64,000 nt of DNA from an uncultured Desulfobacterales bacterium (GTDB lineage Bacteria; Desulfobacterota; Dissulfuribacteria; Dissulfuribacterales; QOAL01), in the NCBI GenBank assembly GCA_964573615.1, contig CAZNKD010000008.1, forward strand, positions 12,026 to 76,025. The letters are read 5' to 3'. Numbering within the stretch: position 1 is the stretch's first letter; each line of letters begins with the position of its first letter. The notes below the pieces were generated by a model. It saw nothing but the letters and a program-made list of their open reading frames with translations, ran no database searches and was not told the DNA's origin. This document shows, piece by piece, positions 1 to 64,000 of this stretch. The translations under genes and the position numbers were made by a program.

Positions 1-5
1 TCTGG

Positions 6-1428
<1,423 letters not shown>

Positions 1429-1449
1429 GCCCGGAGGCAAGAGCGATAG

Positions 1450-4014
1450 ATGGAGCCGGCTGCCATTCAGGAAAGGGAGATAATCCGCTTCCTCACCCCC
1501 AGACAGGCCCTTTCCGCCCTCTGGGACAAGGGACTCAAGGGGCGCCGGCTCCTTGAGCACCACAGCTCCCTTATAGACGGCTTCATACAGGATCGCTTTC
1601 ATGAGGTGGTAAAGGAGGGCGGGCAGACTCCTGTCGCCCTCGTCGCCCTGGGGGGCTATGGCCGCCAGGAGCTCTTTCCATTCTCCGACATAGACCTGCT
1701 CCTTCTCTATGCCCCTGAGAGCGAGGGAATCATCGAGGCGGTGACCGATGCCGTCTTCTATCCCTTGTGGGATGCCGGTCTCGACGTCGGCCATGGGGTG
1801 CGCACCATAGAGCAGTGCCTGGAGGACATGGAAGAGGACTTCTTCTTCCAGGTGGCCCTGCTGGATGCACGTTTCCTTTGCGGGGACAGGGCGCTCTTCT
1901 CCAGGCTGCAGGAGAGGTTTCGTGCCTGGTTCAGCCAGGGCAGGCGGCGCAGGTTTGCCGAAGACATGATGGCTCACCGCCTCGAGCGCCACAAGCGTTT
2001 TGGCGATCACACCTACATGCTCGAGCCAAACATAAAGGAGTCCAGGGGCGGGCTTCGCGATCTTCAGAGCATGCTCTGGACCGCCCAGGTGCTCTTTGGG
2101 CTGAAGGGCTTGTCCCGTTTCCAGGCAGAGGGTCTCATGACCTCCCAGGAGGCTGCGCAGGTCCAGGAGGCCACAGACCAGCTCATCATTGTAAGAAACC
2201 GCCTGCACTATGTGAGCGGCAGAAAGAACGATCGGCTCTATTTCGAGTATCAGGAGGAGATCGCAAAGGCCCTGCGCCACTACGATTCCCAGGGGCTGAT
2301 GGGGGTGGAGCGCTTCATGCGCTCGGTCCACAAGGCACTCAAGACCATATCCATCGCCTCTGATATGTTCTTCGAGCATGTCTCGGAGGTGATCTCTGCA
2401 AAGGGCCCCGGCGGCCCCAAGGTCAAGGACCTGGGCGGGGGGATCACCCTGGTGGACGGAAGGGTGGGCCTCAGGGATGCAGAGAGCATCAGGGCCAAGC
2501 CCTGGGCCGTGTTCCGGGCATTTGCCCTGGCTGCAAAGCAGGGGCGCGGCCTCCATTTCAGGGCCAGACGGCTCATCTCCGAGCTGGTGCCAGAGCTCAA
2601 AGAGAAGTGGCAGGGCTCAAAGAGATGCGCAAACTACTTCTTTCAGGTCCTGGAAAATGCCCAAGGCCCAGAGATCCTGGAGCAGATGCTCGACTGCGGG
2701 CTCCTGACCGCCTTCATCCCGGAAATGGAGCACCTGAGATATCTGGTCCTGCATGACATATATCACGTGAATACCGTGGACAGGCACAGCCTCGAGACAG
2801 TGGCCAACATAAACAGGCTGAAGCCCAAGGAGCCAGAGGTGTTCATGGAGATCGAGGCCCCCCATGTGCTGAGGCTTGCCGGCCTGCTCCACGATGTGGG
2901 AAAGGGAAGGGGCGGAAGACATGCAGAAAAGGGTGCCGAGGTGGTCAAGGAGATAGGCCCGCGCCTTGGGTTGAGCCAGGCAGAGACGGAATGTCTCTCC
3001 TTCCTCGTGGGGCAGCACCTTTTCATGATGGATACCGCCACCAGGCGCGATCTCGAGGACGAGTCGCTCATATTGAAGTGTGCACGCACCATAGGCACAC
3101 TGGAGCGGCTGAATATGCTCTATGTCCTGAGCGTTGCCGACGCCCTTGCCACAGGCCCAAATGCCTGGAACGAATGGAAGGCGGCCCTGATCCTCGAGCT
3201 ATATCACAAGATAGCCCACCTGATAGAACAGGCAGACCTCATCGATCCGGACAGGGTCGCGGCGGTGGAGTGGATGAAGCAGCAGGTGAGGCAGCGCCTT
3301 GGGGAAGATGCGGACGAATATCTCCCCCTGCTTCCTGAGGACTACCTCTTGAGTTTTACGCCCGAGGCCATCCTCCACCACCTGGAGCTGTCCAAGGGCC
3401 TGGCCGGCCGCAAGGTGATCTGCGTGCCCGAGAACCGGGGAGATTACTGGTCCATCCTTCTCATCACCCGGGACAGGACAGGGCTCCTCGCAAAGATATG
3501 CGGTACCTTTGCACTTTATGGCCTGGACATCCTGCAGGCCAATATCTTCACCCTCAAAAACGGCATCGTAGTGGATGTGCTTGACGTGCGTTCGATGGTG
3601 AACAGCTCCTTCGAGGACGTGGACTGGAAGGGGCTCGAAAGGGATCTGCTCCTTGCCATCGACAACCGGCTCGGGCTCTCCCACAGGCTCGCTGCCAAGT
3701 ACAGGCGCCTCGGTTCGGCCGCCAAGCCCAAGATAGCCAAGCAGCCAAAGGTGGTGATAGACAATCAGATGTCGGACTTCTACACCATCATCGAGATCTA
3801 CGCCGAGGAGTCTCCCTGCCTCCTCTACAGTGTCACCAAGATCCTGGCCGACTTCAGTATCAACATCTTCAAGGCCAAGATCGGCTCCAGTGCCGATCAG
3901 GTGGTGGATGTGTTCTATGTGCTGGACAGCCTGGGACAGAGGATAGAGGACGAGGGCTTCAAGCGCGAGGTGGAGCAGGCCCTGCTCTATGCATCACAGG
4001 CATGCCTGTTCTGA
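1450..4014 (+). CDS. glnD: [Protein-PII] uridylyltransferase/uridylyl-removing enzyme
   Basis: GGYGR...SDIDLL nucleotidyltransferase motif, KESRGGLRD, HD motif LLHDVGKG, two C-terminal ACT-like segments. Confidence 0.94.
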   Translation: MEPAAIQEREIIRFLTPRQALSALWDKGLKGRRLLEHHSSLIDGFIQDRFHEVVKEGGQTPVALVALGGYGRQELFPFSDIDLLLLYAPESEGIIEAVTDAVFYPLWDAGLDVGHGVRTIEQCLEDMEEDFFFQVALLDARFLCGDRALFSRLQERFRAWFSQGRRRRFAEDMMAHRLERHKRFGDHTYMLEPNIKESRGGLRDLQSMLWTAQVLFGLKGLSRFQAEGLMTSQEAAQVQEATDQLIIVRNRLHYVSGRKNDRLYFEYQEEIAKALRHYDSQGLMGVERFMRSVHKALKTISIASDMFFEHVSEVISAKGPGGPKVKDLGGGITLVDGRVGLRDAESIRAKPWAVFRAFALAAKQGRGLHFRARRLISELVPELKEKWQGSKRCANYFFQVLENAQGPEILEQMLDCGLLTAFIPEMEHLRYLVLHDIYHVNTVDRHSLETVANINRLKPKEPEVFMEIEAPHVLRLAGLLHDVGKGRGGRHAEKGAEVVKEIGPRLGLSQAETECLSFLVGQHLFMMDTATRRDLEDESLILKCARTIGTLERLNMLYVLSVADALATGPNAWNEWKAALILELYHKIAHLIEQADLIDPDRVAAVEWMKQQVRQRLGEDADEYLPLLPEDYLLSFTPEAILHHLELSKGLAGRKVICVPENRGDYWSILLITRDRTGLLAKICGTFALYGLDILQANIFTLKNGIVVDVLDVRSMVNSSFEDVDWKGLERDLLLAIDNRLGLSHRLAAKYRRLGSAAKPKIAKQPKVVIDNQMSDFYTIIEIYAEESPCLLYSVTKILADFSINIFKAKIGSSADQVVDVFYVLDSLGQRIEDEGFKREVEQALLYASQACLF

Positions 4015-4230
4015 TGCTTTTCAGGCGCCTCTATTTGGGATGAAAATGAATTTATTTTCACAAAAATGTGATAAAGTTGATGCCATTTTGTAAACATTGT
4101 GCTAAAAAATCAGTTTGTGAACTGAAGGCTGGGGGCCGGGCAAGGCCTCTGGCACATGGAGCGAAAAAGGCCCGTGGAGGTGTGCCTTCGCGGCAGAGTT
4201 AATAAACACTGGACAAGGAGGAAAGATTTT

Positions 4231-5643
4231 ATGGGTCCAAAAGACGTACTCGATCTGATCAAGGAGAAGAACATCAAGGTGGTGGACATCAGGTTCCTGG
4301 ACTTCCCAGGCGTCTGGCAGCACTTTACAGTGCCTGCCTCCGAGATTGATGAAGGCGCATTCGAGGATGGCTTCGGCTTCGACGGCTCCAGCATGAGGGG
4401 CTGGCAGCCCATCCATGCAAGCGACATGCTGGTGGTGCCCGATCCATCGACTGCCCAGATGGATCCCTTCTTCGAGGAGCCCACACTGGTGCTCATCGGA
4501 GATATCGCGGATCCTGTCACCCGTGAGGCATACAGCAGGGATCCCAGGAACATCGCCAAGAAGGCAGAGGCATATCTCAAGAGCACGGGCCTTGGTGACA
4601 CCTGCTACATCGGTCCTGAGGCAGAGTTCTTCATCTTCGATGATGTCCGCTACGACAATGCATCCAACAGCTGCTTCTATGAAGTGGACTCCATCGAGGC
4701 CATCTGGAACACGGGCCGTGACGAGTGCCCCAACCTTGGATACAAGGCCAGGCACAAGGAGGGTTACTTCCCTGTTCCCCCCACCGACAAGTTCCAGGAC
4801 ATGAGGACAGAGATGATGCTGGTCCTGGAGCAGCTGGGCATAGACGTGGAGTGCCAGCACCACGAGGTCGCCACCGCCGGCCAGGCCGAGATCGACATGC
4901 GCTTCAAGCCCCTCCTGCAGATGGGGGATCAGCTCATGTGGTTCAAGTATGTGCTGAAGAATGTGGCCTGGAAGCATGGCCGCACCGTCACCTTCATGCC
5001 CAAGCCGCTCTATGGTGACAATGGAACCGGTATGCACACCCATATCTCCATCTGGAAGGATGGCGAGCCCACCTTTGCTGGAGACAAGTATGCCGGACTT
5101 TCCGAGAGCGCCATGTACGCCATCGGCGGAATCCTCAAGCACTGCCGTGCACTGTGCGCCTTCACCAATCCCTCAACCAACTCTTACAAGAGGCTGGTGC
5201 CCGGCTTCGAGGCACCGGTGAACCTGGCCTACTCCAGCCGCAACAGGAGCGCCTCTGTCAGGATCCCCATGTATTCAGCCTCTCCCAAGGCAAAGAGGAT
5301 CGAGTTCAGGACCCCTGACCCCTCCTGCAACGGATACCTTGCATTCTCTGCAATGCTCATGGCCGTGCTGGACGGCATCGAGAACAAGATCGATCCCGGC
5401 GAGCCAATGGACAAGAACATCTACGATCTTCCGCCTGAAGAGCTGGCCAACATCCCATCGGCCCCAGGCTCCCTGGACGAGGCCCTCCAGGCCCTCAAGG
5501 ATGATCACGAGTTCCTGCTCAAGGGCGATGTCTTCACCCAGGACGTCATCGACATGTGGATCAACTACAAGACCGAAAACGAGGTCAATCCCGTCAAACT
5601 CCGTCCGCATCCCTATGAGTTCTTCCTCTACTACGACATCTAA
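4231..5643 (+). CDS. glnA: Glutamine synthetase type I
   Basis: [46 protein letters not shown] motifs; start moved to ATG 4231 behind AAGGAGG. Confidence 0.97.
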
Positions 5644-5687
5644 TGGGATCGCGGTAGCAAATACCCAGGCAAGGGCCTGAAATGAAA

Positions 5688-5723
5688 AGGGCTGCCTCCT
5701 TAGGGGGCAGCCCTCATTTTTTT
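5688..5723 (+). terminator. Intrinsic terminator after glnA, possibly bidirectional
   Basis: AGGGCTGCCTCC-TTAG-GGGGCAGCCCT followed by a T-run; convergent HIT gene ends at 5741. Confidence 0.8.
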
Positions 5724-5740
5724 CGTGTTCGGATATCTGT

Positions 5741-6085
5741 TTAGCCTGGGGGCCAGGTCATCTGCCTGCCTCCGATTATGTGCAGATGGATGTGGTAGAC
5801 CTCCTGGCCTCCATGCTTGTTGCAGTTGAAGACCAGGCGGTATCCGTCCTCGGCTATCCCTTCTTCGGCAGCTATCTTTTTGGCTGCAAGGAAGATCCTT
5901 CCTATAAGCTCGGCATGTTCATCCTCGAGGTGGTTGATGGTGGGTATGTGCTCCTTCGGGATGACAAGGATGTGCACAGGCCCCTGAGGGTTTATGTCCC
6001 TGAATGCCAGCACGTGTTCATCCTCATGGACCACGTCGGGCTTGATCTCTCCCTTTACCATCTTGCAGAACAGGCAGTCGGACAT
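5741..6085 (-). CDS. Histidine triad (HIT) nucleotide-binding protein
   Basis: MSDCLFCK start and HIHLHIIGG triad; start set at ATG 6085 behind AAGGAG. Confidence 0.92.
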   Translation of the reverse strand: MSDCLFCKMVKGEIKPDVVHEDEHVLAFRDINPQGPVHILVIPKEHIPTINHLEDEHAELIGRIFLAAKKIAAEEGIAEDGYRLVFNCNKHGGQEVYHIHLHIIGGRQMTWPPG

Positions 6086-6158
6086 GGGCAGGTTCTCCTT
6101 TTTCCGTTTTATGGTCGTCTTTTCAAAAAATAGTCTCCTGCCCCTGCCTTGGCAACCG

Positions 6159-6896
6159 TCAGCTGGTGAGCCCGATTGCATCAAACAGCATCATGAGCCC
6201 CATGAATATGAGAAGTACGTATATGGTCTTCAGATATCCGCTGTGGCTCATGCGCCCGTAGAGGGTGCTGCCTGCCAGGGTGCCGGCGGCCACAAGCGGG
6301 GCAGAGATGGCAAAGAGCTTCAGCACCGCCAGTGTGGTGAAGCCGCAAAGGGCGTGGCCTGCTGCGGCGAGGGTGCCAGTAAGGAGAAAGAAACCGGTGA
6401 GAGTCGCCTTCATCTGGTCCTTGTCCCAGTTGTTCAGGGTTACGTAGATGATGGTCGGGGGGCCGCCTGCGCTGAATGCTGCCCCGATGACGCCGGTCAG
6501 GAAACCGGCGAGTATGCCCCACGGCCTTGAAAGCCTCCGTTGCCTGGGGCGGTATGTGAGCTGAAACGTGCTATATCCTATGAGTATCAGGCCGAGAAAG
6601 AGCTTTATGGCCTGATCTTGGGCATTTTTTAGGATCTCGAGCCCTATCACTATGCCTGGAAGGCAGCCTGCAAAGAGCGGGGCGATCTTCTTGAGGTCGA
6701 GATGCCTCTTCATCTTGAGGCTCAGGATCAGGGTGATGAAGATCCCCATGAGGAGGCAGAAGGGGGTGGCCGTTCGGGCTGGCATGAAGAGGAGCAGAAG
6801 CGGCATGGCCACAAGGGCCGAGCCGAATCCGCTCAGCCCCTGTACGAATCCTGCCAGAAAGGCTATGGCCGCAACCAGCAGGAGATGGCTTTCCAT
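6159..6896 (-). CDS. Sulfite exporter TauE/SafE family membrane protein
   Basis: AGFVQGLSGFGSAL and GFLTGVIGAAFSAGGPP internal repeats, about 8 TM segments. Confidence 0.85.
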   Translation of the reverse strand: MESHLLLVAAIAFLAGFVQGLSGFGSALVAMPLLLLFMPARTATPFCLLMGIFITLILSLKMKRHLDLKKIAPLFAGCLPGIVIGLEILKNAQDQAIKLFLGLILIGYSTFQLTYRPRQRRLSRPWGILAGFLTGVIGAAFSAGGPPTIIYVTLNNWDKDQMKATLTGFFLLTGTLAAAGHALCGFTTLAVLKLFAISAPLVAAGTLAGSTLYGRMSHSGYLKTIYVLLIFMGLMMLFDAIGLTS

Positions 6897-6949
6897 AAAT
6901 AGAAAGGTCTGGTCTGTTCTCGTCCGGCCCTGTGAGGCCCTTGAGCCTG

Positions 6950-8149
6950 CTAAGAGGCGGCCTTGGCCCTCTCCACGGCCCTCTTGAACCCGTCCCTGGA
7001 GCGGGCGATTACTTCATCCTGGACACAGAAGGCCAGGCGGAAGTGGCCAGGAAGCCCGAAGCCCGTGCCTGGAACGGCAAGGATCAGCTCTTCCTGGAGG
7101 ATACGGGCAAACTCGGTATCATCCTTTATGGGGGAGACCGGGAAGAAATAGAAGGCACCCTGGGGCATGGTGAACTCCAGGCCGGCATCGGTCAGGATCT
7201 CTGCGAATAGATCACGCCTCCTTTCATAGATGGAACAGTCCACCTTGGCCTCAAGGGCGTCGGCCACAACCCGCTGCATCAGGGCCGGGGCGTTCACGAA
7301 GCCAAGGATACGGTTTGCCAGGGTCAGGGCACCAGAGAGCAGTTGACGCTCCTGTGCCTCCGGATGCACTGCCACATAGCCGATACGCTCTCCGGGGATG
7401 GACAGATCCTTGGAGAACGAGGTGGTAACGATGGTGTTTCTGTAGTGTTTCATCAGTGGCGGGACAGTGGCGCCGGTGAAGACAAGTTTCCTGTACGGCT
7501 CATCCGATACCAGGAATATGGTGTGGCCGACCTGCTCCGATGCCCTCTCCAGCAGGGCTGCCAGCTCCCTTATGGACCCTTCGTCATAGATGGCCCCTGA
7601 GGGGTTGTTGGGAGAGTTTATGAGGACCGCCTTGGTCTTTTCGTTGATTGCCTCCTCTATGGCCCCCATGTTCAGTGAGAAGTCGGGGTTGCACTCCACC
7701 GGGACCAGCCGCCCGCCGTGGTTGTCCACATAGAAGCCGTACTCCACGAAGAAGGGCCGGGGTACGATCACCTCTTCCCCGGGATTCAGGATGGCCTTGA
7801 ATATGATATTGAGGCCTCCGGCAGCACCCACCGTCATGATGACATCGTCCACCTTCGGCAGCACCTTGTGGGCCCGTTCCACCTCCTGGGCTATCCGCTG
7901 CCTCACCTGCGGGAAACCGGCGTTTGGCATGTAGGAGTGGAGTCCGGGGGTGGTATCCGTGGCCCACTTCTCCAGGGCCCTTTGAAACTCGGGCGGCGGG
8001 GCGAGGTCTGGATTTCCGAGGCTGAAGTCACACACCTTGTCCGGGCCATGCTCGGCCTTGAGACGGGCGCCCTCTTCGAACATCTTCCGTATCCAAGAAG
8101 CCCGCTCCATGAATTCCGTCATCTTGCCTGCTATAGCTGAAGTCGCCAT
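6950..8149 (-). CDS. Class I/II PLP-dependent aminotransferase (aspartate aminotransferase-like)
   Basis: [29 protein letters not shown] (PLP Lys); start set at ATG 8149. Confidence 0.92.
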
Positions 8150-8208
8150 CTGTGCCTCTTCACCTCCTGGTTTATTTTTCTCAGGAGTTAGACTATAACT
8201 TAGCTGCC

Positions 8209-8880
8209 ATGAAAGTACAGATAGCACCGTCGATTTTGTCAGCCGATTTTGCAAGGCTCGGTCAGGAGATCAGGGCCGTGGAGGAGGCCGGAGCCGATCT
8301 CATCCATGTGGATGTGATGGATGGCCGGTTCGTGCCCAACATCACCATCGGCCCCCTTGTGGTTGAGGCGATCAGGCCGGTGACGGATCTTCCTCTCGAT
8401 GTGCACCTGATGATCGTCGAGCCCGACCGGTATGTGGAATCCTTCGCCAAGGCCGGTGCAGACATCATCACCGTCCATGTGGAGGCCTGCACCCATCTCC
8501 ACAGGAGCATCCAGGGCATCAAGGCATTGGGGGTTCGGGCAGGGGCCGTTCTCAACCCGGCCACGCCCCTCGATACCATAGAATATGTCCTGGAGGATCT
8601 GGATATGGTGCTGATAATGAGTGTGAATCCGGGCTTTGGCGGGCAGCTCTTCATCCCCTCGGCCCTCGAGAAGATCAGGCGCTTGAGGCGCATGATAGAT
8701 GAGGCCGGCCTGGACGTCACCATAGAGGTGGATGGCGGGGTAAACCTGTCCACCATAAGGGATGTGGTGGCCGCAGGGGCAGATATCTGTGTGGCCGGCT
8801 CCGCTGTCTTCGGCAGGGATGACTATGCAGAGGCCATCAGGGAGCTAAAGGGTGCATGTCTTGAGCGGGCCGAGTGCTGA
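8209..8880 (+). CDS. rpe: Ribulose-phosphate 3-epimerase
   Basis: [37 protein letters not shown]. Confidence 0.97.
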
Positions 8881-8910
8881 TGCCCTTTTGTCAGAGGAAT
8901 GTAGGGGGCC

Positions 8911-9816
8911 TCAGGGGGATATCCTGAGGGAAGGCAGGTCGGGGATGGCCTTGGCCTCCATGAACCGTTCGATGCCGTCAAGGATCCTCAGGGCGCTTGC
9001 CGGCTCCACCAAAGTGGCCGTGCCCACCTGTATGGCACTGGCCCCTGCCATCAGGAACTCCACTCCGTCCTGCCAGGTGGTGATGCCGCCTATTCCTATC
9101 ACAGGGATCTGAACGCACCTCGCCACCTGCCAGACCATCCGTAGGGCCACGGGTTTTATGGCCGGACCAGAAAGGCCGCCAAAGATGTTGCCGAGCACCG
9201 GCCTTTTCCTCTCTATGTCGATGGCCATGCCCAGAAGGGTGTTGATGAGGCTGATGCCATCTGCCCCTTCGTCTTCGACTGCCCTTGCTATCTCGCACAC
9301 ATTCGTGACATTGGGGGATAGCTTTACGATTACAGGCAGATCGGTCGCCTCCTTCACCCGCCGTGTCACCTGGGCGGCAAGCCGGGCCGAGGTGCCGAAG
9401 GCAACTCCGCCCTCCTTCACGTTGGGGCAGGAGATGTTGACCTCCAGGGCGGCAATGCCTTCGACGCCTGACAGCCGCCTGGCGATCTGGCCATATTCAT
9501 CGAGGCTGCTTCCGAGGATGTTGACTATCACGGCACACCCAAGCCCTTGGAGCCAGGGCAGCATGGAGGCCAGGAACTTCTCCACGCCCACGTTTTCAAG
9601 GCCTATGGCATTGAGAAGGCCGCAGGGTGTTTCATAGACCCTGGGCGGCGGATTCCCGGCCCGGGGCTCCAGGGAGATCCCCTTCGTCACTATTCCCCCT
9701 ATGCGCTCAAGATCGAGCAGATCGGCCAGCTCGGCCCCGTAGCCGCAGGTGCCAGAGGCCAGCAGGACCGGATTTTTGAGCCTTATAAAGCCCAGGTCGG
9801 CGGTGAGATCAGTCAT
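8911..9816 (-). CDS. pyrD: Dihydroorotate dehydrogenase family 1B catalytic subunit
   Basis: NPVLLASGTCG, LNAIGLENVG, EVNISCPN, VKLSPNV, GGLSGPAIKP; adjacent to pyrK. Confidence 0.95.
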   Translation of the reverse strand: MTDLTADLGFIRLKNPVLLASGTCGYGAELADLLDLERIGGIVTKGISLEPRAGNPPPRVYETPCGLLNAIGLENVGVEKFLASMLPWLQGLGCAVIVNILGSSLDEYGQIARRLSGVEGIAALEVNISCPNVKEGGVAFGTSARLAAQVTRRVKEATDLPVIVKLSPNVTNVCEIARAVEDEGADGISLINTLLGMAIDIERKRPVLGNIFGGLSGPAIKPVALRMVWQVARCVQIPVIGIGGITTWQDGVEFLMAGASAIQVGTATLVEPASALRILDGIERFMEAKAIPDLPSLRISP

Positions 9817-9818
9817 GA

Positions 9819-10649
9819 TCAGATCCTCTCCCAGTCTATCTGAGAAGCATCGAAAACCGGGCCCTCCTTGCATACATGGAGATAGCCATCCCCTGAACCA
9901 TCCCCAGAACCGTCTCCTGAAGAGGCGGGCACGGCACAGCCGAGACAGAGGCCGCTTCCACAGGCCATGAAGGCCTCCAGGGATACCTGACACGGACAGT
10001 CATAGTGGCTTGAAAGGCGCACCACCGCCTTCAGCATGGGCACAGGGCCACAGGCCAGTATCTGGATACGCTTGCGGTCCTGCCTGTCCAGGCCGGCGAG
10101 CATCCGGTCCAGGACCTCGGTAACGAGGCCCCTGGTGCCGAGGCTGCCATCCTCCGTGGCGATGAGCAGCTCAAGCCCTGTCCTGGTGAAGGTATCGAGG
10201 CGCAGTATCTGGCCTCTGGTGATGGCGCCAAGGCAAATGATACCCCTTTGCCCCTTTAGCCTCTCTGCCAGAAAGAGCAGCGGGGCAACCCCGAGCCCAC
10301 CGCCCACCAGTACGGGGATGGCCCCATCCCGGACGTGAAAGCCCCTGCCGAGCGGGCCGAGTATCTGGATGTGGTGGCCTGGCTGCCTCCTCGAAAGTAG
10401 CATGGTACCCTTTCCCACCACGCGGTAGAGAAAATCGGCCCTTGACCGCTCCCTGTTCACCCTATGGATGGAAAGCGGCCTTCTGAGAAGGGGGTCAAGC
10501 ACCTCTTCTCCTGTAGCCCTAAGCATCGCAAACTGTCCGGGGATGGCCTGGTTTGCAAACTCTGGGGCCGCAACCTGGAGCAGGAAGGTCTCTGGTGCAA
10601 CCTGCCTGTTGGAGACTATCTCATAGATGTGATCGAAGCGTCTGGGCAT
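9819..10649 (-). CDS. pyrK: Dihydroorotate dehydrogenase electron transfer subunit
   Basis: RRPLSI FAD motif, GPLGRGF, GGGLGVAP, ACGP, CGSGLCLGC...VC [2Fe-2S] ligands. Confidence 0.93.
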   Translation of the reverse strand: MPRRFDHIYEIVSNRQVAPETFLLQVAAPEFANQAIPGQFAMLRATGEEVLDPLLRRPLSIHRVNRERSRADFLYRVVGKGTMLLSRRQPGHHIQILGPLGRGFHVRDGAIPVLVGGGLGVAPLLFLAERLKGQRGIICLGAITRGQILRLDTFTRTGLELLIATEDGSLGTRGLVTEVLDRMLAGLDRQDRKRIQILACGPVPMLKAVVRLSSHYDCPCQVSLEAFMACGSGLCLGCAVPASSGDGSGDGSGDGYLHVCKEGPVFDASQIDWERI

Positions 10650-10674
10650 TGTTCGTCTGTCGCCTGTTTCCTTG

Positions 10675-11583
10675 TCAGCCCCCCATGAAGATGGCCGCCG
10701 TGGTAGAGGTGAAAAGGATTATGCTTATCGCTGCGTTCAGCCGGAAAAAGGCGATGTTCATGCGGCTCAGATCGCTCGGGGTTATGACCCGTCTCTGAAG
10801 TACCAGCAGGATGAAGGTGATGGCCGTTCCGAGATAATAGATCCACGAAAGCCCTGCGCTAAGCCCGGCCGCCACAAAGGCGGCAAAGGCGATGGCATGA
10901 AAGAGGGAAGAGACCATGAAGGCCTTCTCCACCCCTATGGATGCAGGGATCGAGTGGAGCCCCTCCTTGCGATCGAACTCCGCATCCTGACAGGCATAGA
11001 GTATGTCGAAGCCCGCTATCCAGAACATCACCCCCAGACTCAGGAGGATGGGGGTGAGGGTTATGGAGTTCTGCACAGCTATCCATCCGGCAGTGGGTGT
11101 GATTCCTATGCCAAGGCCGAGAAAGAGGTGGCACAAGGGGGTAAAGCGCTTGGTATAGGAGTAGAAGACCAGGATGGCCAGGATGAAGGGCGAGAGCTTG
11201 AGGGCAAGGGGGGTGAGATTTGCACAGGCGAGGAAATAGACCAGGGCCGCCACTGCCACCATGATCCATGCCTCGGCCTGTCCGATTGCCCCTGTAACAA
11301 GCGGCCTGTCAGCGGTACGCGGGTTTTTGGCATCAAAGTGGTAGTCCACGATCCTGTTTACGCCCATGGCCACGGTGCGCCCCCCTACCATGGCCAGCAG
11401 GATGAAGAGGCAACTTTTGGGCTCAGGCACCCCCCTTGCCGCGAGAAATGCCCCTACGTATGCAAAGGGCAGGGCAAAGATGGTGTGTTCAAACTTGATC
11501 ATGTCCAGGAAGACCTTGATCTTCCTGAATGTGCCGGCCTTGATGTCTCTTTTTTCCTTACTTTTTTCCTTAACTGGTGACAT
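10675..11583 (-). CDS. ubiA: UbiA-family prenyltransferase (MqnP-like)
   Basis: KFEHTIFALPF, NRIVDYHFDAKNPRTADRP, DILYACQDAEFD. Confidence 0.88.
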   Translation of the reverse strand: MSPVKEKSKEKRDIKAGTFRKIKVFLDMIKFEHTIFALPFAYVGAFLAARGVPEPKSCLFILLAMVGGRTVAMGVNRIVDYHFDAKNPRTADRPLVTGAIGQAEAWIMVAVAALVYFLACANLTPLALKLSPFILAILVFYSYTKRFTPLCHLFLGLGIGITPTAGWIAVQNSITLTPILLSLGVMFWIAGFDILYACQDAEFDRKEGLHSIPASIGVEKAFMVSSLFHAIAFAAFVAAGLSAGLSWIYYLGTAITFILLVLQRRVITPSDLSRMNIAFFRLNAAISIILFTSTTAAIFMGG

Positions 11584-11679
11584 ACCGGTAAAAGGCTACG
11601 CTGTTGAGGGACTCTTTTCAAGTACAGAAGTGGGATGGAAGGATGGATGGAACATGGCGTTGCTAATGAGAATCATTTT

Positions 11680-11811
11680 TTGTGCAAATTGTGCAATCTT
11701 TTTGAAAAATATAATTCCATAAAGAATTATTTTTTCTTGATTCCTGCAATTTCCTGTGTTAAACCTCTCTTTAAGAAAAAATTCTTTGGGCAGTTTGCAC
11801 AATTTGCACAA
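11680..11811. repeat. Perfect 17-bp inverted repeat flanking a 98-bp AT-rich spacer
   Basis: TTGTGCAAATTGTGCAA at 11680-11696 and TTGCACAATTTGCACAA at 11795-11811; each arm is TTGTGCAA twice with 9-bp period. Confidence 0.95.
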
Positions 11812-11825
11812 TGAAAGCAGATAGA

Positions 11826-12341
11826 ATGTATAAAATAGCCATATTCGGCTGCGGCAATCTCCTTTTTGGTGACGATGGGGTGGGGCCTGCGGTTATAGAG
11901 GCCCTGAAAGGTCAGCCTCTGCCGGATTATGTCATGGTGGAAGATGTGGGCACTGGCATAAGGGAGAGGCTCTTTGACTATCTGCTGACGGCCGATCTCC
12001 GCCCTGATCTTATCATTATTGTGGATGCTGTGGATTTTGCCGGCATGCCGCCTGGCGAGGTCTTCGAGTTGCGGCCCAGGGATATACCTGCCCGGAAGGT
12101 ACACGATTTTTCCCTGCATCAGTTCCCTACTGTGAACATGTTGGCAGAGCTCGAGGAGGAGGCCGGGACCTGTGTGAAGATCCTGGCAGTGCAGGTCGAG
12201 TCTATCCCGGAAGAGGTAAGCCCTGGCCTGTCTCGCCCTGTTCAGGAGGCAGTGGGGCAGGTGTGTGAGATGATCTCCGAAATGGTTTGGTGCAAGAGCA
12301 ACAGAGAGGTGATCCATGATCTACGAGTTTCGTGTAATTGA
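11826..12341 (+). CDS. Hydrogenase maturation endopeptidase (HycI/HybD family)
   Basis: GCGNLLFGDDGVG, DVGT, IIIVDAVD, HDFSLH; start could be ATG 11811 or 11826. Confidence 0.9.
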   Translation: MYKIAIFGCGNLLFGDDGVGPAVIEALKGQPLPDYVMVEDVGTGIRERLFDYLLTADLRPDLIIIVDAVDFAGMPPGEVFELRPRDIPARKVHDFSLHQFPTVNMLAELEEEAGTCVKILAVQVESIPEEVSPGLSRPVQEAVGQVCEMISEMVWCKSNREVIHDLRVSCN

Positions 12342-13755
12342 TCTGGCAGAAGAGTTTGGTGTCCATAGGAATACCATCCGCAACTGGATCAAGTCTGGAA
12401 CCATTCCTGCCAAGGAGGGGCCTGGCCGGCGATATCTGATGGATTGGTCCGACTATCAGCGTCTATGTGAAAAGTTCGGCAAGACCCCGCGCATGCCCCA
12501 CACCGGCAGCAGACCTGAGCATCAGCCACAGGAAGGGCCTACCACCATAGAGCTGCAGCCGGATTCCACGCGTTTTTATCCAGATGCCACATGGGCGGAT
12601 GTATGTCTCACATGTGGCACCTGCGCCAGTGCTTGTCCTATCGCTGGTGTAGATGGCCTGGATCCAAGAAAGATCGTCCGGATGGCTCTTCTCGGTCTGG
12701 AGGATGAGCTGATGAATACGGACTGGATATGGAAATGTACCATGTGTGCCAAGTGTGAAGAGGCCTGCCCCATGGATGTCGAGATCGTCCAGCTCATCAG
12801 AAAGATCCGTTCCTTAAGGCCCAGGGACGAAGTCCCAGGCCCGATCCACAAGGGGGTGGTCAATTGTCTGGAACGGGGCAACAATCTCGGGATACCGAAG
12901 GATGATTTTCTATTCTTGTTGGAGGACCTTGGCGACGAACTGGCCCAAGAGTGTTGCCCCGGTTTTTCCACGCCGGTCGATGTGCATGGTGCGAGAATCC
13001 TGGTAACGGTCAATTCAAAGGAACCATTTGCCGAGCCCGATGACATGAAGTGGTGGTGGAAGATCTTCTATGCCGCCGGAGAATCCTGGACGATCTCCTC
13101 CGAGAACTGGGAAGGAGTCAATTGGGGGCTCTTTTCCGGTGATGACGATGCCTTGAGGACCATAGTGGGCCGTATAGTGGATAATATGAAGCGGCTCAAC
13201 TGTGAAGGATTGCTGCTTCCGGAGTGAGGTCATGCATATTTTGCAACCCGGTACGGGTTGACCAAGTGGTTCCCTGATGTCCTGGAAAAGTACAAGATCT
13301 ATTCAGTGTTCGATCTTCTGCTGGAGTATTACAACGAGGACAGGATCACTATTGACGGGGGAGTCCACAAGCAGCGCACCACCTATCATGATCCCTGCAA
13401 CTATGGCAGAAAATCCCTCAAAACCTTTGGGCATGGCTACTTTGAGGAAGGGCGTATAATCACCAAGGCCTGCGCCCCGGACTTTGTGGATATGGAACCG
13501 AATCGCCAGGGTAACTACTGCTGTGGGGCTGGCGGAGGGGCGTGGGCTATGCCCTTCAAGACAGAGCGGGTCTATTACGGCAGGATCAAGGCCCGCCAGA
13601 TTCAGGAGACCGGTGCCGAGCTGGTGATTGCTCCGTGTCATAACTGCCGTGATCAGATAAAGAAGTCCCTCAATCAGGAATATCAACTGGGCATAGAGGT
13701 GAAATACCTGTGGGAGCTGGTGGCCGATTCCCTGGTGCTGCCGGTGAAAAACTGA
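12316..13755 (+). CDS. Selenoprotein: N-terminal excisionase/MerR-like HTH fused to 2x[4Fe-4S] and CCG (HdrD/HmcF-like) domains; Sec at TGA 13225-13227
   Basis: ORFs 12316..13227 and 13258..13755 share a frame; read-through gives LLLPE-U-GHAY (family PECGH); [46 protein letters not shown]; SECIS-like hairpin follows. Confidence 0.85.
13228..13263 (+). promoter_or_regulatory. Putative bacterial SECIS element 1
   Basis: CAACCC-GGTAC-GGGTTG hairpin at 13244-13260; loop GG 23-24 nt after the UGA. Confidence 0.75.
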
Positions 13756-13825
13756 AGGTGTGCAGTACAGGGGATTCAGGTGCCAGAGATGGAGGCAAGA
13801 TCCTTATTCAAGGAGGAATTTTGAT

Positions 13826-16800
13826 ATGGCAAGCAAGGAAAGGATTGGCTCAGTCATGGTGGTAGGTGGGGGAGTGGCAGGTATTCAGGCTGCCCTCGAT
13901 CTGGCTGATTCGGGCTATTTCGTATATCTGGTGGAGCGAAGTGGTGCAATAGGCGGCGCAATGGCCCAGTTGGACAAGACCTTTCCCACCAATGATTGCG
14001 CAATGTGAATACTGGCGCCCAAGCTGGTTGAGTGCGGTCGGCACTTAAATATAAAACTTATGACACTGTGCGAGGTTATGGATGTAACCGGCACAGAGGG
14101 AGATTTCACTGTAGAGATAAGGGAGTATCCGCGCTATGTGGATCCGGACAAATGCATTGCCTGTGGCATTTGTGCGGAAAAGTGTCCCAAGAAGGTGGTG
14201 GATGATTACAATGCTGGCACTGCCAAGAGAAAAGCCATCTATGTAAAATATGCCCAGGCTGTACCCCTCAAGTATCAGATAGATCCGGAACACTGCATAA
14301 GGCTGAATAAACCGGGAAAGTGCGGCTTCTGTGAGAAGTTTTGCCCCTCAGGGGCCATAAACTTTAATGATGACGAAAAGATCCACCATATAAAAGTGGG
14401 CTCCATAATACTGGCCCCGGGTTTTGACTGCTTCGATCCAAAAGAGGCAGGGGTCTGGGGCTATGGAAGCTATCCAAATGTGATCACATCCCTCCAGCTC
14501 GAGCGCTATCTGTCCGCATCCGGCCCCACAGAGGGGCATCTGATGCGTCCTTCAGACGGCAAGCCCGTGAGGAAAATGGCATTTCTTCAGTGTGTGGGCA
14601 GCAGGGATCAGAACAGATGCAATAATGAGTATTGCTCCTCGGTCTGCTGCATGTATGCAATCAAGGAGGCCATTATAGCCAAGGATCATGTGCCCGGCCT
14701 GGATGCCACCATATTTTTCATGGACATGCGCACCTTTGGCAAGGACTTCGAGCGTTACTATGAAAATGCCAAGAGCCAGCACGGTATCCGGTTTGTGAGA
14801 TGCAGGGTTCATGGTGTCGAACCACACGGGCAGGAAGGGGATCTGCGTCTTCATTATATCAATGAAGAGGGCAGACAGATAGAAGAGTACTATGATTTGG
14901 TGGTTCTTTCTGTTGGTCTAGAGACCCCGCAACAGGTGAAGGCTCTGGCCGAAAAGATCGGAATCAAGCTTACCCCCCATAACTTCGCCGCAACAAGCAC
15001 TTTCTCTCCCGTGCTCACCTCGCGGCCAGGTGTCTTCACCTGCGGGGCCTTTGCAGGCCCAAAAGATATTCCCCAGTCTGTCATGGAGGGATCGGCAGCG
15101 GCAGCAGGTGCAGCAGATATCCTGGCACCTGCCAGATTCAGCCTGACCAGGGAGAGGAGCTTCCCGCCGGAGAGGGACATTTCCGGCCAGGAACCAAGGA
15201 TCGGGGTCTTCGTATGTCATTGCGGCTCCAATATAGCAGGAGTCGTGGATGTGGAGGAAGTGGCGGAGTACGCGGCCGGCCTTCCCGGTGTAGTGCATGT
15301 GGAGAGGAATCTCTTTACATGCTCCCAGGATACTCAGGATCTCATGCGTAAGCGTATCGAGGAGCACGGCCTCAACAGGATAGTGGTTGCTGCATGTACG
15401 CCGCGGACCCATGAGCCCCTGTTTCGCGAGACTATCAAGGCCGCTGGTCTTAATGAATATCTGTTGGAGATGGCCAACTTGAGAAACCAGGACTCCTGGG
15501 TCCATTCCGATGACCCGGCAAAGGCCACCAAGAAGGCCAAGGATCTAGTCCGCATGGCAGTTGCAAAAGTGGCCCTCCAGGAGCCTCTGAAGGCAGAAAG
15601 TGTGGCGGTCAATCCCTCTGCCCTGGTGGTGGGAGGTGGTGTGGCCGGCATGGAGAGCGCCCTGAGTCTTGCCAGACAGGGTTTTGAGGTGCATCTGGTG
15701 GAGAAGCGCCGGTATCTGGGCGGCAATGCACGCCACCTGAACCATTCCTGGACCTATGAGGATATCCCTAGGTACCTAGATGGACTCGTGAAGGAGGTCA
15801 CGGAAAATCCCTTTATCCATGTCCATATGGAATCGGAAGTGATTGAGGCCAAGGGATTTGTTGGCAACTTCCTTACCACTATTAGGAAAGGTGGCAAGAA
15901 GATAGAGATCAGCCATGGCATCGGCATAATAGCCATCGGAGGCCGTCCTTACAGGCCCAAGGGTGAATATGGCTACGGTGAGTATGAGGAGGTCTTCACC
16001 AGTATCGAGTTTGATGCAGTCAAGAAGGCCGGAGACTTCAGGGTCAAAAGAGGGCGCACCTTTGTCTTCATCCAGTGTGTAGGCTCGAGGCAAGAGGAGC
16101 GTATGTACTGCTCCAGAGTCTGTTGCACGCACTCGGTTCAAGCGGCCATTGAGCTGAAGAAGGAGGATCCCTCCAGGTCTGTATATATCCTCTATAGAGA
16201 TATGCGCACCTATGGTCAAAGGGAGTCCCTCTTCAAGGAAGCAAGGATGCTCGGCGTGGTCTTTATCAACTATGAACTGCATGGCAGGCCAAAAGTTAAA
16301 AGAAACAGAGATGGACTGACTGTAGAGGTGTGGGATCATGTGCTCCACAGGCCCATGATAATCAATACGGACATCCTGGTGCTGGCTACAGCCATACTTC
16401 CCGATCCGAAGGCTCGGGAGCTTGCAAAGCTCTACAAGGTTCCAGTGGATGGTGACGGTTTTTTCCAAGAGGCCCACGCAAAGCTGCGGCCGGTGGATTT
16501 CCCTGTTGACGGCCTTTTCATGGCTGGTCTGGCCCATTATCCCAAACCCGTGGAGGAGGCCATTGCCCAAGCCAAGGCTGCGGCAGCCAGGGCGGCTTCG
16601 GTCCTTTCCAGGAATGAGATCGTCCTGGAGGCGACCAAGGCCCAAGTGGTTCCGGAACGGTGTGATGGATGCGGACTTTGTATAGATGTGTGTCCTTATG
16701 GAGCCATTACCCTCATTGAGGGAAGTGACCAGGAAGACAATGTCTGGAAACGAGTGGAGATCAACAAGGCACAGTGCAAGGGATGTGGCCTGTGCCAGGG

Positions 16801-16885
16801 TACTTGTCCAAAGGAAGGGGTCTATGTGGCCGGTTTCTCCACAGAGCAGATCCGGGCACAGATCAAGGCAGCCCTGGCAGCTTGA
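13826..16885 (+). CDS. hdrA: Heterodisulfide reductase subunit A, long two-FAD-domain form; selenoprotein with Sec at TGA 14006-14008
   Basis: ATG 13826 behind AAGGAGG; [18 protein letters not shown] continues in frame into ORF 14060..16885; two GGGVAG and two CVGSR motifs, [10 protein letters not shown], two ferredoxin modules. Confidence 0.92.
14009..14048 (+). promoter_or_regulatory. Putative bacterial SECIS element 2
   Basis: TTGAGTGC-GGTCG-GCACTTAA 8-bp stem at 14028-14048; GGUC loop resembles the E. coli fdhF SECIS apical loop. Confidence 0.75.
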
Positions 16886-16921
16886 GGCCATGGGATAGAA
16901 TCCAAATTGGGGGATTTGATC

Positions 16922-17338
16922 ATGAGTTATGAACCAAAGATCATAGCATTCTGCTGCAACTGGTGCTCATATGCCGCAGCGGATCTGGCAGGGATCTCGC
17001 GCATGCAGTATCCGCCGAACATACGGATTATAAGGGTTATGTGCTCCGGGATGGTTCATCCAGATATGGTGCTTGAGGCCCTGGAAAAGGGCGCTGACGG
17101 TGTCATGGTCCTTGGGTGACACCTGGGGGAGTGTCATTACCAGGATGGTAATTACAAGGCTCTTTCCAGGGCAGAGATGGTGGAGGAGGTTCTGGAAGAC
17201 TTCGGTTATGAAAAGGAGCGCTTCATGATTGCTTGGTGCAGCGCTGCCGAACCTGACAAGTTTGTTGAGGCAGTCACCAGGATGGCCAAGCGGGTCAAGA
17301 CCCTGGGCCCTCACAGACACAGCCTGCAGGCAGCTTAG
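16922..17338 (+). CDS. mvhD: [2Fe-2S] subunit MvhD/FlpD; selenoprotein with Sec at TGA 17117-17119
   Basis: [38 protein letters not shown] (family GCHxGDCHY); frame stays open to TAG 17336-17338. Confidence 0.92.
17120..17152 (+). promoter_or_regulatory. Putative bacterial SECIS element 3
   Basis: ATTACCA-GGA-TGGTAAT hairpin at 17136-17152; loop GG 24-25 nt after the UGA. Confidence 0.75.
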
Positions 17339-17369
17339 GGAAGCCTGCAGGATTCCAAAGGAGCTAGAT

Positions 17370-18296
17370 ATGGCAATAACGGTTGCAGAAGAGTGGTTGA
17401 GCGCATGTTCTGGTTGTGAAATAGCCATTCTCAACATGGGCGAGAGCCTTGTAGATCTGCTCAACAGGCTTGAACTAGTCCACATGCCTGTGCTCATGGA
17501 CCATAAATATTTCGGCAGGGATGGCCTCAACAGGGAGCTGGAGATTCCTAATGCCGACATAGGGATCGTTTCTGGTGCAGTGGCCAACGAAGAGCATGTT
17601 GAGGTGCTTGAAGAGATGAGAAAAAAGTGCCGCCTCCTTATTGCCCTGGGCACCTGTGCCACGCATGGAGGAATTCCGGCCCTTATCAACTGCTGGACTA
17701 TGGAAGAGGCCTTGGAAACGATATTCCATACCCCGACGACCGATGAGTTCGGCTCCTATCCCGAAGAGGGGGTCCCGGCCATGCTGGACAGGGTCTATGC
17801 GATTGATGAAAAGGTCCATGTGGATCTGTTGATCCCTGGATGCCCTCCAAATCCTGCCCATATTGCCGGTGTGTTGGAGGCCTTGCTCGATGGAGACTCT
17901 CCTGTGCTTCCTGAAAAGAGTGTATGTGATTCCTGTCCCACGGTAAGGAAGGGAAAAGGGGAGGTGAAAGAGGTCAGGAGGTTCTTGGAAAATGCGGATT
18001 TCGTCCCATCGGAACCCCTGGACAGGATGCAGTGTCTGCTTGAGCAAGGCTTCATGTGTATGGGGCCAGTGACTGCTGCAGGTTGTGCCCATGACGGGGC
18101 CCCGCGTTGCATTGCTGCACGTGTGCCATGCAGAGGATGTTTTGGCCCGGTTCGCCATGATGGCAATCAGATGCTGGATATGATGAATGCCCTTGCCAGC
18201 AATGGGATAGACTGGAGATCGGTGGTGGACAGGCGGTCTTTGTTGAGGTTTTCGGGCGCTCATGGGCTCTTGCGGCCCCTTGGCAGGAGATCGTGA
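17370..18296 (+). CDS. mvhG: Group 3 [NiFe(Se)] hydrogenase small subunit
   Basis: ACSGCE, ALGTCATHGG, IPGCPP, CDSC, CLLEQGFMCMGPVT...C...CRGC; start set at ATG 17370 behind AAGGAG. Confidence 0.92.
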   Translation: MAITVAEEWLSACSGCEIAILNMGESLVDLLNRLELVHMPVLMDHKYFGRDGLNRELEIPNADIGIVSGAVANEEHVEVLEEMRKKCRLLIALGTCATHGGIPALINCWTMEEALETIFHTPTTDEFGSYPEEGVPAMLDRVYAIDEKVHVDLLIPGCPPNPAHIAGVLEALLDGDSPVLPEKSVCDSCPTVRKGKGEVKEVRRFLENADFVPSEPLDRMQCLLEQGFMCMGPVTAAGCAHDGAPRCIAARVPCRGCFGPVRHDGNQMLDMMNALASNGIDWRSVVDRRSLLRFSGAHGLLRPLGRRS

Positions 18297-18313
18297 CTCG
18301 GGAGGACTCTATA

Positions 18314-19759
18314 ATGGACAAGGTTATACAGATTCAGCCGGTTACCCGGATCGAGGGGCATGCCAGTATCAAGATCCATCTAGATGATGATGGCAACGTC
18401 AGGGATGCCAAACTCCATATCATGTCCTTGAGGGGCTTCGAGAAGTTCATCGAGGGCCGTCCTGCCGAGGAGGTGCCGCGTATCGTAAACAGGATCTGCG
18501 GCATATGTCCCTGGATGCACCATCTTGCCTCGTGCAAGGCCGTGGATGCATGTTTTGGGATCACACCCCCTCCGGCAGGCTGGAGGCTCAGGGAGTTGTG
18601 CCAGATTATGGCCCATATCAGCGACAAGATCCTCCATTTCTTCTTCCTGGCAGCCCCTGATTTCGTATTGGGGCCAGACAGCGACTATGCTGTAAGAAAT
18701 GTGATAGGGATAGTTAAACAGGCCCCTGAGCTGGCCTCTATGGTGGTGAAGATGCGCCAGCTCGGACAGCAGATGCTGGAGGGCTTTGCGGGCAAGGCCA
18801 TTCATCCAGTGGCTGGGGTTACCGGCGGTTTTTCAAAACCCATGACAGAGGATGAGAGGAAGGAGCTTCTGAAGGGTGCTGGGGAGCTACTGGATTTTGC
18901 TCTGTATGCCCTGGATTTTGCAAAGGAGTCTGTTTTCAGCCGGTATGATGAGATTATCAGGGAGCTTGGCACCATTGAGACAGGTTTCCTCGGGACCGTC
19001 GATAATGATGGCGCCCTACGTCTGTATGATGGGAAACTCAGGTTGATGAGGCCCGATGGCTCTATCACGGAGTTCGATCCTGAAGAATATACAGACTATA
19101 TCAGCGAACATGTAGCCCAATGGTCCTATGCCAAGATGCCCTATGCCAAGGTGTGGAATGAGGGTTTCAGCCTGGATCTCGATGCCCCCAAGGGGATTTA
19201 CAGGGCCAATACGCTTGCCAGGATCAATGTAGCCGACAAGATGGCCACTCCAAGGGCACAAGAGGCCCTGGAAGAGTTCAGAGAGAGATTTGGCCGTCCT
19301 GCCCAGAGCACACTCCTATATCATTGGGCTCGTCTTATTGAGCTTGTGTACGTGTGTGAAAGGAGTGTCGAACTTCTGAACCATCCGGAGATAACAGATC
19401 CTGAGGTGCGGACCCCGGCAACTCCGAAGGCTGGTCGGGGTGTAGGATGTGTCGAGGCCCCTAGGGGCACACTGATCCATGATTATGTCACTGATGCCAA
19501 TGGATGCATCCAGAAGGCCAACATGATCGTGGGCACTACACACAACATTGCTCCTATGAATCTGAGCGTGGCCAGCGCTGCCAAGGAACTGATAAAAAAG
19601 GGAGAGATAGATGAAGGGATTCTGAACAGGATCGAGATGGCTGTAAGGGCATACGATCCGTGAATCTCATGCGCCACTCACCGCCTGGATGGCGGAATAC
19701 CTGTGACCCTGTCCATACTGGATTCCAAGGGACATATCATCAAGGAAATGGCCGGTTAG
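18314..19759 (+). CDS. mvhA: Group 3c-type [NiFeSe] hydrogenase large subunit; Sec at TGA 19661-19663, followed by a cleavable C-terminal extension
   Basis: TRIEGH, L1 motif RICGICP, EAPRGTLIH, L2 motif RAYDP-U-ISCATH; frame open to TAG 19757-19759. Confidence 0.93.
19664..19695 (+). promoter_or_regulatory. Putative bacterial SECIS element 4
   Basis: CCGCC-TGGAT-GGCGG hairpin at 19681-19695; loop GG 24-25 nt after the UGA. Confidence 0.72.
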
Positions 19760-19778
19760 AGCCAGGAGGCAAAAAATC

Positions 19779-20024
19779 ATGTCAGCCAAAGAGAAAAAGG
19801 AGCGCAGAAAGGTGAAGGCAGAGTGCCCTAGCTGTGCCTGTGGCTATATCGGCCACATGACCGTGGATGAGCTGAGGGAGCGGGCTGTCGGTGAGGAGTT
19901 CGATGCCAGGTGCCCGGTCTGTCGCCAGATACACTTGACCCGTGAGGAGATCGAGGAGCTGGAACAGTGCAGGATCACAGAATCAGAGCAGTTTCAGCAG
20001 ATCAGAAAAGAGGCGGAGGCATAG
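19779..20024 (+). CDS. Small hypothetical protein with two CxxC motifs (putative Zn/Fe ribbon)
   Basis: 81 aa, CPSCAC and CPVC, AGGAGG RBS, 19 nt after the mvhA stop. Confidence 0.7.
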   Translation: MSAKEKKERRKVKAECPSCACGYIGHMTVDELRERAVGEEFDARCPVCRQIHLTREEIEELEQCRITESEQFQQIRKEAEA

Positions 20025-20332
20025 AAGCCCTCACCCTCCCTGCCTTTCCGTATCAGGAAGCACAGGGTTTTAGTTACAAAGCAATACAGAGAAAAATGCG
20101 GGGTCCTTCCAAGGATGCATGACTGGTTGATGCATGTCTCTTTCCCCTGCCCATAATACCTCTCTTCACATAAGAGGGAAGGACCTCGCATGATTCTCTA
20201 TTACTCCCTTGATCATGGCCTGTCATGGTGCCATCTTCCCCATGCTTTGCAGCAAAATGGTTCGTGATTAGATTGCTGGTAGGCACAGGTTCAAAAAATA
20301 GCCTATAACCAGTAAACCAGTGGAGGCAAGGC

Positions 20333-21082
20333 ATGGAACACGATATCGGCAAGGCCATGGCCTACCAGATAAAAAAGGAGATAGCGGAACGGTATTTCAG
20401 GGTCAGGAAGCTGATCGAGGACGACAGTGCCAACCTGAGACAGATGATCTCCAGACTGGAAAGGCTCTATGAACAGCTCGGTCCCCCAATGATCAGGATA
20501 TATTCTCTGCTGATGGACAGGGACCTTGCCGAGGCATTACTGAACCATCTGGGCTGGAAGGAAGGGCCTTTGCCATTCTATGACGATTATATAGTGGAGT
20601 CGGAGAGCATAAAGAGGCGCCTTTTGAAAGACATGGAGCTACATGGCTGGTTTAGCCGTTCCAAGTATACCAATTTGGTCATGGACAGTTACCAGGAGCT
20701 TTATAAAAACTATCTGAAATACCTGGATCTTTTGGAAGAGATCGAGGATGAGATGGCCGTGGTGCAAGAGGAGATAAATCAGTTCACTTCCAATTACTCC
20801 CTGGATGAGATCCTGACCTTCCTGAGCGAGCTCGACAGCATGGGGGATGTCCATGCCAGTGTCCTGGGGACCAATGTGGCGAGTGCCCAGCGATCCCAGC
20901 TCGAAAAGAAGCTCGCCCTGCCCAACCTAGACGATATAGAGGCGGCCATCCCTAGGTTTCCGAGGCTCCCAAAACCCGAGGAGATGAGGCCTGTACTGAA
21001 GAAACTGGCACATGAAGCCTGGTCCAGACACCATCAGGAGGCCGAAAGGCTGCTCAAGATAGCGGAAGAGAAAGGGGAATAG
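20333..21082 (+). CDS. Hypothetical helical/coiled-coil protein
   Basis: 249 aa open frame, GGAGG RBS, E/K/L-rich; no motif recognised. Confidence 0.75.
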   Translation: MEHDIGKAMAYQIKKEIAERYFRVRKLIEDDSANLRQMISRLERLYEQLGPPMIRIYSLLMDRDLAEALLNHLGWKEGPLPFYDDYIVESESIKRRLLKDMELHGWFSRSKYTNLVMDSYQELYKNYLKYLDLLEEIEDEMAVVQEEINQFTSNYSLDEILTFLSELDSMGDVHASVLGTNVASAQRSQLEKKLALPNLDDIEAAIPRFPRLPKPEEMRPVLKKLAHEAWSRHHQEAERLLKIAEEKGE

Positions 21083-21198
21083 ACACAAAGCTTGTGCCAC
21101 GGCGGCCGCTAACAGGCAGACGAGGTCGGCTGCCGGACGGACCCTGTCGCCGGATTTGGCATAGGTCCGCTCAAGGACTTGCGGCATCAGAATAAGGC

Positions 21199-22050
21199 AT
21201 GGAGAGATTTTATGAGCAGATAACATACCTGTTTGACAGGCTTCATGGGTTTTGGGAGCATGAAGGCCTCCATCGTAAGATCTCTGCCGGGCTAGTTTTC
21301 CTATTCCTTGCGAGCCTGCTGGCCATCGAACTCAACAGGAGAGGGATGCTTCCTGGGGATCTGGGCCTTCTCGTGCCAGAAAATCACTTTCATGCGGTTC
21401 AGGCCGCTTTCGTGGTGATACTCGTCCTAGAGGTTATCAGCCTCATATTCGTGCTCCCATGCTCTTTTTCTCGTTCGGTTGGTAAACAGTTTGAGATCCT
21501 GGCGTTGATACTCATGCGTAATGCCTTCAAGGAACTGGCCTATTTTCCAGAGCCTATAACCTTTTCAGGAAACGAGGAGAAGGTGCTGCATATCCTTGCT
21601 GACGGGTTCGGGGCCCTGCTAATTTTTGCCTTGCTTGGGCTCTATTATCTTGTCCAAAGGCCTGGAACAAAGAGGGGACGGTGGCCTGCGGAGCTCTTTG
21701 AGTTTGTTGCAGCCAAAAAGGCCATATCCATGGTGCTGCTGGTGGCTTTTATGGTTATGGGGGGCTGGAGCATGTATGCAAGTCTTGTGGGCCATGGCCA
21801 GGCATATTTTTTCCAGGATTTCTATACAGTGCTCATCATAACAGATATATTGATCGTCCTGGTGGCCCAGTACTTCAATCCTTCAGCAAGTTCGGTGTTC
21901 AGAAACTCTGGCTATGCCCTGTCCACCATGATCATCCGCATAGCCCTTGTTGCACCCGTCTATTACAATGTAGTTCTGGGTACATCTGCGGTGTTATTTG
22001 CAATCTGTCTCACCCTGATAACCTGTAGGCTTTTTGACGAAGAGTTTTAA
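21199..22050 (+). CDS. Hypothetical multi-pass membrane protein
   Basis: 283 aa with about 7 hydrophobic segments; no motif recognised. Confidence 0.7.
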   Translation: MERFYEQITYLFDRLHGFWEHEGLHRKISAGLVFLFLASLLAIELNRRGMLPGDLGLLVPENHFHAVQAAFVVILVLEVISLIFVLPCSFSRSVGKQFEILALILMRNAFKELAYFPEPITFSGNEEKVLHILADGFGALLIFALLGLYYLVQRPGTKRGRWPAELFEFVAAKKAISMVLLVAFMVMGGWSMYASLVGHGQAYFFQDFYTVLIITDILIVLVAQYFNPSASSVFRNSGYALSTMIIRIALVAPVYYNVVLGTSAVLFAICLTLITCRLFDEEF

Positions 22051-22066
22051 GGGGCTTGTGACACCC

Positions 22067-22651
22067 TCAGATCCCTTTCCATGCCTCCATCTCATCCACC
22101 TGGAAACCCAAGAACTCGGCGATGCGGCATGCGAAGAACCTGGCCAGTTCATCTATGGATGACGGCCTGTGATAGAAGGCGGGCATGGCAGGGAATATGG
22201 TGCCTCCGGCATCGTGGAAGGCGAGCATGTTGCTCATATGAATCCTGTTCAATGGACTCTCCCTTACCACTGCCACTACCTGCCGCCGCTCCTTAAGGAA
22301 GCAGTCGGCTGCCCGGTGGATGAGATTTCGAGAGGCCCCGCTCATTATGGCCCCGAGTGTCCCCATGGTACAGGGCAGTATCACCATGGCCTTCCAGCGG
22401 CTCGATCCGCTGGCAGGGGCTGCACCAATGGCAGTGCTGGGATACTCCTGCTGGCAAAGGGCGCGGATGGCCCTGAGCCCTTCCGGCCCAAGTTCGTGTT
22501 CCAGCACCAGTGTTCCGGTCTCGGAGATCACGAGGTGCAGGGGCTGGCCCAGTCGTTCCATGAGCCGGGCGAACTCCAGGGCATATATGGAGCCGCTTGC
22601 CCCGGTGATGGCCAGGAGGAGTGGATGGCCTTCCTTGCGCTGCTCTGACAC
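22067..22651 (-). CDS. ubiX: Flavin prenyltransferase UbiX
   Basis: ITGASGSIYA, ASGS, PCTMGTLG, VRESP, PAMPAFYHRP. Confidence 0.93.
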   Translation of the reverse strand: MSEQRKEGHPLLLAITGASGSIYALEFARLMERLGQPLHLVISETGTLVLEHELGPEGLRAIRALCQQEYPSTAIGAAPASGSSRWKAMVILPCTMGTLGAIMSGASRNLIHRAADCFLKERRQVVAVVRESPLNRIHMSNMLAFHDAGGTIFPAMPAFYHRPSSIDELARFFACRIAEFLGFQVDEMEAWKGI

Positions 22652-22675
22652 TGCCAGTTTCCTTTTTTTGTTTCG

Positions 22676-24127
22676 TTACTTTTCAAGCCCCAGTTTTGGC
22701 CACAGGGCATCTATCTTCTTTCTAACCTCCGGGTCCATCTGGATCACCTCGGGCCAGTCGCGTTCAAAGCCCTCTTCCGGCCACTTCCTGGTGCAGTCTA
22801 TGCCCATCTTGCTCCCATAGTGGGTCATTGGAGCGGCATGGTCCAGGGCATCCACCGGCCCTCTGGTGAAGAAGATGTCCCTTTCAGGGTCGATGTTGTT
22901 CCCCAGCCGCCAGAGCACCTGTGAAAGGTCCTGGACGTCCACCTCTTTGTCAAAGATGCAGATTATCTTGCAGAACATCATCTGCCCCAGGCCCCAGAGG
23001 GCATTTACCACCTTGCGGGCGTGGCCCGGATATCGCTTGTCTATGGAGACTAAGGCCAGATTGTGAAAGACCCCCTCAAGAGGCAGGTTCATGTCCACTA
23101 TCTCAGGAAGTGTCTTCTTTATCATGGGCAGAAAGAGCCGTTCCGTCGCCTTGGCCATGTAGCAGTCCTCCTGCGGGGGCTGGCCGACTATGGTGGCAGG
23201 ATATATGGCGTCCTTCCTCATGGTCATGCAGGTTACATGGAAGACCGGATACTCGTCGGCCAGGGAGTAGTAGCCCGTGTGGTCCCCGAAAGGCCCTTCT
23301 ATCCGGCGCTCGCCAGGCTTCACATAGCCTTCCAGCACTATCTGGGAGTTTGCCGGCACCTCCAGATCGATGCTCCTGCACTTTACCAGCTCCACCGGGG
23401 CCTGGCGCAGAAATCCTGCAAAGGCCACCTCGTCCATGTCGTCCGGGAGCGGGGCCGTGGCCGCATAGGTCATGGCCGGATCCGGACCGATGGCAACGGC
23501 CACCTCCAGGATCTCTCCGCGCCTTTCCGCAATCCTGTAGTGGTGTGCTCCCCCCTTGTGGGTGTGCCAGTGCATGCCGGTGGTGTTCCTGTCATAGACC
23601 TGTATCCTATACATGCCCACGTTTCTGATCCCTGTTTCAGGGTCTTTGGTGAAGACCAGGGGCAGCGTGATGAACGGGCCACCATCATCGGGCCAGCACT
23701 TGAGGACGGGCAGCCTGCCCAGATCCACCTGCTCGCCCTCCAGCACCACTTCCTGACACGGGGCCTTTTTGACCATCCTTGGCATTATGTTGCTGAGGCG
23801 TTTGATCTTGGGGATGATCTTGAGCTTCTTGATAAGGGTGTCCGGCGCCTCCGCCTCCATGAAGTCCATCACTTCCTGGCCGAGGCTGTCGAGATCCGGA
23901 ACCTCCAGGGCCATGGACATCCGCTTGAAGGAGCCAAAGGCGTTCATGAGTACAGGCATGTCATAGCCCGGGACATTTTCAAACAACAGGGCAGGGCCGT
24001 AGAGTTTGCATACCCGGTCGGTTATCTCTGTTATCTCGAGCTCCGGGCTCACAGGGGCCTTGATCCTCTTGAGCTCTCCGGCCCTTTCAAGCTGTCTTAT
24101 GAATTCCTGCAGGTCGCTATATGCCAT
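22676..24127 (-). CDS. ubiD: UbiD-family prFMN decarboxylase (MqnL-like)
   Basis: GPALLFENV, RNVGMYR, IVLEG, EGPFGDHTGYYS; cotranscribed with ubiX. Confidence 0.94.
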   Translation of the reverse strand: MAYSDLQEFIRQLERAGELKRIKAPVSPELEITEITDRVCKLYGPALLFENVPGYDMPVLMNAFGSFKRMSMALEVPDLDSLGQEVMDFMEAEAPDTLIKKLKIIPKIKRLSNIMPRMVKKAPCQEVVLEGEQVDLGRLPVLKCWPDDGGPFITLPLVFTKDPETGIRNVGMYRIQVYDRNTTGMHWHTHKGGAHHYRIAERRGEILEVAVAIGPDPAMTYAATAPLPDDMDEVAFAGFLRQAPVELVKCRSIDLEVPANSQIVLEGYVKPGERRIEGPFGDHTGYYSLADEYPVFHVTCMTMRKDAIYPATIVGQPPQEDCYMAKATERLFLPMIKKTLPEIVDMNLPLEGVFHNLALVSIDKRYPGHARKVVNALWGLGQMMFCKIICIFDKEVDVQDLSQVLWRLGNNIDPERDIFFTRGPVDALDHAAPMTHYGSKMGIDCTRKWPEEGFERDWPEVIQMDPEVRKKIDALWPKLGLEK

Positions 24128-24367
24128 TTCCTGTCTTTATCTCCTCTTGGTGGGATGAATAACTGGCTCCATTCTACTATCTTGGGCCCCTGTTTCAATT
24201 GTTTAAGTGGTCCCTACAGGGCTGGCTCATCTCTGGAGGGCTTTCGTTTCGGCGGCCTTTTGCCCCCTTCGAGGGCCGGCGTTCAAAAGGTCCCTGAAAA
24301 TTGGACGAGCGGCGAAAACCTGTTGAAAAATAAGGGAAAGTGAGGGCTTTTGTCCCTTGAAATCCTG

Positions 24368-24396
24368 TTGACTGCCCATCTGCGATATGGTATATA
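24368..24396 (+). promoter_or_regulatory. Sigma70-type promoter of tRNA-Ala
   Basis: TTGACT-N17-TATATA, 14 nt before the tRNA. Confidence 0.7.
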
Positions 24397-24410
24397 GAGC
24401 GTCGCTTCAC

Positions 24411-24486
24411 GGGGCTGTAGCTCAGTTGGGAGAGCGCGTGAATGGCATTCACGAGGTCAGCGGTTCGATCCCGCTCAGCTCCACCA
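24411..24486 (+). tRNA. tRNA-Ala(GGC)
   Basis: 76-nt cloverleaf, anticodon loop ATGGCAT (A32-U38), G3:U70 identity pair, GGTTCGA T-loop, encoded CCA. Confidence 0.98.
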
Positions 24487-24496
24487 TGGAGATAGC

Positions 24497-24532
24497 AAGG
24501 GGGCTGTCAGGTATTTTGGCAGCCCCTTTTTT
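24497..24532 (+). terminator. Intrinsic terminator after tRNA-Ala
   Basis: GGGGCTGTCA...TGGCAGCCCC stem followed by T6. Confidence 0.8.
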
Positions 24533-24624
24533 ATCTGTGATTCCAGTCAGTTGATCTTCGATTTCCCCCTTTGTTCTCGTTTTCTTGAGTGCCTGTCAAA
24601 AGTGAATAAATATTCATTCATATA

Positions 24625-24653
24625 TTGACACCCTCATGGGCTTGTGATAATTT
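24625..24653 (+). promoter_or_regulatory. Sigma70-type promoter of the nuo operon
   Basis: TTGACA-N17-TAATTT with TGn extension. Confidence 0.6.
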
Positions 24654-24771
24654 CTGTCCAGAGTTTTCTGGGACCCCTTTTTCTTAAGGGAGAGCAACGG
24701 GGAGAACAATTTAATAATCAAACTTCACTTCGGCTGGCGTTGTGCTATGGCTGAGAGAGGAGGGCCATGAC

Positions 24772-25137
24772 ATGATGAGCGGTTTCGAGACCATCGTCAT
24801 GTATCTGGGGATGTCGCTGCTGGTAGTTCTGATCATGCTGGCTGTATCGGCAGCGCTGGGGCCGTTTCGCCCCAAGCCACGTAAGGCAACCACCTATGAA
24901 TGCGGTGTTCCGCTGCTGGATCCCGGGCACAAGCGCTACGCCGTCAAGTACTATCTGGTAGCCGTTCTGTTCCTGGTTTTCGATCTGGAAACCGTTCTTA
25001 TCTATCCCATTGCAGTGAAATACAAGGCCCTTGCCGCAGCCGGCTGGGGTGTTTTCTTCGAAGTCTTTATCTTTGTGGCGGTTCTTCTGGCCGGTCTCTA
25101 CTATGCCATAAAGAAGCGGGCCATAGATTGGGATTAG
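24772..25137 (+). CDS. nuoA: Complex I-like subunit A
   Basis: K...YECG, KYYLVAVLFLVFDLE, 3 TM; start at 24772 behind GAGGAGG. Confidence 0.93.
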   Translation: MMSGFETIVMYLGMSLLVVLIMLAVSAALGPFRPKPRKATTYECGVPLLDPGHKRYAVKYYLVAVLFLVFDLETVLIYPIAVKYKALAAAGWGVFFEVFIFVAVLLAGLYYAIKKRAIDWD

Positions 25138-25147
25138 GGGGCAACTT

Positions 25148-25663
25148 ATGGGACTTCAGGCTTATACAGGGCCGGGCTGGCTCTTGACCAAGGCCGAGCA
25201 GCTGATCAATTGGGGCAGGAGCAGGTCTCCCTGGCCGCTGCCCTACGGTACCGCGTGTTGCGGCATCGAGATGATGGCAGCCCTGGCTGCCAGCTATGAT
25301 ATGGCCAGGTTCGGTGCGGAGCGCCCGAGTTTTTCACCTCGCCAGGCAGACGTGCTCATAGAGGCCGGTACTATCACGAAGAAGATGGTTCCGGTCCTGC
25401 GCAGGATCTACGATCAGATGGCTGAGCCCAAATGGGTGATCGCCATGGGTGCCTGTGCCTGCACGGGGGGCGTCTTCAGGACATACTCCACCCAGCAGGG
25501 CATCAGCGAGGTGATCCCCGTGGATATCTACATCCCTGGTTGTCCGCCGAGGCCTGAAGGTCTGCTCTATGGCCTTCTCAGGCTCATGGACAAGATTCAG
25601 AAGGACCATCCCCTTTGGAAGCATCGCCAGGAAGTGGTCGAAGCATTAGGAGCAGAGTCATGA
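25148..25663 (+). CDS. nuoB: Complex I-like subunit B (N2 cluster)
   Basis: GTACCGIEMM, SPRQADV, MGACA, YIPGCPPRPE. Confidence 0.95.
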   Translation: MGLQAYTGPGWLLTKAEQLINWGRSRSPWPLPYGTACCGIEMMAALAASYDMARFGAERPSFSPRQADVLIEAGTITKKMVPVLRRIYDQMAEPKWVIAMGACACTGGVFRTYSTQQGISEVIPVDIYIPGCPPRPEGLLYGLLRLMDKIQKDHPLWKHRQEVVEALGAES

Positions 25664-26223
25664 CCCTGAGAGATCGAGTCGAAAAGTGTCTGCTCGGAGA
25701 TATCGTGGAGATAACCGAGTGCCAGGGCGACCTCTTCGTAGAGGTGGAGCGCAACAGGATTGTGGCCTGTCTCGAAAAACTCAAGGAGACCGAGGGGCTG
25801 GAGTTCGATTTCCTGAGCGATGTCGTGGGGGTTGACAACAGTGCCCTCTATGAAAAGGCCAAGAAGGCCAAGAAAAAGAAGAAGAAGGATGAGGAGGAGG
25901 AAGAGGCCGAACCTGTGAAGGAGGAGCCCACGCCTCCGCGCTTCGAGGTGATCTACCTGCTGCTGTCGCTAAAGAGCAACGAGCGTCTGGCAGTCAAGAT
26001 AAGGGTCCCGGAAGAGGACCCGGTAGTCGATACCGTAACCACCATCTGGCGGGCTGCCGATTGGCCTGAGCGTGAGGTGTATGACATGTTCGGTATCAAG
26101 TTCCGCGGCCATCACAACCTGAAACGTCTGCTCATGTGGGATGGCTTTGGTTCCTATCCGCTCAGGAAGGACTATCCGCTGGAAGGAAAGGGAGAAGAGC
26201 GCCATTTCGACTACTGTGACTGA
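25660..26223 (+). CDS. nuoC: Complex I-like subunit C with a charged insertion
   Basis: WPEREVYDMFGIKFRGH, PLRKDYP; ATG overlaps the nuoB stop (ATGA). Confidence 0.92.
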   Translation: MTLRDRVEKCLLGDIVEITECQGDLFVEVERNRIVACLEKLKETEGLEFDFLSDVVGVDNSALYEKAKKAKKKKKKDEEEEEAEPVKEEPTPPRFEVIYLLLSLKSNERLAVKIRVPEEDPVVDTVTTIWRAADWPEREVYDMFGIKFRGHHNLKRLLMWDGFGSYPLRKDYPLEGKGEERHFDYCD

Positions 26224-26297
26224 TTGATGTCGGGGCCCTACAGCCCTGTTTTTCTAATACCGCTGTTCTGAAACTGGCGGTTCGAGGGAGGGAGACT

Positions 26298-27440
26298 GTG
26301 TCATACGATCCTTTTAATCAGAATCATGAGCCGATAACTGGTGATTATGTAACCATCAATATCGGCCCGTCCCACCCGGCAATGCACGGAACCCTCCGTG
26401 TGGTTGCAAAGACCGACGGCGAGACCATCATCGAGGCAGAACCCGAGATCGGCTACCTCCATCGCGGGGTCGAGAAACTGGGAGAGCACCTCACCTATCA
26501 TCAGTTCATCCCCATTACAGACAGGCTCAACTACTGTAGCGCCATAGCCAACAATGTCGCCTATGAGAAGGCGGTGGAGAAACTCATGGGGATCGAGGTG
26601 CCGGAGAAGGCCCAGCTCGTCCGGGTGATCATGATGGAGTTGGCCCGTATCGCCGATCACCAGGTCTGTGTCGGTATCCTCGGCGTTGACCTTGGCGCCT
26701 TTACCCCGTTCTTCTATCTGATAATCCAGCGTGAGGAGATCTATGAGATCTTCGAGTGGTACAACGGGGCACGTCTCACCAATACCTTCGGCAGGATCGG
26801 CGGCCTGGATGCAGATCTTCCCGACATGTTCGATGCCAAGTGGAAGACCTTGAAAGATGGCATCAGGAAGGCCAACGACGAGACCGACAAGCTCCTGACC
26901 CACAACCGCATCTGGATGGATCGTACCATCGGGGTCAATCCCTTCTCGGCAGAGGATGCCCTGAACTACGGGTTCACCGGCCCCTGTCTCAGGGCATGCG
27001 GGGTCAAGAGGGACCTTCGCAAGGACGAGCCCTACTACATGTATGACAAGTTCGATTTCGAGATCCCCGTGGGCAAGCATGGCGACGTCTTCGACAGGTA
27101 CATGGTCCGCATGATCGAGATGGAGGAATCCATCAAGATCATCGACCAGGCCTATGCCATGTACAAGGAGATGCCCGCCGATGCGCCGCTCAAGGCCAAG
27201 GTGCCAAAGATCATAAAGCCGCCTGCAGGGGAGATCTACTCTGCCATAGAGTCCCCCAATGGAGAGCTTGGCTTCTACATAAAGAGTGACGGTACGGACA
27301 AGCCGTACCGCCTTAAGATAAGGCCGCCATGCTACATGGTCTATCAGGCGTTTCCGGACCTCGTTAAGGGAGAGATGATTGCTGACACCATAGCCTGTCT
27401 CAGCAGTCTCAACATCATTGCGGGCGAGCTGGACAGGTAA
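26298..27440 (+). CDS. nuoD: Complex I-like subunit D
   Basis: NIGPSHPAMHG, GYLHRGVEK, DRLNY, ESPNGELG, GELDR; no NiFe CxxC motifs. Confidence 0.95.
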   Translation: MSYDPFNQNHEPITGDYVTINIGPSHPAMHGTLRVVAKTDGETIIEAEPEIGYLHRGVEKLGEHLTYHQFIPITDRLNYCSAIANNVAYEKAVEKLMGIEVPEKAQLVRVIMMELARIADHQVCVGILGVDLGAFTPFFYLIIQREEIYEIFEWYNGARLTNTFGRIGGLDADLPDMFDAKWKTLKDGIRKANDETDKLLTHNRIWMDRTIGVNPFSAEDALNYGFTGPCLRACGVKRDLRKDEPYYMYDKFDFEIPVGKHGDVFDRYMVRMIEMEESIKIIDQAYAMYKEMPADAPLKAKVPKIIKPPAGEIYSAIESPNGELGFYIKSDGTDKPYRLKIRPPCYMVYQAFPDLVKGEMIADTIACLSSLNIIAGELDR

Positions 27441-27452
27441 GGAGGCTGACCC

Positions 27453-28493
27453 ATGGAAAACTGGGTAATCGCACTGATCAAGGTAGTATTCATCTGGACC
27501 TGGGCCCTCCTCATCGCCACCCTCATGACATGGGTGGAAAGAAGGGGCTCTGCCATGATGCAGGACCGCTTGGGCCCGAACCGTGCCGGCCCATTCGGCT
27601 TGTTTCAGCCCCTGGCAGACGGTATAAAGCTCTTCACCAAGGAGGACATAATCCCTGAGAAGGCAAGGAAGATCCTCTTTGCCCTGGGCCCGATCCTCTT
27701 TGCCCTGCCGGCCTTCTCCACTTATGCGGTCATCCCCTTCGGGGACAAGATGGTGGTGGATGGAAAGGAGATCATCCTCCAGGTCTCTGACGTGAGCATC
27801 GGCTTCCTCTATGTATTGGCCCTGGGCTCCATGGGGGTCTACGGAATGGTGGTCGGCGGCTGGGGCTCCAACAACAAGTATTCCATCCTGGGCGGTCTCC
27901 GCTCCACTGCTCAGCTCATATCCTACGAGGTGCCCTTCGGGCTGGCCCTGCTGGCCATAGTCTTGATCTACGGCACCTTCAGCCTGCGCGAGATATCTCT
28001 GGCCCAGCAGGGGACCTTCCTCGGCTTTCTGCCCAACTGGGGTGTTTTCAAGCAGCCTCTCGGATTCATCCTGTTCATGGTCACGGCCTATGCCGAGGCC
28101 AACAGGGTCCCCTTCGACCTGCCCGAGGCAGAGAGCGAGATCGTCGCGGGTTACCATACAGAGTACGGTTCCATGCGGCTCGGCCTCTATCTCTTTGGCG
28201 AGTACGTGAACCTCTATACGCTCTCAGCCCTTACTGTCACCCTGTTCTTTGGCTCATGGCACCTGCCCTATGTGGACATGAGCGCATTTCTCGGACCAAT
28301 CAGCTACGGGATAGCCTCGTTCCTGGTCTTCTTCCTGAAGACCGCCTTCTTCCTGTGGCTCTTTGTCTGGGTGCGCTGGACGGTGCCGCGCTTCAGGTAT
28401 GACCAGGTCATGGGGCTTGGCTGGAAGGCCCTTATCCCCCTGGCACTGGTGAACCTGTTCATTACCGCACTCTGTATCCAGTTAACCGTGTAG
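27453..28493 (+). CDS. nuoH: Complex I-like subunit H
   Basis: ERR...QDRLGPNR, QPLADGIKLFTKE, PFDLPEAESE, RFRYDQ. Confidence 0.96.
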   Translation: MENWVIALIKVVFIWTWALLIATLMTWVERRGSAMMQDRLGPNRAGPFGLFQPLADGIKLFTKEDIIPEKARKILFALGPILFALPAFSTYAVIPFGDKMVVDGKEIILQVSDVSIGFLYVLALGSMGVYGMVVGGWGSNNKYSILGGLRSTAQLISYEVPFGLALLAIVLIYGTFSLREISLAQQGTFLGFLPNWGVFKQPLGFILFMVTAYAEANRVPFDLPEAESEIVAGYHTEYGSMRLGLYLFGEYVNLYTLSALTVTLFFGSWHLPYVDMSAFLGPISYGIASFLVFFLKTAFFLWLFVWVRWTVPRFRYDQVMGLGWKALIPLALVNLFITALCIQLTV

Positions 28494-28506
28494 ACGGGAG
28501 CATGAG

Positions 28507-29250
28507 ATGTTGAAGCCAATACAAAAACCTGTAGTAAAGCGGGAATACACCTTCGGGGAGCGGATCTACCTCTGGGAGATCCTCAAGGGGCTCAAGCTGA
28601 CCTGGAAGCACTTCACGTTCAACGTGCGTGCCTCATTCAGGCCAGGGCCCCACACCGTGCCCACATGCTGGCAGTATCCAGAGGATAGGCGTCCGATAGC
28701 CCCGATCTTCAGGGGGGCGCACTATCTCGTCCTGGATGACGAGGGTCGGGAGCTCTGTGTGGGTTGCGGTATGTGCGCCAGGGCCTGCCCTGCAAAGTGC
28801 ATCACCGTAAAGAGGGGCAAGCCCGCAGAAGGGGAAGAGGGCAAGTATGCAGGAAAGACCATGTGCACCGAGTTCGAGATCGATATGCTCCGGTGCATCT
28901 TCTGCGGCTTCTGCGAAGAGGCCTGCCCCAAGGGGGCCATCAAGCTGGGGCCGGAGTACGAGCTTGCCGAGTACGACATGGACTCTTGCATCTACAACAA
29001 GGAAAAGCTCCTTGCCAACTTCCACAAGGCCAAGGCCGAGGGCAAGCTGAAACCGCCCAAGAAGCCTGTGCCTGTGGCTGGCGGAGACAAGAAACCCGCT
29101 GCCAAGAAGGCCGCAGGTGCAGCCAAGGGCAAGGCCGCTGCCAAGGCGGCTCCCAAGAAGGCGGCGGCAGCCAAGGCTGGTGGCGCCAAGGCAAAAGGGG
29201 CAAAGCCTGAGGCAAAGGCCGAGACCAAGGCAGAAGAGAAGAAAGAGTAA
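28507..29250 (+). CDS. nuoI: Complex I-like subunit I with Ala/Lys-rich C-terminal tail
   Basis: CVGCGMCARACP and CIFCGFCEEACP ferredoxin motifs. Confidence 0.94.
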   Translation: MLKPIQKPVVKREYTFGERIYLWEILKGLKLTWKHFTFNVRASFRPGPHTVPTCWQYPEDRRPIAPIFRGAHYLVLDDEGRELCVGCGMCARACPAKCITVKRGKPAEGEEGKYAGKTMCTEFEIDMLRCIFCGFCEEACPKGAIKLGPEYELAEYDMDSCIYNKEKLLANFHKAKAEGKLKPPKKPVPVAGGDKKPAAKKAAGAAKGKAAAKAAPKKAAAAKAGGAKAKGAKPEAKAETKAEEKKE

Positions 29251-29276
29251 AGTCGAGTAACCAGCAGGAGAGATAA

Positions 29277-29774
29277 ATGGATATCTACTTCCTTGTTTTT
29301 GCCATCATGGCCGTGGGTGCCGGGATATTCACCATAACGGCAAAGGATGCCCTGCCAAGCGCATTGGGGCTGCTTACGGTCTTCGTGGCCCTGGCCGCGC
29401 TCTATCTCCATCTCCATGCACCGCTTGTGGCCATCTTTCAGATCACCATCTATGCAGGGGCGATCCTTGTCCTGGTGGTCTTCGTCATCATGCTCTTGAT
29501 GGTGCCGGATGAGGAGCTGGAAAAGACCCAGCGGAACATGCCGTTTCGAATGACCGGTGCCTTCCTGGCCACCTACATGATCGTCCTGCTGCTCATCGGT
29601 ACGAAGAGCGTGACACAGCTGGTTCACCAGGAGAACCTGCCGGAGGGCTTCGGCCATCCGAGCATGTTCGGGGATCTTTTCTTCAAGGACTTTCTGCTCC
29701 ACTTCGAGGTGGCCTCAGTGCTCCTCCTGGTGGCCCTTATAGCCAGTATATACCTGGCCAAAAAGAAGATTTGA
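29277..29774 (+). CDS. nuoJ: Complex I-like subunit J
   Basis: QITIYAGAILVLVVFVIML, FEVASVLLLVAL. Confidence 0.92.
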   Translation: MDIYFLVFAIMAVGAGIFTITAKDALPSALGLLTVFVALAALYLHLHAPLVAIFQITIYAGAILVLVVFVIMLLMVPDEELEKTQRNMPFRMTGAFLATYMIVLLLIGTKSVTQLVHQENLPEGFGHPSMFGDLFFKDFLLHFEVASVLLLVALIASIYLAKKKI

Positions 29775-29787
29775 GGGGAGAGGGGAC

Positions 29788-30090
29788 ATGGCGCCTATCG
29801 AATACTACATAACCCTTTCTTGCATACTGTTTGGACTGGGGGCCATAGGCTTCCTCACAAGGAGGAATGCCATAATCCTTTTCATGTCCATCGAGCTCAT
29901 GCTCAACTCCATCAATCTAATGCTTACGGCCTTCTCCCACTTCAAGGCAGACATGGCCGGACAGGTAATGGTGCTGTTCATCTTTGCGGTGGCAGCAGCA
30001 GAGGTGGCGGTAGGACTTGCCATCCTCATCTGTCTGTTCAAGCACATAAAGTCGGTGGATATAACCAAGTTCAACCTGCTCAGATGGTAA
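29788..30090 (+). CDS. nuoK: Complex I-like subunit K
   Basis: RRN, SIELMLN, AAAEVAVGLAI. Confidence 0.95.
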   Translation: MAPIEYYITLSCILFGLGAIGFLTRRNAIILFMSIELMLNSINLMLTAFSHFKADMAGQVMVLFIFAVAAAEVAVGLAILICLFKHIKSVDITKFNLLRW

Positions 30091-30128
30091 TGGGCGAAAC
30101 TATAAGGTGAGGGAAAAAGGGAACAGTC

Positions 30129-32108
30129 ATGGATAAATTCATCTTTTTGATACCGCTCTTCCCCCTGATTGGGTTCATATTCAACGGTCTGCTGGGAAAG
30201 AAGCTCGGAAAGGGCGTAGTCTCCTTCGTGGGCTGCCTCACCGTAGGCTTCTCGTTCCTGACGGCCCTGTTCATATGGAAGGACCTGCTCGCCCTGCCGC
30301 CTGAGGAGCGCCTCTTTACCCAAGTGATCTGGGACTGGATCAGTGTGGGAGGAGTACATGTGCCCCTGGAGTTCATGATCGATCCGCTCTCCATGGTCAT
30401 GATCCTGGTGGTCACGGGGGTCGGCTTCCTCATCCACGTCTACTCCACGGGCTACATGTATCATGATGAGTCCTACTGGCGCTATTTCGCCTACCTCAAC
30501 ATGTTCGTCTTCTTCATGTCCATGCTGGTGCTGGGCGGCAACTACCTGGTCATGTTCGTGGGCTGGGAGGGCGTCGGTCTCGCTTCCTATCTGCTCATCG
30601 GCTTCTGGTACCAGGGAGACGAGAATGCCGATGCAGGAAAGAAGGCGTTCGTGGTGAACAGGATCGGTGACTTCGGCTTCGTCCTGGGCCTGTTCCTCAT
30701 GTTTCTCACCTTCGGTTCCCTGTCGTACCTGGAGGTCTTTCCAAAGGCCCTCGAGATGTATGAGAGCGGCGCACTCGCCCTGAACTCGGGGGTGATGGTG
30801 GCCATGTGCCTCCTGCTATTCGTGGGAGCCACTGGAAAATCGGCACAGATACCCCTCTATGTCTGGTTGCCGGACGCCATGGCTGGCCCCACCCCTGTTT
30901 CCGCCCTGATCCATGCCGCCACCATGGTGACCGCTGGTGTCTATATGGTGGCAAGGACCAATATCCTCTACACCTTGGCCCCAACGGCACTGCTGGTAGT
31001 GGGGATCATAGCGGCACTTACCGCATTTTTCGCCGCCACCATGGGTATCCTGCAGTATGACATCAAGAAGGTACTGGCCTACTCCACTGTGAGCCAGCTG
31101 GGCTACATGTTCATAGGTGTTGGGGTTACGGCATACTGGGCAGGCATCTTCCATCTCATGACCCATGCCTTCTTCAAGGCCTGTCTCTTTCTCTGCTCCG
31201 GCTCCGTAATCCATGCCATGAGCAACGATCAGGACATGAGGCACATGGGAGGGCTCGCCAAGAAGATGCCAATCACCTATGCCACCATGCTCATAGCAAC
31301 TATTGCCATCGCAGGAATTCCGCCCTTTGCGGGTTTCTTCAGCAAGGACGAGATACTCTGGAAGGCCTTCACCTTTCCTTACTATCCTGTGATGGGCAAG
31401 ATCATCTGGACCCTGGGCACCATTGGCGCAGGTGTCACGGCATTCTACATGTTCCGTCTCATCTTCATGACATTTCATGGGGAGTTCCGCGGCACAGAGG
31501 AGCAGGCGAAGCACCTGCATGAATCTCCGGTGAGCATGACCCTGCCACTGGTGATCTTGGCCTTCCTCTCCTTCACTGGCGGCTGGCTCGGAATTCCGCA
31601 TCTGATCGGGCATAAGCTCGGACATGTGCCCAACATCCTCGAGACCTGGCTGGAGCCTGTCTTCGAGCACTCGGCCAAGATCGTGGCCCATGTGGCGCCG
31701 ACCCCGCACTATCCAGAGCCGCTGGAGTGGAGCCTCATGGCCCTGTCTGTGGCAGTGGCGGTGATCGGTATCTGCACGGCCTACTACATCTATATGAAGA
31801 GGGGGGCAGACCTGCCAGAGAAGATGGCCAAGGAGTACGCCCCGCTCTATCAGCTCATCCACAACAAGTACTATGTGGACGAGGTATATGACTTCATGAT
31901 CGTAAAGCCCATCTACTACTTCTCCGTGGCACTCTGGAAGATAGTGGATGCATTCATCATCGACGGTATAGGTGTAAACGGCCCTGGCTGGCTCGTTAAG
32001 AGATGCTCTGCCGGTGTCCGTCTCATCCATAACGGTTACGTACAGACCTGCGGAGCATTCATGGTCCTGGGACTGGTGGCCATAGCGTGCTTCTATCTGT
32101 ACGGATAG
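30129..32108 (+). CDS. nuoL: Complex I-like antiporter subunit L
   Basis: GWEGVGLASYLLIGFW, GKSAQIPL, WLPDAMAGPTPVSALIHAATMV, HAFFKA. Confidence 0.96.
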   Translation: MDKFIFLIPLFPLIGFIFNGLLGKKLGKGVVSFVGCLTVGFSFLTALFIWKDLLALPPEERLFTQVIWDWISVGGVHVPLEFMIDPLSMVMILVVTGVGFLIHVYSTGYMYHDESYWRYFAYLNMFVFFMSMLVLGGNYLVMFVGWEGVGLASYLLIGFWYQGDENADAGKKAFVVNRIGDFGFVLGLFLMFLTFGSLSYLEVFPKALEMYESGALALNSGVMVAMCLLLFVGATGKSAQIPLYVWLPDAMAGPTPVSALIHAATMVTAGVYMVARTNILYTLAPTALLVVGIIAALTAFFAATMGILQYDIKKVLAYSTVSQLGYMFIGVGVTAYWAGIFHLMTHAFFKACLFLCSGSVIHAMSNDQDMRHMGGLAKKMPITYATMLIATIAIAGIPPFAGFFSKDEILWKAFTFPYYPVMGKIIWTLGTIGAGVTAFYMFRLIFMTFHGEFRGTEEQAKHLHESPVSMTLPLVILAFLSFTGGWLGIPHLIGHKLGHVPNILETWLEPVFEHSAKIVAHVAPTPHYPEPLEWSLMALSVAVAVIGICTAYYIYMKRGADLPEKMAKEYAPLYQLIHNKYYVDEVYDFMIVKPIYYFSVALWKIVDAFIIDGIGVNGPGWLVKRCSAGVRLIHNGYVQTCGAFMVLGLVAIACFYLYG

Positions 32109-32170
32109 GCTGTACGGGTAGGCGAGGGAGTAAGGTCTCAAATAAAACTATGAGGAGATAGGGGATTTCA

Positions 32171-33739
<1,569 letters not shown>

Positions 33740-33753
33740 AGAGGGTGAACACC

Positions 33754-35286
33754 ATGGGATATGCATTTGATCTTGGCCACTTATGGGAGGTCGCCGGAGG
33801 CCAGATAATCCTGGTCCTTGCAGGAATTTTCCTGATCCTGGTGGATATATGGCTGATGGAGAAGGAAGAGGAAAAGCGCAGCCGCATCCTGGGCTGGCTT
33901 ACTGTCATCATCTTCGGCCTTACCCTCATGCACATGGTGGACAGGCAGTGGGAGCTCCATGACATAGTCTTCATGGGGGTCTTCTCTGCGGACAAGTTCA
34001 GCATCTTCGTATCCATCGTTGCCCTGCTGTCAGGAATGCTGGCTTCCCTCATGAGTATGGGATACCTGAAGAACAATCAGGTGATGAAGGGCGAATACTA
34101 TATCCTTCTGATATTTGCCGTGGCCGGTACCATCTGTATGGTGCAGTCCGTTGACCTGCTCATGATGTTCATCGCCCTCGAGGTGATGTCTCTTGCCGTC
34201 TATGCCCTGGCCGCCTTTTTGAAGAACAACAAGTTCTCTCAGGAAGGGGCACTCAAATACTTCCTCCTCGGAAGCTTTGGCTCCGCCTTCTTCCTCTTTG
34301 GTGTCGCCCTGCTCTATGGGATCACCAGTTCCGTAAATCTGACCAAGATCGCCACTGCCATCTCCTACGGCCTTTATGACAACAAGATGGTGCTCCTTGC
34401 ACTCGCCATGCTCATGGCAGGGCTCTTCTTCAAGATGGCAATGGTGCCCTTTCACATGTGGACACCCGATGTCTATGAGGGTGCCCCCTCGGTGGTCACC
34501 GGCTTTATGGCAACAGCAGTGAAGGCCGGTGCCTTTGGTGCCTTCGTGAAGGTCCTATTCGTGGCCTTTACCCCGATCCTCAGCCACAGCGGCCAGCCCG
34601 ATTTCTACAGCACCGTGAATCTGGCGGCCCTGGCTGCATACTGGAAGCCGGTGCTCTGGTGGGTTGCCCTCCTCACCATGTTCTTTGGCAACCTGGTGGC
34701 CGTATCCCAGGAGAACGTAAAGAGGATGCTGGCCTACTCTTCCATTGCCCATGCCGGTTATATGGCCATGGGGATCATTGCTGCCAATGCCGAGGGGCGT
34801 ATGGGGGTGCTCTTCTATCTCTTCACCTACACCCTCATGAATATCGGGGCATTCGGTGTCATCTATCTCATTGATGGTCAGGAGCGAAATGCCCAGACAC
34901 TGGATGACTATCGAGGCATAGGATACAAGTATCCTTCACTTGCCTTTCTCATGGCCCTGTTTCTGGTGGCCATGGCAGGGCTTCCGCCAACAGCCGGTTT
35001 TATCGGAAAGTTCTATGTATTCTCTGCCGCCATCAAGGAGGGTTACTATACCCTGGCGGCCCTGGGCCTGCTCACAAGTGCCATAGGTGCCTACTACTAT
35101 CTCAGGGTCATCTACATGATGTATATGAAAGACGAGATCAGAGAGGTGGTCAGAGGGCCTGTTGCAGCACCGACAGTCTTGGCCCTGGTCATCACGGCCC
35201 TTGGTGTACTCTATTTAGGCATACTGCCCGAAGGTCTTGCCAGGGCAGCCCTTGCAGCCCAGCAGAGCCTGGCAATGATATTTTAG
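33754..35286 (+). CDS. nuoN: Complex I-like antiporter subunit N
   Basis: EGALKYFLLGS, KMAMVPFHMWTPDVYEGAP, KRMLAYSSIAH, GLPPTAGF; start may be GTG 33745. Confidence 0.95.
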   Translation: MGYAFDLGHLWEVAGGQIILVLAGIFLILVDIWLMEKEEEKRSRILGWLTVIIFGLTLMHMVDRQWELHDIVFMGVFSADKFSIFVSIVALLSGMLASLMSMGYLKNNQVMKGEYYILLIFAVAGTICMVQSVDLLMMFIALEVMSLAVYALAAFLKNNKFSQEGALKYFLLGSFGSAFFLFGVALLYGITSSVNLTKIATAISYGLYDNKMVLLALAMLMAGLFFKMAMVPFHMWTPDVYEGAPSVVTGFMATAVKAGAFGAFVKVLFVAFTPILSHSGQPDFYSTVNLAALAAYWKPVLWWVALLTMFFGNLVAVSQENVKRMLAYSSIAHAGYMAMGIIAANAEGRMGVLFYLFTYTLMNIGAFGVIYLIDGQERNAQTLDDYRGIGYKYPSLAFLMALFLVAMAGLPPTAGFIGKFYVFSAAIKEGYYTLAALGLLTSAIGAYYYLRVIYMMYMKDEIREVVRGPVAAPTVLALVITALGVLYLGILPEGLARAALAAQQSLAMIF

Positions 35287-35317
35287 AAGATAGTTTTTCA
35301 AGGCAATCCGGAGGCAG

Positions 35318-35387
35318 CCGCTGCCTCTGCTCCACTGATCTGTTTTGGGGAGGTCTGGATCGACTGAGCAGAGTCAGCGGTTTTTTT
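35318..35387 (+). terminator. Long-stem intrinsic terminator after nuoN
   Basis: CCGCTG/CAGCGG plus CTCTGCTC/GAGCAGAG stems followed by T7. Confidence 0.65.
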
Positions 35388-35518
35388 GTGTTCTCCTGTC
35401 CGGATTCCTCCGTGTGGCAAGCCTCGTAACCACCCGTCGGCAAAGAGGGTGACATGCCAACTCCTTGTGGCTACCTTTTGGGGATAGATCGACAAAAGAT
35501 AGCCGACAAGGACCAGAA

Positions 35519-37714
35519 ATGGAATTCATCGAGATAAAAGGGGCCAGGCAGCACAACCTGAAGGGGATCGACATAAAGATTCCCCTGATGGCCATCACCC
35601 TTGTCATAGGCCCATCCGGCTCTGGAAAGTCCTCTGTGGCTGCCCATGTGCTCTATCCGGAAGGGCGTCTTCGCTATCTCGAGGCCCTTGAGCTCCCCGG
35701 GCTTCATGCCGGCATAAACCTGAAGAGGCCGGATGTGGAGGAGATCCACCGGATCCCGCCCGCACTCCTTTTGGAGCAGCTTCCTGCGCCAAGCTCAAGC
35801 CACTCTACACTGGCCACGGTCATCGGTCTGAGTCAGGCAATAAAAGAACTGCTCCGTCTGGCAGGAAGGCCGGTCTGCCCGAAATGCGGTACGGAAATAG
35901 AGGTCTTTGAACCGAGACAGCTCGTGACACACCTGCTGGAAGAGCTTGAGGGTATGCCCGTCTCTGTCCTGGCCCCTGTGGATCTGCATGAACATTCGAT
36001 AGAGGAGCTCCTGTCCCGTGGATTTGTGAGGGCAAGGGACGAAGAGGGGACCTTCTACCTGGATGAGCTGGATAGCGACAAGGCAAAGGAGATGGGGCAA
36101 AGAGGGGGGCTCGATATAGTCGTTGACAGATTGAGGGTGGAGAAGAAAGGGGCCAATAGGCTGCTTGAATCCATCAGGGCTGCATCCGAATTGTCTGGCG
36201 GCACCGTGTTGATAGAGGGGCGTGAAGGCCCTTGCCGCCGTTTCAATCTGGACTGGTCCTGCAGCCAGTGCGGTTTACATGTGGATCCGGGCAGGGTTGC
36301 ATTCAGGCTGCTCGATATGGATATGGGGGGCTGGCTCGATCTGGATGCAAGAGGGCTCCTCGATGCCTTGAAGAGAGCCGTCTCGGCAGACATGAGGGCC
36401 TCCGCCCTGACCGGAAAGGCCTTCCAGGCACAGGTGGCCAAGATCGAAGCGGCTGCAGAGATGCTTGTGGAGCTCGGCATCGAAAACATTGCCCTATCGA
36501 GACCAGCCACGGAGCTCTCTGCAGGAGAGCTCCACAGGGCGCGGCTCCTGAGGCTCTATAGAAAGGATATGGCAGGATTGCTATATATCCTGGATGAGCC
36601 ATTGTCACGCTATATGCCAGGAGAGAGGCAGGCCATCTGGCGCTTCATAATGGGCCTCAAGGCCATGGGAAATACGGTGGTCATCGTAGAGCACGACATG
36701 AGCCTGGCCTCGGAGCAGCTCCATCAGGCTGACTGGATCGTAGAGCTTGGGCCAGGGGCTGGAGAGCAGGGAGGCAGACTCATATATCAGGGCCCCTCCT
36801 GCCAGTGGCCGGGAATGGAAGGGGGCCCGGGCCCTGTCCCCGACAGGATCGGTACCGGGCGCGGAGGCGAATTGAAGGCCAGTGTGCATGTCGGCCATCC
36901 GGCAGGGGGGAGGCGTGAGCTTGACCTTCCCGAATCAGGCCTCCTCGTGGTGAGGGGGCCTTCCGGTTCGGGCAAGAGCCGCCTCTTGAGTGCGCTCTAT
37001 CGGTTTTTTGGCGTTGAGACAGAAGGGAGGGCCTTTCGTGCCTACTGGATACCCAGGGTCCTGAAGGAGCGCTCCCCTTATTCCATCGTTGCCAGCTCTG
37101 CAGGGATATGGGCCGACATCAGGAGGCTCTTTTCCAGGGTGCCGGAGGCACGAAGCAGGGGGCTGACCCCGTCATATTTCAGCCTTACCAAGAAGGGCGG
37201 GCGCTGTGAACAGTGCAGGGGCCTTGGGCTCTTGAGGCAGAAGGGTGTGGGTTTTCAGCTCTTTGAAGAGATCTGCCCGGTTTGTGGAGGACGCCGCTAT
37301 TGCCAGGATCTCCTCTCTGTGGAGTTCAAGGGCTATTCTATCGCCGATATCTTAGGGCTGCAGGTGGATCAGGCCCTCAAGGTCTTTTCACGGGTGAGCA
37401 GGATCCAGGAGGTGCTGCATCAAATGGCCCGGTTTGGCCTTGGCTATCTCCGGTTGGGCCAGCCGGTTATGAGCCTGTCTGGAGGGGAAAGGCAGAGGCT
37501 AAGGCTGATTCAGCTCCGGAGTCGCGGCACAGGCTACGGCAAGAGGGCCATATTCTTCTTGGATGAGCCCTCTGTCGGGCTTTCTTACAGTGACATGCTC
37601 CTTGTATATGATCTGTTCTCCTGGCTCTCCGATCAGGGCAATCTGATAGTTGTTGCAGACAATTCCGAGTTCCTCAAAGAGGCTGCGACCTCTGTGATCG
37701 AAACCCCTTTGTAA
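35519..37714 (+). CDS. Short, divergent UvrA-like ABC ATPase
   Basis: IKGARQHNLK, two GPSGSGKS Walker A, LDEP twice, LSGGERQRL, CEQC...CPVC zinc finger; 731 aa. Confidence 0.82.
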   Translation: MEFIEIKGARQHNLKGIDIKIPLMAITLVIGPSGSGKSSVAAHVLYPEGRLRYLEALELPGLHAGINLKRPDVEEIHRIPPALLLEQLPAPSSSHSTLATVIGLSQAIKELLRLAGRPVCPKCGTEIEVFEPRQLVTHLLEELEGMPVSVLAPVDLHEHSIEELLSRGFVRARDEEGTFYLDELDSDKAKEMGQRGGLDIVVDRLRVEKKGANRLLESIRAASELSGGTVLIEGREGPCRRFNLDWSCSQCGLHVDPGRVAFRLLDMDMGGWLDLDARGLLDALKRAVSADMRASALTGKAFQAQVAKIEAAAEMLVELGIENIALSRPATELSAGELHRARLLRLYRKDMAGLLYILDEPLSRYMPGERQAIWRFIMGLKAMGNTVVIVEHDMSLASEQLHQADWIVELGPGAGEQGGRLIYQGPSCQWPGMEGGPGPVPDRIGTGRGGELKASVHVGHPAGGRRELDLPESGLLVVRGPSGSGKSRLLSALYRFFGVETEGRAFRAYWIPRVLKERSPYSIVASSAGIWADIRRLFSRVPEARSRGLTPSYFSLTKKGGRCEQCRGLGLLRQKGVGFQLFEEICPVCGGRRYCQDLLSVEFKGYSIADILGLQVDQALKVFSRVSRIQEVLHQMARFGLGYLRLGQPVMSLSGGERQRLRLIQLRSRGTGYGKRAIFFLDEPSVGLSYSDMLLVYDLFSWLSDQGNLIVVADNSEFLKEAATSVIETPL

Positions 37715-37748
37715 GTGATCGAGGCCGAGGCCTATGTGAGAAAAGGTC

Positions 37749-38186
37749 CTAGTGATCCTGCTCCTGGCCTCCCCCATCATTGGGTTCAGGTTCGCCCGAA
37801 TCCCTTTTCTTTACGAGCTTCATCTGGATGACCAGGAGGAGGAATGTGATGGGTACCACCGAGATCCCGACGAATATCCCCACGAGACTGAACTTCCCCG
37901 GAAATTTCAGGACGAATGTCCCGATTATCACAATGGCCAGGAGGAGCCGGGTGAACATGCCTATGAAGTAGACCACCTGGGAGCGCCATTTCACTATGCG
38001 CTTGGTATCGCGCAGTGCTCCTATGGCGTTCAGCCCGGCCACTATGCCGCCAAGGGCTATGCCTCGGACCCCTTCGGGACTCCACCACAGGTTGGCACCG
38101 GCCAGCAGAGCAGCAAGGATCAGCCAGATGGCTATCAAGAAGCGCTTTGCAAGGCCTTCATCCAGCTCGCCTATCCAGATCAACAT
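37749..38186 (-). CDS. atpI: ATP synthase protein I (4-TM)
   Basis: 4 hydrophobic helices, ends in the typical 'GIFVGISVV' segment, lies next to other F0 genes. Confidence 0.7.
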   Translation of the reverse strand: MLIWIGELDEGLAKRFLIAIWLILAALLAGANLWWSPEGVRGIALGGIVAGLNAIGALRDTKRIVKWRSQVVYFIGMFTRLLLAIVIIGTFVLKFPGKFSLVGIFVGISVVPITFLLLVIQMKLVKKRDSGEPEPNDGGGQEQDH

Positions 38187-38216
38187 GGCCTCAACCCGTC
38201 CAAATCCCTCAAGATC

Positions 38217-38576
38217 TTAATCCTCGTCCCAGTCGTCTTCGGCCTCTGGTGGCAGTTTCCTCCATTGGCGCTGCTCTTCTGCCCTCTTTTCTGCCCGTTC
38301 CATGCTCTTTTCCTTCTCTTCCCTGCTCCACTCCTCTGTCTTCCGCTTCAGCCGCTTACTCAATATGAGCAGATTTCTGATTCCGCCAGCAAGTCCAAAG
38401 AGAAAGAAGATTATGGTGAGCCATGGGTGTGTCTTGCCCTCAAAGACGTCGGTATCCAGCCAGTAACCGAACCATACCCCCGCAAATGTGGAAAATACCA
38501 TGGCCGCCCCCATGGTAGAGGCATGGGCCAGGATCCGCATTATCTCATGAAGATACTTTTTTGTCTCGGGTCTCAC
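38217..38576 (-). CDS. AtpZ/AtpI-family 2-TM protein
   Basis: GVWFGYWLD...TxPWLTIIFFLFGLAGG pattern. Confidence 0.8.
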   Translation of the reverse strand: MRPETKKYLHEIMRILAHASTMGAAMVFSTFAGVWFGYWLDTDVFEGKTHPWLTIIFFLFGLAGGIRNLLILSKRLKRKTEEWSREEKEKSMERAEKRAEEQRQWRKLPPEAEDDWDED

Positions 38577-38664
38577 GCTCTTTTCAGCTCTGGTCGGGTC
38601 ATGGAATCAAGGAATCCATTATGGATACTTTGGCCGAATCTCTTGGCAGGACAGGATACCAAAT

Positions 38665-38695
38665 AAAAAAAGCGGTGAAAATCGCTTTCACCGCT
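38665..38695 (-). terminator. Intrinsic terminator after atpE
   Basis: AGCGGTGAAA-ATCGC-TTTCACCGCT perfect 10-bp stem with a U-run on the minus strand. Confidence 0.85.
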
Positions 38696-38764
38696 CTCTT
38701 TTCAATTCCCCTGAAAAGGGGCTGATTATGCCTGTTTTTTCAGTCTCTTGCTCTTCCCCTTTAA

Positions 38765-39863
<1,099 letters not shown>

Positions 39864-40068
39864 GGTTACAGGGCCTCCTTGAAAATTACATATAGAGGTT
39901 CATCGCGATGATCAAAAAGGAGTGGTATAAAATTTCTCCCCTAAAATCCTCCCCTTTTTGAGGGCCTCCCAACTTATCGAAAAGATTGAATGAATTACCA
40001 TTCAGCATTTAGGTTAAAAAAATTTTCCTGTCAAATCAAGTTATTGTGCTGAATAGTCCCTCATTTCA

Positions 40069-40116
40069 CCTTCAAAATATAGGGAGACGTCAACTGAAAC
40101 GCTCCCTACTTGAAGG
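40069..40116 (-). terminator. Possible terminator hairpin after hemL
   Basis: TAGGGAG/CTCCCTA stem nested in CCTTCAA/TTGAAGG; weak U-tract. Confidence 0.45.
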
Positions 40117-40159
40117 TAAGTTATTATCACAAGCCCATTGGGGTGTCAATAGCAAATGG

Positions 40160-41458
40160 CTACTTCCGGGCCAGTAAATTGAATACTGATTCAGCGGCAT
40201 CCACCGTCTCGGATATGTCGAACCAGTCGTGTGCCAGGGATACGAAGGCGGCCTCGAACTGTGACGGTGCCAGCCAGATGCCATTTTCAACCATATTTCT
40301 GAAAAAGGCCCCGTACATCTCGGTATCGGAGGCCAGGGCTTCCTGGAAGTTGGTCACCGGCTCGGATCTGCCAAAAAAGCATGTCATCATGGAGCGGACA
40401 CGTTGCAGGGTGCAGGTGATGCCGTGCTGGGAAGCGGCCTCTTTCAGGCCAGCCTCAAGGTCTTCGGCCTTCTCGTCCATCGCCTCGTAGATCCCGGGGC
40501 GGCTCAGGACCTCCAGTGTGGCAAGGCCAGCTGCCGTGGCCAGCGGATTGCCCGACAGGGTGCCCGCCTGATAGACAGGGCCTTCGGGGGCGATCTGGTC
40601 CATGATCTCCGCCCTGCCTCCATAGGCCCCTACGGGCAGGCCCCCTCCGATGATCTTTCCAAGGCATGTGAGATCCGGCATTATCCCGAAGTATTCCTGG
40701 GCCCCGCCAAGGGCCAGCCGGAAGCCTGTGATCACCTCGTCGAAGATGAGGACGATCCCGTTTTTCTCGGTGAGATCCCTCACCATTTCGAGGAAGCCGG
40801 GCTTTGGCGGCACAACCCCCATGTTGGCGGGCACGGGTTCAAGGATCACGGCTGCCAGATCCTCCTTGGAGGCCTCTATGGCCTCTTTGAAGGCCTCTTC
40901 GTCGTTGAAGGGGATGGATATGGTGTTGGCAACGATCTCCTCTGGAACGCCAGGGCTACCGGGAATGCCCAGGGTGGCCACACCAGAGCCTGCCTTCACC
41001 AGGAATGAATCGGCATGTCCGTGATAGCAGCCGTCGAACTTCATGATCTTCTTTTTGCCAGTATAGCCCCTGGCAAGACGGATGGCGCTCATGGTGGCCT
41101 CTGTGCCCGAGTTGACAAGGCGTACCTTTTCTATCGAGGGCACACACTCCACTATCTTCTCGGCCAGGGCCACCTCACGCCATGTGGGTGCCCCAAAGCT
41201 TGTGCCGCCATCGAGTGCCTCGGCAACTGCTGCGGTCACGTGTGGGTGGTTGTGGCCCAGGATCATGGGCCCCCAGGAACAGACGTAGTCGATATAGGCA
41301 TTTCCGTCCACATCGTATATGACGCAGCCATCGGCCCTGTCCACGAAGACAGGGTCGCACCCGACAGACTTGCAGGCGCGCACCGGACTGTTCACGCCAC
41401 CAGGGATGAGCTCCTTGGCCTTTTTGAAATATGCTGTTGAAAGGATCTGGTTGTCCAT
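40160..41458 (-). CDS. hemL: Glutamate-1-semialdehyde 2,1-aminomutase
   Basis: [54 protein letters not shown]. Confidence 0.97.
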
Positions 41459-41558
41459 ATCTCCTCCTGCTCCATTGTGAGTAGTGTTGTAGAACGGCCC
41501 TTCTGTGTCCCTGTCCAGACGATTTGAACCATCAGGGCGTTGAAGGTAATCTTAATTT

Positions 41559-42698
41559 GTGAAATGGCATAAGTCACGTCCTGCTATCATCTATTTGAGC
41601 GCCACCTTTCTGGTGGTGATGTTGCCCCTTTTGGGGCCTGTCCTATCCGGGCGGGATCTGTCCCTATACCTGCAGTTTCCTCCCCGCACCATCTATGTGG
41701 AGCATGCCCCTTTTTCGTGGCCGGTCTTTATCTGTCTTGCACTGCTTGAGGCATGTATCTATGCGGCCTTTTTCTCCCTGTTTTTCAGATGCCGCAGCCA
41801 TATCTCGTTGCTGCGGCCCCAAATGCCTCTGCCCTGGTGGGCCAGGCTATCTGCCCTTGGCCTTGTGATCTCCTGGCTGTTGGCCTGGAGCCGTTTTCCG
41901 CTATTTGCCCCCCTGCAACCCTTTACCTTCATACCGATCTGGTTCTGTTATATCCTTTTGATAAACGGTATCGTCTACGCCATTAAGGGCAGGTGTCTGT
42001 TTACCAGGGATCCCAAGGGTTTTGGCCTGCTCTTTCCCCTCAGTACCATATTTTGGTGGTATTTCGAATACCTGAACAGGTTTGTGCAGAACTGGTACTA
42101 TCTCGGTGTCCAGGAGTTTTCCGGGGTCACCTATGCGGTGGCAGCATCCATCTCCTTTTCAACCGTTCTTCCGGCTGTGATCTCCACCCAGGAGCTGATC
42201 TGCTCCGTTCCGGGGCTGACACGCTGTCTGTCGGAAGGCCCCCCTATACATGTGCCAGCCCTTCCTGCCATGGCTGCAGTCTATGGCCTCCTGTCCCTGT
42301 CGGCCTTGGGGCTGTCGCTGATCTGCATCTTTCCCGATCAGCTATTTTGGCTCCTCTGGGTAAGCCCTCTGCTGATTTTCACTGCCCTGGATCTGCTCTC
42401 CGGCAGGGATGAGATCTTCTCCCCACTTTTGCGTGGTGACTGGTCCCTGGTGGCCACAGCAGCCCTTGCCGCCCTCATCTGTGGATTTTTCTGGGAGCTC
42501 TGGAACTGGAAGAGCCAAGCCAAGTGGATCTATCTCATCCCTTATGTAGGCAGGTTCAAGCTGTTTGAGATGCCCCTTGTCGGCTATGCAGGCTATCTGC
42601 CATTTGGCCTTGAGTGCTGGCTGATAGCCAGGGTGGTGCTGGCACACTCGGGGCCAGGCAGTCGTCCTGAGGCAGGCAGGGTCGAAAAGAGATGCTGA
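41559..42698 (+). CDS. Hypothetical multi-pass membrane protein
   Basis: About 9-10 TM segments, Trp-rich (FWWYFEYLN, FWELWNW, EMPLVGYAGY); start uncertain. Confidence 0.75.
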   Translation: MKWHKSRPAIIYLSATFLVVMLPLLGPVLSGRDLSLYLQFPPRTIYVEHAPFSWPVFICLALLEACIYAAFFSLFFRCRSHISLLRPQMPLPWWARLSALGLVISWLLAWSRFPLFAPLQPFTFIPIWFCYILLINGIVYAIKGRCLFTRDPKGFGLLFPLSTIFWWYFEYLNRFVQNWYYLGVQEFSGVTYAVAASISFSTVLPAVISTQELICSVPGLTRCLSEGPPIHVPALPAMAAVYGLLSLSALGLSLICIFPDQLFWLLWVSPLLIFTALDLLSGRDEIFSPLLRGDWSLVATAALAALICGFFWELWNWKSQAKWIYLIPYVGRFKLFEMPLVGYAGYLPFGLECWLIARVVLAHSGPGSRPEAGRVEKRC

Positions 42699-42725
42699 AA
42701 AAAGAGGGGGAAGATGCCCCTGGGC

Positions 42726-45410
42726 TCATTCGTCCAGGCAGCGTCTTACCGCTGTTGCGAGCTGCTTGAGTGAATAGGGCTTTCTCAGATATATGGAAAC
42801 TCCAAGCCGCAACGCCTTTCGCATCCTGTCTGTCTCCGAATATCCGCTGGTTATCAGGGCCTTCTGGCCGGGGCACACCTCTATGATCCTTTGGTATGTC
42901 TCCAGCCCATCCATGCCGGGATCCATTATCATGTCCAGGATCACGAGATCGAAGCACCTCTTTTTACACAGCTCGACTGCCTCCTCACCGCTCTTTGCCA
43001 CCTCCACCCTGTAGCCCAGCCTGCCAAGTATGTCTGAGGCGACCTGCCTCTGCTGTTCTATGTCGTCTACCACCAGGATGGATTCTGAACCCTTCAGTTC
43101 TGTAAGATCCTCGTCTTCTGGCACATCTTTCGCCCTGCGATGGCTCACTGGCAGATAGATGTCGAACCTGGTCCCCTTGTCTGGCCAGCTCTTTACATCG
43201 ATATAGCCCTTGTGATCCTTTACCGTGCCCCAGACCACTGCCATCCCAAGGCCGGAGCCGCTCATCCCCATGGCCTTCTTGCTGTAGAAGGGCTCGAAGA
43301 TGTGGGGCAGGTCATCCGGTGATATTCCAGAACCATTGTCCTCTATGGTTATTCGTATGTACTCGCCCTTCTCCACGGTGTCATAGCCGCTTATGGGCCT
43401 GTCCAGGAATATGTTTTGGGTGCTTATCCGGATGGTTCCGTTTGCGACTATGGCCTCGGCGGCGTTGGTCACAAGATTCATTATCATCTTCATGAGATGG
43501 ACAGGGGAGCCCTCCACGTTCATGAGATCCGGGGCCAGATCGGTCTCGATACTCAAAGCCGGGTTGATGGCAAGCAGACGCTTGGCCTCTGGTGAGTCAA
43601 CATATTCTTTGATTATATCATTTATGTTTACCACGTTCTTTATATCCATGGTGCGCCGCGCAAGGGTCAGTAGATCCTGTACCACTGCAGAAGCCCTCTC
43701 GCCTGAGCTCTTGATTACTGAAAGCGGGCGTCTAAGCGGGCTATCCTCAGGAAGCTGCATGAGAAGCATGTCCGGATATGTGACGATGCCTGTCAGGATG
43801 TTGTTCAGATCATGGGCCACCCCGCCTGCCAGTGTTCCGAGGGCCTCCATCTTCTGAGCCCTCTGAAGCTTGAGCTCCAGGGCCTTTATCTCGCTGAGAT
43901 CGGCACCTATCAGGATGATCTTGTCGAGTTCACCTTCGGCATCGTGGCTCGGTGAGGCGGTGAAGAAGTAGGGAACACCGTCCACCATCCTCTCAAAGCC
44001 TATGGGGCTTTGGAACTTGTCGAGATCCAGGCCTATAAGTGCGCAGTTGCACTCTTCAGGCCTGTTTTGGCAGACCACTTCGTAGCAGTGTCTGCCCATT
44101 ACATCCTCGATCTTGCGTTTTTGGGTGATCTCAAGAAACCTATGGTTGCACTCCTGTATCCTGAGTTCCCTGTCCAGAATGAAGGCAGGCCCGCCAATTG
44201 CCTTGAAGATCGCCTCCCACTGCCTGCGTGCCTCCTTTATCTTACGCTCCCTCATCATGAGCCTTGCAGACATGATCTTTAGCTGCCGGCCCAATATGTG
44301 TAACTCCTTGACCGAACTCTCAGGCACCTCGAATCGTTTCTCTCCGCGCCCCACCCCTGTAACAGAGTGGCTGAGCTGTATGAGGGGGTCTACGACCTGG
44401 CTCTTTATCCATTTGAGAGAGAAAAAGGCCAGGAACATATAGGCCAGGATAGAGCCGAGGAGGAGCAGAAAGAAGTTTCTCAGTGTAGAGTTGGCCTCGC
44501 CATTTATCTGTTCGTTTATGGTACCCACGGACTGGCGGCAGAGTTCCAGGTTGAGCGCCAGCTCATCGGCCATGGCCGCGGCCTTAGCGGCCTTGAGATA
44601 TGTGGACGACACGGCCTCCATGAGCCTTTTTCTCATCTGGTCGATTTTGATCAAGGGTGTTTCCAGGGCCTTGAGCTGGCTGTTTTTCTCTGGCAGGGCG
44701 GCCATGGCACTCTGGATCAGAAACTCTATGTCATCCATGTGTTCCGAGCATCTGTTTTCTCCCTTTTCCTGGACGGTTAATGTGCTTATGTAGTGCTCCA
44801 TGCAGGACTGGAGCTCCACAAGGGAGTTTTTGATGGCTGTAAGGTCGTTCAGTGCCTGGAAAAGAAAGATCCTTTCAGGGGCGTTGGTCTTTATGGAAAG
44901 GAGCTGTTGGGAGATGTCATCCTGAATCGCTTGGATCTGCTTGATCGTCTCTGAAAGCTTTTTGAAGAGCCGCTCTTTTAGGGCCAGGCTCTCCTTTCTC
45001 ACAGCAATGGCAGCTGTGCCTATGGATTCGAATCTCTCCACCAGCTGCCTGGTCTCTGTTATGGGCACAAGGAGTTCCATATTGTCCGATATCTCCGACA
45101 GTGTCTGCATGGCCACATTCAGGTTGGCCTTGGCATTGGTCAGCTCGCTGTTGAAGTAGTCGGATGCGACGGCAGCAGGTTTCATCTGTACCGTCTGTTC
45201 CTTGAGCTCCATTAAGGCCCCATAGATGTCCTCAAGGGCCCTTCCGAGTGGAAAGAGGATCTTCTGCTCGAGTTGTGTAACTTGGCTGACAGCGCGTCTT
45301 GCCTGGAGGTTGTTTATGACGGCAATGGACAGGAGTATAGCAAACGAGGCGATCAGGACGCCAAGGCCCTTCAGATATATCTCTCTGAGAGAGGATCTGT
45401 CCCTTCCCAT
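42726..45410 (-). CDS. Hybrid sensor histidine kinase (periplasmic sensor, HAMP, PAS, HisKA, HATPase, receiver)
   Basis: GVAHDLNNIL, NLVTNA, DNGSG, IFEPFYS, GSGLG, DLVILD receiver; start set at ATG 45410 because the ORF-track extension overlaps the upstream gene. Confidence 0.92.
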   Translation of the reverse strand: MGRDRSSLREIYLKGLGVLIASFAILLSIAVINNLQARRAVSQVTQLEQKILFPLGRALEDIYGALMELKEQTVQMKPAAVASDYFNSELTNAKANLNVAMQTLSEISDNMELLVPITETRQLVERFESIGTAAIAVRKESLALKERLFKKLSETIKQIQAIQDDISQQLLSIKTNAPERIFLFQALNDLTAIKNSLVELQSCMEHYISTLTVQEKGENRCSEHMDDIEFLIQSAMAALPEKNSQLKALETPLIKIDQMRKRLMEAVSSTYLKAAKAAAMADELALNLELCRQSVGTINEQINGEANSTLRNFFLLLLGSILAYMFLAFFSLKWIKSQVVDPLIQLSHSVTGVGRGEKRFEVPESSVKELHILGRQLKIMSARLMMRERKIKEARRQWEAIFKAIGGPAFILDRELRIQECNHRFLEITQKRKIEDVMGRHCYEVVCQNRPEECNCALIGLDLDKFQSPIGFERMVDGVPYFFTASPSHDAEGELDKIILIGADLSEIKALELKLQRAQKMEALGTLAGGVAHDLNNILTGIVTYPDMLLMQLPEDSPLRRPLSVIKSSGERASAVVQDLLTLARRTMDIKNVVNINDIIKEYVDSPEAKRLLAINPALSIETDLAPDLMNVEGSPVHLMKMIMNLVTNAAEAIVANGTIRISTQNIFLDRPISGYDTVEKGEYIRITIEDNGSGISPDDLPHIFEPFYSKKAMGMSGSGLGMAVVWGTVKDHKGYIDVKSWPDKGTRFDIYLPVSHRRAKDVPEDEDLTELKGSESILVVDDIEQQRQVASDILGRLGYRVEVAKSGEEAVELCKKRCFDLVILDMIMDPGMDGLETYQRIIEVCPGQKALITSGYSETDRMRKALRLGVSIYLRKPYSLKQLATAVRRCLDE

Positions 45411-45427
45411 CTGCTCTTTGCTTTTTT

Positions 45428-46501
45428 CTACTCCTCTTCTCCGGTAGCCCCGTTTAGAGAGTTGATGAACGGGGAGTCGTAGAAGGTGGTCCCCTCCAAG
45501 ATATAGGTAGGAATCCTTATGCCTAGCACCTTTGCCCTGCTCCTGTTGATCACCCTGATGCCTCTGGTGGTGCGGGTGATGGGGATCTGGGCCGGGGGGG
45601 TGCCCTTCAGGATCTTTATGGCCATCTCTGCCGCATCCGTGCCATGGATGAAGCCATCTATCGCAACAGAGCACAAGAGCCCATTTTTGACACTGTCCTT
45701 GGTGTTGGTGGCATCCGGCAGCCTGCTGTGCTTTACGAGCCACTTGACCACATCGAGAATGGGGACATGCCTGCCTCTTTCATCCTTCAGGGTGTAGTAG
45801 GTGATGAGGTAGATGGCATCCACCTCGGACTGGAACCTCTTTATGAGTCCTTTCCATTCGCGGTAGGAGTTGGTGTTGTAGTAGCCTATTACCTGGAGTC
45901 CTGCCTCCTTCATGGCCTCCTTTATTCGCCTGGTGACTATCCTCCCTGTGGGGCTGTCATCGTTTATGACCGCTATCCTTTCAACAGAGGGATCGAGTCT
46001 TTTGAGCAGGGCCATGGTCAACCTGATATGGTTTCTCTCCAGCACTCCGGTGATATTGGGGGTTGGATAACCGTACTCTTCAGGATCTGCATTCACTCCA
46101 AGAAAGACCACCGGGGTCCCTGCCTTGTCCTTTAGATATGGAACTACGAAATATTTCTGGGCGTTGTCGTCGCAGGCAAATACGAGATCCGGGCGCCATT
46201 TCCTGTATTTCTGAAAGGCCCGGGCCGCCATGGTTTGGGCCATCTCAGGCCTCCTTTTTGTGTCCAGATAGAAGTGTTTGATCTGGACTTCCTGGCCCAG
46301 GCTGCTCTGGCTAAAGCGCATGAGAATGCCCTGGGTGTACTCGGAGACCCAGGGCATCTCCTTGTGATAGGAGTGGACTATAAGGATCTTTATCCCCTTT
46401 CCACTCTGGCTCGCGCCCTTGGCTACAGGCTGGGCCGAAACGGAAACAGGCAGAAAGAAGAGAGAAACGGCCAGAAAGAGTATCAAACAGTGGCTTTTCA
46501 T
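45428..46501 (-). CDS. Secreted ABC substrate-binding-like sensory protein
   Basis: Signal peptide, ILIVHSYH, VFACDDNA, VVFLGVN, ITGVLE, KILKGTPP...IPI. Confidence 0.75.
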   Translation of the reverse strand: MKSHCLILFLAVSLFFLPVSVSAQPVAKGASQSGKGIKILIVHSYHKEMPWVSEYTQGILMRFSQSSLGQEVQIKHFYLDTKRRPEMAQTMAARAFQKYRKWRPDLVFACDDNAQKYFVVPYLKDKAGTPVVFLGVNADPEEYGYPTPNITGVLERNHIRLTMALLKRLDPSVERIAVINDDSPTGRIVTRRIKEAMKEAGLQVIGYYNTNSYREWKGLIKRFQSEVDAIYLITYYTLKDERGRHVPILDVVKWLVKHSRLPDATNTKDSVKNGLLCSVAIDGFIHGTDAAEMAIKILKGTPPAQIPITRTTRGIRVINRSRAKVLGIRIPTYILEGTTFYDSPFINSLNGATGEEE

Positions 46502-46759
46502 TATCAGTTTTTCTCCGAAAGCGGCGAGTTTCCTTGAACGGATACCACTTTATAGCACAAAAGGAGGGTCATGTAAGGGCTAGTGGCCTTTTTTACACCC
46601 CTCTTTTTTCCGTATTTTTAGAGGGCACAGAGGCGATATCTGCCGGTGTCGCCTTGTTGCCCAGGGCCCCTAAACGTGTTAGCTTGGCCTCGTATCTGTT
46701 GTTCTTATCGTTTTTTGTGACAACTATCGAAAAAACAGCTGCATCAGGAGTTTCAGGGT

Positions 46760-48190
46760 ATGGATTTCGAGGCCGTAATCGGGCTGGAGGTACACGTTCA
46801 GCTCCAGACCGACAGCAAGATATTCTGTTCCTGCTCAACCAAATTCGGAGCTGCCCCAAATAGCCACACCTGTCCTGTATGCCTGGGTATGCCTGGGGTC
46901 CTGCCTGTTCTCAACAAGAAGGTGGTGGAATATGCCCTGAAGATGGCCCTGGCAACCAACTGTGAGATCCCGCCCATGAACAGGTTTGCCCGGAAACACT
47001 ACTTCTATCCCGATCTCCCCAAGGGTTATCAGATCTCCCAGTACGAGCTGCCCTTGGCCGAACATGGTTGGATCGAGGTTGAGACCGAGGGGGGCAGGCG
47101 CAGAATCGGGATAAACAGGATCCATCTGGAAGACGATGCCGGAAAGCTGGTCCATGACGAGCACAGACCGGTGAGCTTCGTGGACCTGAACAGGACCGGC
47201 ACCCCTCTTATCGAGATCGTCAGCGAGCCGGATATCAGGAGCCCGGAGGAGGCTTCGGCCTATCTCAAGAAGATCAGGCAGCTTGTGCGCTATCTCGGTA
47301 TCAGTGACGGAAACATGGAGGAGGCGAGTCTGAGGTGTGATGCCAATATCTCCTTGAGGCCAAAGGGCAGCGAGGAGTTCGGTACCAAGGCGGAGCTCAA
47401 GAACATGAACTCCTTCAAGCACGTACAGGCCGCCCTCGAGTATGAGATCAGAAGGCAGGCGGCCCTGCTGCTCGACGGCCAGGAGGTGGTGCAGGAGACC
47501 AGGCTCTGGGATGCTGCAAAAGGGGTCACTCACTCCATGAGGGGCAAGGAAGAGGCCCATGACTACCGCTATTTCCCTGACCCTGATCTCATGCCGGTCC
47601 ATATTGACGAGGAGTGGCTCCGTGAGGTGAGGAACTCCCTTCCCGAACTGCCTGAGGCAAGACGCAAGCGTTTCATGCAGGAGTACGGATTGGGCGAATA
47701 CGATGCAGAGGTGCTCACTGCCTCAAGGGATGTGGCCGACTATTTCGAGGCGGTGGTGCGGCTCTTTCCCAAGCCCAAGACCGTGGCCAACTGGGTCATG
47801 GTGGAGCTCATGCGCCTGCTCAAGCAGGCGGACATGGCCATCGGTGAGATAAAGGTGAGCCCTGAGCGCTTGGCTGAGCTGTTGAAGCTCATGGACAAGG
47901 GGGTTATCAGCAACAAGATCGCCAAGAAGATCCTGGAAGAGGTCTTCGATACAGGCAAGGCCCCGGCCGAGATAGTGGAGGAAAAGGGGCTTGCCCAGGT
48001 GAGCGACACCTCTGAGCTCAAGGCCATCGTGGAGAGGGTGATAGATGAGAATCCCAAGGAGGTGGAGAAGTACAGGGCCGGAAAGAAGAAGGTCCTGGGC
48101 TTTTTGATGGGACAGGTGATGCGGGCCACCAAGGGCAAGGCCAATCCCCAGACGGCCAATGAGCTGCTGCGGAAGCTGCTGGACGGGTAA
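46760..48190 (+). CDS. gatB: Asp/Glu-tRNA amidotransferase subunit B
   Basis: [48 protein letters not shown]. Confidence 0.98.
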
Positions 48191-48210
48191 CGGGCGAGAG
48201 GAGGCGATGC

Positions 48211-49278
48211 ATGGACAGGGTCCGTAACCTGCTTGAACAGGCAGGCAGCTCCATATGCCCCATCTCGTGGGAGACAGGAAGGCTTTCGCTTCTGGATCAG
48301 CGGCTTCTGCCCTGGCAGACCAAGTGGCTTGTGTGTGAGAACTACCTCGAGACAGCCCAGGCGATAACCGACATGGTGGTTCGTGGTGCTCCTGCCATAG
48401 GCATCACTGCCGCCTTCGGGATGGTCTTGGCAGCCATGGAGGCCGAGGAGAAGGGCTGGGATCTGGGAAGGACCCTCGATGAGGCGGGCCGTGAGCTCAT
48501 GGCCGCCAGACCTACTGCCGTAAATCTCAAGTGGGCTGTCGAGAGGATGCTCGAGTTCTTCCGCTCCGAACCCGGCATCAAGGTGCCGGAGCTGGAGTCC
48601 GAGGCCTTCGAGATCTGGCTTGAGGATATCAGGGCCAATATCGAGATGGGCCGGCTCGGAGGCGAGCTCCTGCCGGATGAGGGCGGTGTGCTCACCCACT
48701 GCAATGCCGGGGCCTTGGCCACTGGCGGCTATGGAACGGCCCTGGGTGTGATTCGAGGTGCCGTGGCTGCCGGCAAGCAGATCACCGTCTATGCCGATGA
48801 GACCAGGCCGTGGCTCCAGGGCGCACGGCTCACCACCTGGGAACTGATGCAGGACTCCATACCAGTACTCCTCAATGTGGACAATGCCGCGGGCTATCTC
48901 ATGCGAAAGGGGCGTATCCAGGCCGTGGTGGTGGGCTCTGACAGGATAGCTGCCAACGGGGATGTGGCAAACAAGATCGGCACCTACAACGTGGCCGTCT
49001 TGGCAAAAGAGCACGAGATCCCCTTCTTTGTGGCTGCCCCCACCTCCACCATAGATCTGGATATGGCCTCCGGCGATCTCATTCCGGTGGAGGAGCGCTC
49101 TGCCGAGGAGGTTGTGGAGGTGTTTGGAAGACGATTTGCCCCAGAGGGTGCCCGGGCAGTCAACCCCGTCTTCGATGTGACGCCTGCCGAGCTGGTATCT
49201 GCAATCATCACAGAGAAGGGGGTCCTGGTTCCTCCTTATGATGCTGCCATCAGATCGATCCTTCGCCCAGGGGCTTGA
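48211..49278 (+). CDS. mtnA: S-methyl-5-thioribose-1-phosphate isomerase
   Basis: MVVRGAPAIG, RPTAVNL, THCNAGALATGGYGTA, ETRPWLQGARLT, ANKIGTY. Confidence 0.95.
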   Translation: MDRVRNLLEQAGSSICPISWETGRLSLLDQRLLPWQTKWLVCENYLETAQAITDMVVRGAPAIGITAAFGMVLAAMEAEEKGWDLGRTLDEAGRELMAARPTAVNLKWAVERMLEFFRSEPGIKVPELESEAFEIWLEDIRANIEMGRLGGELLPDEGGVLTHCNAGALATGGYGTALGVIRGAVAAGKQITVYADETRPWLQGARLTTWELMQDSIPVLLNVDNAAGYLMRKGRIQAVVVGSDRIAANGDVANKIGTYNVAVLAKEHEIPFFVAAPTSTIDLDMASGDLIPVEERSAEEVVEVFGRRFAPEGARAVNPVFDVTPAELVSAIITEKGVLVPPYDAAIRSILRPGA

Positions 49279-50203
49279 CAGTCTCGTAAGGGCGGCTGCC
49301 GATCTCTTCGAGGCCCATACAGCAGCGCTCTTCCTGGCAAGTGGCGGGTCAGAGCCGCTGTTGTGCCTGCGGGCCTTTCACTCCCTGAGCGATCTCGTCA
49401 TCCCGGATGCATGTCTGGAAGAGGGCCAGGGCCTTATCGGCTGGGTCTACAGGGAACAGAAACCCCTCCATGTCACCAGGTTCGACAACGATTCGGTCAC
49501 CTTGGGGCTCTATTGTCAGGATGCGGGCATAAAGGCCATGCTGGCAGTGCCGTTGCCCGAACGCTTGGGCGTTCTGGTCCTGGACAGCAGGAACAGATAT
49601 CAGTTTCCAGACAAGACGAGACGAATTGCCCTGGATCTTGCCCGGCTCGCCTGCGATCTCATCGCTTCCAAACGCTCGGCATACCAGGCCTGGCTCTACA
49701 GACAGATTCTGGACTGGCAGCGCCGGTGGCTTGGGACATGGGCCGTGGAGGGCCTTTGCCAGCTCATGGGCATACTCGATATGGAGATATTCGTTAAGGT
49801 TCAGTCCTTTGCAGGCGGCAGATACTACCGGATGAAGGAGGCGATCGACCGTCATGGGGCCGTGCTCAGGGAGCCGCTCAGGAGGTTTGGCGGCAAGGTC
49901 TCTGTGGAGAAGGGGCTTGCAGGTTGGATATTGCGCCATGAAAGAGAGATCCTCCTGGACAGGTTTGGGCGCCAAAGGCTTGTGAGCCATCTGGTGGAGC
50001 CGGATGATGGCCTTGACAAAGGGAGCGTGGTGCTCGGGTTGTATATGGACAAGAAGGGCCATGGTGATAGGAATGTGGTGGGTATCTCAGGGCCTGAGGC
50101 CGTGATATTCAGGGGAGAGACAGACATAACCTTGTGGCCCAGGGATATGCCAGCTATCATCAGGCATCAGCTTGAGCTCATGGGTTATGGTGCAGGAGAA
50201 TAG
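49238..50203 (+). CDS. GAF-domain protein, no output domain recognised
   Basis: GQGLIGWV, AMLAVPL, GVLVLDS GAF pattern plus a second degenerate KGLAGWI; start uncertain (overlaps mtnA end). Confidence 0.7.
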   Translation: MMLPSDRSFAQGLDSLVRAAADLFEAHTAALFLASGGSEPLLCLRAFHSLSDLVIPDACLEEGQGLIGWVYREQKPLHVTRFDNDSVTLGLYCQDAGIKAMLAVPLPERLGVLVLDSRNRYQFPDKTRRIALDLARLACDLIASKRSAYQAWLYRQILDWQRRWLGTWAVEGLCQLMGILDMEIFVKVQSFAGGRYYRMKEAIDRHGAVLREPLRRFGGKVSVEKGLAGWILRHEREILLDRFGRQRLVSHLVEPDDGLDKGSVVLGLYMDKKGHGDRNVVGISGPEAVIFRGETDITLWPRDMPAIIRHQLELMGYGAGE

Positions 50204-50206
50204 ACC

Positions 50207-51232
50207 TTGGTGTTCGGTCTCATAAGAAAAAAGATCCGCCAGGACCTTGCAATGGATCTTGGTACGGCAAATACCCTCGTCTATCTCCAGGGAGAGGGGA
50301 TCGTCCTCGACGAGGCCACTGTAATCGCCTTCGACGAGTATGGCGAAGTGGTGAGGTTTGGGGCCAGGGCAAAGGAGTTCCTGGGCAAGAATCCCCCTGA
50401 GCTAAAGATCCTGAGGCCCATGAAAGATGGTGTAATAGAGGATTTCCAGGCAGTCACAGAGTTTATCAAGAGCTGTCTTGCCTCTGCACGCAGGGGGCGC
50501 ACCCTGGTATCTCCCAGGGTCGTGGTCTGTGTCCCCTCACAGATAACCCAGATAGAGAAGAAGGCGGTCCTGGATGCCGTCAGAGGGGCGGGCTTTGAAA
50601 AGGTCTATCTCCTCGACGAGGTGATGGCTGCTGCTGCCGGGTGCGGAGTGGATCTGTTTGGAAGCCGTCCTGCCATGGTGGTGGACATAGGTGGAGGGAC
50701 CACGGAGGTGGCCGTTATCTCAGAGCTTGCATATCTCTACTGCGATTCCAAGAGGGTTGCAGGCACCGAGCTCGATGAGGCCATAGAGGCATGGCTCAAA
50801 GATGAATATGGCCTCTGGGTCGGCCCAAACAGTGCTGAACGCCTGAAGTGGGATTTCGGTGCCGCCTCTGTCCGTGATCTGCCGGCAAGAAAGACCGAGG
50901 TTTACGGAAAGGATCTGATCACCAGACAGCCGGCTCGCTGCACAGTGGAGCTTGAAGGGCTGGTGGAGGCCATCTCTCCTGTGATCTCATCCATTTCAGA
51001 GGTCATAAGAGATGCCCTTTTCGCCCTGGACGAGCAGACAAGGCGTGCCATATCCGGCCCGGGGATATGGCTCACTGGCGGGTGCAGCCTGCTCAGGGGG
51101 CTGCCGGATTATCTAGGGCATAGGACAGGCATAACCTTCAGGGTCCCCGCCTCTCCCCTCACCACGGTAGTGGAGGGGGCAGGGCGGGCGATGGAGGATT
51201 TTGGCAGCTTCAGGCCGCTTTTTGCCAACTGA
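50207..51232 (+). CDS. MreB/Mbl-family actin-like protein (paralog)
   Basis: MDLGTANT, RPMKDGVIED, VVCVPS, VVDIGGGTTEVAVIS, LTGG. Confidence 0.88.
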   Translation: MVFGLIRKKIRQDLAMDLGTANTLVYLQGEGIVLDEATVIAFDEYGEVVRFGARAKEFLGKNPPELKILRPMKDGVIEDFQAVTEFIKSCLASARRGRTLVSPRVVVCVPSQITQIEKKAVLDAVRGAGFEKVYLLDEVMAAAAGCGVDLFGSRPAMVVDIGGGTTEVAVISELAYLYCDSKRVAGTELDEAIEAWLKDEYGLWVGPNSAERLKWDFGAASVRDLPARKTEVYGKDLITRQPARCTVELEGLVEAISPVISSISEVIRDALFALDEQTRRAISGPGIWLTGGCSLLRGLPDYLGHRTGITFRVPASPLTTVVEGAGRAMEDFGSFRPLFAN

Positions 51233-51249
51233 TCGAGGAGAAGAGAGAA

Positions 51250-52203
51250 TTGGCGCAAGAAGGGATAGATGTCTCAGTAGTCATTCCCATCTACAATGAG
51301 CGGGAGAATATAGAGGAGCTCCTTCAAAGGGTCCTCAAGGTGCTTCGATCCATGGGCAGGGGCTTCGAGGTGCTCGCTGTGGATGACGGAAGCAGCGATG
51401 GCACAACCGATCTCCTGATCCGGATAGCGAGGCGTGAGCCAGAGGTGAGGGCCATCGTATTCAGGCGCAACTTTGGCCAGAGTGCCGCCATGACCGCCGG
51501 TTTTCAGCAGGCCAGGGGGGATATAGTCGTATCCATGGATGGAGACCTTCAGAACGACCCGGACGATATCCCCAGGCTGATAGCCAAGCTGGAAGAGGGC
51601 TATGACGTAGTGAGCGGCTGGAGGAAGGAGCGCCAGGATGCCTTTCTCTCAAGGAGGCTTCCCTCCCGGATAGCCAACTGGATAATCGGGAAGGCCACAG
51701 GGGTTAGGCTCCATGATTATGGCTGCTCCCTCAAGGCCTACAGGAGCGACATCACAAGAGATCTCATACTATACGGTGAACTCCACCGGTTCATCCCTGT
51801 GCTTGCCAGCCTGAAGGGTGCCCGTTTTGCAGAGATAGTCGTGAAACACCATCCTCGTACCAGGGGAAAGAGCAAATATGGCATTGGACGCACCTTCCGG
51901 GTGATCCTTGACCTGCTCCTCATGCTCTTCTTCCAGAAGTTCGCCACCAGACCCTTGCAGCTCTTTGGCCTGACCGGGGGAGGGATGTTCTTGGCAGGCC
52001 TTTTTATTGAGCTGTATCTGACGTTTCTCAAGCTGTTCATGGGTCAGCAGATCGGCAACCGTCCGCTCCTGTTTCTTGGAATGCTCCTCATCATCACCGG
52101 TATAATGCTCCTGGGGATAGGGCTGCTGGCCGAGCTCGTTATTCGTACCTATTACGAATCCAGTGGAAAACATATATACGCCATACGGGAAATCGTGGAA
52201 TGA
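51250..52203 (+). CDS. GT2 polyprenol-phosphate glycosyltransferase (ArnC/DPM-like)
   Basis: SVVIPIYNE, VDDGSSD, RNFGQSAA, DGDLQNDP, LHRFIP, two C-terminal TM. Confidence 0.9.
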   Translation: MAQEGIDVSVVIPIYNERENIEELLQRVLKVLRSMGRGFEVLAVDDGSSDGTTDLLIRIARREPEVRAIVFRRNFGQSAAMTAGFQQARGDIVVSMDGDLQNDPDDIPRLIAKLEEGYDVVSGWRKERQDAFLSRRLPSRIANWIIGKATGVRLHDYGCSLKAYRSDITRDLILYGELHRFIPVLASLKGARFAEIVVKHHPRTRGKSKYGIGRTFRVILDLLLMLFFQKFATRPLQLFGLTGGGMFLAGLFIELYLTFLKLFMGQQIGNRPLLFLGMLLIITGIMLLGIGLLAELVIRTYYESSGKHIYAIREIVE

Positions 52204-53183
52204 GGTGGGCCAAGGGCGCTTTGAAGCTTCTGTTGCGCCTGGGCGTCAGCCTGGGCCTGCTGGCCTGGCTCCTGAGCCGCACGGATGCAGGCAGGATAGC
52301 GGAATCGTTTCTCGGGATGCCCGTATGGGCCTGGGCCTCTGCCTTTGGCCTCTATCTCTTTTCCCAGCTGCTCAGCAGCATCAGGTGGTACATCCTATCA
52401 AGGGCACTCGACTTTGCAGGAAGGTTCATCACCTATCTCAAATACTATTTCATCGGGATGTTCTTCAACCTCTTCCTGCCAACGAGCATAGGCGGGGACG
52501 TGATAAAGATCTGGTTCCTTGCAAGGAGAAGGCCGCTAAAGCTGAAGGCCAGCTACTCCATCCTGGCAGACAGGATGTTCGGTTTCTATGCCATGTTCTT
52601 GATCGCCCTTTGCGCCGTCACCCTTGAGCCAATGCTGATGCCAGCCTATTTTGCCCATCTCATAAGGGCTGCGGCCATCTCCATGACCATCGGGCTTGTG
52701 GCCTTTCCCCTGGTATCCCACAGCCTGGACAGGATGCTTAAGGCGGCAGGCATGCCCTCTCCTGCCATCCTGACATCACGATCCCTCCTCGCCTTCTGGC
52801 ACAGGCCGAGCTCCATGGCACTTGCCATAGTGCTCTCGGTGATGCTGCAGCTTGCGGGTATGAGTGCCGTGGCCATCCTGGCCCGTGGGCTTGGGATAGA
52901 TGTGGATCCCCTGTTCTATTTTGCGGCCTTCCCCCTGGTGGCAGTGATCACCGTGCTTCCCATCTCAATGAGCGGATTTGGGGTGCGAGAGGGCGGATTC
53001 GTCTTCTTCCTGGGCCTGAAAGGGGTGAGTGCCGCACCTGCCATCACCCTGAGCCTGAGCTTCTATGCGGTACAGGCCGCTGCCGCGCTGATTGGCGGGA
53101 TCGGGTATCTGGCAGGCATGCACAAGGAGGAGCTACCCTCCCCTGAAGAGCTGGCCCATGCCGATGATGGAGGCCAGGGATAG
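52200..53183 (+). CDS. Lysylphosphatidylglycerol synthase TM-region (UPF0104) flippase-like membrane protein
   Basis: RW..L, FIGMFFNLFLPTSIGGDV, ADR, PISMSGFGVRE. Confidence 0.82.
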   Translation: MRWAKGALKLLLRLGVSLGLLAWLLSRTDAGRIAESFLGMPVWAWASAFGLYLFSQLLSSIRWYILSRALDFAGRFITYLKYYFIGMFFNLFLPTSIGGDVIKIWFLARRRPLKLKASYSILADRMFGFYAMFLIALCAVTLEPMLMPAYFAHLIRAAAISMTIGLVAFPLVSHSLDRMLKAAGMPSPAILTSRSLLAFWHRPSSMALAIVLSVMLQLAGMSAVAILARGLGIDVDPLFYFAAFPLVAVITVLPISMSGFGVREGGFVFFLGLKGVSAAPAITLSLSFYAVQAAAALIGGIGYLAGMHKEELPSPEELAHADDGGQG

Positions 53184-53184
53184 G

Positions 53185-54819
53185 ATGCACAGGAGCGGCC
53201 CTGAAAGAGGGCCTGAGCCTTTGGCCCTTGCCCTCTTCTTTTTGGCGGTGATATCCGTAAGGTTTCTGTTCCTGTGGCTGAGCCCCTATGAGCTCTCACC
53301 TGACGAGGCCTATTACTGGGACTGGTCCAGACGCCTGGACTGGGGCTATTACAGCAAGCCACCCATGGTGGCCTGGCTGATCGCGGCATCCACCTGGCTG
53401 CTGGGCCAGAGTGAGTTCGGGGTGCGTTTTCCAGCCATGGTCCTGTCGGACCTCACCCTTGTCCTGCTATATCTTTCCGGATCCATGCTGTGCGGCAAAA
53501 GGTGCGGATTTCTGGCCGCTCTCACACTCTTCGCCTCCATTGGGGGAGCCCTTTCCGCATATATCATGACCATCGATGCCCCGCTGCTATTTTTCTGGGC
53601 TTTGAGTCTCTGGTGCCTTATGCGGGCCCTTTCAGGCCATGGACTATGGTCTGGCCAGGGATGCGGACAGGGCGGCTCGAGATGGTGGTGGATTGCAGCA
53701 GGATGCGCCACCGGACTCGGGCTTCTCAGCAAGCAGACCATGATCGCCCTCCCCGTTGCACTCCTCCTCTATCTCCTTTTGGATTCGGAAGGGCGCAGGC
53801 TTATCAAGGGGCCCTGGCCCTGGCTCTATCTCGCCCTGGCCCTTCTTTTCCTGCTGCCGGTGTTTCTCTGGAACATGGAGCATGAATGGATAACCCTGGC
53901 CCACACTGCCCACCATTTCGAGCCGGGCAGGGCAGGCCTCGGACGCCTGAAGTCCTTTGGGGATTTCCTGGCAGGACAGCTCGGGGTCACCAACCCGGTA
54001 GTCTTTCCCCTGCTGGTCATTGCCTCAGCCCTGCTCCTGCCCATATGCGCAAGGAGGATGGCCGGGGACGGCGGCGCCAAGGGAGATGTTGGTGGCCAAA
54101 ACGGCCTGAACGGCCGGAATGGGTGGATGTGCCTCCTGGCAGCCTGTGGCCCGGCCCTGATAGCTGCAGTTTGCCTCCTTGCATTCCGGCAGAGGATAAA
54201 CGCGAACTGGCCCGCCCCGTTCTATCTGTCGTCACTGTTGCTGCTTGCCTGTATATACAGCTGCCCTGTGGCAAAGGCAGGAGACATGCTGCTCTCCTTC
54301 AGACGCAGGACCTTTCCTGCCTACAGGGCAGGTATCGGGATCGGTCTTTTCATGGTGGCCCTCGTCTATCTCATGCCCCTATGGCTTCCCCTAAGCCCCA
54401 TTGAGGGTACCAAGATGGATCCTACCCTGAGGCTCAGGGGTTGGAAGGAGCTTGCCCAGAAAGTGGACTCCGTGTTGAGAGGCCTTCCCAATCCCGAAAG
54501 GACCTTCATAGTGGCACGAAGGCGCCAGACTGTAAGTGAGCTCGCCTTCTATATGCCTGGAAGGCCTCATGTGTACCGGAGTCCCGGCAGGGCTGGCAGG
54601 ATTTCAAGCCAGTACGAGCTATGGCCCGGCCCCGAACAGGGCAGAAGCCACTGGGATGCCCTCATAGTCGTATCAAAGGCGAAGGCTCTGCCCCAGGGCC
54701 TTGTGCGATCGTTCAAGAGGATCGAGCCCCTGGGGGAGATCACCATCGATCTTGGCGGTCTTTCAAGGAGCTATCGTCTCTGGTATGGGGCCGAGCTAAT
54801 CAAATGGCAGGGGGGATGA
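53185..54819 (+). CDS. ArnT/PMT-like GT-C glycosyltransferase
   Basis: PDEAYYWDWSRRLDWGYYSKPPM, VRFP, DAPL, GLGLLSK; start set at ATG 53185. Confidence 0.85.
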   Translation: MHRSGPERGPEPLALALFFLAVISVRFLFLWLSPYELSPDEAYYWDWSRRLDWGYYSKPPMVAWLIAASTWLLGQSEFGVRFPAMVLSDLTLVLLYLSGSMLCGKRCGFLAALTLFASIGGALSAYIMTIDAPLLFFWALSLWCLMRALSGHGLWSGQGCGQGGSRWWWIAAGCATGLGLLSKQTMIALPVALLLYLLLDSEGRRLIKGPWPWLYLALALLFLLPVFLWNMEHEWITLAHTAHHFEPGRAGLGRLKSFGDFLAGQLGVTNPVVFPLLVIASALLLPICARRMAGDGGAKGDVGGQNGLNGRNGWMCLLAACGPALIAAVCLLAFRQRINANWPAPFYLSSLLLLACIYSCPVAKAGDMLLSFRRRTFPAYRAGIGIGLFMVALVYLMPLWLPLSPIEGTKMDPTLRLRGWKELAQKVDSVLRGLPNPERTFIVARRRQTVSELAFYMPGRPHVYRSPGRAGRISSQYELWPGPEQGRSHWDALIVVSKAKALPQGLVRSFKRIEPLGEITIDLGGLSRSYRLWYGAELIKWQGG

Positions 54820-55427
54820 GCCTTTTGGAGATCTTTCACTGGATATGCTCCAAGGACAGGGCCCTTTTCATCGCGCTAAACGGGGCCAGAGATCCGTTTC
54901 TGGACCGGCTCATGCTCTTTTTCTCCTATCCTCCCGCCTGGTTCTGGCTCATCCTGGCGGCAGTTGCAGCCTGGAGGCTCTACAAGGGCAGCAAAAGGGA
55001 GCGGTTCGTCATCTGCTGCGCCATACTTGTGTTGCTCGTGAGCGATCTCTTGTGCAACAGGGTCTTGAAGCCCCTGTTCATGCGGCCCCGCCCCTTTGAC
55101 GATCTGGTGGGGATTTGGGTCTACAAGGGGGGCAGATTCATGCTCACCACACCGGAGTTCGTGCAGAGGGTACGAGATACCATGTCGCTGCCATCTGCCC
55201 ATGCCATGAACAACTGGTCTGTTGCCATCTTCATGTTCTGCCAGAACAGACGGATAGGTTTGGCCTTCATGGCCGTTGCCCTCATTGTATCCTACTCGAG
55301 GATCTATCTGGGTGTGCACTATCCTTTGGATGTGGCTGCTGGGGCCTTGCTGGGGGCGCTGCTCGGTGCCCTTGCAGCAAGGCTTTCGGATGAGGCCTGG
55401 AAAAGGCTTGGGTCACGAAGCGGATAG
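54816..55427 (+). CDS. PAP2-family phosphatase
   Basis: K..F.RPRP, LPSAH, SRIYLGVHYPLD; start set at ATG 54816. Confidence 0.9.
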   Translation: MSLLEIFHWICSKDRALFIALNGARDPFLDRLMLFFSYPPAWFWLILAAVAAWRLYKGSKRERFVICCAILVLLVSDLLCNRVLKPLFMRPRPFDDLVGIWVYKGGRFMLTTPEFVQRVRDTMSLPSAHAMNNWSVAIFMFCQNRRIGLAFMAVALIVSYSRIYLGVHYPLDVAAGALLGALLGALAARLSDEAWKRLGSRSG

Positions 55428-56255
55428 GATGAGCCTGACCGGCTCATCTTTGGCGAGTTCGAGCCGCTTTTTTGCACTATCTCCATTGATGCATATCTCT
55501 ATGTCCCCGAAGCTGTTCACTATGGCAAGAGGGGAGCCCTTCGGCACATCGCTGAAGGTGCGGACTATTGGCAGCACCATGCCCCTTGCCACTGCCCGGA
55601 CCCTGGAGGGGAAATCCTCTCCGAAACAGGTGGATGCAAGGGATGCCGGGATGTCGGTAGCCCCGTTTCCAAACCTGTCGAACCATACGATACTGCCATG
55701 TATCCCGTCCCTGGAACAGTTGACAGGTGCCCTTTCCAGCATGGTGATCCCTTCTGTTTCAGGGCCGAGCTCTTTCAGGTCGGTCCCCTTTGCAAGATGC
55801 GCGGCTGCTGGTGCAAATATGTCCCTTCCGTGAAAGGTTGCGCTCATCTTTCCGCTTCGAATAAATCTTTCATCGGTTATCTGCCTGATTTCCAGGAATT
55901 CCTCCCTCAGAAATGAGATGAGGCCGTTGTCCGGGGCAATGAACAGGGCATCTTGGGCCCTGGCTGCAAGGGCCGCCCTTGGGCCTCCCACACCCGGATC
56001 CACCACAGACAGAAATATGGTGCCATCCGGAAAATCCCGCCATGTGCGGGATAGGATATAGGCAGCAGCCTCTATATCATGGGGCGGGATCTCATGGGTG
56101 AGATCGATCACCTTGGCCTCCGGGCAGATGGAGTGGATCACCCCCTTGACTATACCTACATAGGGGTCATGGAGTCCGAAATCGGAGAGAAATACGATTA
56201 ATGGATGATCAGAAATAGGATACGGGTTCAACGGGCACCACCCCGTCATCTTCAT
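55413..56255 (-). CDS. SAM hydroxide adenosyltransferase / chlorinase-fluorinase family (DUF62)
   Basis: LSDFG..DPYVG, DLTHEI, VVDPGVG, PDNG, TFHGRDIFAP, DRFGN; start uncertain. Confidence 0.9.
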   Translation of the reverse strand: MKMTGWCPLNPYPISDHPLIVFLSDFGLHDPYVGIVKGVIHSICPEAKVIDLTHEIPPHDIEAAAYILSRTWRDFPDGTIFLSVVDPGVGGPRAALAARAQDALFIAPDNGLISFLREEFLEIRQITDERFIRSGKMSATFHGRDIFAPAAAHLAKGTDLKELGPETEGITMLERAPVNCSRDGIHGSIVWFDRFGNGATDIPASLASTCFGEDFPSRVRAVARGMVLPIVRTFSDVPKGSPLAIVNSFGDIEICINGDSAKKRLELAKDEPVRLILSAS

Positions 56256-57084
56256 ACTGGTCTATGAGCTCCCTCCACCAGGTGGGAAGGGCGAAGGCCG
56301 CACGGTGACACTCCCTGTTGTAGTATCTGCCTGAAAAGTCCGATCGCGGCTCTGAAATGCTTGCCCCATCCTTGGTGGCTGCCACAAAGGCTATTTCGCC
56401 TCCATAGGTGGGCATGGGGGCCTGATAGACCTCCACATGGGGCAGTACGTCCTGGAACCTTGCCATCACAAAGGGCATCACCTTGGGCATGGTATTGGGA
56501 AGGCCCGACTGTCTGATAATTGTGCCCGTGTCTGTCAGGATGGCGGCAAGGTCTTCATGAAAGGGTGGCTCGAACAGCACGATTGCAGGCCCTATGGGAT
56601 CGGTGGAGTCCAGGATGATGAGATCGAATCTCTCCCCATCTTCACGGGCCCTCTTCACATAGTCGGCACCATCGCCGATGATCAGCTCGACACGGTCATC
56701 CTTCCAGTCGCCGCAGATCTCCGGCAGGTATTTCCGGCATGCTGCGAGTACGGCCTCGTCCAGTTCCACCTGGACGATCCTCTTGATCTGCTGGTGCTTC
56801 TGCAGCTCCCGCAGGATGCCTCCGTCTGCACCTCCGATTATGAGGGCGGACTCCACCGATGTGGTACGCGCCATGACGGGCACGTGTACCATCATCTCAT
56901 GGTAGATGAATTCGTCGTTGAATGTGACCTGAACTATACCGTCAAGGATGAGACCACGGCCCCACTGCTCGTTGTCGAAGACCACCAGTTTTTGAAAGGG
57001 GGTGCGCTCCTCATAAAGGAGCTCGATCTCGTATCCATGAGTGAAGCCTGGTCCGATCCTCTCGGACCACCAGAAGCGAGTCAA
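56209..57084 (-). CDS. speE: Polyamine aminopropyltransferase (spermidine synthase family)
   Basis: LILDGIVQ, DEFIYHEMMVH, IGGADGGILRE, VELD, DSTDPIGP. Confidence 0.92.
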   Translation of the reverse strand: MTRFWWSERIGPGFTHGYEIELLYEERTPFQKLVVFDNEQWGRGLILDGIVQVTFNDEFIYHEMMVHVPVMARTTSVESALIIGGADGGILRELQKHQQIKRIVQVELDEAVLAACRKYLPEICGDWKDDRVELIIGDGADYVKRAREDGERFDLIILDSTDPIGPAIVLFEPPFHEDLAAILTDTGTIIRQSGLPNTMPKVMPFVMARFQDVLPHVEVYQAPMPTYGGEIAFVAATKDGASISEPRSDFSGRYYNRECHRAAFALPTWWRELIDQYEDDGVVPVEPVSYF

Positions 57085-57536
57085 GTGTCCTCCATCTGAA
57101 GCAGTTTGCCCCGGGTGAGCTCGATCACATTGCAGAGCCCGGGTTTGAGCCGTTCCTTCATGCGCTCAAGGACCTGATAGGCGGCAGAGTGGTCCTTGGC
57201 GAATATGTCTATGGCCGCAAAGGCCTTCTCAGGCCATGTATGTATGAGGATATGGGCCCGGTCGCTGGATGCGGTGCCGGATACCCCGTATGGATTGAAC
57301 TGGTATACATGGACGTCAGGCCTGGTCTCTCGGCCAAGGCCGTCCATCAATGTCCCAGCCCTGTCCAGGATCTTGCCTATGTGGTTGGCATCGGCCAGAG
57401 ATGCAAATGGAGACTTCCACATCTCCACCAGGAGGTGAGTGCTCAAGCCGGAGCGCAGGGCCCGGTTCATCACCTGGGAAGTGGATGCCTGTCTCTCCTG
57501 CTGCTCTGCCCTGAGAGCCGGAGTCGCTGTTGCCAT
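57081..57536 (-). CDS. SAM decarboxylase (SpeD/SpeH)-like protein lacking catalytic residues
   Basis: HLLVEMW, F.P.GVSG, H..IHTWPE, AAIDIF match the fold; ESH is RAH and the DxxTCG Cys is absent. Confidence 0.8.
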   Translation of the reverse strand: MATATPALRAEQQERQASTSQVMNRALRSGLSTHLLVEMWKSPFASLADANHIGKILDRAGTLMDGLGRETRPDVHVYQFNPYGVSGTASSDRAHILIHTWPEKAFAAIDIFAKDHSAAYQVLERMKERLKPGLCNVIELTRGKLLQMEDT

Positions 57537-57667
57537 AAGCAGCCCTCCTGTCCATGCCGGGTACGCACCTGTCTCCGGCGGAATTTTCCCTTGAAAAATA
57601 AGTGCCTCGGTATCGAAACAGCGCAGAATGGAAACATTTTATTGATCAAATGTCAATAACACAAGAC

Positions 57668-57703
57668 AAAAAAAGAGGGCCCTCCTGATTGGAAGGCCCC
57701 CTT
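57668..57703 (-). terminator. Intrinsic terminator after flgE
   Basis: GC-rich stem 57675-57700 with a G.U pair on the minus strand, then U7. Confidence 0.7.
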
Positions 57704-57745
57704 TCCATCCATGCCTGATCTCCTTAATGGCTGCTGAGTGGCCCC

Positions 57746-59260
57746 TTATCTCTTCATGTTCATGAGTTCCTGGAGCATGTCGTCGGTGGTGGTGATCACC
57801 CGGGAGTTTGCCTGAAAGGCCCTCTGGGTGGTGATGAGTTTCACGAACTCGGTTCCCATGTCCACTGTCGATTGCTCTAGGGCATTGGCGGCGATGGTGC
57901 CGAGTCCATTGGTCCTCGGAGGGCCGGTGACAGGCGCTCCGGAGGCCGTGGTCTCTCTCCAGAGACTGCCTCCCTCCTTGGCAAGGTCTGTGGGGCTGTT
58001 GAATCTTGCCAGGGCGATCTGGGCAAGCTGGATTATGCGGCCGTTGGAATAGGAGCCGGATATGATCCCTTCGGAATCCACATTTAGGGATTCGAGAAAG
58101 CCTGCTCCAAAGCCGTTTTGGTCGTAGAAGATGGTGCTTGATCTGTTGGCAAACTGAGTGGTGCTGATGGCCTCGGTGGTGCATCTGTAGGCGTCGTTTG
58201 TGCCGTCATTATCCGTGTCTATCTCTGCGAGTTTGGCACCGAAATTCATCTCAACCAGTTGGGCTGAAGAGTCGTTTGATGTACCTGCGATGCCGTCTCC
58301 GCTAGGCGGCAGGAAGTAGGCCACCATCTCTGGATAGCCATGTTCCCCAATCTCGGGACGGACTGGCGTGTCAAGTGTCTCCCCTGTGACAGGATCCTTG
58401 TAGATGAGCAGGTGGTCAAAGGTGATGCCGTCGGTATTGGCTATCTGGCCTTCTGGGGTGAAGGTGAGCCTTCCGCTCATCATAAGCCCCGGGTCTGCGG
58501 CATCCCCTGCACTCGTTATGGCCTTGTCCTCCTCCGGATTGCAGGTGACAATGAATTCCCACTGTCTGGTATCGGGATCCACCATGTCAAAATAGACGGT
58601 CAGGGCATGGGTGTTTCCAAGGCTGTCATAAACATTGAATGTCGTCTTGTATTCATAGTGGACATTTGCAGTAATGTCGCCATCTTGGTCGTTCCAGTCA
58701 TCCACCAGCGTGTTGGGGGAGACCGGGCCGGTGGTACGGCTGTCGAGATTGACCGCTACTGTGGCCTGAGAGGTGGCCACAGGCGGAGACGTATTGATTA
58801 TCTGTATATCCGTAATGGAGCCGATGATTTCTGCAGTGCCATCTGCCTGCTCCTCCATCTCCCAGCCTTGGACCCTCAACCCTGCCGGATTGACTAGATA
58901 TCCGGTTTTGTCCACATGAAACTGCCCTGCCCTTGTATAGTAGACACTGTTTTCCACCTTCGGGTTCGAGACCATGAAGAAGCCGTTTCCTGCAATGGCC
59001 AGGTCAGTTGGAGATGTGGTGCTCTCGAAAGAGCCTTGGGTGAAGAGCGGGGCTACATCACTCATGGCCGAGCCGCGACCAACCTGTGAGCCTCCTCTGG
59101 CCGTATTGATGCTCTGGGCCATGATGTCTTGGAATGTGGCCCTGGCTCCTTTGAAACCGGTGGTGTTCACATTGGAGATGTTGTCGCCAATGACCTGCAT
59201 GGCGTTGCCCATGTTTATGAGTCCGCTGACCCCTGAGTAGAGAGAACTGGTGAGTGCCAT
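57746..59260 (-). CDS. flgE: Flagellar hook protein
   Basis: IGDNISNVNTTGFK, DLAIAGNGFF, YTRAGQF, LEQSTVD, QRAFQANSRVITT. Confidence 0.95.
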   Translation of the reverse strand: MALTSSLYSGVSGLINMGNAMQVIGDNISNVNTTGFKGARATFQDIMAQSINTARGGSQVGRGSAMSDVAPLFTQGSFESTTSPTDLAIAGNGFFMVSNPKVENSVYYTRAGQFHVDKTGYLVNPAGLRVQGWEMEEQADGTAEIIGSITDIQIINTSPPVATSQATVAVNLDSRTTGPVSPNTLVDDWNDQDGDITANVHYEYKTTFNVYDSLGNTHALTVYFDMVDPDTRQWEFIVTCNPEEDKAITSAGDAADPGLMMSGRLTFTPEGQIANTDGITFDHLLIYKDPVTGETLDTPVRPEIGEHGYPEMVAYFLPPSGDGIAGTSNDSSAQLVEMNFGAKLAEIDTDNDGTNDAYRCTTEAISTTQFANRSSTIFYDQNGFGAGFLESLNVDSEGIISGSYSNGRIIQLAQIALARFNSPTDLAKEGGSLWRETTASGAPVTGPPRTNGLGTIAANALEQSTVDMGTEFVKLITTQRAFQANSRVITTTDDMLQELMNMKR

Positions 59261-59289
59261 ATCTTCCTCCTGAATATAGTCAAATCTCC

Positions 59290-59982
59290 TTAACTTATTG
59301 TCCAGATATCTTCCCAGCTCACCATGGAGCCGCTTTCGAGCTGGAGAAGTGGGGTGCTGTGTTCATCGAATTCGATCTTGGTAACGCGACTGGGCGTCCA
59401 GAGTGTGGCCTCAAGCTCATCGCCCTGTTCGTCTGCTGCCAATACCGTCAGGCGGTAATCACCCGGAGGGACCGGATTGCCATTCATGTCCGTGCCATCC
59501 CAGCCTATGGCGCTTCTGCCCTCGGACATGGGGCCGATATCGACTACATTGACCAAGGCCCCTGAGGCATCCCTGATCTCCAATGAGACGGATGCAGCGG
59601 GTGAATCGAGTTCGATATAGAGATTTTGGCCCTCTCCTGCCCCATTCAGCGTTACCGTGCTCCCCTTGTAATAGACCGAGTGGCCCAGAAGGGAGACTGC
59701 TGAAAGGCCCATGGTGTTCTCATAGGTCTTTGCCAGACGTTCCATGGCCTCATTGTTCTTGTAGAGAAGGTCGAGTGCATTGAACTGTGCCATCTGGGAG
59801 GCCATCTCGGCGCTCTCCATGGGATTCATCGGGTCCTGATATTGGAGCTGGGTGACAAAGAGCATCATGAAGTCATCCTTGGACAGAGAGCCCTTCTCCT
59901 TGGCTGTCTTGTATTCCACTTCATGGGGGTCCTTGTCTGGTTTGTAAACCGGACTGTCGGTTATGATGCCTGAAGCATTCAT
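59290..59982 (-). CDS. flgD: Flagellar hook capping protein
   Basis: LSKDDFMMLFVTQLQYQDPMNP. Confidence 0.94.
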   Translation of the reverse strand: MNASGIITDSPVYKPDKDPHEVEYKTAKEKGSLSKDDFMMLFVTQLQYQDPMNPMESAEMASQMAQFNALDLLYKNNEAMERLAKTYENTMGLSAVSLLGHSVYYKGSTVTLNGAGEGQNLYIELDSPAASVSLEIRDASGALVNVVDIGPMSEGRSAIGWDGTDMNGNPVPPGDYRLTVLAADEQGDELEATLWTPSRVTKIEFDEHSTPLLQLESGSMVSWEDIWTIS

Positions 59983-60011
59983 GGTTTATCTCCCTGATCT
60001 TTGATCATTGT

Positions 60012-61844
60012 TCATGCCACCACATGGAGCATGCCGTGGTGGTTGCCGCCTTTTGCTGTCAAGGAAGCCTCAGGTGTGCGTATATCCTGGTCACGGCCTG
60101 CTGCCTCATTGACATGCCTGTTGCTACCGCTGAGATCCTGAAAGAAGGATGACGAATCTGCAGAGTCCTGCCTGCCACCAAGCCCGACATTCAGGTCTCC
60201 AAGAGAAAAACCGTTTTGATGGAGCTGGTCCCTGAGCTGGGCCATGCTGGCCTCTATGATCTGTCTCGTCTCCGGATGCTCGGCGATAAAGGTTGCGTTC
60301 ACATGGTTGCCTCCGGTAACCGAAAGACTCACCCTGACCCTTCCAAGTTCAGGCGGATTGAGATGCAGGACCGCCCTGTTCCGGTTGAACCTTATGGCCT
60401 CGGAAATGCCCTGGCTGAGCTGGTGTGAAATGGATATCTTGACCCCTGCTGCCTGTAAGTCGTTCTGGGCTCCAGGGCCGGTGCCCCCAATCCCGTTAGG
60501 TCCCTGATTGCTGCTTGCTGTATGAAGGGGGGGCGTGCCATCAGGTTGCAACTGTGGATTCTGGCTGCGGGCCATGCCCTCTCTATGGTTATCCATCCTC
60601 TGTATGGACCCGGTAAGATCGAGGTGTTTGTCCGTAGGCCTGTCCAGCCCAGGGGGATTGCTGCCCCTTGCTGTCTTGCCCATACTTGTATCAAGCACCT
60701 CTTTTTTGAAACTATATTTGTCCTCGTTTTTGTCTGATGCCTGGGTCCTTTTGCTGCCAAGGATGTCGGCAGCTCGATCGGCAGGGGCACTCTCTATGGT
60801 CTCGTCCTCTGTCTTTGAGAGGAAAGCCATGTCATTGCCCGTCCTTTTATCTGTAAAATTTTTTATAGACTCTGTATCGCTTGAAGATATACCCTGAAAA
60901 GGAGCTCCCTTTTGGCCTTCCTCCGGCTTCCAAGATTTGTGAGGGCCATCTTGCCCTGTACTCTCTTTGCCCGCCTTGCCAGGAAGATTTAGGCTGGCCC
61001 CGGTTGCTGGCCCATTGTTGCCTCCATCTCCTGCTAGCCCGATCTTGTCTGCTGATGGTGCTGTTTCCGCCTTGCCGGCTTTCTGGCTGGCTAGATCCTC
61101 GAGCCCGCTCAATCGATTATTGCTTAAATCCTCTGCTGCCTTAAAAAGTGTGCGGATGAGCCCTTTTTCCTCCCTGTCAGAAAGACCCTGGCCCGTATCC
61201 AGGGCTGTTGCCAGCTCATCCAGCAAGGACTCCATCGCACCTTTGAAAGGGGCCATCTCTTCCTGAGCGATATCACTGCCTGGAGACAGGCCGGTCGATC
61301 CGTCGGGGCCGAGCAGATCGACAGCCCGTTCAATCAGTGCGATCAGAGGGTTTTGGGCAGAGGTGTCATCAAACCCTTCAATGGCTTCAAGGCCTTCAAG
61401 GGCCTTTTGCAGGTCGGGGGGCAGTGTGCCAAAGGCCCACTCTTTTCCCTCTGCTGCGGCCTGAAGCTGGCTTGCCAGGGTGGCAAGGAGGGCTGCAAGG
61501 TCTTGGGGAGAGAGCTCTTTGTCATCGATGGCCTTTTTTACGGCGATCTTTTTTGCGGCCTCCTCGCTCTGGCCGGCCTGTGCAGTCACTGCCTTCTGTC
61601 CTGATGTCCTCTTGGCCTGTTCCAGGGCCTTGGGGAAGGATGAAGAGTTCCGTGTCCTTGGGGCCTGCTCCTCAGATGATGGACAGGACGCACTGCCTCT
61701 GTCTGATTGCCCCATACGGCCTGTCGCCATGTCTGGCCGATGGACTTCAGGCCTTGATCCTCCACCCTGTGGGCCCGGAGAGGTGAGCATCAGGTCGTTT
61801 GTCAACGGCATGTTTTTAAATGACGTGTCCAATGGCATGTTCAT
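60012..61844 (-). CDS. fliK: Flagellar hook-length control protein
   Basis: Low-complexity N-terminus, C-terminal LHLNPPELGRVRV...L...L..NG domain; start set at ATG 61844 (GGGAG RBS, downstream of the sigma54 site). Confidence 0.85.
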   Translation of the reverse strand: MNMPLDTSFKNMPLTNDLMLTSPGPQGGGSRPEVHRPDMATGRMGQSDRGSASCPSSEEQAPRTRNSSSFPKALEQAKRTSGQKAVTAQAGQSEEAAKKIAVKKAIDDKELSPQDLAALLATLASQLQAAAEGKEWAFGTLPPDLQKALEGLEAIEGFDDTSAQNPLIALIERAVDLLGPDGSTGLSPGSDIAQEEMAPFKGAMESLLDELATALDTGQGLSDREEKGLIRTLFKAAEDLSNNRLSGLEDLASQKAGKAETAPSADKIGLAGDGGNNGPATGASLNLPGKAGKESTGQDGPHKSWKPEEGQKGAPFQGISSSDTESIKNFTDKRTGNDMAFLSKTEDETIESAPADRAADILGSKRTQASDKNEDKYSFKKEVLDTSMGKTARGSNPPGLDRPTDKHLDLTGSIQRMDNHREGMARSQNPQLQPDGTPPLHTASSNQGPNGIGGTGPGAQNDLQAAGVKISISHQLSQGISEAIRFNRNRAVLHLNPPELGRVRVSLSVTGGNHVNATFIAEHPETRQIIEASMAQLRDQLHQNGFSLGDLNVGLGGRQDSADSSSFFQDLSGSNRHVNEAAGRDQDIRTPEASLTAKGGNHHGMLHVVA

Positions 61845-61899
61845 CACGAGTGTCGCTCCCGCTTTGCTGGTTGAGACCTTTGGTTCATGCCGGATATAC

Positions 61900-61915
61900 A
61901 GCAAAGGGTGTGCCG
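61900..61915 (-). promoter_or_regulatory. Sigma54 (-24/-12) promoter of fliK-flgD-flgE
   Basis: Minus strand CGGCAC-ACCCT-TTGCT, exact GG-N10-GC spacing. Confidence 0.75.
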
Positions 61916-62136
61916 CACATGGAATCCATGCGTAAGAGGGCGGAATGGGCAAGTTTCTTCTTAAAAACCCCGGGGGGATACATTAGAATGGTCGTGCAAT
62001 AGCCTGCACCATAGGAATGGTTTTCCCATGTGGTGGGCAACAAGTTCCACACATGGTGTGGAGGCAGGGTCATCTTTTAGGGCTTTTTAAAGGGTGCCCA
62101 ATCTGACAGATGGAATGATCGAGTGAGGACTGGTCC

Positions 62137-62790
62137 ATGGAAGAGCGACAGATTAAGGTTGAGCCGGGTGAGAGGGGCGGCACCATGTCCGAGCCCGGCC
62201 ATGGACTTGAAAGGGCTGCTTCTGCGTTGATCTCTGGGTTGCAGGAAACGGTCTCTTCTCAAGGAGATCTCATAGGGGCGGCCGCTTCCCTCATAGAGGC
62301 CAGGCTAAGGGCTGGAGGAAAGCTCTTGATCTGCGGAAATGGCGGGAGCGCCGCTGACAGCCAGCACATAGCGGCAGAGTTTGTAAACCGCTTCCGAATG
62401 GACAGGCGGCCCTTGGCGGCCGTGGCCCTCAGTACCGATACATCCATCCTCACCGCTTGCGGCAACGATTACGGGTTCGATCTGGTATTTGAAAAACAGG
62501 TGCAGGCCCTCGGAAGGAGCGGGGATGTCCTCTGGGCCATATCCACGAGCGGCAACTCCCCAAACGTGATCAGGGCCCTGGATGCCGCCCGTGCCATGGG
62601 TATTGCGACCATTGGCTTTTCTGGAAGCTCTGGCGGCAGGATGAAAGGGCGCTGTGATCTCCTGATCCGGGCGGCTGCAAGCGATACCCCGCGAATTCAG
62701 GAGATACAGATCTTTCTGGCCCACATGGTTTGCGAGTTGGTGGAGGCGGCCCTGTGCAGGAAGCGCGGCCCACAAGACAGACATGAGTGA
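62137..62790 (+). CDS. gmhA: Phosphoheptose (sedoheptulose-7-phosphate) isomerase
   Basis: [31 protein letters not shown]. Confidence 0.94.
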
Positions 62791-63769
62791 TGGATCGAGT
62801 GCCGAAGGAGGGTTTCAACCCATGCCATATCCTGAACCATTTTCATTCCAGGGCCTGAACACCTACTCCCTTTATGACAGGCCGAGCAAGGTGACCACGG
62901 ACGATCTCGCCTCCCCGCCAGATGCGGGCATGAGCGTGCGGCAATTCTTGAGGCGGCTTCCAAGGCAGCTTGCTGCAGCAGATCTTCTGGAGATAGCCTC
63001 ACTTACCGCAAGTGCAGTGGAGGCTGGCAAGCCGGTGATCCTTGCCATGGGGGCACATGTGATCAAGGTGGGTCTGAATCCCGTGCTCATAGATCTGATG
63101 GAAAGGGGGATCATTACGGCCATTGCCATGAATGGCGCAGGCATCATACACGACTCCGAGCTCGCCATGGCGGGAAAGACCTCGGAAGACGTTGCCGCAG
63201 TGCTGGGCGATGGTGCCTTTGGGGCTGCCCGTGAGACCGGCCAGTTTCTAAATGCCTGTATAGCACGGGCGGCAGCAGAGGGCCTCGGCCTTGGACAGGC
63301 CGTGGGCATGATGTTGCTTGAGGCGGGCTATCCCCACAATGAGGCGAGCCTCCTTGCCTCTGCTGCAAGGCTCGATGTGCCGGTGACCGTCCACGTTGCC
63401 ATTGGAACAGATATCATCCATATCCATCCCGATGCCCGTGGAGAGGATATCGGCAAGGCGAGCTACAGGGACTTTCAGATCTTCTGCTCCCTGGTGAAGG
63501 GGCTCGAGGGAGGGGTATATTTCAACATCGGTTCTGCCGTGCTGCTTCCGGAGGTGTTCCTAAAGGCCCTTACGGCAGTGAGGAACCTCGGACACCAGGT
63601 GAAGAGATTTACCACGGTTAATCTAGATTTTATAAGACAGTACCGTCCCTTGACCAATGTGGTATCCAGGCCTACCTTAGAGGGCGGCAAGGGCTTCAAC
63701 ATAACCGGCCACCATGAGCTCATGGTCCCGCTTCTGGCTGCGGCGATCCTGGAGGAGTTGGCCGGTTGA
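62783..63769 (+). CDS. Conserved protein, deoxyhypusine-synthase-like fold (tentative)
   Basis: [36 protein letters not shown]; overlaps the gmhA stop. Confidence 0.6.
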
Positions 63770-63836
63770 GGGCATCCGGCTCGGGTGTCGGTTGTTGTTT
63801 TTTGAATTTTAAAGGAAAAAGGAGGAACTCGGTCAC

Positions 63837-64000
63837 ATGCCCATATATGAATATATATGTGAGGAGTGCGGACAGGAGTTTGAGCAGTTGGTGTTCAACT
63901 CCAGGGAGATTGTCAAGTGCCGCAAGTGCGGCTCTGCCAATACCACCAAGAAGATGTCCACCTTCGCCATGAAGTCGGGCTCCCAGTTCAGGGGTACCGG
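63837..64000 (+). CDS. FmdB-family zinc-ribbon protein (3' end truncated; not in ORF track)
   Basis: MPIYEYICEECGQEFEQL...CRKCGS, GGAGG RBS. Confidence 0.85.
   Translation, partial: MPIYEYICEECGQEFEQLVFNSREIVKCRKCGSANTTKKMSTFAMKSGSQFRGT

Follow-up and report, generated by a model that had tools for sequence, protein, structure and literature searches.

Xis proteins line up head to tail on tandem DNA sites, and a small number of trigger enzymes (PutA, BirA, NadR and RbkR), each bearing a DNA-binding domain, control the pathway in which they act. For BldC of Streptomyces, protomers have been shown to bind one 9-bp unit each, head to tail, on two to four direct repeats, with AATTNNNN(C) as the unit consensus and CATTTGCAC as one natural unit (PMC5859096). 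The literature that we searched yielded nothing on the regulation of bacterial Hdr-Mvh-type operons, and nothing relevant on HTH domains fused to Hdr subunits.

Here we analyse a 64-kb stretch of DNA (the window) in which two mutually inverted arms, OL and OR, precede an hdr-mvh operon, for a heterodisulfide reductase and a [NiFeSe] hydrogenase. We consider it probable, though by no means assured, that these arms are the operator pair of the operon and that the predicted binder is the HTH_17 domain of the operon's own HdrD-like subunit, which would thus be autoregulating. Read in the BldC register, the unit in the window is AATTTGCAC, which fits AATTNNNN(C); the appeal to BldC in the preliminary description, as a precedent for tandem direct repeats, agrees with the published 9-bp, head-to-tail arrangement (PMC5859096).

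Repeat arms, promoter and operon

The preliminary description had reported a perfect 17-bp inverted repeat of tandem 9-bp units around 98 bp of AT-rich DNA. Both are present as claimed; reading of the sequence and a repeat finder give TTGTGCAAATTGTGCAA and its exact reverse complement TTGCACAATTTGCACAA as perfect 17-mers 98 nt apart (Table 1), with pairing that extends inward to 20 nt at 95% (11680-11699 / 11792-11811), and simulations agree that the repeat is real. Across 60 runs of a first-order Markov model of 64 kb at window composition, perfect inverted repeats within 150 bp reached a length of 15 at most, and when 64 kb was simulated wholly at the local AT-rich composition, a 17-bp inverted repeat arose in 2 of 60 runs. 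Each arm comprises two copies of the 8-mer TTGTGCAA with a 9-bp period. This 8-mer occurs five times in the 64 kb (1.5 expected), four of the five copies falling in the two arms, and no further copy of its tandem form is found within the window. All four units are identical in a given genome, i.e. four times TTGTGCAA in the window and four times TTGTGCAT in the locus L020, which fits four equivalent binding sites. OL is inverted relative to the operon and lies roughly at -92 to -76 with respect to the inferred transcription start; the final base of OR (11811) is the A of an ATG that is kept in frame across orthologues, gene callers choosing 11826 as the start of the protease gene. The degenerate third unit, TTGGGCAGT, has its counterpart in the Desulfobulbales consensus GAGGCACTGTTTGCACAATG, as the inner unit AGGCACTGT.

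The putative promoter between the arms consists of a -35 element TTGATT (11737-11742), a 17-nt spacer, a TG (11757-11758) and a weak -10 element TAAACC (11760-11765), from which transcription of the operon would start near 11772. The aligned elements are TTGATT ... TGTTATTAT in the two closest relatives (L004 and L005) and TTGCAC-17-TGGTATTTT in Desulfobulbales. A consensus promoter scan gave TTGAAA-17-AATTAT (11702-11730), also between the arms, and did not list the promoter proposed here. The second, imperfect inverted pair that had been noted in the spacer is present (11721-11735 / 11773-11787, 15 nt, 87%), but in L004 and L005 only its left half is conserved. Because of this we take the pair to combine an A/T tract that precedes the -35 element, possibly UP-element-like, with a compositional coincidence; as a functional element the inverted pair was rejected, its right half not being kept in the closest relatives. 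The framing of the region as a divergent promoter, with ubiA on the other side, is true locally, but ubiA is no conserved neighbour and is placed there in this genome only; the genes upstream in L004 run co-directional with the operon.

Between the genes for HdrA and the MvhG-like subunit lies an MvhD/FlpD gene that is split by another TGA. The assignment of the HTH-bearing subunit as HdrD-like, or of fused HdrCB type, follows from Fer4_8 (E 2e-12) and CCG (E 1.8e-12) matches to the two halves of a single frame that are joined by the TGA, which presumably encodes selenocysteine; homologues are about 307 aa long if ended at the TGA and about 485 aa if read through. In databases, 'excisionase family DNA binding protein' is the name given to these Hdr proteins, and it seems that many entries so called, or called 'helix-turn-helix domain-containing protein', represent N-terminal fragments of Hdr subunits that are selenoproteins.

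Table 1. Coordinates of the arms, the putative promoter elements and the operon genes in the window
Feature	Position	Strand	Remarks
OL, left (upstream) operator arm (predicted)	11680..11696	-	two 9-bp units TTGCACAAT/TTGCACAA on minus strand
A/T tract	11721..11735	+	directly upstream of -35; GAATWATTYTT kept in L004/L005
Sigma-70-type promoter of operon (inferred)	11737..11765	+	from alignment with L004/L005 and Desulfobulbales
Degenerate third unit TTGGGCAGT	11786..11794	+	precedes OR, in phase; 3 mismatches
OR, right (promoter-proximal) operator arm (predicted)	11795..11811	+	two 9-bp units TTGCACAAT/TTGCACAA, in 5' leader
HycI-type hydrogenase maturation protease, first gene	11811..12341	+	PF01750, E 6e-20
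N-terminal HTH_17 winged helix (residues 1-55) of HdrD-like subunit	12316..12480	+	PF12728; candidate arm binder
HTH-HdrD-like gene	12316..13755	+	HTH_17 + 2x[4Fe-4S] + CCG domains; in-frame TGA 13225-13227
HdrA (flavin/FeS subunit)	13826..16885	+	in-frame TGA 14006-14008; no HTH
MvhG-like small subunit of hydrogenase	17229..18296	+	
[NiFe(Se)] hydrogenase large subunit	18293..19663	+	

Conservation of the arms and of the HTH domain

Conservation upstream of orthologous operons had been set as a test of the operator reading, and in the relatives the 9-bp units are indeed kept, in the same orientation and at the same place. The loci compared were 75 orthologous ones and 10 from two further lineages, six with the HTH on HdrA and four from Syntrophobacterales. 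GCAC cores with a 9-bp period (8-9 bp spacing) lie between the sigma-70-type promoter and the first start codon in 60 of the 75 orthologous loci; the motif is also carried by all six operons, from Desulfosarcina and relatives, in which HdrA rather than the HdrD-like subunit bears the HTH, and by all four Syntrophobacterales operons (among them that of Desulfacinum hydrothermale), which have no protease gene and in which the motif stands directly before the HTH gene. Conservation thus spans several orders of Desulfobacterota; cultivable carriers are Desulfopila aestuarii DSM 18488, Desulfosediminicola flagellatus IMCC35005, Desulfosarcina variabilis Montpellier, Desulforhabdus amnigena and Desulfacinum hydrothermale DSM 13146. 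Upstream regions, 19.9 kb in total, contain GCAC-N5-GCAC 67 times, versus 6 times in the 661 kb of remaining DNA. The Desulfobulbales consensus GAGGCACTGTTTGCACAATG, 18-20 nt long, has two units at a phase of 9 bp and hardly varies right before the start codon, and positions flanking this block are unconstrained across the 75 loci, though the protein is only about 70% identical. The number of units per arm varies from two to five, always as direct repeats.

An upstream arm with inverted GTGC cores (at -135 to -100 or -85 to -68) is present in 46 of 75 loci, compared with 7 of 75 for cores of the same orientation in those intervals, and in 30 loci a GTGC falls in the -125 to -121 bin. The upstream arm is thus specific in both orientation and distance, the arms being separated by about 115 bp centre to centre, i.e. 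about 11 helical turns; in one subgroup the upstream GTGC is at -81/-72, corresponding to about 73 bp or 7 turns. No clear upstream arm was seen in the four Syntrophobacterales loci. When the window is compared with L004 and L005, OL and OR stand out as the only long non-coding blocks that are invariant, the flanks having diverged, and a second species in the same samples, which matches L004, has both arms exact with a different spacer and different flanks. The independent lineage L020 likewise has perfect arms, of another sequence; in most relatives arm-to-arm complementarity averages 9.8 of 17 positions, with the positions of the arms nonetheless kept.

As had been claimed, the operon encodes a Xis/MerR-like HTH, in the form of an HTH_17 domain with a BldC/Xis-like fold. 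Residues 9-41 match PF12728 with 32.0 bits against a gathering cut-off of 27 (38-45 bits in relatives), and the AF2 model (pLDDT 88) has the β-α-α-β-β-α order of the MerR-like winged-helix fold. RacA, BldC, Pukovnik Xis and MerR N-domains are the top Foldseek matches of this model, those to BldC, DNA complexes included (6AMK/6AMA), having a target-normalised TM of 0.69-0.75, an rmsd of about 2.3 Å and a probability of 0.97-1.0. A profile of the domain against PDB sequences gave E 1.4e-4 for Pukovnik Xis and E 0.4-0.6 for BldC, and hhalign against a BldC sequence, the numbering of which fits the paper, gave a probability of 81% and E 1.2e-5 over 31 columns. A flexible linker, about 40 residues long, connects the domain to the Fer4 and CCG domains, or elsewhere the domain is joined to HdrA; in the full-length model of the homologue P0091, linker residues 56-97 are of low confidence.

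The recognition helix is far better conserved than the remainder of the protein. A 15-residue segment of the domain is identical in 79 of 80 related loci and the window, and fusions of both kinds, to the HdrD-like subunit and to HdrA, share H17, R18, N19, N23, W24 and I25 without exception. The near-invariance of the helix matches the invariance of the GCAC core. Covariation between helix and unit was sought across the loci, where the almost invariant helix offers a single variant, GVRRNIIRDWI in L077, accompanied by the unit TTTACACAA (n = 1). Each locus has exactly one such HTH, and no DNA-binding domain other than HTH_17 is always encoded in cis. As orthologous operons lacking the HTH were absent from the best 120 matches listed, co-occurrence of the motif with the operon is confounded with its co-occurrence with the HTH.

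Alternative functions of the arms

Sequence comparison indicates that the conserved arms are operators, and neither inversion sites nor an RNA hairpin, because their place is conserved, their complementarity is imperfect elsewhere and a single orientation was found. The preliminary description had offered phase variation of hydrogenase expression as its other reading; a recombinase would then flip 11697-11794 between the arms, so toggling the operon or ubiA. The perfect 17-20-bp inverted repeats that bracket an AT-rich promoter segment, and the equally perfect arms of L020, would suit such a switch, but we regard it as improbable in the extreme. One orientation occurs in five assemblies from at least three samples (window, ENA, two Logan runs and JGI), and no strand-switch joints were seen in the Logan contigs; these orientation data are from assembled contigs (Logan contigs from four runs), which could miss a rare inverted variant. 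Samples that contain the locus are SRR8542060, JGI 3300028908 and ERZ27262694. The promoter points at the operon in about 85 relatives, most of which have arms too imperfect for recombination sites (about 10 of 17 positions complementary), and neither here nor in related loci do the flanking genes include one for a site-specific recombinase. The tandem duplication within the arms would serve no purpose for flipping, a flipped L004 promoter would face the ends of the co-directional genes, and 98 bp is short by comparison with known invertible promoter segments. A perfect inverted repeat around a promoter thus need not be an invertible switch.

Action at the RNA level, with the arms pairing as a 17-bp stem that hides the start codon or with the leader repeats binding an RNA-binding protein, is very unlikely in our view. 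It would account for the position of OR in the 5' leader, where it includes the start codon, and for the absence of a Shine-Dalgarno sequence near ATG 11811; however, OL lies upstream of the conserved promoter, complementarity is lost in most lineages without compensatory changes (e.g. ATGC opposite GCAC), an Rfam search gave no match, and the leader folds no better than shuffled sequences (z = -0.2). As little credence as to inversion do we give to the remaining readings, namely that the arms arose by chance, that they are the terminal inverted repeats of a small mobile element, or that a general factor has its sites there. Chance is ruled out by the simulations; a mobile element was rejected given the lack of other copies in the window and of a target-site duplication, together with the orthologous position in many genera. 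With regard to general factors, ATTTGCACA agrees in 8 of 9 positions with TTWTNCACA, the relaxed DnaA box, but the inner units AGGCACTGT do not fit. TTGTG resembles half-sites of Rex (TTGTGAA-N4-TTCACAA) and CRP/FNR (TGTGA-N6-TCACA), whereas the units within an arm are direct and two to five in number, rather than inverted half-sites. GGCAC...TTGCA is reminiscent of sigma-54 elements, but GGCACTGTTTGC has GG-N8-GC where 10 nt are needed, and the site abuts the ATG. A classical MerR operator, i.e. a palindrome in a 19-20-bp spacer, was also rejected, the spacer inferred here being 17 bp and the repeats being direct and outside the core promoter.

A weightier alternative, although still an unlikely one, is that the arms are genuine operators bound by a regulator encoded elsewhere, e.g. 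a hydrogen-, redox- or selenium-responsive one, with the fused HTH having another role such as a protein-protein interface. The winged helix of BamF, in a related enzyme, does act as a subunit interface, and control operons without the HTH were not among the matches listed. An exact scan of metagenome contigs for TTGCACAANTTGCACAA returned at least 119 stretches, its 16 specified bases being too few to discriminate, and among the matches listed none lay beside HTH, HycI or Hdr genes except L137, which has motif-like sites in two hydrogenase-cluster promoters with no such HTH within 14.7 kb, as would fit either an unlinked binder or a wider regulon. On the other side, in none of the roughly 90 loci does another regulator gene appear as a conserved neighbour, the HTH, present once per operon, switches subunit (HdrD-like or HdrA) without parting from the motif, the 9-bp head-to-tail period is a hallmark of BldC-type winged helices, and the recognition helix stands out in conservation from the rest of the protein. 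The motif accompanies this HTH type in the HdrD-like, HdrA and Syntrophobacterales settings, and HTH_17 is the most likely binder. Twin head-to-tail operators for the operon-encoded HTH, the other reading first proposed, are favoured by the conservation of the units, the modelled HTH fold and the 9-bp precedent of BldC. The L137 sites and the interface role in BamF also tell against binding by HTH_17, as does the AATT quartet of the unit, which is only partly conserved family-wide.

Proposed autoregulation and comparison with described systems

The anatomy of the arms, their conservation, their co-occurrence with the HTH and the fold of the latter are observed; that HTH_17 binds the arms, in what numbers and with which regulatory sign, we infer, as we do looping and any signal from the redox or assembly state. 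In the mechanism that we propose, two mirror-image arms, each of two (on the right, three) head-to-tail 9-bp units with an invariant GCAC core, would bracket the operon's sigma-70-type promoter as operators. OR, in the 5' leader and ending in the start codon, would be the universal element, and OL an auxiliary site found in some lineages only. The tethered HTH_17 domains would bind in the manner of BldC, one domain per 9-bp unit and head to tail. Regulation is probably by repression or looping; because the sites lie downstream of the transcription start and have a phased upstream partner, we suggest negative autoregulation, possibly with a loop enclosing the promoter, although looping cannot be general since some lineages are without a clear upstream arm. 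As a more tentative possibility, to which we give less than even weight, the Hdr-Mvh complex may itself be a transcription factor, the HTH having moved between subunits and the amount, assembly or redox state of the enzyme setting its own synthesis; the complex, docked on both sides of the promoter, might then loop it.

If the proposal is correct, it would define a regulatory circuit for the Hdr-Mvh flavin-based electron-bifurcating hydrogenases of sulfate reducers, syntrophs and relatives, extend the BldC binding mode from an actinomycete developmental regulator to an enzyme-fused domain in Desulfobacterota, and add one more to the few enzymes that regulate their own genes. Were the complex itself the transcription factor, enzyme-tethered autoregulators of this type would form a class that is new and widespread in anaerobic energy metabolism, overlooked because selenocysteine codons truncate gene calls, leaving fragments annotated as 'excisionase family'. 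The operator/promoter module could be of use as a genetic part for Desulfobacterota.

With BldC, the domain shares the MerR-like winged-helix fold, as judged by model comparison, the recognition-helix tryptophan (Trp31 in BldC, Trp24 here), a basic G-[RK]-[RK]-Y wing and an operator of 9-bp head-to-tail units in variable number. In contrast with BldC, which is free-standing and consists of a winged helix alone (68 residues), it forms the N terminus of a 480-residue iron-sulfur enzyme subunit. BldC Arg30, which makes a major-groove contact to G, and Lys26 align with the invariant Asn23 and Asn19, respectively, a point against the model in that base readout must differ; the units here have an invariant GCAC core, and an inverted pair of arms around a promoter is undescribed for BldC. 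Pukovnik Xis (Gp37, PDB 4J2N) has the winged helix in common and is the closest solved relative by sequence profile, but unlike the settings of phage excisionases, including lambda Xis, there is no integrase, attachment site or prophage here, but a conserved energy-metabolism operon.

The spacing of the arms is reminiscent of the gal, lac, deo and ara loops, in which two sites likewise lie around a promoter at integral turns (about 115 bp here, about 73 bp in the subgroup), although the classical sites are palindromic and bound by dimers or tetramers, whereas here the arms are direct repeats, mutually inverted, and the loop is a putative one. PutA, a redox enzyme with an N-terminal DNA-binding domain and several operator sites in its own promoter region, offers a parallel of another kind to the HTH-bearing subunit and its candidate operators. 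PutA differs in having a ribbon-helix-helix domain, a flavin switch and membrane relocation, whereas the winged helix here sits on the FeS/CCG subunit of a multi-subunit complex; the analogy nonetheless suggests autoregulation that may answer to the redox or assembly state of the enzyme.

Arms, operon and start codon

Between the leftward ubiA gene and the rightward hydrogenase operon lie two 17-nt arms, a left, upstream one (OL) and a right, promoter-proximal one (OR), each comprising two units of 9-bp period with a GCAC core as read along the operon and GTGC when inverted. The perfect inverted repeat of tandem units reported in the preliminary description was confirmed by the sequence, by a repeat finder, which returned 20-nt arms at 95% (11680-11699 / 11792-11811) and a 9-bp direct repeat within each arm, and by simulation, since perfect inverted repeats within 150 bp never exceeded 15 in 60 simulated 64-kb sequences of the window's composition. 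The inverted repeat is real and not due to chance. The 8-mer TTGTGCAA occurs 5 times in 64 kb (1.5 expected), 4 of the 5 being in the arms; at ≤3 mismatches no further tandem copies were found in the 64-kb window, except for a degenerate third unit. The spacer between the arms is, as first described, very AT-rich by composition, in a window of ~55% G+C overall.

Features of the arm region and the hydrogenase operon
Feature	Position	Remarks
UbiA-family prenyltransferase	10675-11583	minus strand; left of arms
OL, TTGTGCAAATTGTGCAA	11680-11696	left arm
Promoter predicted by alignment with relatives	11737-11742; 11757-11765	TTGATT; TG-T-TAAACC
Degenerate third unit, TTGGGCAGT	11786-11794	in phase with OR
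OR, TTGCACAATTTGCACAA	11795-11811	right arm
HycI-type hydrogenase maturation protease	11811 or 11826 to 12341	first operon gene; right of arms
Protein with N-terminal HTH_17, two [4Fe-4S] motifs and CCG domains (HTH-HdrD-like)	12316-13755	in-frame TGA 13225-13227 read through
HdrA	13826-16885	TGA at 14006-14008
MvhD/FlpD	between 16885 and 17229	split by another TGA; called as 65-aa and 53-aa pieces
[NiFe(Se)] hydrogenase small and large subunits	17229-19663	

The in-frame TGAs of the HTH-HdrD-like (..LLLPE-TGA-GHAYF..), HdrA (..TNDCAM-TGA-ILAPK..) and MvhD/FlpD genes, in this sequence from a hydrothermal-vent metagenome, presumably encode selenocysteine; in P0091, a read-through homologue, the first TGA position is occupied by Ser. 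Because gene callers cut the proteins at TGA, N-terminal fragments are labelled, for instance, 'excisionase family DNA binding protein'. For the protease, gene callers pick the second ATG, 11826. No Shine-Dalgarno-like sequence was found ≤20 nt from the conserved ATG at 11811, either in the window or in its closest relatives, loci L004 and L005 (11786-11826 inspected); in Desulfobulbales, GAGG lies 13 nt upstream of the conserved ATG, inside the inner operator unit.

The preliminary description spoke of a divergent promoter region, which is apt for the window, with ubiA running leftward and the operon rightward, but ubiA is not a conserved neighbour of the operon among the related loci compared. 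Two perfect direct repeats were also observed near ubiA (11549-11572 and 11633-11652), with CTTTTTTCCTTA twice inside its 5' end, encoding KEKSKEK on the minus strand, and GGATGGAA twice, 12 bp apart, in its upstream region.

Conservation of the arms and promoter

Homologues of the HTH-HdrD-like protein number >900, mostly of ~307 aa (cut at TGA) or ~485 aa; we compared 80 loci from one scan of GTDB representative genomes, mostly Desulfobulbales with some Desulfobacterales MAGs. In >50 of the 80, TTGCACAA coincides exactly with the protease start, ~513 nt ahead of the HTH gene. The usual right-arm form, GAGGCACTGTTTGCACAATG, comprises a pair of units in 9-bp phase and, after them, the start codon, a nearly invariant block with the positions beside it free; other lineages have NNGCACAAN two or three times, e.g. 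locus L037 (TTGCACAAC ATGCACAAG AGGCACAAC ATG). The 19.9 kb of upstream sequence from the 75 usable loci contain 67 occurrences of GCAC-N5-GCAC, against 6 in the other 661 kb. Conservation upstream of orthologous operons, which the preliminary description had made a mark of operators, is evident in the proximal pair, present in 60/75 loci, a count that measures conservation, not independent events, because the loci are phylogenetically related. Whole proteins are ~70% identical, with a 15-residue segment of the HTH identical in the window and 79/80 related loci, and non-coding identity at such protein divergence argues for selection. In a Desulfopila MAG (JBHEOR010000002.1, L082 3700-4000) that has lost the protease gene, a left-arm-type repeat, TGTGCGAATTGTGCTTG, and a promoter persist ~200 nt upstream of the HTH gene, and a clear proximal arm is missing.

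The left arm recurs as inverted GTGC cores, often AATGTGCATATTATGCTAAT, at a nearly fixed distance, with 30 loci in the -125 to -121 bin and 46/75 in two preferred zones; same-orientation cores occupy these zones in only 7/75. The centre-to-centre distance between arms is ~115 bp in the window and the majority (~11 helical turns) and ~73 bp in one subgroup (~7 turns). A conserved, predicted sigma-70-type promoter (TTGCAC or TTGATT, 17 nt, TGnTATTTT/TATTAT) lies between them; in the window a simple promoter scan picked TTGAAA-17-AATTAT (11702-11730) instead. Whichever predicted promoter holds, it would lie between the arms, with OR in the leader. In most Desulfobulbales loci (L012-L047 and others) the -35 hexamer, ~55 nt before the proximal unit, is TTGCAC; it shares its six bases and its orientation with an operator unit, and could form an extra binding unit overlapping the -35.

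Inversion, hairpin and operator readings

The preliminary description offered two readings, twin head-to-tail operators for a BldC/Xis-like HTH or an invertible promoter segment. Arms that are perfect inverted repeats would suit inversion, yet 17/17 matches are confined to the window, L004, L005 and locus L020, the last using another unit, TTGTGCAT. In the 46 loci with both arms, complementarity averages 9.8/17, is limited to the GTGC/TGC cores, and the differences are uncompensated, e.g. ATGC opposite GCAC. In each of the four genomes with perfect arms all four units are identical, as looks expected of four equivalent binding sites and is not required by inversion. L020 (~3850-4000, Desulfobacterales MAG CAZXAK010000051.1) is an independent lineage, with perfect arms made from TTGTGCATTTTGTGCAT / ATGCACAAAATGCACAA, all four units having changed together. 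Only one orientation was seen in the assemblies and contigs checked: the region is identical to the window in ENA and Logan assemblies; a JGI contig from another sample, ending within the spacer, carries one SNP and, oriented as in the window, the left arm plus 69 nt of spacer; and there were no strand-switch joints among contigs of two runs aligned to the region. Both runs also contain a second contig, for which similarity to the window is limited to 11680-11701, 11792-11815 and the initial 85 nt of the HTH gene, and in which the two arm matches are 89 nt apart (90 in the window); judging by its flank it belongs to the L004 species, so two related organisms of the same vents keep both arms exactly, with the sequence between and around them diverged in the alignment.

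From the assemblies, contigs and alignments compared, an inversion site is very unlikely, and likewise an RNA hairpin of the arms, for which pairing is uncompensated, no Rfam family was found at the arms, and folding of the inferred leader did not surpass that of shuffled sequences. The arms are, in our judgement, very probably conserved protein-binding operators.

A fused HTH and a candidate autoregulatory circuit

The N-terminal HTH_17 is the only DNA-binding domain always in cis. That the operon encodes an Xis/MerR/BldC-like HTH, as first described, is supported by a confident AlphaFold2 model of residues 1-65 (pLDDT 88), a predicted beta-alpha-alpha-beta-beta-alpha winged helix that in Foldseek has as neighbours BldC-DNA complexes (target-normalised TM 0.69-0.75) as well as RacA, MerR N-domains, Pukovnik Xis and lambda gpNu1. 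Profile searches found Pukovnik Xis (E 1.4e-4) and, weakly, BldC; hhalign against BldC gave 81% probability. Residues 56-97 were modelled with low confidence in full-length P0091, suggesting a flexible tether.

BldC binds head to tail, one protomer per 9-bp unit, on 2-4 direct repeats of consensus AATTNNNN(C), one natural unit being CATTTGCAC (PMC5859096); the window's unit in this register is AATTTGCAC. Both proteins have a Trp and a basic wing, whereas the base-contacting Arg30 and Lys26 of BldC correspond to invariant Asn23 and Asn19 here, so that base readout must differ; the binding mode may by analogy be shared. The domain is a member of Pfam HTH_17 with the BldC/Xis fold, but it is not a strict BldC family member because it is fused, whereas BldC stands alone, and lacks BldC's base-contacting residues; that it would work like BldC is our working hypothesis.

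An HTH-only search of 1.8 billion representative proteins gave only 271 related clusters. This HTH type (GVHRNT[IV]RNWIK) also occurs at the HdrA N-terminus (P0170, P0179), in a second HdrD-like subfamily (P0147) and at the C-terminus of a HycI protease (P0237), one per locus on varying subunits. Genomic contexts were examined for two groups. In all six HTH-HdrA operons (Desulfosarcina variabilis and others) the first gene is preceded by 2-5 GCAC units in 9-bp phase, three of the operons having an inverted GTGC pair at -139/-130 as well; in all four Syntrophobacterales operons (Desulforhabdus amnigena, Desulfacinum hydrothermale, two MAGs) GCAC-N5-GCAC immediately follows a TTGACA-N17-TATxxx promoter and closely precedes the ATG, and in D. 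hydrothermale, without a protease gene, the repeats precede the HTH gene itself. Present across architectures with one HTH per locus, the proximal arm is the universal element, and it appears to travel with the HTH whichever subunit bears it.

Motif-like sites also occur in the hydrogenase gene cluster of a metagenome contig (L137, Ga0180007_10003482; 3756-4441 and 8480-8920), which comprises an HdrD-like gene, HycI, NiFe small and large subunits and a divergent HycI-MvhD-FrhB-like operon: an unknown 214-aa ORF has TTGCACAAATTGCACAAT 24 nt upstream of it, and ATTGTGCAAAATATGCCAAC and TTTGCACAATTTGGG lie in the divergent intergenic region. The 14.7 kb examined contain no GVHRNTxRNWI-type HTH, and the sites may represent a wider regulon or an unlinked binder. 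Among the matches listed from a metagenome pattern scan are four unrelated contigs (L202, L157, L150, L194) with longer tandem arrays of the 9-bp unit TTGCACAAN, from 3 to at least 5 copies, the surroundings of which contain no Hdr, HycI or HTH genes.

A conserved operator pair of 9-bp head-to-tail units, inverted around the promoter, thus co-occurs with a BldC/Xis-like domain tethered to an enzyme subunit; in the literature searched we found no description of an HTH on Hdr subunits or of an operator of 9-bp GCAC units. We favour the fused HTH as the probable binder, each protomer taking one unit. Transcription would then be blocked when OR, which spans ~+24 to +40 and ends in the start codon, is occupied, and OL, an integral number of turns upstream, would stabilise binding, perhaps via looping, so that the enzyme subunit would negatively autoregulate its operon in response to FeS redox state, Hdr-Mvh complex assembly or plain abundance as candidate signals. 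We propose negative autoregulation with looping only tentatively; such a circuit would resemble, by analogy, the autoregulation of PutA-type trigger enzymes and classical repression loops.

Follow-up and report, generated by a model that had tools for sequence, protein, structure and literature searches.

The plus strand of the analyzed window, a 64 kb (64,000 nt) stretch of DNA from an uncultured Desulfobacterales bacterium, carries a cluster of seven genes (protease, glpC, hdrA-hdrA, mvhD, mvhG, mvhA and a small ORF) that very probably encodes a cytoplasmic Mvh-type [NiFeSe] hydrogenase together with an HdrA flavoprotein and an HdrD-like GlpC protein, with four selenocysteine (Sec) subunits made by means of UGA codons and SECIS elements (Table 1). 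Judged by comparison of sequences, the four in-frame TGA triplets are almost certainly genuine selenocysteine codons. The initial annotation called the four selenoproteins of this operon hidden; the observation is correct, but the operon is already known, having been described in 2006 (PMC1794560; also PMC13188914), and because that publication already reports Sec in four proteins, the observation is an ordinary one. Its main value lies in annotation. As had been predicted, standard gene calling leaves all four genes split or truncated, also in public records: the ORF list of the window breaks each of them at its TGA codon, and a metagenome contig in ENA, whose MvhG is identical, has MvhD annotated in pieces of 65+53 aa and MvhA cut to 449 aa. 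When Sec-aware calling is absent, a complete cytoplasmic H2-oxidizing, probably electron-bifurcating complex would be scored as broken.

Table 1. Features of the cluster in window coordinates. Asterisks in peptide contexts mark the in-frame UGA; hairpin positions (nt) are numbered with the U of UGA as 1.
Feature	Coordinates	Strand	Details
Hydrogenase maturation endopeptidase (HycI/FrhD type)	11811..12341	+	First gene of conserved cluster
GlpC/HdrD-like Fe-S oxidoreductase selenoprotein, 479 aa	12316..13755	+	
UGA, putative Sec304 of GlpC	13225..13227	+	Context LLLPE*GH, motif PE-U-GH
glpC SECIS-like hairpin	13244..13260	+	CAACCCG-GUA-CGGGUUG, nt 20-36
Fused HdrA-HdrA flavoprotein selenoprotein, 1019 aa	13826..16885	+	
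UGA, putative Sec61 of HdrA (CxxU)	14006..14008	+	Context NDCAM*ILAPK
hdrA SECIS-like hairpin	14030..14046	+	GAGUGC-GGUCG-GCACUU, nt 25-41
MvhD (FlpD family) iron-sulfur subunit selenoprotein, 138 aa	16922..17338	+	
UGA, putative Sec66 of MvhD	17117..17119	+	Context VLG*HLGECHY, motif G-U-HLGECHY
mvhD SECIS-like hairpin	17136..17152	+	AUUACC-AGGAU-GGUAAU, nt 20-36
MvhG hydrogenase small subunit, without Sec	17370..18296	+	Pfam Oxidored_q6; NCBIfam VhuG-like 218 bits, below cutoff
MvhA [NiFeSe] hydrogenase large subunit, 481 aa	18314..19759	+	
UGA, putative Sec450 of MvhA	19661..19663	+	Context YDP*ISCATH, motif DP-U-ISCATH
mvhA SECIS-like hairpin	19681..19695	+	CCGCC-UGGAU-GGCGG, nt 21-35
Small Cys-rich ORF, 81 aa, CxxC...CxxC	19779..20024	+	Last gene of cluster

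Conservation of the UGA codons

All four TGAs lie in frame where the initial annotation had placed them, and the peptide contexts that it quoted are found in the translations. Their conservation was followed in 80 related genome loci with orthologues at 56-94% amino acid identity, the best-matching of which (L001) reaches 85-94%. At the aligned position, TGA is present in 61 of 64 loci for glpC, 64 of 67 for hdrA, 66 of 69 for mvhD and 80 of 80 for mvhA. A Cys codon replaces it in the three remaining loci for glpC, hdrA and mvhD only, and these are the same loci each time (L043, L053 and L069). The frames do continue with family-like sequence beyond the TGA, as had been proposed, with an amino acid identity of 0.63-0.73 downstream of Sec versus 0.72-0.83 upstream (63-80 loci, same frame).

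Each TGA was further said to occupy a position that is Cys in the family motif. This is true of HdrA, MvhD and MvhA, for which solved structures have Cys at the Sec position (DCSMCILAPK, GGCHIGDCHY and DPCLSCATH, respectively), and untrue of GlpC, whose Sec lies outside the recognizable Cys residues of the CCG motif. Alignment with Cys homologs, the check suggested at the time, returns Cys in three families with solved structures and Cys codons in the three loci named above. For GlpC, the residue at the Sec304 position was obtained for 116 of the 120 homologs listed and is Cys in 91, Ser in 16 and another residue in 9; these 116 homologs are without Sec, since all are full length. Such independent interchange of Sec and Cys (plus Ser in GlpC), with matching SECIS decay, illustrates how the forms interconvert, a phenomenon that has already been described.

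SECIS-like hairpins

The claim that a hairpin with GG in the apical loop follows each TGA is upheld for all four genes. The hairpins together span nt 20-41, and their loops (GGUAC, GGUCG, (A)GGA(U) and UGGAU) begin at nt 26-31; that of mvhA sits in the codons of the C-terminal extension, after CATH. Synonymous sites are frozen within the hairpins, and stability is lost in loci where Sec has been replaced by Cys. In glpC, third-codon-position identity is 0.9-1.0 in the hairpin versus 0.4-0.8 in its flanks, and the mean MFE is -8.6 kcal/mol for 61 distinct Sec sequences versus -1.0 to -2.2 for the 3 Cys loci. Of the 63 distinct Sec sequences of hdrA, 61 have the same 17-nt hairpin; the mean MFE is -7.1 kcal/mol versus 0 to -5.0 in Cys loci. 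In mvhD, each of the six consensus stem pairs is lost in no more than one of the 65 distinct Sec sequences (mean MFE -4.6 kcal/mol versus -0.1 to -0.2 in Cys loci). Third-position identity in the mvhA hairpin is 0.91-1.0 versus 0.3-0.5 outside, and its stem shows the compensatory changes GC to AU and CG to UA, found as CCACC..GGUGG in 7 distinct sequences and as UCGCC..GGCGA in 3. The four hairpins of the window are intact and match the Sec-locus consensus exactly or almost exactly. A search against Rfam gave no SECIS match.

The background frequency of such hairpins was estimated with a criterion of at least 5 bp and a loop of 3-7 nt that contains GG and starts at nt 24-33. A comparable hairpin follows 61 of the 2186 TGA triplets in the window (2.8%), which puts the probability of four out of four by chance at ~6e-7, a rough guide because the pattern was defined post hoc. 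Of the TGAs that have such a hairpin and an open frame to either side, these four alone connect stretches of coding sequence supported by Pfam; the one other case is the stop codon of hdrA.

Alternative explanations

If the four genes were pseudogenes, or truly truncated or split at nonsense codons with their downstream frames untranslated, the broken gene calls would be correct, and the content of the 64 kb window, which appears to come from a metagenome contig and within which none of selA, selB, selD and tRNA-Sec (selC) is found, would fit as well. The data already contradict this explanation, to which we assign next to no probability: diverged species share the same TGA in 61-80 loci, with the downstream frame conserved as protein, relatives have Cys codons in place of TGA, and truncation would deprive MvhA of two residues of its Ni-Fe motif DPUxxCxxH, the Cys and the His at the C-terminal end. 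In selenium-limited bacteria, UGA is read through at a low level with Cys or Trp. This behavior, along with the same lack of Sec machinery in the window, counts toward a non-Sec decoding of the four UGAs, in which near-cognate suppression or a changed genetic code would insert Cys, Trp or Gly. Because three genes of this operon (glpC, hdrA and mvhG) end normally at a TGA, the code is not reassigned. The hdrA stop alternates among TGA, TAA and TAG across loci. Together with GG-loop hairpins that are conserved yet decay in Cys loci, which is specific to SelB-dependent decoding, these observations render read-through with an amino acid other than Sec extremely unlikely.

The cluster seems mobile as a unit because only positions 11680-20020 align with the closest locus, the flanks being non-syntenic, and horizontal transfer of the four-selenoprotein operon has been proposed (PMC1794560). 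The operon might therefore encode Sec by descent and be non-functional here, having entered a Sec-less genome horizontally or having outlasted a later loss of the Sec system. We regard this as very unlikely, since decay would be expected without selection, as in the Cys loci, whereas the UGAs and the hairpins are intact in all four genes. In favor of the Sec reading itself, all genes for selenocysteine biosynthesis are reported for Ca. Desulfobulbus rimicarensis DR15 (PMC7117923), the source of a related locus (L017) that carries all four TGAs.

Subunits of the complex

The first gene of the cluster matches Pfam HycI (6.2e-20) and NCBIfam hydrog_prot (124 bits versus a cutoff of 47), and its 3' end overlaps the start of glpC by 26 nt; a protease gene immediately precedes glpC in 69 related loci. 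At the other end, the small Cys-rich ORF adjoins the 3' side of mvhA in 74 of 80 loci and belongs to no family in Pfam and NCBIfam searches. In most relatives, these two genes border the operon.

Scored against the NCBIfam equivalog models of the archaeal VhuA, VhuD, VhuG and HdrA families, the window proteins do not reach the cutoffs. HdrA consists of an FAD domain with C58-x-x-U61 (aa 10-430), an HdrA N-terminal domain (aa 452-628), a second FAD domain and a C-terminal ferredoxin domain. It matches Pfam Pyr_redox_2 and Fer4 and NCBIfam HdrA2 (982 bits, below the cutoff of 1100), and three stretches match PDB 8rvu_a and 5odc_A such that every part aligns, in permuted and duplicated order; the parts that make up an HdrA are thereby present, namely a thioredoxin-reductase-like FAD domain with the CxxC/CxxU pair, an N-terminal Fe-S domain, and ferredoxin domains both inserted and C-terminal. 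Sec61 aligns with the Cys of DCSMC/DCSIC in solved HdrA and is judged, by the shared CxxU motif only, to correspond to Sec197 of Methanococcus maripaludis HdrA (PMC13518236). MvhD is placed in its family by Pfam FlpD (PF02662; 7.2e-56, 187.9 bits versus a cutoff of 22.3) and by its conserved Cys pattern, and aligns over its full length with the solved MvhD chains 8rvu_F and 5odc_D. MvhA matches Pfam NiFeSe_Hases and PDB chains 9sw2_F, 5odc_F and 9sfi_g, and both Ni-Fe ligand motifs are present, RICGICPWMH (RxCGxCxxxH) at the N-terminus and DPUISCATH (DPUxxCxxH), aligned with DPCLSCATH of 9sw2_F, at the C-terminus. Its NCBIfam matches are VhuA-like over aa 5-428 (482 bits versus 800) and VhuU-like over aa 431-458 (41 bits versus 70); in terms of sequence, MvhA is the equivalent of VhuA plus VhuU in one chain, a bacterial relative outside the archaeal equivalog families.

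GlpC comprises an HTH_17 domain, an HdrC-like 2x[4Fe-4S] domain, a degenerate CCG-like domain that holds Sec304 and a canonical CCG domain, with Pfam matches to HTH_17, Fer4_8, Fer4_17 and CCG (aa 356-449). Of the features of HdrD, the HdrC-like 2x[4Fe-4S] domain is present (aa 95-205 match HdrC chains at 4e-18); of the two CCG domains (C...CCG...CxxC each), just one is recognized, at aa 356-449, by its match to the CCG model and to the C-terminal CCG of HdrB, and no internal repeat is detectable. The lowest NCBIfam E-values come from the HmcF/TmcB/DsrK models over aa 92-476, far below their curated cutoffs (200 versus 750 bits). An AF2 model of a Cys homolog of GlpC matches the whole HdrB, LutA and EtfD folds, and from the strand-helix repeat in this model it appears that S, NW and U-x-x-A replace C, CC and C-x-x-C in the first domain. 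Some GlpC homologs have Ser or Ile at the Sec position. The N-terminal HTH_17 domain is strictly conserved.

Because Sec would hold the one remaining ligand position of the degenerate CCG-like domain, GlpC catalysis could use one non-cubane [4Fe-4S] cluster plus a selenol/thiol nucleophile, versus two clusters in HdrB. The residue would be dispensable in the lineages with Ser or Ile, and HTH_17 might turn GlpC into a redox-responsive DNA-binding or docking module. As a joint reading, in which the Sec is no Fe-S ligand of a standard CCG motif but the sole surviving ligand position of the degenerate domain, these proposals are tentative and somewhat unlikely to hold together. In the papers covered by the analysis, neither the single-cluster and nucleophile idea nor a role for HTH_17 is found discussed.

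Proposed mechanism

With the four UGAs encoding Sec, each would be decoded as in other bacteria by SelB and Sec-tRNA(Sec) at an in-frame UGA with a SECIS hairpin starting 17-22 nt later. Going by the protein families, the Ni-Fe site would oxidize H2, with Sec450 as one of the Ni ligands, as is the case in other [NiFeSe] enzymes, and electrons would pass through MvhG and MvhD to the FAD of HdrA, with the C58/U61 pair near the flavin. Bifurcation would probably follow, to low-potential ferredoxin and, via GlpC, to a high-potential disulfide such as that of DsrC; the acceptor and electron bifurcation are probable by homology to archaeal Mvh-Hdr only. The protease encoded upstream would remove the C-terminal extension of MvhA, whose codons also hold the SECIS.

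Comparison with known systems

The operon glpC-hdrA-frhD-frhG-frhA, in which hdrA is a fusion and four genes encode selenoproteins, was reported from sulfate-reducing Deltaproteobacteria by Zhang, Romero, Salinas and Gladyshev in 2006 (PMC1794560), with Syntrophobacter fumaroxidans and Desulfotalea psychrophila as hosts (reviewed in PMC13188914). The gene order, the location on one strand, the four Sec families of five and the fusion of hdrA to a second hdrA are the same in the window (PMC1794560), as are the GlpC Sec motif, listed as "UGH" in the 2026 review (PMC13188914), and the bacterial-type SECIS inside the coding sequence. Neither of the genes at the ends of the cluster (the protease and the small Cys-rich ORF) is mentioned in the accessible portions of these accounts, nor is HTH_17 in GlpC. 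There is no essential difference from the published operon as described there, and with the present copy a further uncultured organism, Desulfobacterales/Desulfobulbales-like, joins the many that have it.

The homology with the archaeal electron-bifurcating Vhu/Mvh-HdrABC complexes (Methanothermococcus thermolithotrophicus, 5ODC; Methanococcus maripaludis Hdr-Vhu-Fwd, PMC13518236) extends over the full length of MvhA, MvhG, MvhD and HdrA, and the Sec residues of VhuU and VhuD (PMC13188914) are at the same type of position. The window differs in having one HdrD-like GlpC with a degenerate first CCG domain instead of HdrB and HdrC, a duplicated and fused HdrA, VhuA and VhuU as a single chain, and SECIS elements that are part of the coding sequence and not of the 3' UTR. 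In bacteria, CoM-S-S-CoB would not be an expected substrate. Desulfobacterium autotrophicum HRM2 has Sec-containing HdrA1, HdrD4 and MvhD and a cytoplasmic MvhA2DG (Strittmatter et al., 2009; PMC2702500), and so shares a cytoplasmic Sec-containing Mvh hydrogenase clustered with a Sec-containing HdrA, and a Sec-containing HdrD-type protein in the genome, a likeness by description rather than by alignment; the HRM2 cluster differs in including HysAB. HmcF, TmcB and DsrK, the HdrD-type subunits of sulfate respiration, have the HdrC-like ferredoxin and CCG domains in common with GlpC of the window, which adds an N-terminal HTH_17 domain and Sec.

Organization of the gene cluster

The cluster is a co-directional set of genes on the forward strand (11811-20024), from which translation with read-through of the TGA codons yields five proteins (Table). 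A sequence search against solved structures matches MvhD, MvhA and HdrA over their full length to archaeal Mvh/Vhu-Hdr complexes. The tandem HdrA shows, relative to 8rvu_a and 5odc_A, the following domain order: FAD domain with a CxxU pair, N-terminal domain of HdrA, second FAD domain, C-terminal ferredoxin domain. The lowest NCBIfam E-values are those of VhuA plus VhuU, VhuD, VhuG and HdrA2, and since every score lies below the curated equivalog cutoff, the proteins are classed as bacterial relatives and not as members of the archaeal equivalog families. For GlpC, the lowest NCBIfam E-values belong to the HdrD-type proteins HmcF, TmcB and DsrK, and residues 95-205 match HdrC.

Features of the selenoprotein gene cluster and its surroundings (hairpin distances are counted from the U of UGA)
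Feature	Coordinates	Strand	Description
amt, glnB (P-II), glnD, glnA	1-5643		Cluster for nitrogen regulation; amt incomplete at the window start
HycI/FrhD-type hydrogenase maturation protease	11811-12341	+	Upstream of glpC; Pfam, NCBIfam
GlpC/HdrD-like, 479 aa	12316-13755	+	TGA 13225 = aa 304; Pfam HTH_17 + Fer4 + CCG
GlpC helix-turn-helix	12316-12480		aa 1-55; HTH_17/excisionase type
GlpC Sec domain	12950-13290		aa ~215-325
glpC hairpin	13244-13260	+	nt 20-36; loop GUA (or GGUAC)
HdrA (tandem), 1019 aa	13826-16885	+	TGA 14006 = aa 61; Pfam Pyr_redox_2/FAD + Fer4
hdrA hairpin	14030-14046	+	nt 25-41; loop GGUCG
MvhD, 138 aa	16922-17338	+	TGA 17117 = aa 66; Pfam FlpD
mvhD hairpin	17136-17152	+	nt 20-36; loop GGA (or AGGAU)
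MvhG, 308 aa	17370-18296	+	No internal TGA; Pfam Oxidored_q6 (hydrogenase small subunit)
MvhA, 481 aa	18314-19759	+	TGA 19661 = aa 450; Pfam NiFeSe_Hases
mvhA hairpin	19681-19695	+	nt 21-35; loop UGGAU
ORF, 81 aa	19779-20024	+	Two CxxC pairs; directly 3' of mvhA
ORF, 249 aa	20333-21082	+	Downstream of the cluster
ORF, 283 aa	21199-22050	+	Downstream of the cluster
tRNA-Ala(GGC)	24411-24486		Single tRNA
Complex I operon	24742-35286	+	nuoA-B-C-D-H-I-J-K-L-M-N; nuoM (32171-33739) assigned from position alone

The comparison set was obtained by scanning a genome collection with MvhA, which gave 80 loci (MvhA identity 72-86%) in MAGs and isolates of Desulfobulbales, Desulfobacterales, Desulfacinum and their relatives. 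Cultured carriers of the orthologous operon include Desulfopila sp. IMCC35008 and Desulfogranum marinum (loci L070, L026). These loci were translated with TGA marked, and the window proteins were aligned to the translations. The conserved unit consists of seven genes, including the protease, which occurs in 69 loci, and the small ORF with two CxxC pairs, which occurs in 74 of the 80. The latter, which has no family match in Pfam or NCBIfam and keeps its place after mvhA, is probably an unrecognised member of the operon.

Alignment of window positions 11680-20020 with the closest locus (L001, 3379-11707) gives 75.5% nucleotide identity and covers only the seven-gene cluster. The neighbours ubiA, pyrK/pyrD, ubiX/ubiD and the two ORFs at 20333-22050 are common to none of the 80 loci, and together these observations suggest that the cluster moves as a unit. 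Neither downstream ORF has a Pfam family or a counterpart in the 80 related loci. Further downstream, the complex I operon lacks nuoE, nuoF and nuoG between nuoD and nuoH and is the 11-subunit form without the NADH-oxidising module. An apparent read-through frame at 29277-32108 is merely nuoJ, nuoK and nuoL sharing one frame.

Selenocysteine codons

The initial annotation proposed that four genes of this operon encode hidden selenoproteins. Translation confirms all four in-frame TGA codons, with the peptide contexts PE*GH, NDCAM*IL, LG*HLGECHY and DP*ISCATH exactly as quoted. It had also been anticipated that gene callers would split or truncate these genes, and the mechanical ORF list of the window indeed breaks each one at its TGA; similarly, on an ENA metagenome contig with an identical MvhG, the caller reported MvhD as two pieces of 65 and 53 aa and MvhA as 449 aa. 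The further claim that each TGA occupies a position that is Cys in the family holds for three of the proteins by alignment with solved structures. The TGA of MvhD aligns to the first Cys of GGCHIGDCHY (8rvu_F, 5odc_D), that of MvhA to the first Cys of DPCLSCATH (9sw2_F, 5odc_F) and that of HdrA to the second Cys of DCSMC/DCSIC (8rvu_a, 5odc_A). The TGA of GlpC falls on no recognisable CCG-motif Cys.

In the related loci, the aligned codon is TGA in 61 of 64 for glpC, 64 of 67 for hdrA, 66 of 69 for mvhD and all 80 for mvhA. The exceptions in the first three genes are Cys codons, three per gene, and come from the same three loci (L043, L053 and L069); mvhA has none. Amino acid identity is similar on both sides of the TGA (before and after, respectively: glpC, 0.72 and 0.73; hdrA, 0.80 and 0.68; mvhD, 0.83 and 0.66; mvhA, 0.75 and 0.63). 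A TGA retained at one position through such divergence, followed by conserved coding sequence and exchanged for Cys codons, is the signature of selenocysteine and supports the proposed interpretation of the four codons.

Two other readings of TGA in the operon were considered. Reassignment of the code is ruled out because TGA is the ordinary terminator of three genes in the same operon (glpC, hdrA and mvhG). A fifth recoded UGA could be proposed at the hdrA stop (TGA 16883; region 16883-16921), which is in frame with mvhD and has a weak hairpin after it. Over 67 loci, however, this stop varies (TGA in 41, TAA in 20, TAG in 6), the frame is common with mvhD in only 26, and the ATG of mvhD has a GGGGGA resembling a Shine-Dalgarno sequence ahead of it. 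These observations rule out recoding at 16883, which is accordingly read as a true, ordinary stop.

ARAGORN detects no tRNA-Sec in the window, only the tRNA-Ala, and Pfam scans of its approximately 55 ORFs find no SelA, SelB or SelD. Indirect support comes from Ca. Desulfobulbus rimicarensis DR15, the source of one of the related loci (L017), which carries all four TGAs; this organism is reported to possess the complete gene set for selenocysteine biosynthesis (PMC7117923).

SECIS hairpins

A hairpin follows each of the four TGAs, as the initial annotation had noted. Among the Sec-encoding loci, identity at third codon positions is 0.9-1.0 within the hairpins compared with mostly 0.3-0.8 in the flanks. 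The mvhA stem occurs as CCGCC/GGCGG and as the compensatory variants CCACC/GGUGG (seven distinct sequences) and UCGCC/GGCGA (three). Hairpins are less stable in the loci with Cys instead of Sec: mean predicted stability in Sec loci is -8.6 kcal/mol for glpC (versus -1.0, -2.2 and -1.4 in the Cys loci), -7.1 kcal/mol for hdrA (versus 0, -3.5 and -5.0) and -4.6 kcal/mol for mvhD (versus -0.2, -0.2 and -0.1). The background rate of comparable hairpins after TGA is 2.8% (2186 triplets in the window), which puts the chance probability of four out of four at about 6e-7, for a pattern defined post hoc. Rfam searches of the whole window at gathering thresholds and of 12000-20200 in E-value mode return no SECIS family, only tRNA and chance-level matches; this null result is regarded as uninformative for these four hairpins.

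The Sec-bearing and helix-turn-helix domains of GlpC

Sequence comparison did not locate the Sec of GlpC on the CCG motif, as the Pfam CCG model, like the C-terminal CCG domain of HdrB, matches residues 356-449 only. An hhalign comparison of the two halves of GlpC found no internal repeat, and in PDB profile searches the alignments begin only after the Sec. An AlphaFold model was made of a Cys homolog (P0003) as a stand-in (pLDDT 84.6). This model superposes on the whole of HdrB, LutA and EtfD, which suggests that the N-terminal half of GlpC keeps the fold; the Sec domain has the HdrB/LutA CCG fold in the homolog's model without a detectable CCG sequence motif. From the repeated strand-helix pattern, we infer that this half would carry S, NW and U-x-x-A in place of the canonical C, CC and C-x-x-C, and the domain appears to have lost four of its five cluster-ligand cysteines.

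Among the 120 GlpC homologs listed, 116 could be read at the Sec position, all of them full length and hence without Sec; 91 have Cys, 16 Ser and 9 another residue. DNA-checked examples are Ser (TCT) in locus L081 (6001-7425) and Ile (ATC) in locus L082 (1116-2603). The former is a mosaic of GlpC-Ser, HdrA-Sec, MvhD-Cys and MvhA-Sec, a mixture indicating that each site switches independently.

The helix-turn-helix is fused N-terminally to the Fe-S/CCG oxidoreductase and recurs in almost every one of the 120 homologs listed, with H17, R18, N19, T20, R22, N23 and W24 invariant in 41 sequences. A full-text literature search found no paper combining 'HdrD' and 'helix-turn-helix'.

Proposed mechanism

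By analogy with the protein families, MvhA and MvhG would oxidise H2 at a Ni-Fe site where Sec450 is a ligand of the Ni, and electrons would pass through MvhD to the FAD of HdrA, beside the C58/U61 pair. HdrA probably bifurcates them, with ferredoxin as one acceptor and, via GlpC as the HdrD-like subunit, a disulfide as the other; in sulfate reducers the usual candidate for the latter is DsrC. The protease encoded upstream would trim MvhA after CATH, removing the C-terminal extension whose codons contain the mvhA SECIS.

Comparison with known systems

Desulfobacterium autotrophicum HRM2 has Sec-containing HdrA1, HdrD4 and MvhD together with a cytoplasmic MvhA2DG (PMC2702500), and resembles the window operon in having Sec in HdrA, an HdrD-type protein and MvhD alongside an Mvh hydrogenase. 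In Methanococcus maripaludis HdrA, Sec197 forms a Cys-Sec pair between FAD and the A3 [4Fe-4S] cluster (PMC13518236), and the Sec position of the window HdrA is taken to correspond to it from the common CxxU motif.

The arrangement in the window has been described before, as the five-gene operon glpC-hdrA-frhD-frhG-frhA of Syntrophobacter fumaroxidans (three copies) and Desulfotalea psychrophila (Zhang, Romero, Salinas, Gladyshev, Genome Biol 2006, PMC1794560). Its selenoproteins are GlpC, HdrA, FrhD and FrhA, its hdrA is a fusion with another hdrA, and its four-gene core was proposed to have been acquired from Sec-decoding archaea. It is named the 'four-selenoprotein-gene operon' in a 2026 review, which gives the GlpC motif as 'UGH' (PMC13188914). 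All of these features agree with the window operon, so the four-selenoprotein reading is right and already known, and the remaining interest lies in the role of the GlpC Sec and of its helix-turn-helix domain.

What the first reader, a model, noticed from the sequence alone, without database searches (positions are those of the whole stretch)
57081..57536. Catalytically dead SAM decarboxylase homolog translationally coupled to speE (possible bacterial prozyme)
Seen in sequence: GVSGTASSDRAHILIHTWPE...AAIDIFAKD aligns with the canonical GVSGxxxxSESHxxIHTxPE...xxDVxTCG. The Glu-Ser self-cleavage site that makes the pyruvoyl cofactor is Arg-Ala, and the catalytic Cys is missing, yet the frame is intact with a good RBS and overlaps the speE start by 4 nt. 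SpeE keeps the Asp of GGxDG associated with dcSAM use. Established: trypanosomatids use an inactive AdoMetDC paralog (prozyme) as an allosteric activator. Inference: a regulatory or scaffold pseudoenzyme, or a polyamine/SAM-binding sensor, with dcSAM supplied by another gene.
Basis: partly seen in the sequence, partly recalled or inferred. Interest (0 to 1): 0.68.

Follow-up and report, generated by a model that had tools for sequence, protein, structure and literature searches.

The report
Dead SAM decarboxylase coupled to speE
This gene encodes a conserved, catalytically dead copy of S-adenosylmethionine decarboxylase made from the same mRNA as spermidine synthase in heat-loving sulfate-reducer relatives; databases name it as the active enzyme, and it may be a free-standing bacterial version of the "dead half" that eukaryotic enzymes and trypanosome prozyme rely on.

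Summary
ORF 57081-57536 (-) is a class 1b AdoMetDC homolog (Pfam E=9.6e-22). Arg93-Ala94 replace the Glu-Ser self-cleavage site and Lys114-Asp115 replace the catalytic Cys-Gly. It has its own AGGAGG RBS, and a TTGA stop/start overlap joins it to a canonical speE.

It is not a decaying gene. It belongs to a monophyletic family in 38 Thermodesulfobacteriota species genomes, including cultured Thermodesulfatator indicus. A sister clade of 43 clusters occurs in Thermodesulfobacterium and Caldimicrobium. The serine is missing in 37/38 species and the cysteine in all. dN/dS is 0-0.1, the same as for SpeE.

The loss is selective. Across 72 clusters E62, S63, C83 and G84 are gone, while H7, E11, F49, S55, H68, E72 and D79 stay 100% invariant. 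The degraded second domain of known bacterial SpeD1-SpeD2 fusions, and (from memory) the C-terminal half of eukaryotic AdoMetDC, show the same pattern.

Best reading (about 0.45): a non-catalytic half-enzyme that pairs with an active AdoMetDC-fold protomer encoded elsewhere, which is prozyme-like. Main rival: a SpeE-associated subunit like the dead N-domain of animal spermine synthase.

I could not show an active paralog in the same genomes. I found no description of this family in the library searched. I rate it a new variant of a known kind.

The parts
57670..57706 (-). Intrinsic terminator after flgE. It separates the flagellar operon from the dSpeH-speE-DUF62 unit.
   Evidence: 16-bp G+C-rich stem followed by a T-run; sequence read.
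57544..57549 (-). Shine-Dalgarno AGGAGG, 7 nt upstream of the ATG of the dead AdoMetDC homolog.
   Evidence: Read directly from the sequence.
57081..57536 (-). dSpeH: a 151-aa class 1b AdoMetDC-fold protein that does not self-process and is non-catalytic. It has a roughly 30-aa N-terminal extension that canonical SpeH lacks.
   Evidence: Pfam PF02675 E=9.6e-22; below the TIGR03330 cut-off; aligned to 1TLU/1TMI; AF2 core pLDDT above 90; Foldseek top hits are T. maritima and Aquifex AdoMetDC.
57255..57260 (-). Codons CGG GCC = Arg93-Ala94, at the position of the Glu-Ser self-cleavage site that gives the pyruvoyl cofactor.
   Evidence: Family-wide this position is A/I/L/V/M/T.
57195..57197 (-). 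Codon AAG = Lys114, at the position of the catalytic proton-donor Cys (T. maritima C83).
   Evidence: It is R/K/H/G/Q in clade A, E/D in clade B, and Cys in 118/118 canonical clusters.
57081..57093 (-). Translational coupling signal GGAGGACACTTGA. It holds the SD GGAGG for speE inside codons Met148-Asp150, and the TTG start of speE overlapping the TGA stop.
   Evidence: Conserved in 37 related genomes. This explains the invariant C-terminal E-[DE]-T.
56209..57084 (-). speE: a canonical polyamine aminopropyltransferase (291 aa, TTG start) with intact dcSAM-binding and catalytic motifs.
   Evidence: Pfam Spermine_synth E=9e-49; NCBIfam PRK00811 275 bits, above the 260 cut-off; aligned to 3O4F and 1IY9.
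55413..56255 (-). DUF62 SAM hydroxide adenosyltransferase, an (R)-S-adenosylmethionine hydrolase homolog. It is the third gene of the operon and overlaps the speE 3' end. A gene caller on an identical contig starts it 24 nt further in.
   Evidence: Pfam SAM_HAT_N/C E=2e-55 and NCBIfam (R)-SAM hydrolase models below cut-off; gene call in L001; present in 26/38 related loci.

Best explanation
The ORF encodes a free-standing, non-processing, catalytically dead class 1b AdoMetDC 'half-enzyme'. I put the pseudoenzyme status at about 0.9.

What the sequence shows:
- It lacks the serine that becomes the pyruvoyl cofactor, the preceding Glu, and the Cys-Gly proton donor.
- It keeps every other pocket residue invariant: H34, E38, F80, S86, H99, E103 and D110, which correspond to T. 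maritima H7, E11, F49, S55, H68, E72 and D79.
- It is translated from the same mRNA as spermidine synthase through a conserved stop/start overlap.

What I infer:
- It forms the usual beta-sheet-to-beta-sheet sandwich with an active AdoMetDC-fold protomer encoded elsewhere in the genome, not with itself.
- It donates its intact adenosyl-binding and processing half-site to the partner's pyruvoyl site.
- This gives an asymmetric, single-site enzyme, like the C-terminal half of eukaryotic class 2 AdoMetDC or the degraded SpeD2 domain of Victivallis-type fusions.
- dcSAM production would then be tied to the amount of SpeE made. In effect this is a bacterial, unfused, prozyme-like subunit.
For: Identity and loss of catalysis:
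- AdoMetDC fold and family membership.
- Below the equivalog cut-off for the active enzyme.
- Ala sits at the position whose S63A mutation gives the deposited non-processing mutant 1TMI.
- The serine is absent in 37/38 species genomes and replaced by bulky I/L/V/M in 17. The cysteine is absent in all.
- The sister clade of 43 clusters is also mostly Ala, with the next His often N/Q/Y.
- No other conserved Ser/Thr/Cys could serve instead.

The gene is functional:
- dN/dS is 0-0.1 for eight close pairs, equal to SpeE.

Selective pattern of loss:
- In 72 dead-clade clusters E62, S63, C83 and G84 are lost, while H7, E11, F49, P51, G53, S55, H68-E72 and D79 are 100% kept. All of these are 100% kept in 118 canonical clusters.
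- The Ser-less C-terminal domain of fusion P0030 shows the same pattern (F-P-G-S and HTWPE kept, PRAH, no Cys).
- The family profile scores the SpeD2 domain above SpeD1 in all seven tandem fusions.

Literature:
- Such a fusion with a degraded second domain is an experimentally active AdoMetDC, and similar fusions occur in Desulfobacterales (PMC10407285).
- Two bacterial half-enzymes make the sandwich that a eukaryotic monomer contains (PMC5201418).
- T. thermophilum, which has a sister-clade member (WP_022855227) next to APT01, has a second AdoMetDC-fold gene elsewhere (WP_022854912).
- APT01 made spermidine alone in E. coli, so the partner SpeE does not need this protein.
Against: - No active AdoMetDC was shown in any genome that carries the family. 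None lies in the 64-kb window or within 10 kb of the gene in 38 genomes. Attempts to link canonical genes to the same assemblies failed.
- The gene is coupled to speE, not to an active speH. A heterodimer partner would more naturally be co-located.
- T. thermophilum's second homolog is listed by its authors as a putative arginine decarboxylase, not an AdoMetDC.
- Retention of H7/E11 is not required by a pure trans-donation model.
- The assignment of residues to the two halves rests on my memory of the human and T. maritima structures, not on a tool result.
- No expression data exist.
Confidence: 0.45

Rival explanations
1. The protein is a non-catalytic subunit of spermidine synthase. It would be the same arrangement as the dead AdoMetDC-like N-terminal domain of animal spermine synthase, but as a separate polypeptide. 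It would bind SpeE and organise, stabilise (these are vent thermophiles) or regulate it.
For: - speE follows with a conserved SD plus TTGA overlap in 37/38 genomes and in the sister clade.
- After bacterial AdoMetDCs, the next-best Foldseek hits are the human spermine synthase N-domain (3C6K, E=3e-6).
- The animal enzyme derives from a bacterial AdoMetDC-aminopropyltransferase fusion. Its N-domain lost activity but is needed for dimerisation and activity (PMC12803844).
- Active AdoMetDC-APT fusions are among the relatives, for example P0036, P0045 and P0055.
Against: - The T. thermophilum APT01 orthologue of the partner SpeE made spermidine on its own in E. coli.
- speH-speE adjacency is ancestral in canonical operons, so coupling alone does not show a complex.
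- A purely structural role does not explain 100% retention of the AdoMetDC pocket residues. According to PMC12803844, the animal N-domain resembles AdoMetDC in structure but not in sequence.
- L041 keeps the gene without speE.
Confidence: 0.25
2. The protein is a homodimeric ligand-binding protein. The intact adenosyl pocket would bind SAM, dcSAM or MTA without turnover. It would act as a sensor, buffer or hand-over protein for the labile sulfonium donor, possibly together with the DUF62 (R)-SAM hydrolase.
For: - All pocket residues other than the cofactor and the proton donor are invariant.
- A SAM-repair-type hydrolase is the third gene in 26/38 loci.
- A preprint whose abstract was retrieved reports heat-driven sulfonium epimerisation and (R)-SAM hydrolases in thermophilic archaea (bioRxiv 10.1101/2025.08.29.672840).
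Against: - In an uncleaved chain the loop that would carry the pyruvoyl group runs through the pocket, as in proenzyme structures, so substrate-like binding is doubtful. This is inference.
- There is no precedent.
- DUF62 is absent from the Thermodesulfatator subclade and from the sister clade.
Confidence: 0.15
3. The protein is still a decarboxylase. It would make dcSAM (or agmatine/putrescine) by an unconventional route, and these lineages would have no other AdoMetDC.
For: - SpeE is fully canonical and needs dcSAM.
- No second AdoMetDC was found in any sequence I could read.
- A few members carry Ser at the site: T. autotrophicus, T. commune group and some Caldimicrobium.
Against: - No residue that could form a pyruvoyl group is conserved.
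- Ser alternates with Ala between >90%-identical sister species through a single base change (TCT against GCC).
- I/L/M/V occupy the site in 17 species.
- Only 20-64 kb per genome was searched.
Confidence: 0.04
4. The gene is an evolutionary relic. The reading frame would be kept only because its translation delivers ribosomes to the weak TTG start of speE.
For: - The SD and the start of speE lie inside the ORF and are conserved at the nucleotide level.
- TTG is a weak start codon (general knowledge).
Against: - dN/dS is 0-0.1 along the whole core with the last six codons excluded.
- Twelve pocket residues are invariant over 72 clusters.
- The fold is predicted with confidence.
- P0029 and L041 keep the gene without speE.
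Confidence: 0.03

Closest known systems
Degraded SpeD2 domain of bacterial SpeD1-SpeD2 fusions (Victivallis vadensis WP_116885763; Desulfobacter latus WP_178365596; PMC10407285)
   Same: Both are class 1b AdoMetDC-fold modules that cannot self-cleave and sit upstream of speE. Such fusions also occur in Thermodesulfobacteriota. The pattern of lost residues (Ser, Cys) and kept residues (F-P-G-S, HTWPE, D) is identical in the example P0030.
   Different: Here the dead module is a separate 151-aa protein. No active module is fused to it or adjacent. It forms its own monophyletic clade rather than grouping with SpeD2 domains in my NJ tree.
Trypanosomatid AdoMetDC prozyme (PDB 5TVM; PMC5201418)
   Same: Both are catalytically dead AdoMetDC paralogs kept under selection. 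The proposed role is as a non-catalytic partner of an active enzyme.
   Different: Prozyme is a roughly 270-300-aa class 2 (already duplicated and fused) eukaryotic protein that pairs edge-to-edge with a class 2 enzyme and relieves autoinhibition. This is a 151-aa class 1b half-enzyme that arose independently. Its partner is unknown, and its gene is coupled to speE. The Foldseek match is weak (E=1e-4, TM 0.25-0.42).
N-terminal domain of animal spermine synthase (PDB 3C6K/3C6M; PMC12803844)
   Same: Both are AdoMetDC-like folds without catalytic residues, associated with an aminopropyltransferase.
   Different: The animal domain is covalently fused, resembles AdoMetDC in structure but not sequence (PMC12803844), and is required for activity. 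Here the protein is separate, the pocket residues are invariant, and the orthologous SpeE of T. thermophilum works alone in E. coli.
T. maritima AdoMetDC S63A non-processing mutant (PDB 1TMI)
   Same: This is the best structural match (E=5e-11, TM 0.76 on the target). It has the same Ser-to-Ala change at the cleavage site.
   Different: 1TMI is an engineered mutant that keeps Glu62 and Cys83. The natural family has also lost these and has gained a roughly 30-aa N-terminal extension.
Neofunctionalised SpeD homologs SpeDA/SpeDC (pyruvoyl arginine/ornithine decarboxylases; PMC10407285)
   Same: Both are AdoMetDC-fold proteins that are not AdoMetDC. Several relatives that keep the serine also lack the Cys, for example L044/L046 and the SpeD2 domains. 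Whether those particular proteins are arginine/ornithine decarboxylases was not tested.
   Different: SpeDA and SpeDC keep the pyruvoyl serine and are active enzymes. This family does not keep it.

Membership tests
Pfam PF02675 AdoMet_dc / class 1b AdoMetDC fold | Sequence match above the gathering threshold over the whole domain. | tested here: met
   77.8 bits against a cut-off of 25, model positions 1-107/107.
Pfam PF02675 AdoMet_dc / class 1b AdoMetDC fold | Alpha-beta half-sandwich fold like T. maritima AdoMetDC. | tested here: met
   AF2 core pLDDT above 90. Foldseek hits 1TMI, 1VR7, 2III and 1TLU at E=5e-11 to 2e-10 with TM 0.75-0.78 on the target.
Functional S-adenosylmethionine decarboxylase (EC 4.1.1.50, NCBIfam TIGR03330 equivalog) | Score at or above the equivalog cut-off. 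| tested here: not met
   67.5 bits against 75.65.
Functional S-adenosylmethionine decarboxylase (EC 4.1.1.50, NCBIfam TIGR03330 equivalog) | Internal Glu-Ser site whose Ser becomes the pyruvoyl cofactor. | tested here: not met
   Arg93-Ala94 here. The Ser position is non-Ser in 29/30 clade A clusters and 37/42 clade B clusters (E62 is kept in only 2 of 30 clade A clusters), against 118/118 Glu-Ser in canonical clusters.
Functional S-adenosylmethionine decarboxylase (EC 4.1.1.50, NCBIfam TIGR03330 equivalog) | Catalytic Cys (T. maritima C83) as proton donor. | tested here: not met
   Lys114 here. There is no Cys in any of 72 family clusters, against Cys in 118/118 canonical clusters.
Functional S-adenosylmethionine decarboxylase (EC 4.1.1.50, NCBIfam TIGR03330 equivalog) | Autocatalytic cleavage into alpha and beta chains, and CO2 release from SAM. 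| not testable with these tools
   Needs expression, SDS-PAGE or mass spectrometry, and an assay.
Prozyme-type regulatory pseudoenzyme of AdoMetDC | Catalytically dead AdoMetDC paralog under purifying selection. | tested here: met
Prozyme-type regulatory pseudoenzyme of AdoMetDC | An active AdoMetDC paralog encoded in the same genome. | tested here: inconclusive
   None in the window or within 10 kb in 38 genomes. Assembly matching failed. The only lead is T. thermophilum's second homolog WP_022854912.
Prozyme-type regulatory pseudoenzyme of AdoMetDC | Heteromer with the active enzyme, and activation of it. | not testable with these tools
   No multimer prediction or biochemistry was available.
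Prozyme-type regulatory pseudoenzyme of AdoMetDC | Class 2 (fused two-half) architecture, orthologous to trypanosomatid prozyme. | tested here: not met
   A single 151-aa class 1b domain. The match to 5TVM is weak.
SpeD1-degraded SpeD2 fusion AdoMetDC (Victivallis type) | Dead class 1b module with the Ser/Cys lost and the F-P-G-S / HTWPE half-site kept. | tested here: met
SpeD1-degraded SpeD2 fusion AdoMetDC (Victivallis type) | Covalent fusion to an active SpeD1 module. | tested here: not met
   All 70 family clusters are 112-180 aa with a single domain. There is no second domain nearby.
Animal-type spermine synthase N-terminal domain | AdoMetDC-like fold fused N-terminally to the aminopropyltransferase. 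| tested here: not met
   The fold similarity is present. The protein is a separate ORF in a different frame with a 4-nt overlap.
Animal-type spermine synthase N-terminal domain | Required for dimerisation and activity of the aminopropyltransferase. | not testable with these tools
   Indirect evidence is against it: T. thermophilum APT01 is active alone in E. coli.

The most novel reading that the evidence does not exclude
These Thermodesulfobacteriota have no pyruvoyl AdoMetDC at all. The Ser-less protein, alone or with SpeE and the DUF62 hydrolase, would then supply or bypass dcSAM by chemistry not yet described. A less extreme but still novel reading is my best explanation: a free-standing bacterial 'prozyme' that represents the unfused intermediate on the road to the eukaryotic two-half enzyme.
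Probability: 0.05. Interest if true: 0.95.

Novelty: new variant of a known kind. Interest (0 to 1): 0.62.

Why it matters
- **Annotation.** RefSeq and UniProt name these proteins 'adenosylmethionine decarboxylase (proenzyme)', for example T. indicus WP_013907285/F8A889. Pathway reconstructions for a whole group of vent thermophiles therefore credit dcSAM synthesis to a protein that cannot make the cofactor. A published table for T. thermophilum lists its other AdoMetDC-fold gene as the putative arginine decarboxylase. I infer this treats the speE-adjacent gene as the AdoMetDC; it deserves re-examination.
- **Evolution.** Current models derive the eukaryotic class 2 enzyme from a fusion of an active and a degraded class 1b gene. 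A conserved, unfused, selectively degraded half-enzyme in the same phylum makes the intermediate stage testable.
- **Pseudoenzyme biology.** It would be a bacterial case of a dead paralog kept as a subunit or regulator in polyamine synthesis, arising independently of trypanosomatid prozyme and of the spermine synthase N-domain.
- **Physiology.** The recurrent link with an (R)-SAM hydrolase suggests a module that manages heat-labile sulfonium donors.

Tried and rejected
- **Second AdoMetDC nearby.** A local HMM of 43 canonical SpeH sequences, run against six-frame translations of the window and 42 loci, found only the dead gene.
- **Alternative pyruvoyl precursor.** The only invariant Ser is the GVS serine, which canonical enzymes also have. 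No other Ser/Thr/Cys is conserved.
- **Recent pseudogene.** Rejected by dN/dS of 0-0.1 and by 70 clusters of intact 112-180-aa ORFs.
- **Riboswitch in the 5' leader.** Rfam gave only sub-threshold noise.
- **Expression data.** No RNA runs exist for the window or for T. autotrophicus. A T. indicus locus was not accepted by the tool.
- **Finding an active paralog in the same genomes.**
  - The canonical-profile protein search returned 7729 hits with only 120 shown and none from Thermodesulfatator, so it was uninformative.
  - Canonical genes P0245, P0249 and P0032 mapped to assemblies JAFGIF01, QMLA01 and JBPKUO01. Family members P0012 and P0005 mapped to JBPKYV01 and JBPMVF01. Nothing matched.
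  - L100 has 37% GC and is unrelated.
  - The last cluster look-up gave cyanobacterial names only.
- **Derivation from SpeD2/SpeDC domains.** The profile prefers SpeD2 domains. The NJ tree places only P0029 and P0031 as sisters, so common descent with SpeD2 is not shown.
- **Neighbouring polyamine genes.** There are none around T. autotrophicus or T. indicus.
Full report
**What is there.**
On the minus strand, an intrinsic terminator (57706..57670) ends the flgD-flgE flagellar genes. Next come an AGGAGG RBS and an ATG at 57536, which open a 151-aa ORF ending at 57081. The ORF matches Pfam AdoMet_dc over the entire model (E=9.6e-22). It falls below the NCBIfam equivalog cut-off for a genuine AdoMetDC (67.5 against 75.65 bits).

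Its TGA stop overlaps the TTG start of a 291-aa speE as TTGA. The Shine-Dalgarno sequence for speE (GGAGG) lies in the ORF's last codons.

SpeE is a standard aminopropyltransferase. It passes the PRK00811 cut-off and aligns to E. coli and B. subtilis SpeE with GGADGG, VELD, GDGADYV and DSTDPIGP intact. A DUF62 SAM hydroxide adenosyltransferase, an (R)-SAM hydrolase homolog, overlaps the speE 3' end.

Two independent vent metagenome assemblies cover the region with no indel and no variant inside the ORF. The one correction is that the speE start codon is TTG.

**The protein cannot make the pyruvoyl cofactor.**
A family profile aligns residue for residue to T. maritima AdoMetDC (1TLU, 1VR7) and to its S63A non-processing mutant (1TMI). 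The family consensus has Ala exactly at S63. In the window protein, Glu62-Ser63 are Arg93-Ala94 and Cys83-Gly84 are Lys114-Asp115.

The AlphaFold model has a confident core (pLDDT above 90 for residues 31-143). Its roughly 30-residue N-terminal extension, which canonical SpeH lacks, is low-confidence. Foldseek ranks 1TMI, 1VR7, 2III and 1TLU first. It then ranks the N-terminal domain of human spermine synthase, then plant and human AdoMetDC and the T. brucei AdoMetDC/prozyme heterodimer.

**It is a conserved family, not a decaying gene.**
- Protein search found 27 clusters at 47-72% identity, all about 150 aa.
- A scan of one genome per species found the family in 38 genomes. All are Thermodesulfobacteriota, mostly hydrothermal MAGs plus Thermodesulfatator autotrophicus.
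- A cluster look-up adds the cultured type strain T. indicus DSM 15286 (WP_013907285, F8A889). The locus was read in CP002683.
- An exhaustive profile search of 1.84 billion representatives shows a sharp gap. Three family representatives score above 217 bits. Next come P0029 (137 bits, also Ser-less) and P0031 (119 bits).
- P0031 leads to a sister clade of 43 clusters in Thermodesulfobacterium and Caldimicrobium. This clade is also upstream of speE with a 4-nt overlap.
- In a bootstrapped NJ tree the family is monophyletic (49/60), with P0029 and then P0031 as sisters.
- For eight closely related pairs, dN/dS is 0-0.084. This is indistinguishable from the adjacent SpeE (0.03-0.09). The last six codons, which carry the speE RBS, were excluded.

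**The serine is dispensable in this family.**
At the pyruvoyl position the 38 species plus the window have A (19), I (7), L (5), V (3), M (2), T (1) and S (1). The single Ser is in T. autotrophicus (codon TCT). T. indicus, which is over 90% identical, has Ala, and so do six sister MAGs whose codon is GCC.

In the sister clade 31 of 42 clusters have Ala and five have Ser. Close relatives differ from one another, and the following His is often N, Q or Y. Ser therefore flickers as a neutral Ala/Ser exchange and is not maintained as a cofactor precursor.

**The loss is surgically selective.**
Across 72 clusters of the two dead clades, and using T. maritima numbering:
- H7, E11, F49, P51, G53, S55, H68, T69, W70, P71, E72 and D79 are 100% invariant, as they are in 118 canonical clusters (H7 and T69 nearly so there: 110 and 116 of 118).
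- E62, S63, C83 and G84 are invariant in the canonical set but gone in the dead clades. H64 is partly lost.
- The Cys position is basic (R/K) in the window's clade and acidic (E/D) in the sister clade.

From established structural knowledge, which I recall from memory and did not verify with a tool, the human enzyme splits these residues between its two halves. The N-half carries E8/E11, the pyruvoyl Ser68 and Cys82. The C-half carries F223, S229, H243 and E247, which correspond to bacterial F49, S55, H68 and E72. The dead family keeps what the non-catalytic C-half contributes.

The literature held here confirms two points. Two bacterial half-enzymes form the sandwich that a eukaryotic monomer contains (PMC5201418). 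The eukaryotic C-terminal half lacks a cleavage site (PMC10407285).

**Known precedents.**
- PMC10407285 describes SpeD1-SpeD2 fusions upstream of speE. In Victivallis vadensis and Desulfobacter latus the second domain is degraded, yet the V. vadensis protein is an active AdoMetDC.
- One such fusion in my hits (P0030) has a C-terminal domain with PRAH, no Cys, and intact F-P-G-S and HTWPE. This is the same pattern as the family.
- The family profile scores the second domain above the first in all seven tandem fusions examined.
- PMC12803844 shows that animal spermine synthase derives from a bacterial AdoMetDC-aminopropyltransferase fusion. Its N-domain lost activity but is needed for dimerisation and activity.
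- I found no paper in the held library that describes a free-standing Ser-less SpeH.

**Context.**
- speE follows immediately in 37 of 38 genomes. The junction ...GGAGGA-CAC-TTGA is conserved at the nucleotide level. This also explains the invariant C-terminal E-[DE]-T.
- DUF62 is the third gene in 26 of 38 loci. The Thermodesulfatator subclade lacks it, and the sister clade has an RsmD-like methyltransferase there instead.
- One locus (L041) has the dead gene followed directly by DUF62 with no speE. P0029 stands alone.
- No second AdoMetDC-fold gene lies in the 64-kb window or within 10 kb in any of the genomes.
- Canonical operons in other vent Deltaproteobacteria look different. One is HTH-speH-pvlArgDC-speE-agmatinase-Trm112-MTAP. 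Another is speH-pvlArgDC-agmatinase without speE.

**Link to experiments.**
The sister-clade member of T. thermophilum is WP_022855227. Its accession number is adjacent to APT01 (WP_022855228, 273 aa). APT01 produced spermidine on its own in E. coli delta-speE (PMC11107197). This type of SpeE therefore does not strictly need the dead protein.

The same paper lists a second AdoMetDC-fold protein in that genome (WP_022854912, 148 aa) as the putative arginine decarboxylase. So at least one genome of the wider group has another AdoMetDC-fold gene elsewhere.

**Mechanism.**
- *Shown:* AdoMetDC fold; loss of cofactor precursor and proton donor; purifying selection; invariant remaining pocket; translational coupling to a canonical SpeE.
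- *Inferred, best reading (about 0.45):* the protein is the non-catalytic half of an asymmetric AdoMetDC. It pairs sheet-to-sheet with an active protomer encoded elsewhere and supplies the F/S/H/E half-site. In function this is a bacterial, unfused, prozyme-like subunit, and its level is set together with SpeE.
- *Rival 1 (0.25):* a SpeE-bound subunit like the spermine synthase N-domain. Coupling and the fold match favour it. APT01's autonomy and the invariant pocket weaken it.
- *Rival 2 (0.15):* a homodimeric ligand binder for SAM, dcSAM or MTA, perhaps acting with DUF62.
- *Rival 3 (0.04):* cryptic catalysis.
- *Rival 4 (0.03):* a mere translational leader.

**Unresolved.**
I could not establish whether the genomes that carry the family also encode an active AdoMetDC. 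The canonical-profile search was truncated. Assembly matching failed. This is the decisive missing fact, and it needs only an HMM search of CP002683 and two other complete genomes.

**Verdict.**
The feature is real and robust. It is a conserved pseudoenzyme that public databases annotate as the active enzyme. It is a new variant (free-standing, class 1b, speE-coupled, phylum-restricted) of a known kind, namely dead AdoMetDC modules. Interest is moderate to high for polyamine and pseudoenzyme specialists.

Noticed in passing
window 55413-56255 (-): A DUF62 SAM hydroxide adenosyltransferase, an (R)-SAM hydrolase homolog, is the third gene of the operon here and in 26/38 related loci. The Thermodesulfatator subclade lacks it. 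The sister clade has an RsmD-like methyltransferase (Cons_hypoth95) in that place. This suggests sulfonium-donor quality control linked to aminopropyl transfer in thermophiles.
   Followed up: partly
window 57081-57093 (-), and the same junction in L005-L042: The invariant C-terminal Glu-Asp/Glu-Thr of the dead protein is encoded by GGAGGACACTTGA. This is the SD and the TTG start of speE, so part of the protein's 'conservation' is a nucleotide-level constraint. A TTG start for speE is conserved in 37 genomes.
   Followed up: yes
L041:5039-6372: In one MAG the dead gene is followed directly by DUF62 with speE missing. The ACTTGA junction is kept but the SD has degraded (AGAAGA).
   Followed up: no
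L042:10174-10290, compared with P0177 / L099: Thermodesulfatator autotrophicus has Ser (TCT, motif GDSH) at the pyruvoyl position. T. indicus (over 90% identical) has Ala, as do six sister MAGs with codon GCC. Ser also appears sporadically in the sister clade (T. commune group, some Caldimicrobium). Whether these Ser-bearing members can self-process is unknown.
   Followed up: partly
P0345 = WP_022855227 (Thermodesulfobacterium thermophilum); PMC11107197 Table S2: The speE-adjacent AdoMetDC homolog of T. thermophilum belongs to the mostly Ser-less sister clade and lacks the catalytic Cys. The paper lists the genome's other AdoMetDC-fold gene (WP_022854912) as the putative arginine decarboxylase. 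The assignment of which gene makes dcSAM in this genus may need revisiting.
   Followed up: partly
window about 50000-55427 (+), and L005, L016, L017, L027: A convergent cluster recurs next to the operon in several relatives: GT2 glycosyltransferase, LPG_synthase_TM, ArnT-like PMT_2 glycosyltransferase and PAP2 phosphatase. Polyamine genes beside envelope-modification genes recall, from memory, the P. aeruginosa PA4773-PA4774/pmrAB region.
   Followed up: no
L085:282-707 (P0029): This is the closest outgroup. It is a 141-aa Ser-less, His-less (LQVIIHTWPE) AdoMetDC homolog standing alone at a contig end next to PhoX, with no speE. It ends in K-D-T like the family.
   Followed up: no
L092/L093 (P0249) and L090 (P0245): Vent Deltaproteobacteria carry canonical operons. 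One is speH-pvlArgDC-agmatinase without speE. Another is HTH/cupin-speH-pvlArgDC-speE-agmatinase-Trm112-MTAP. A genome with the first type would need speE elsewhere, which would fit a split arrangement with dSpeH-speE. No shared assembly was found.
   Followed up: partly
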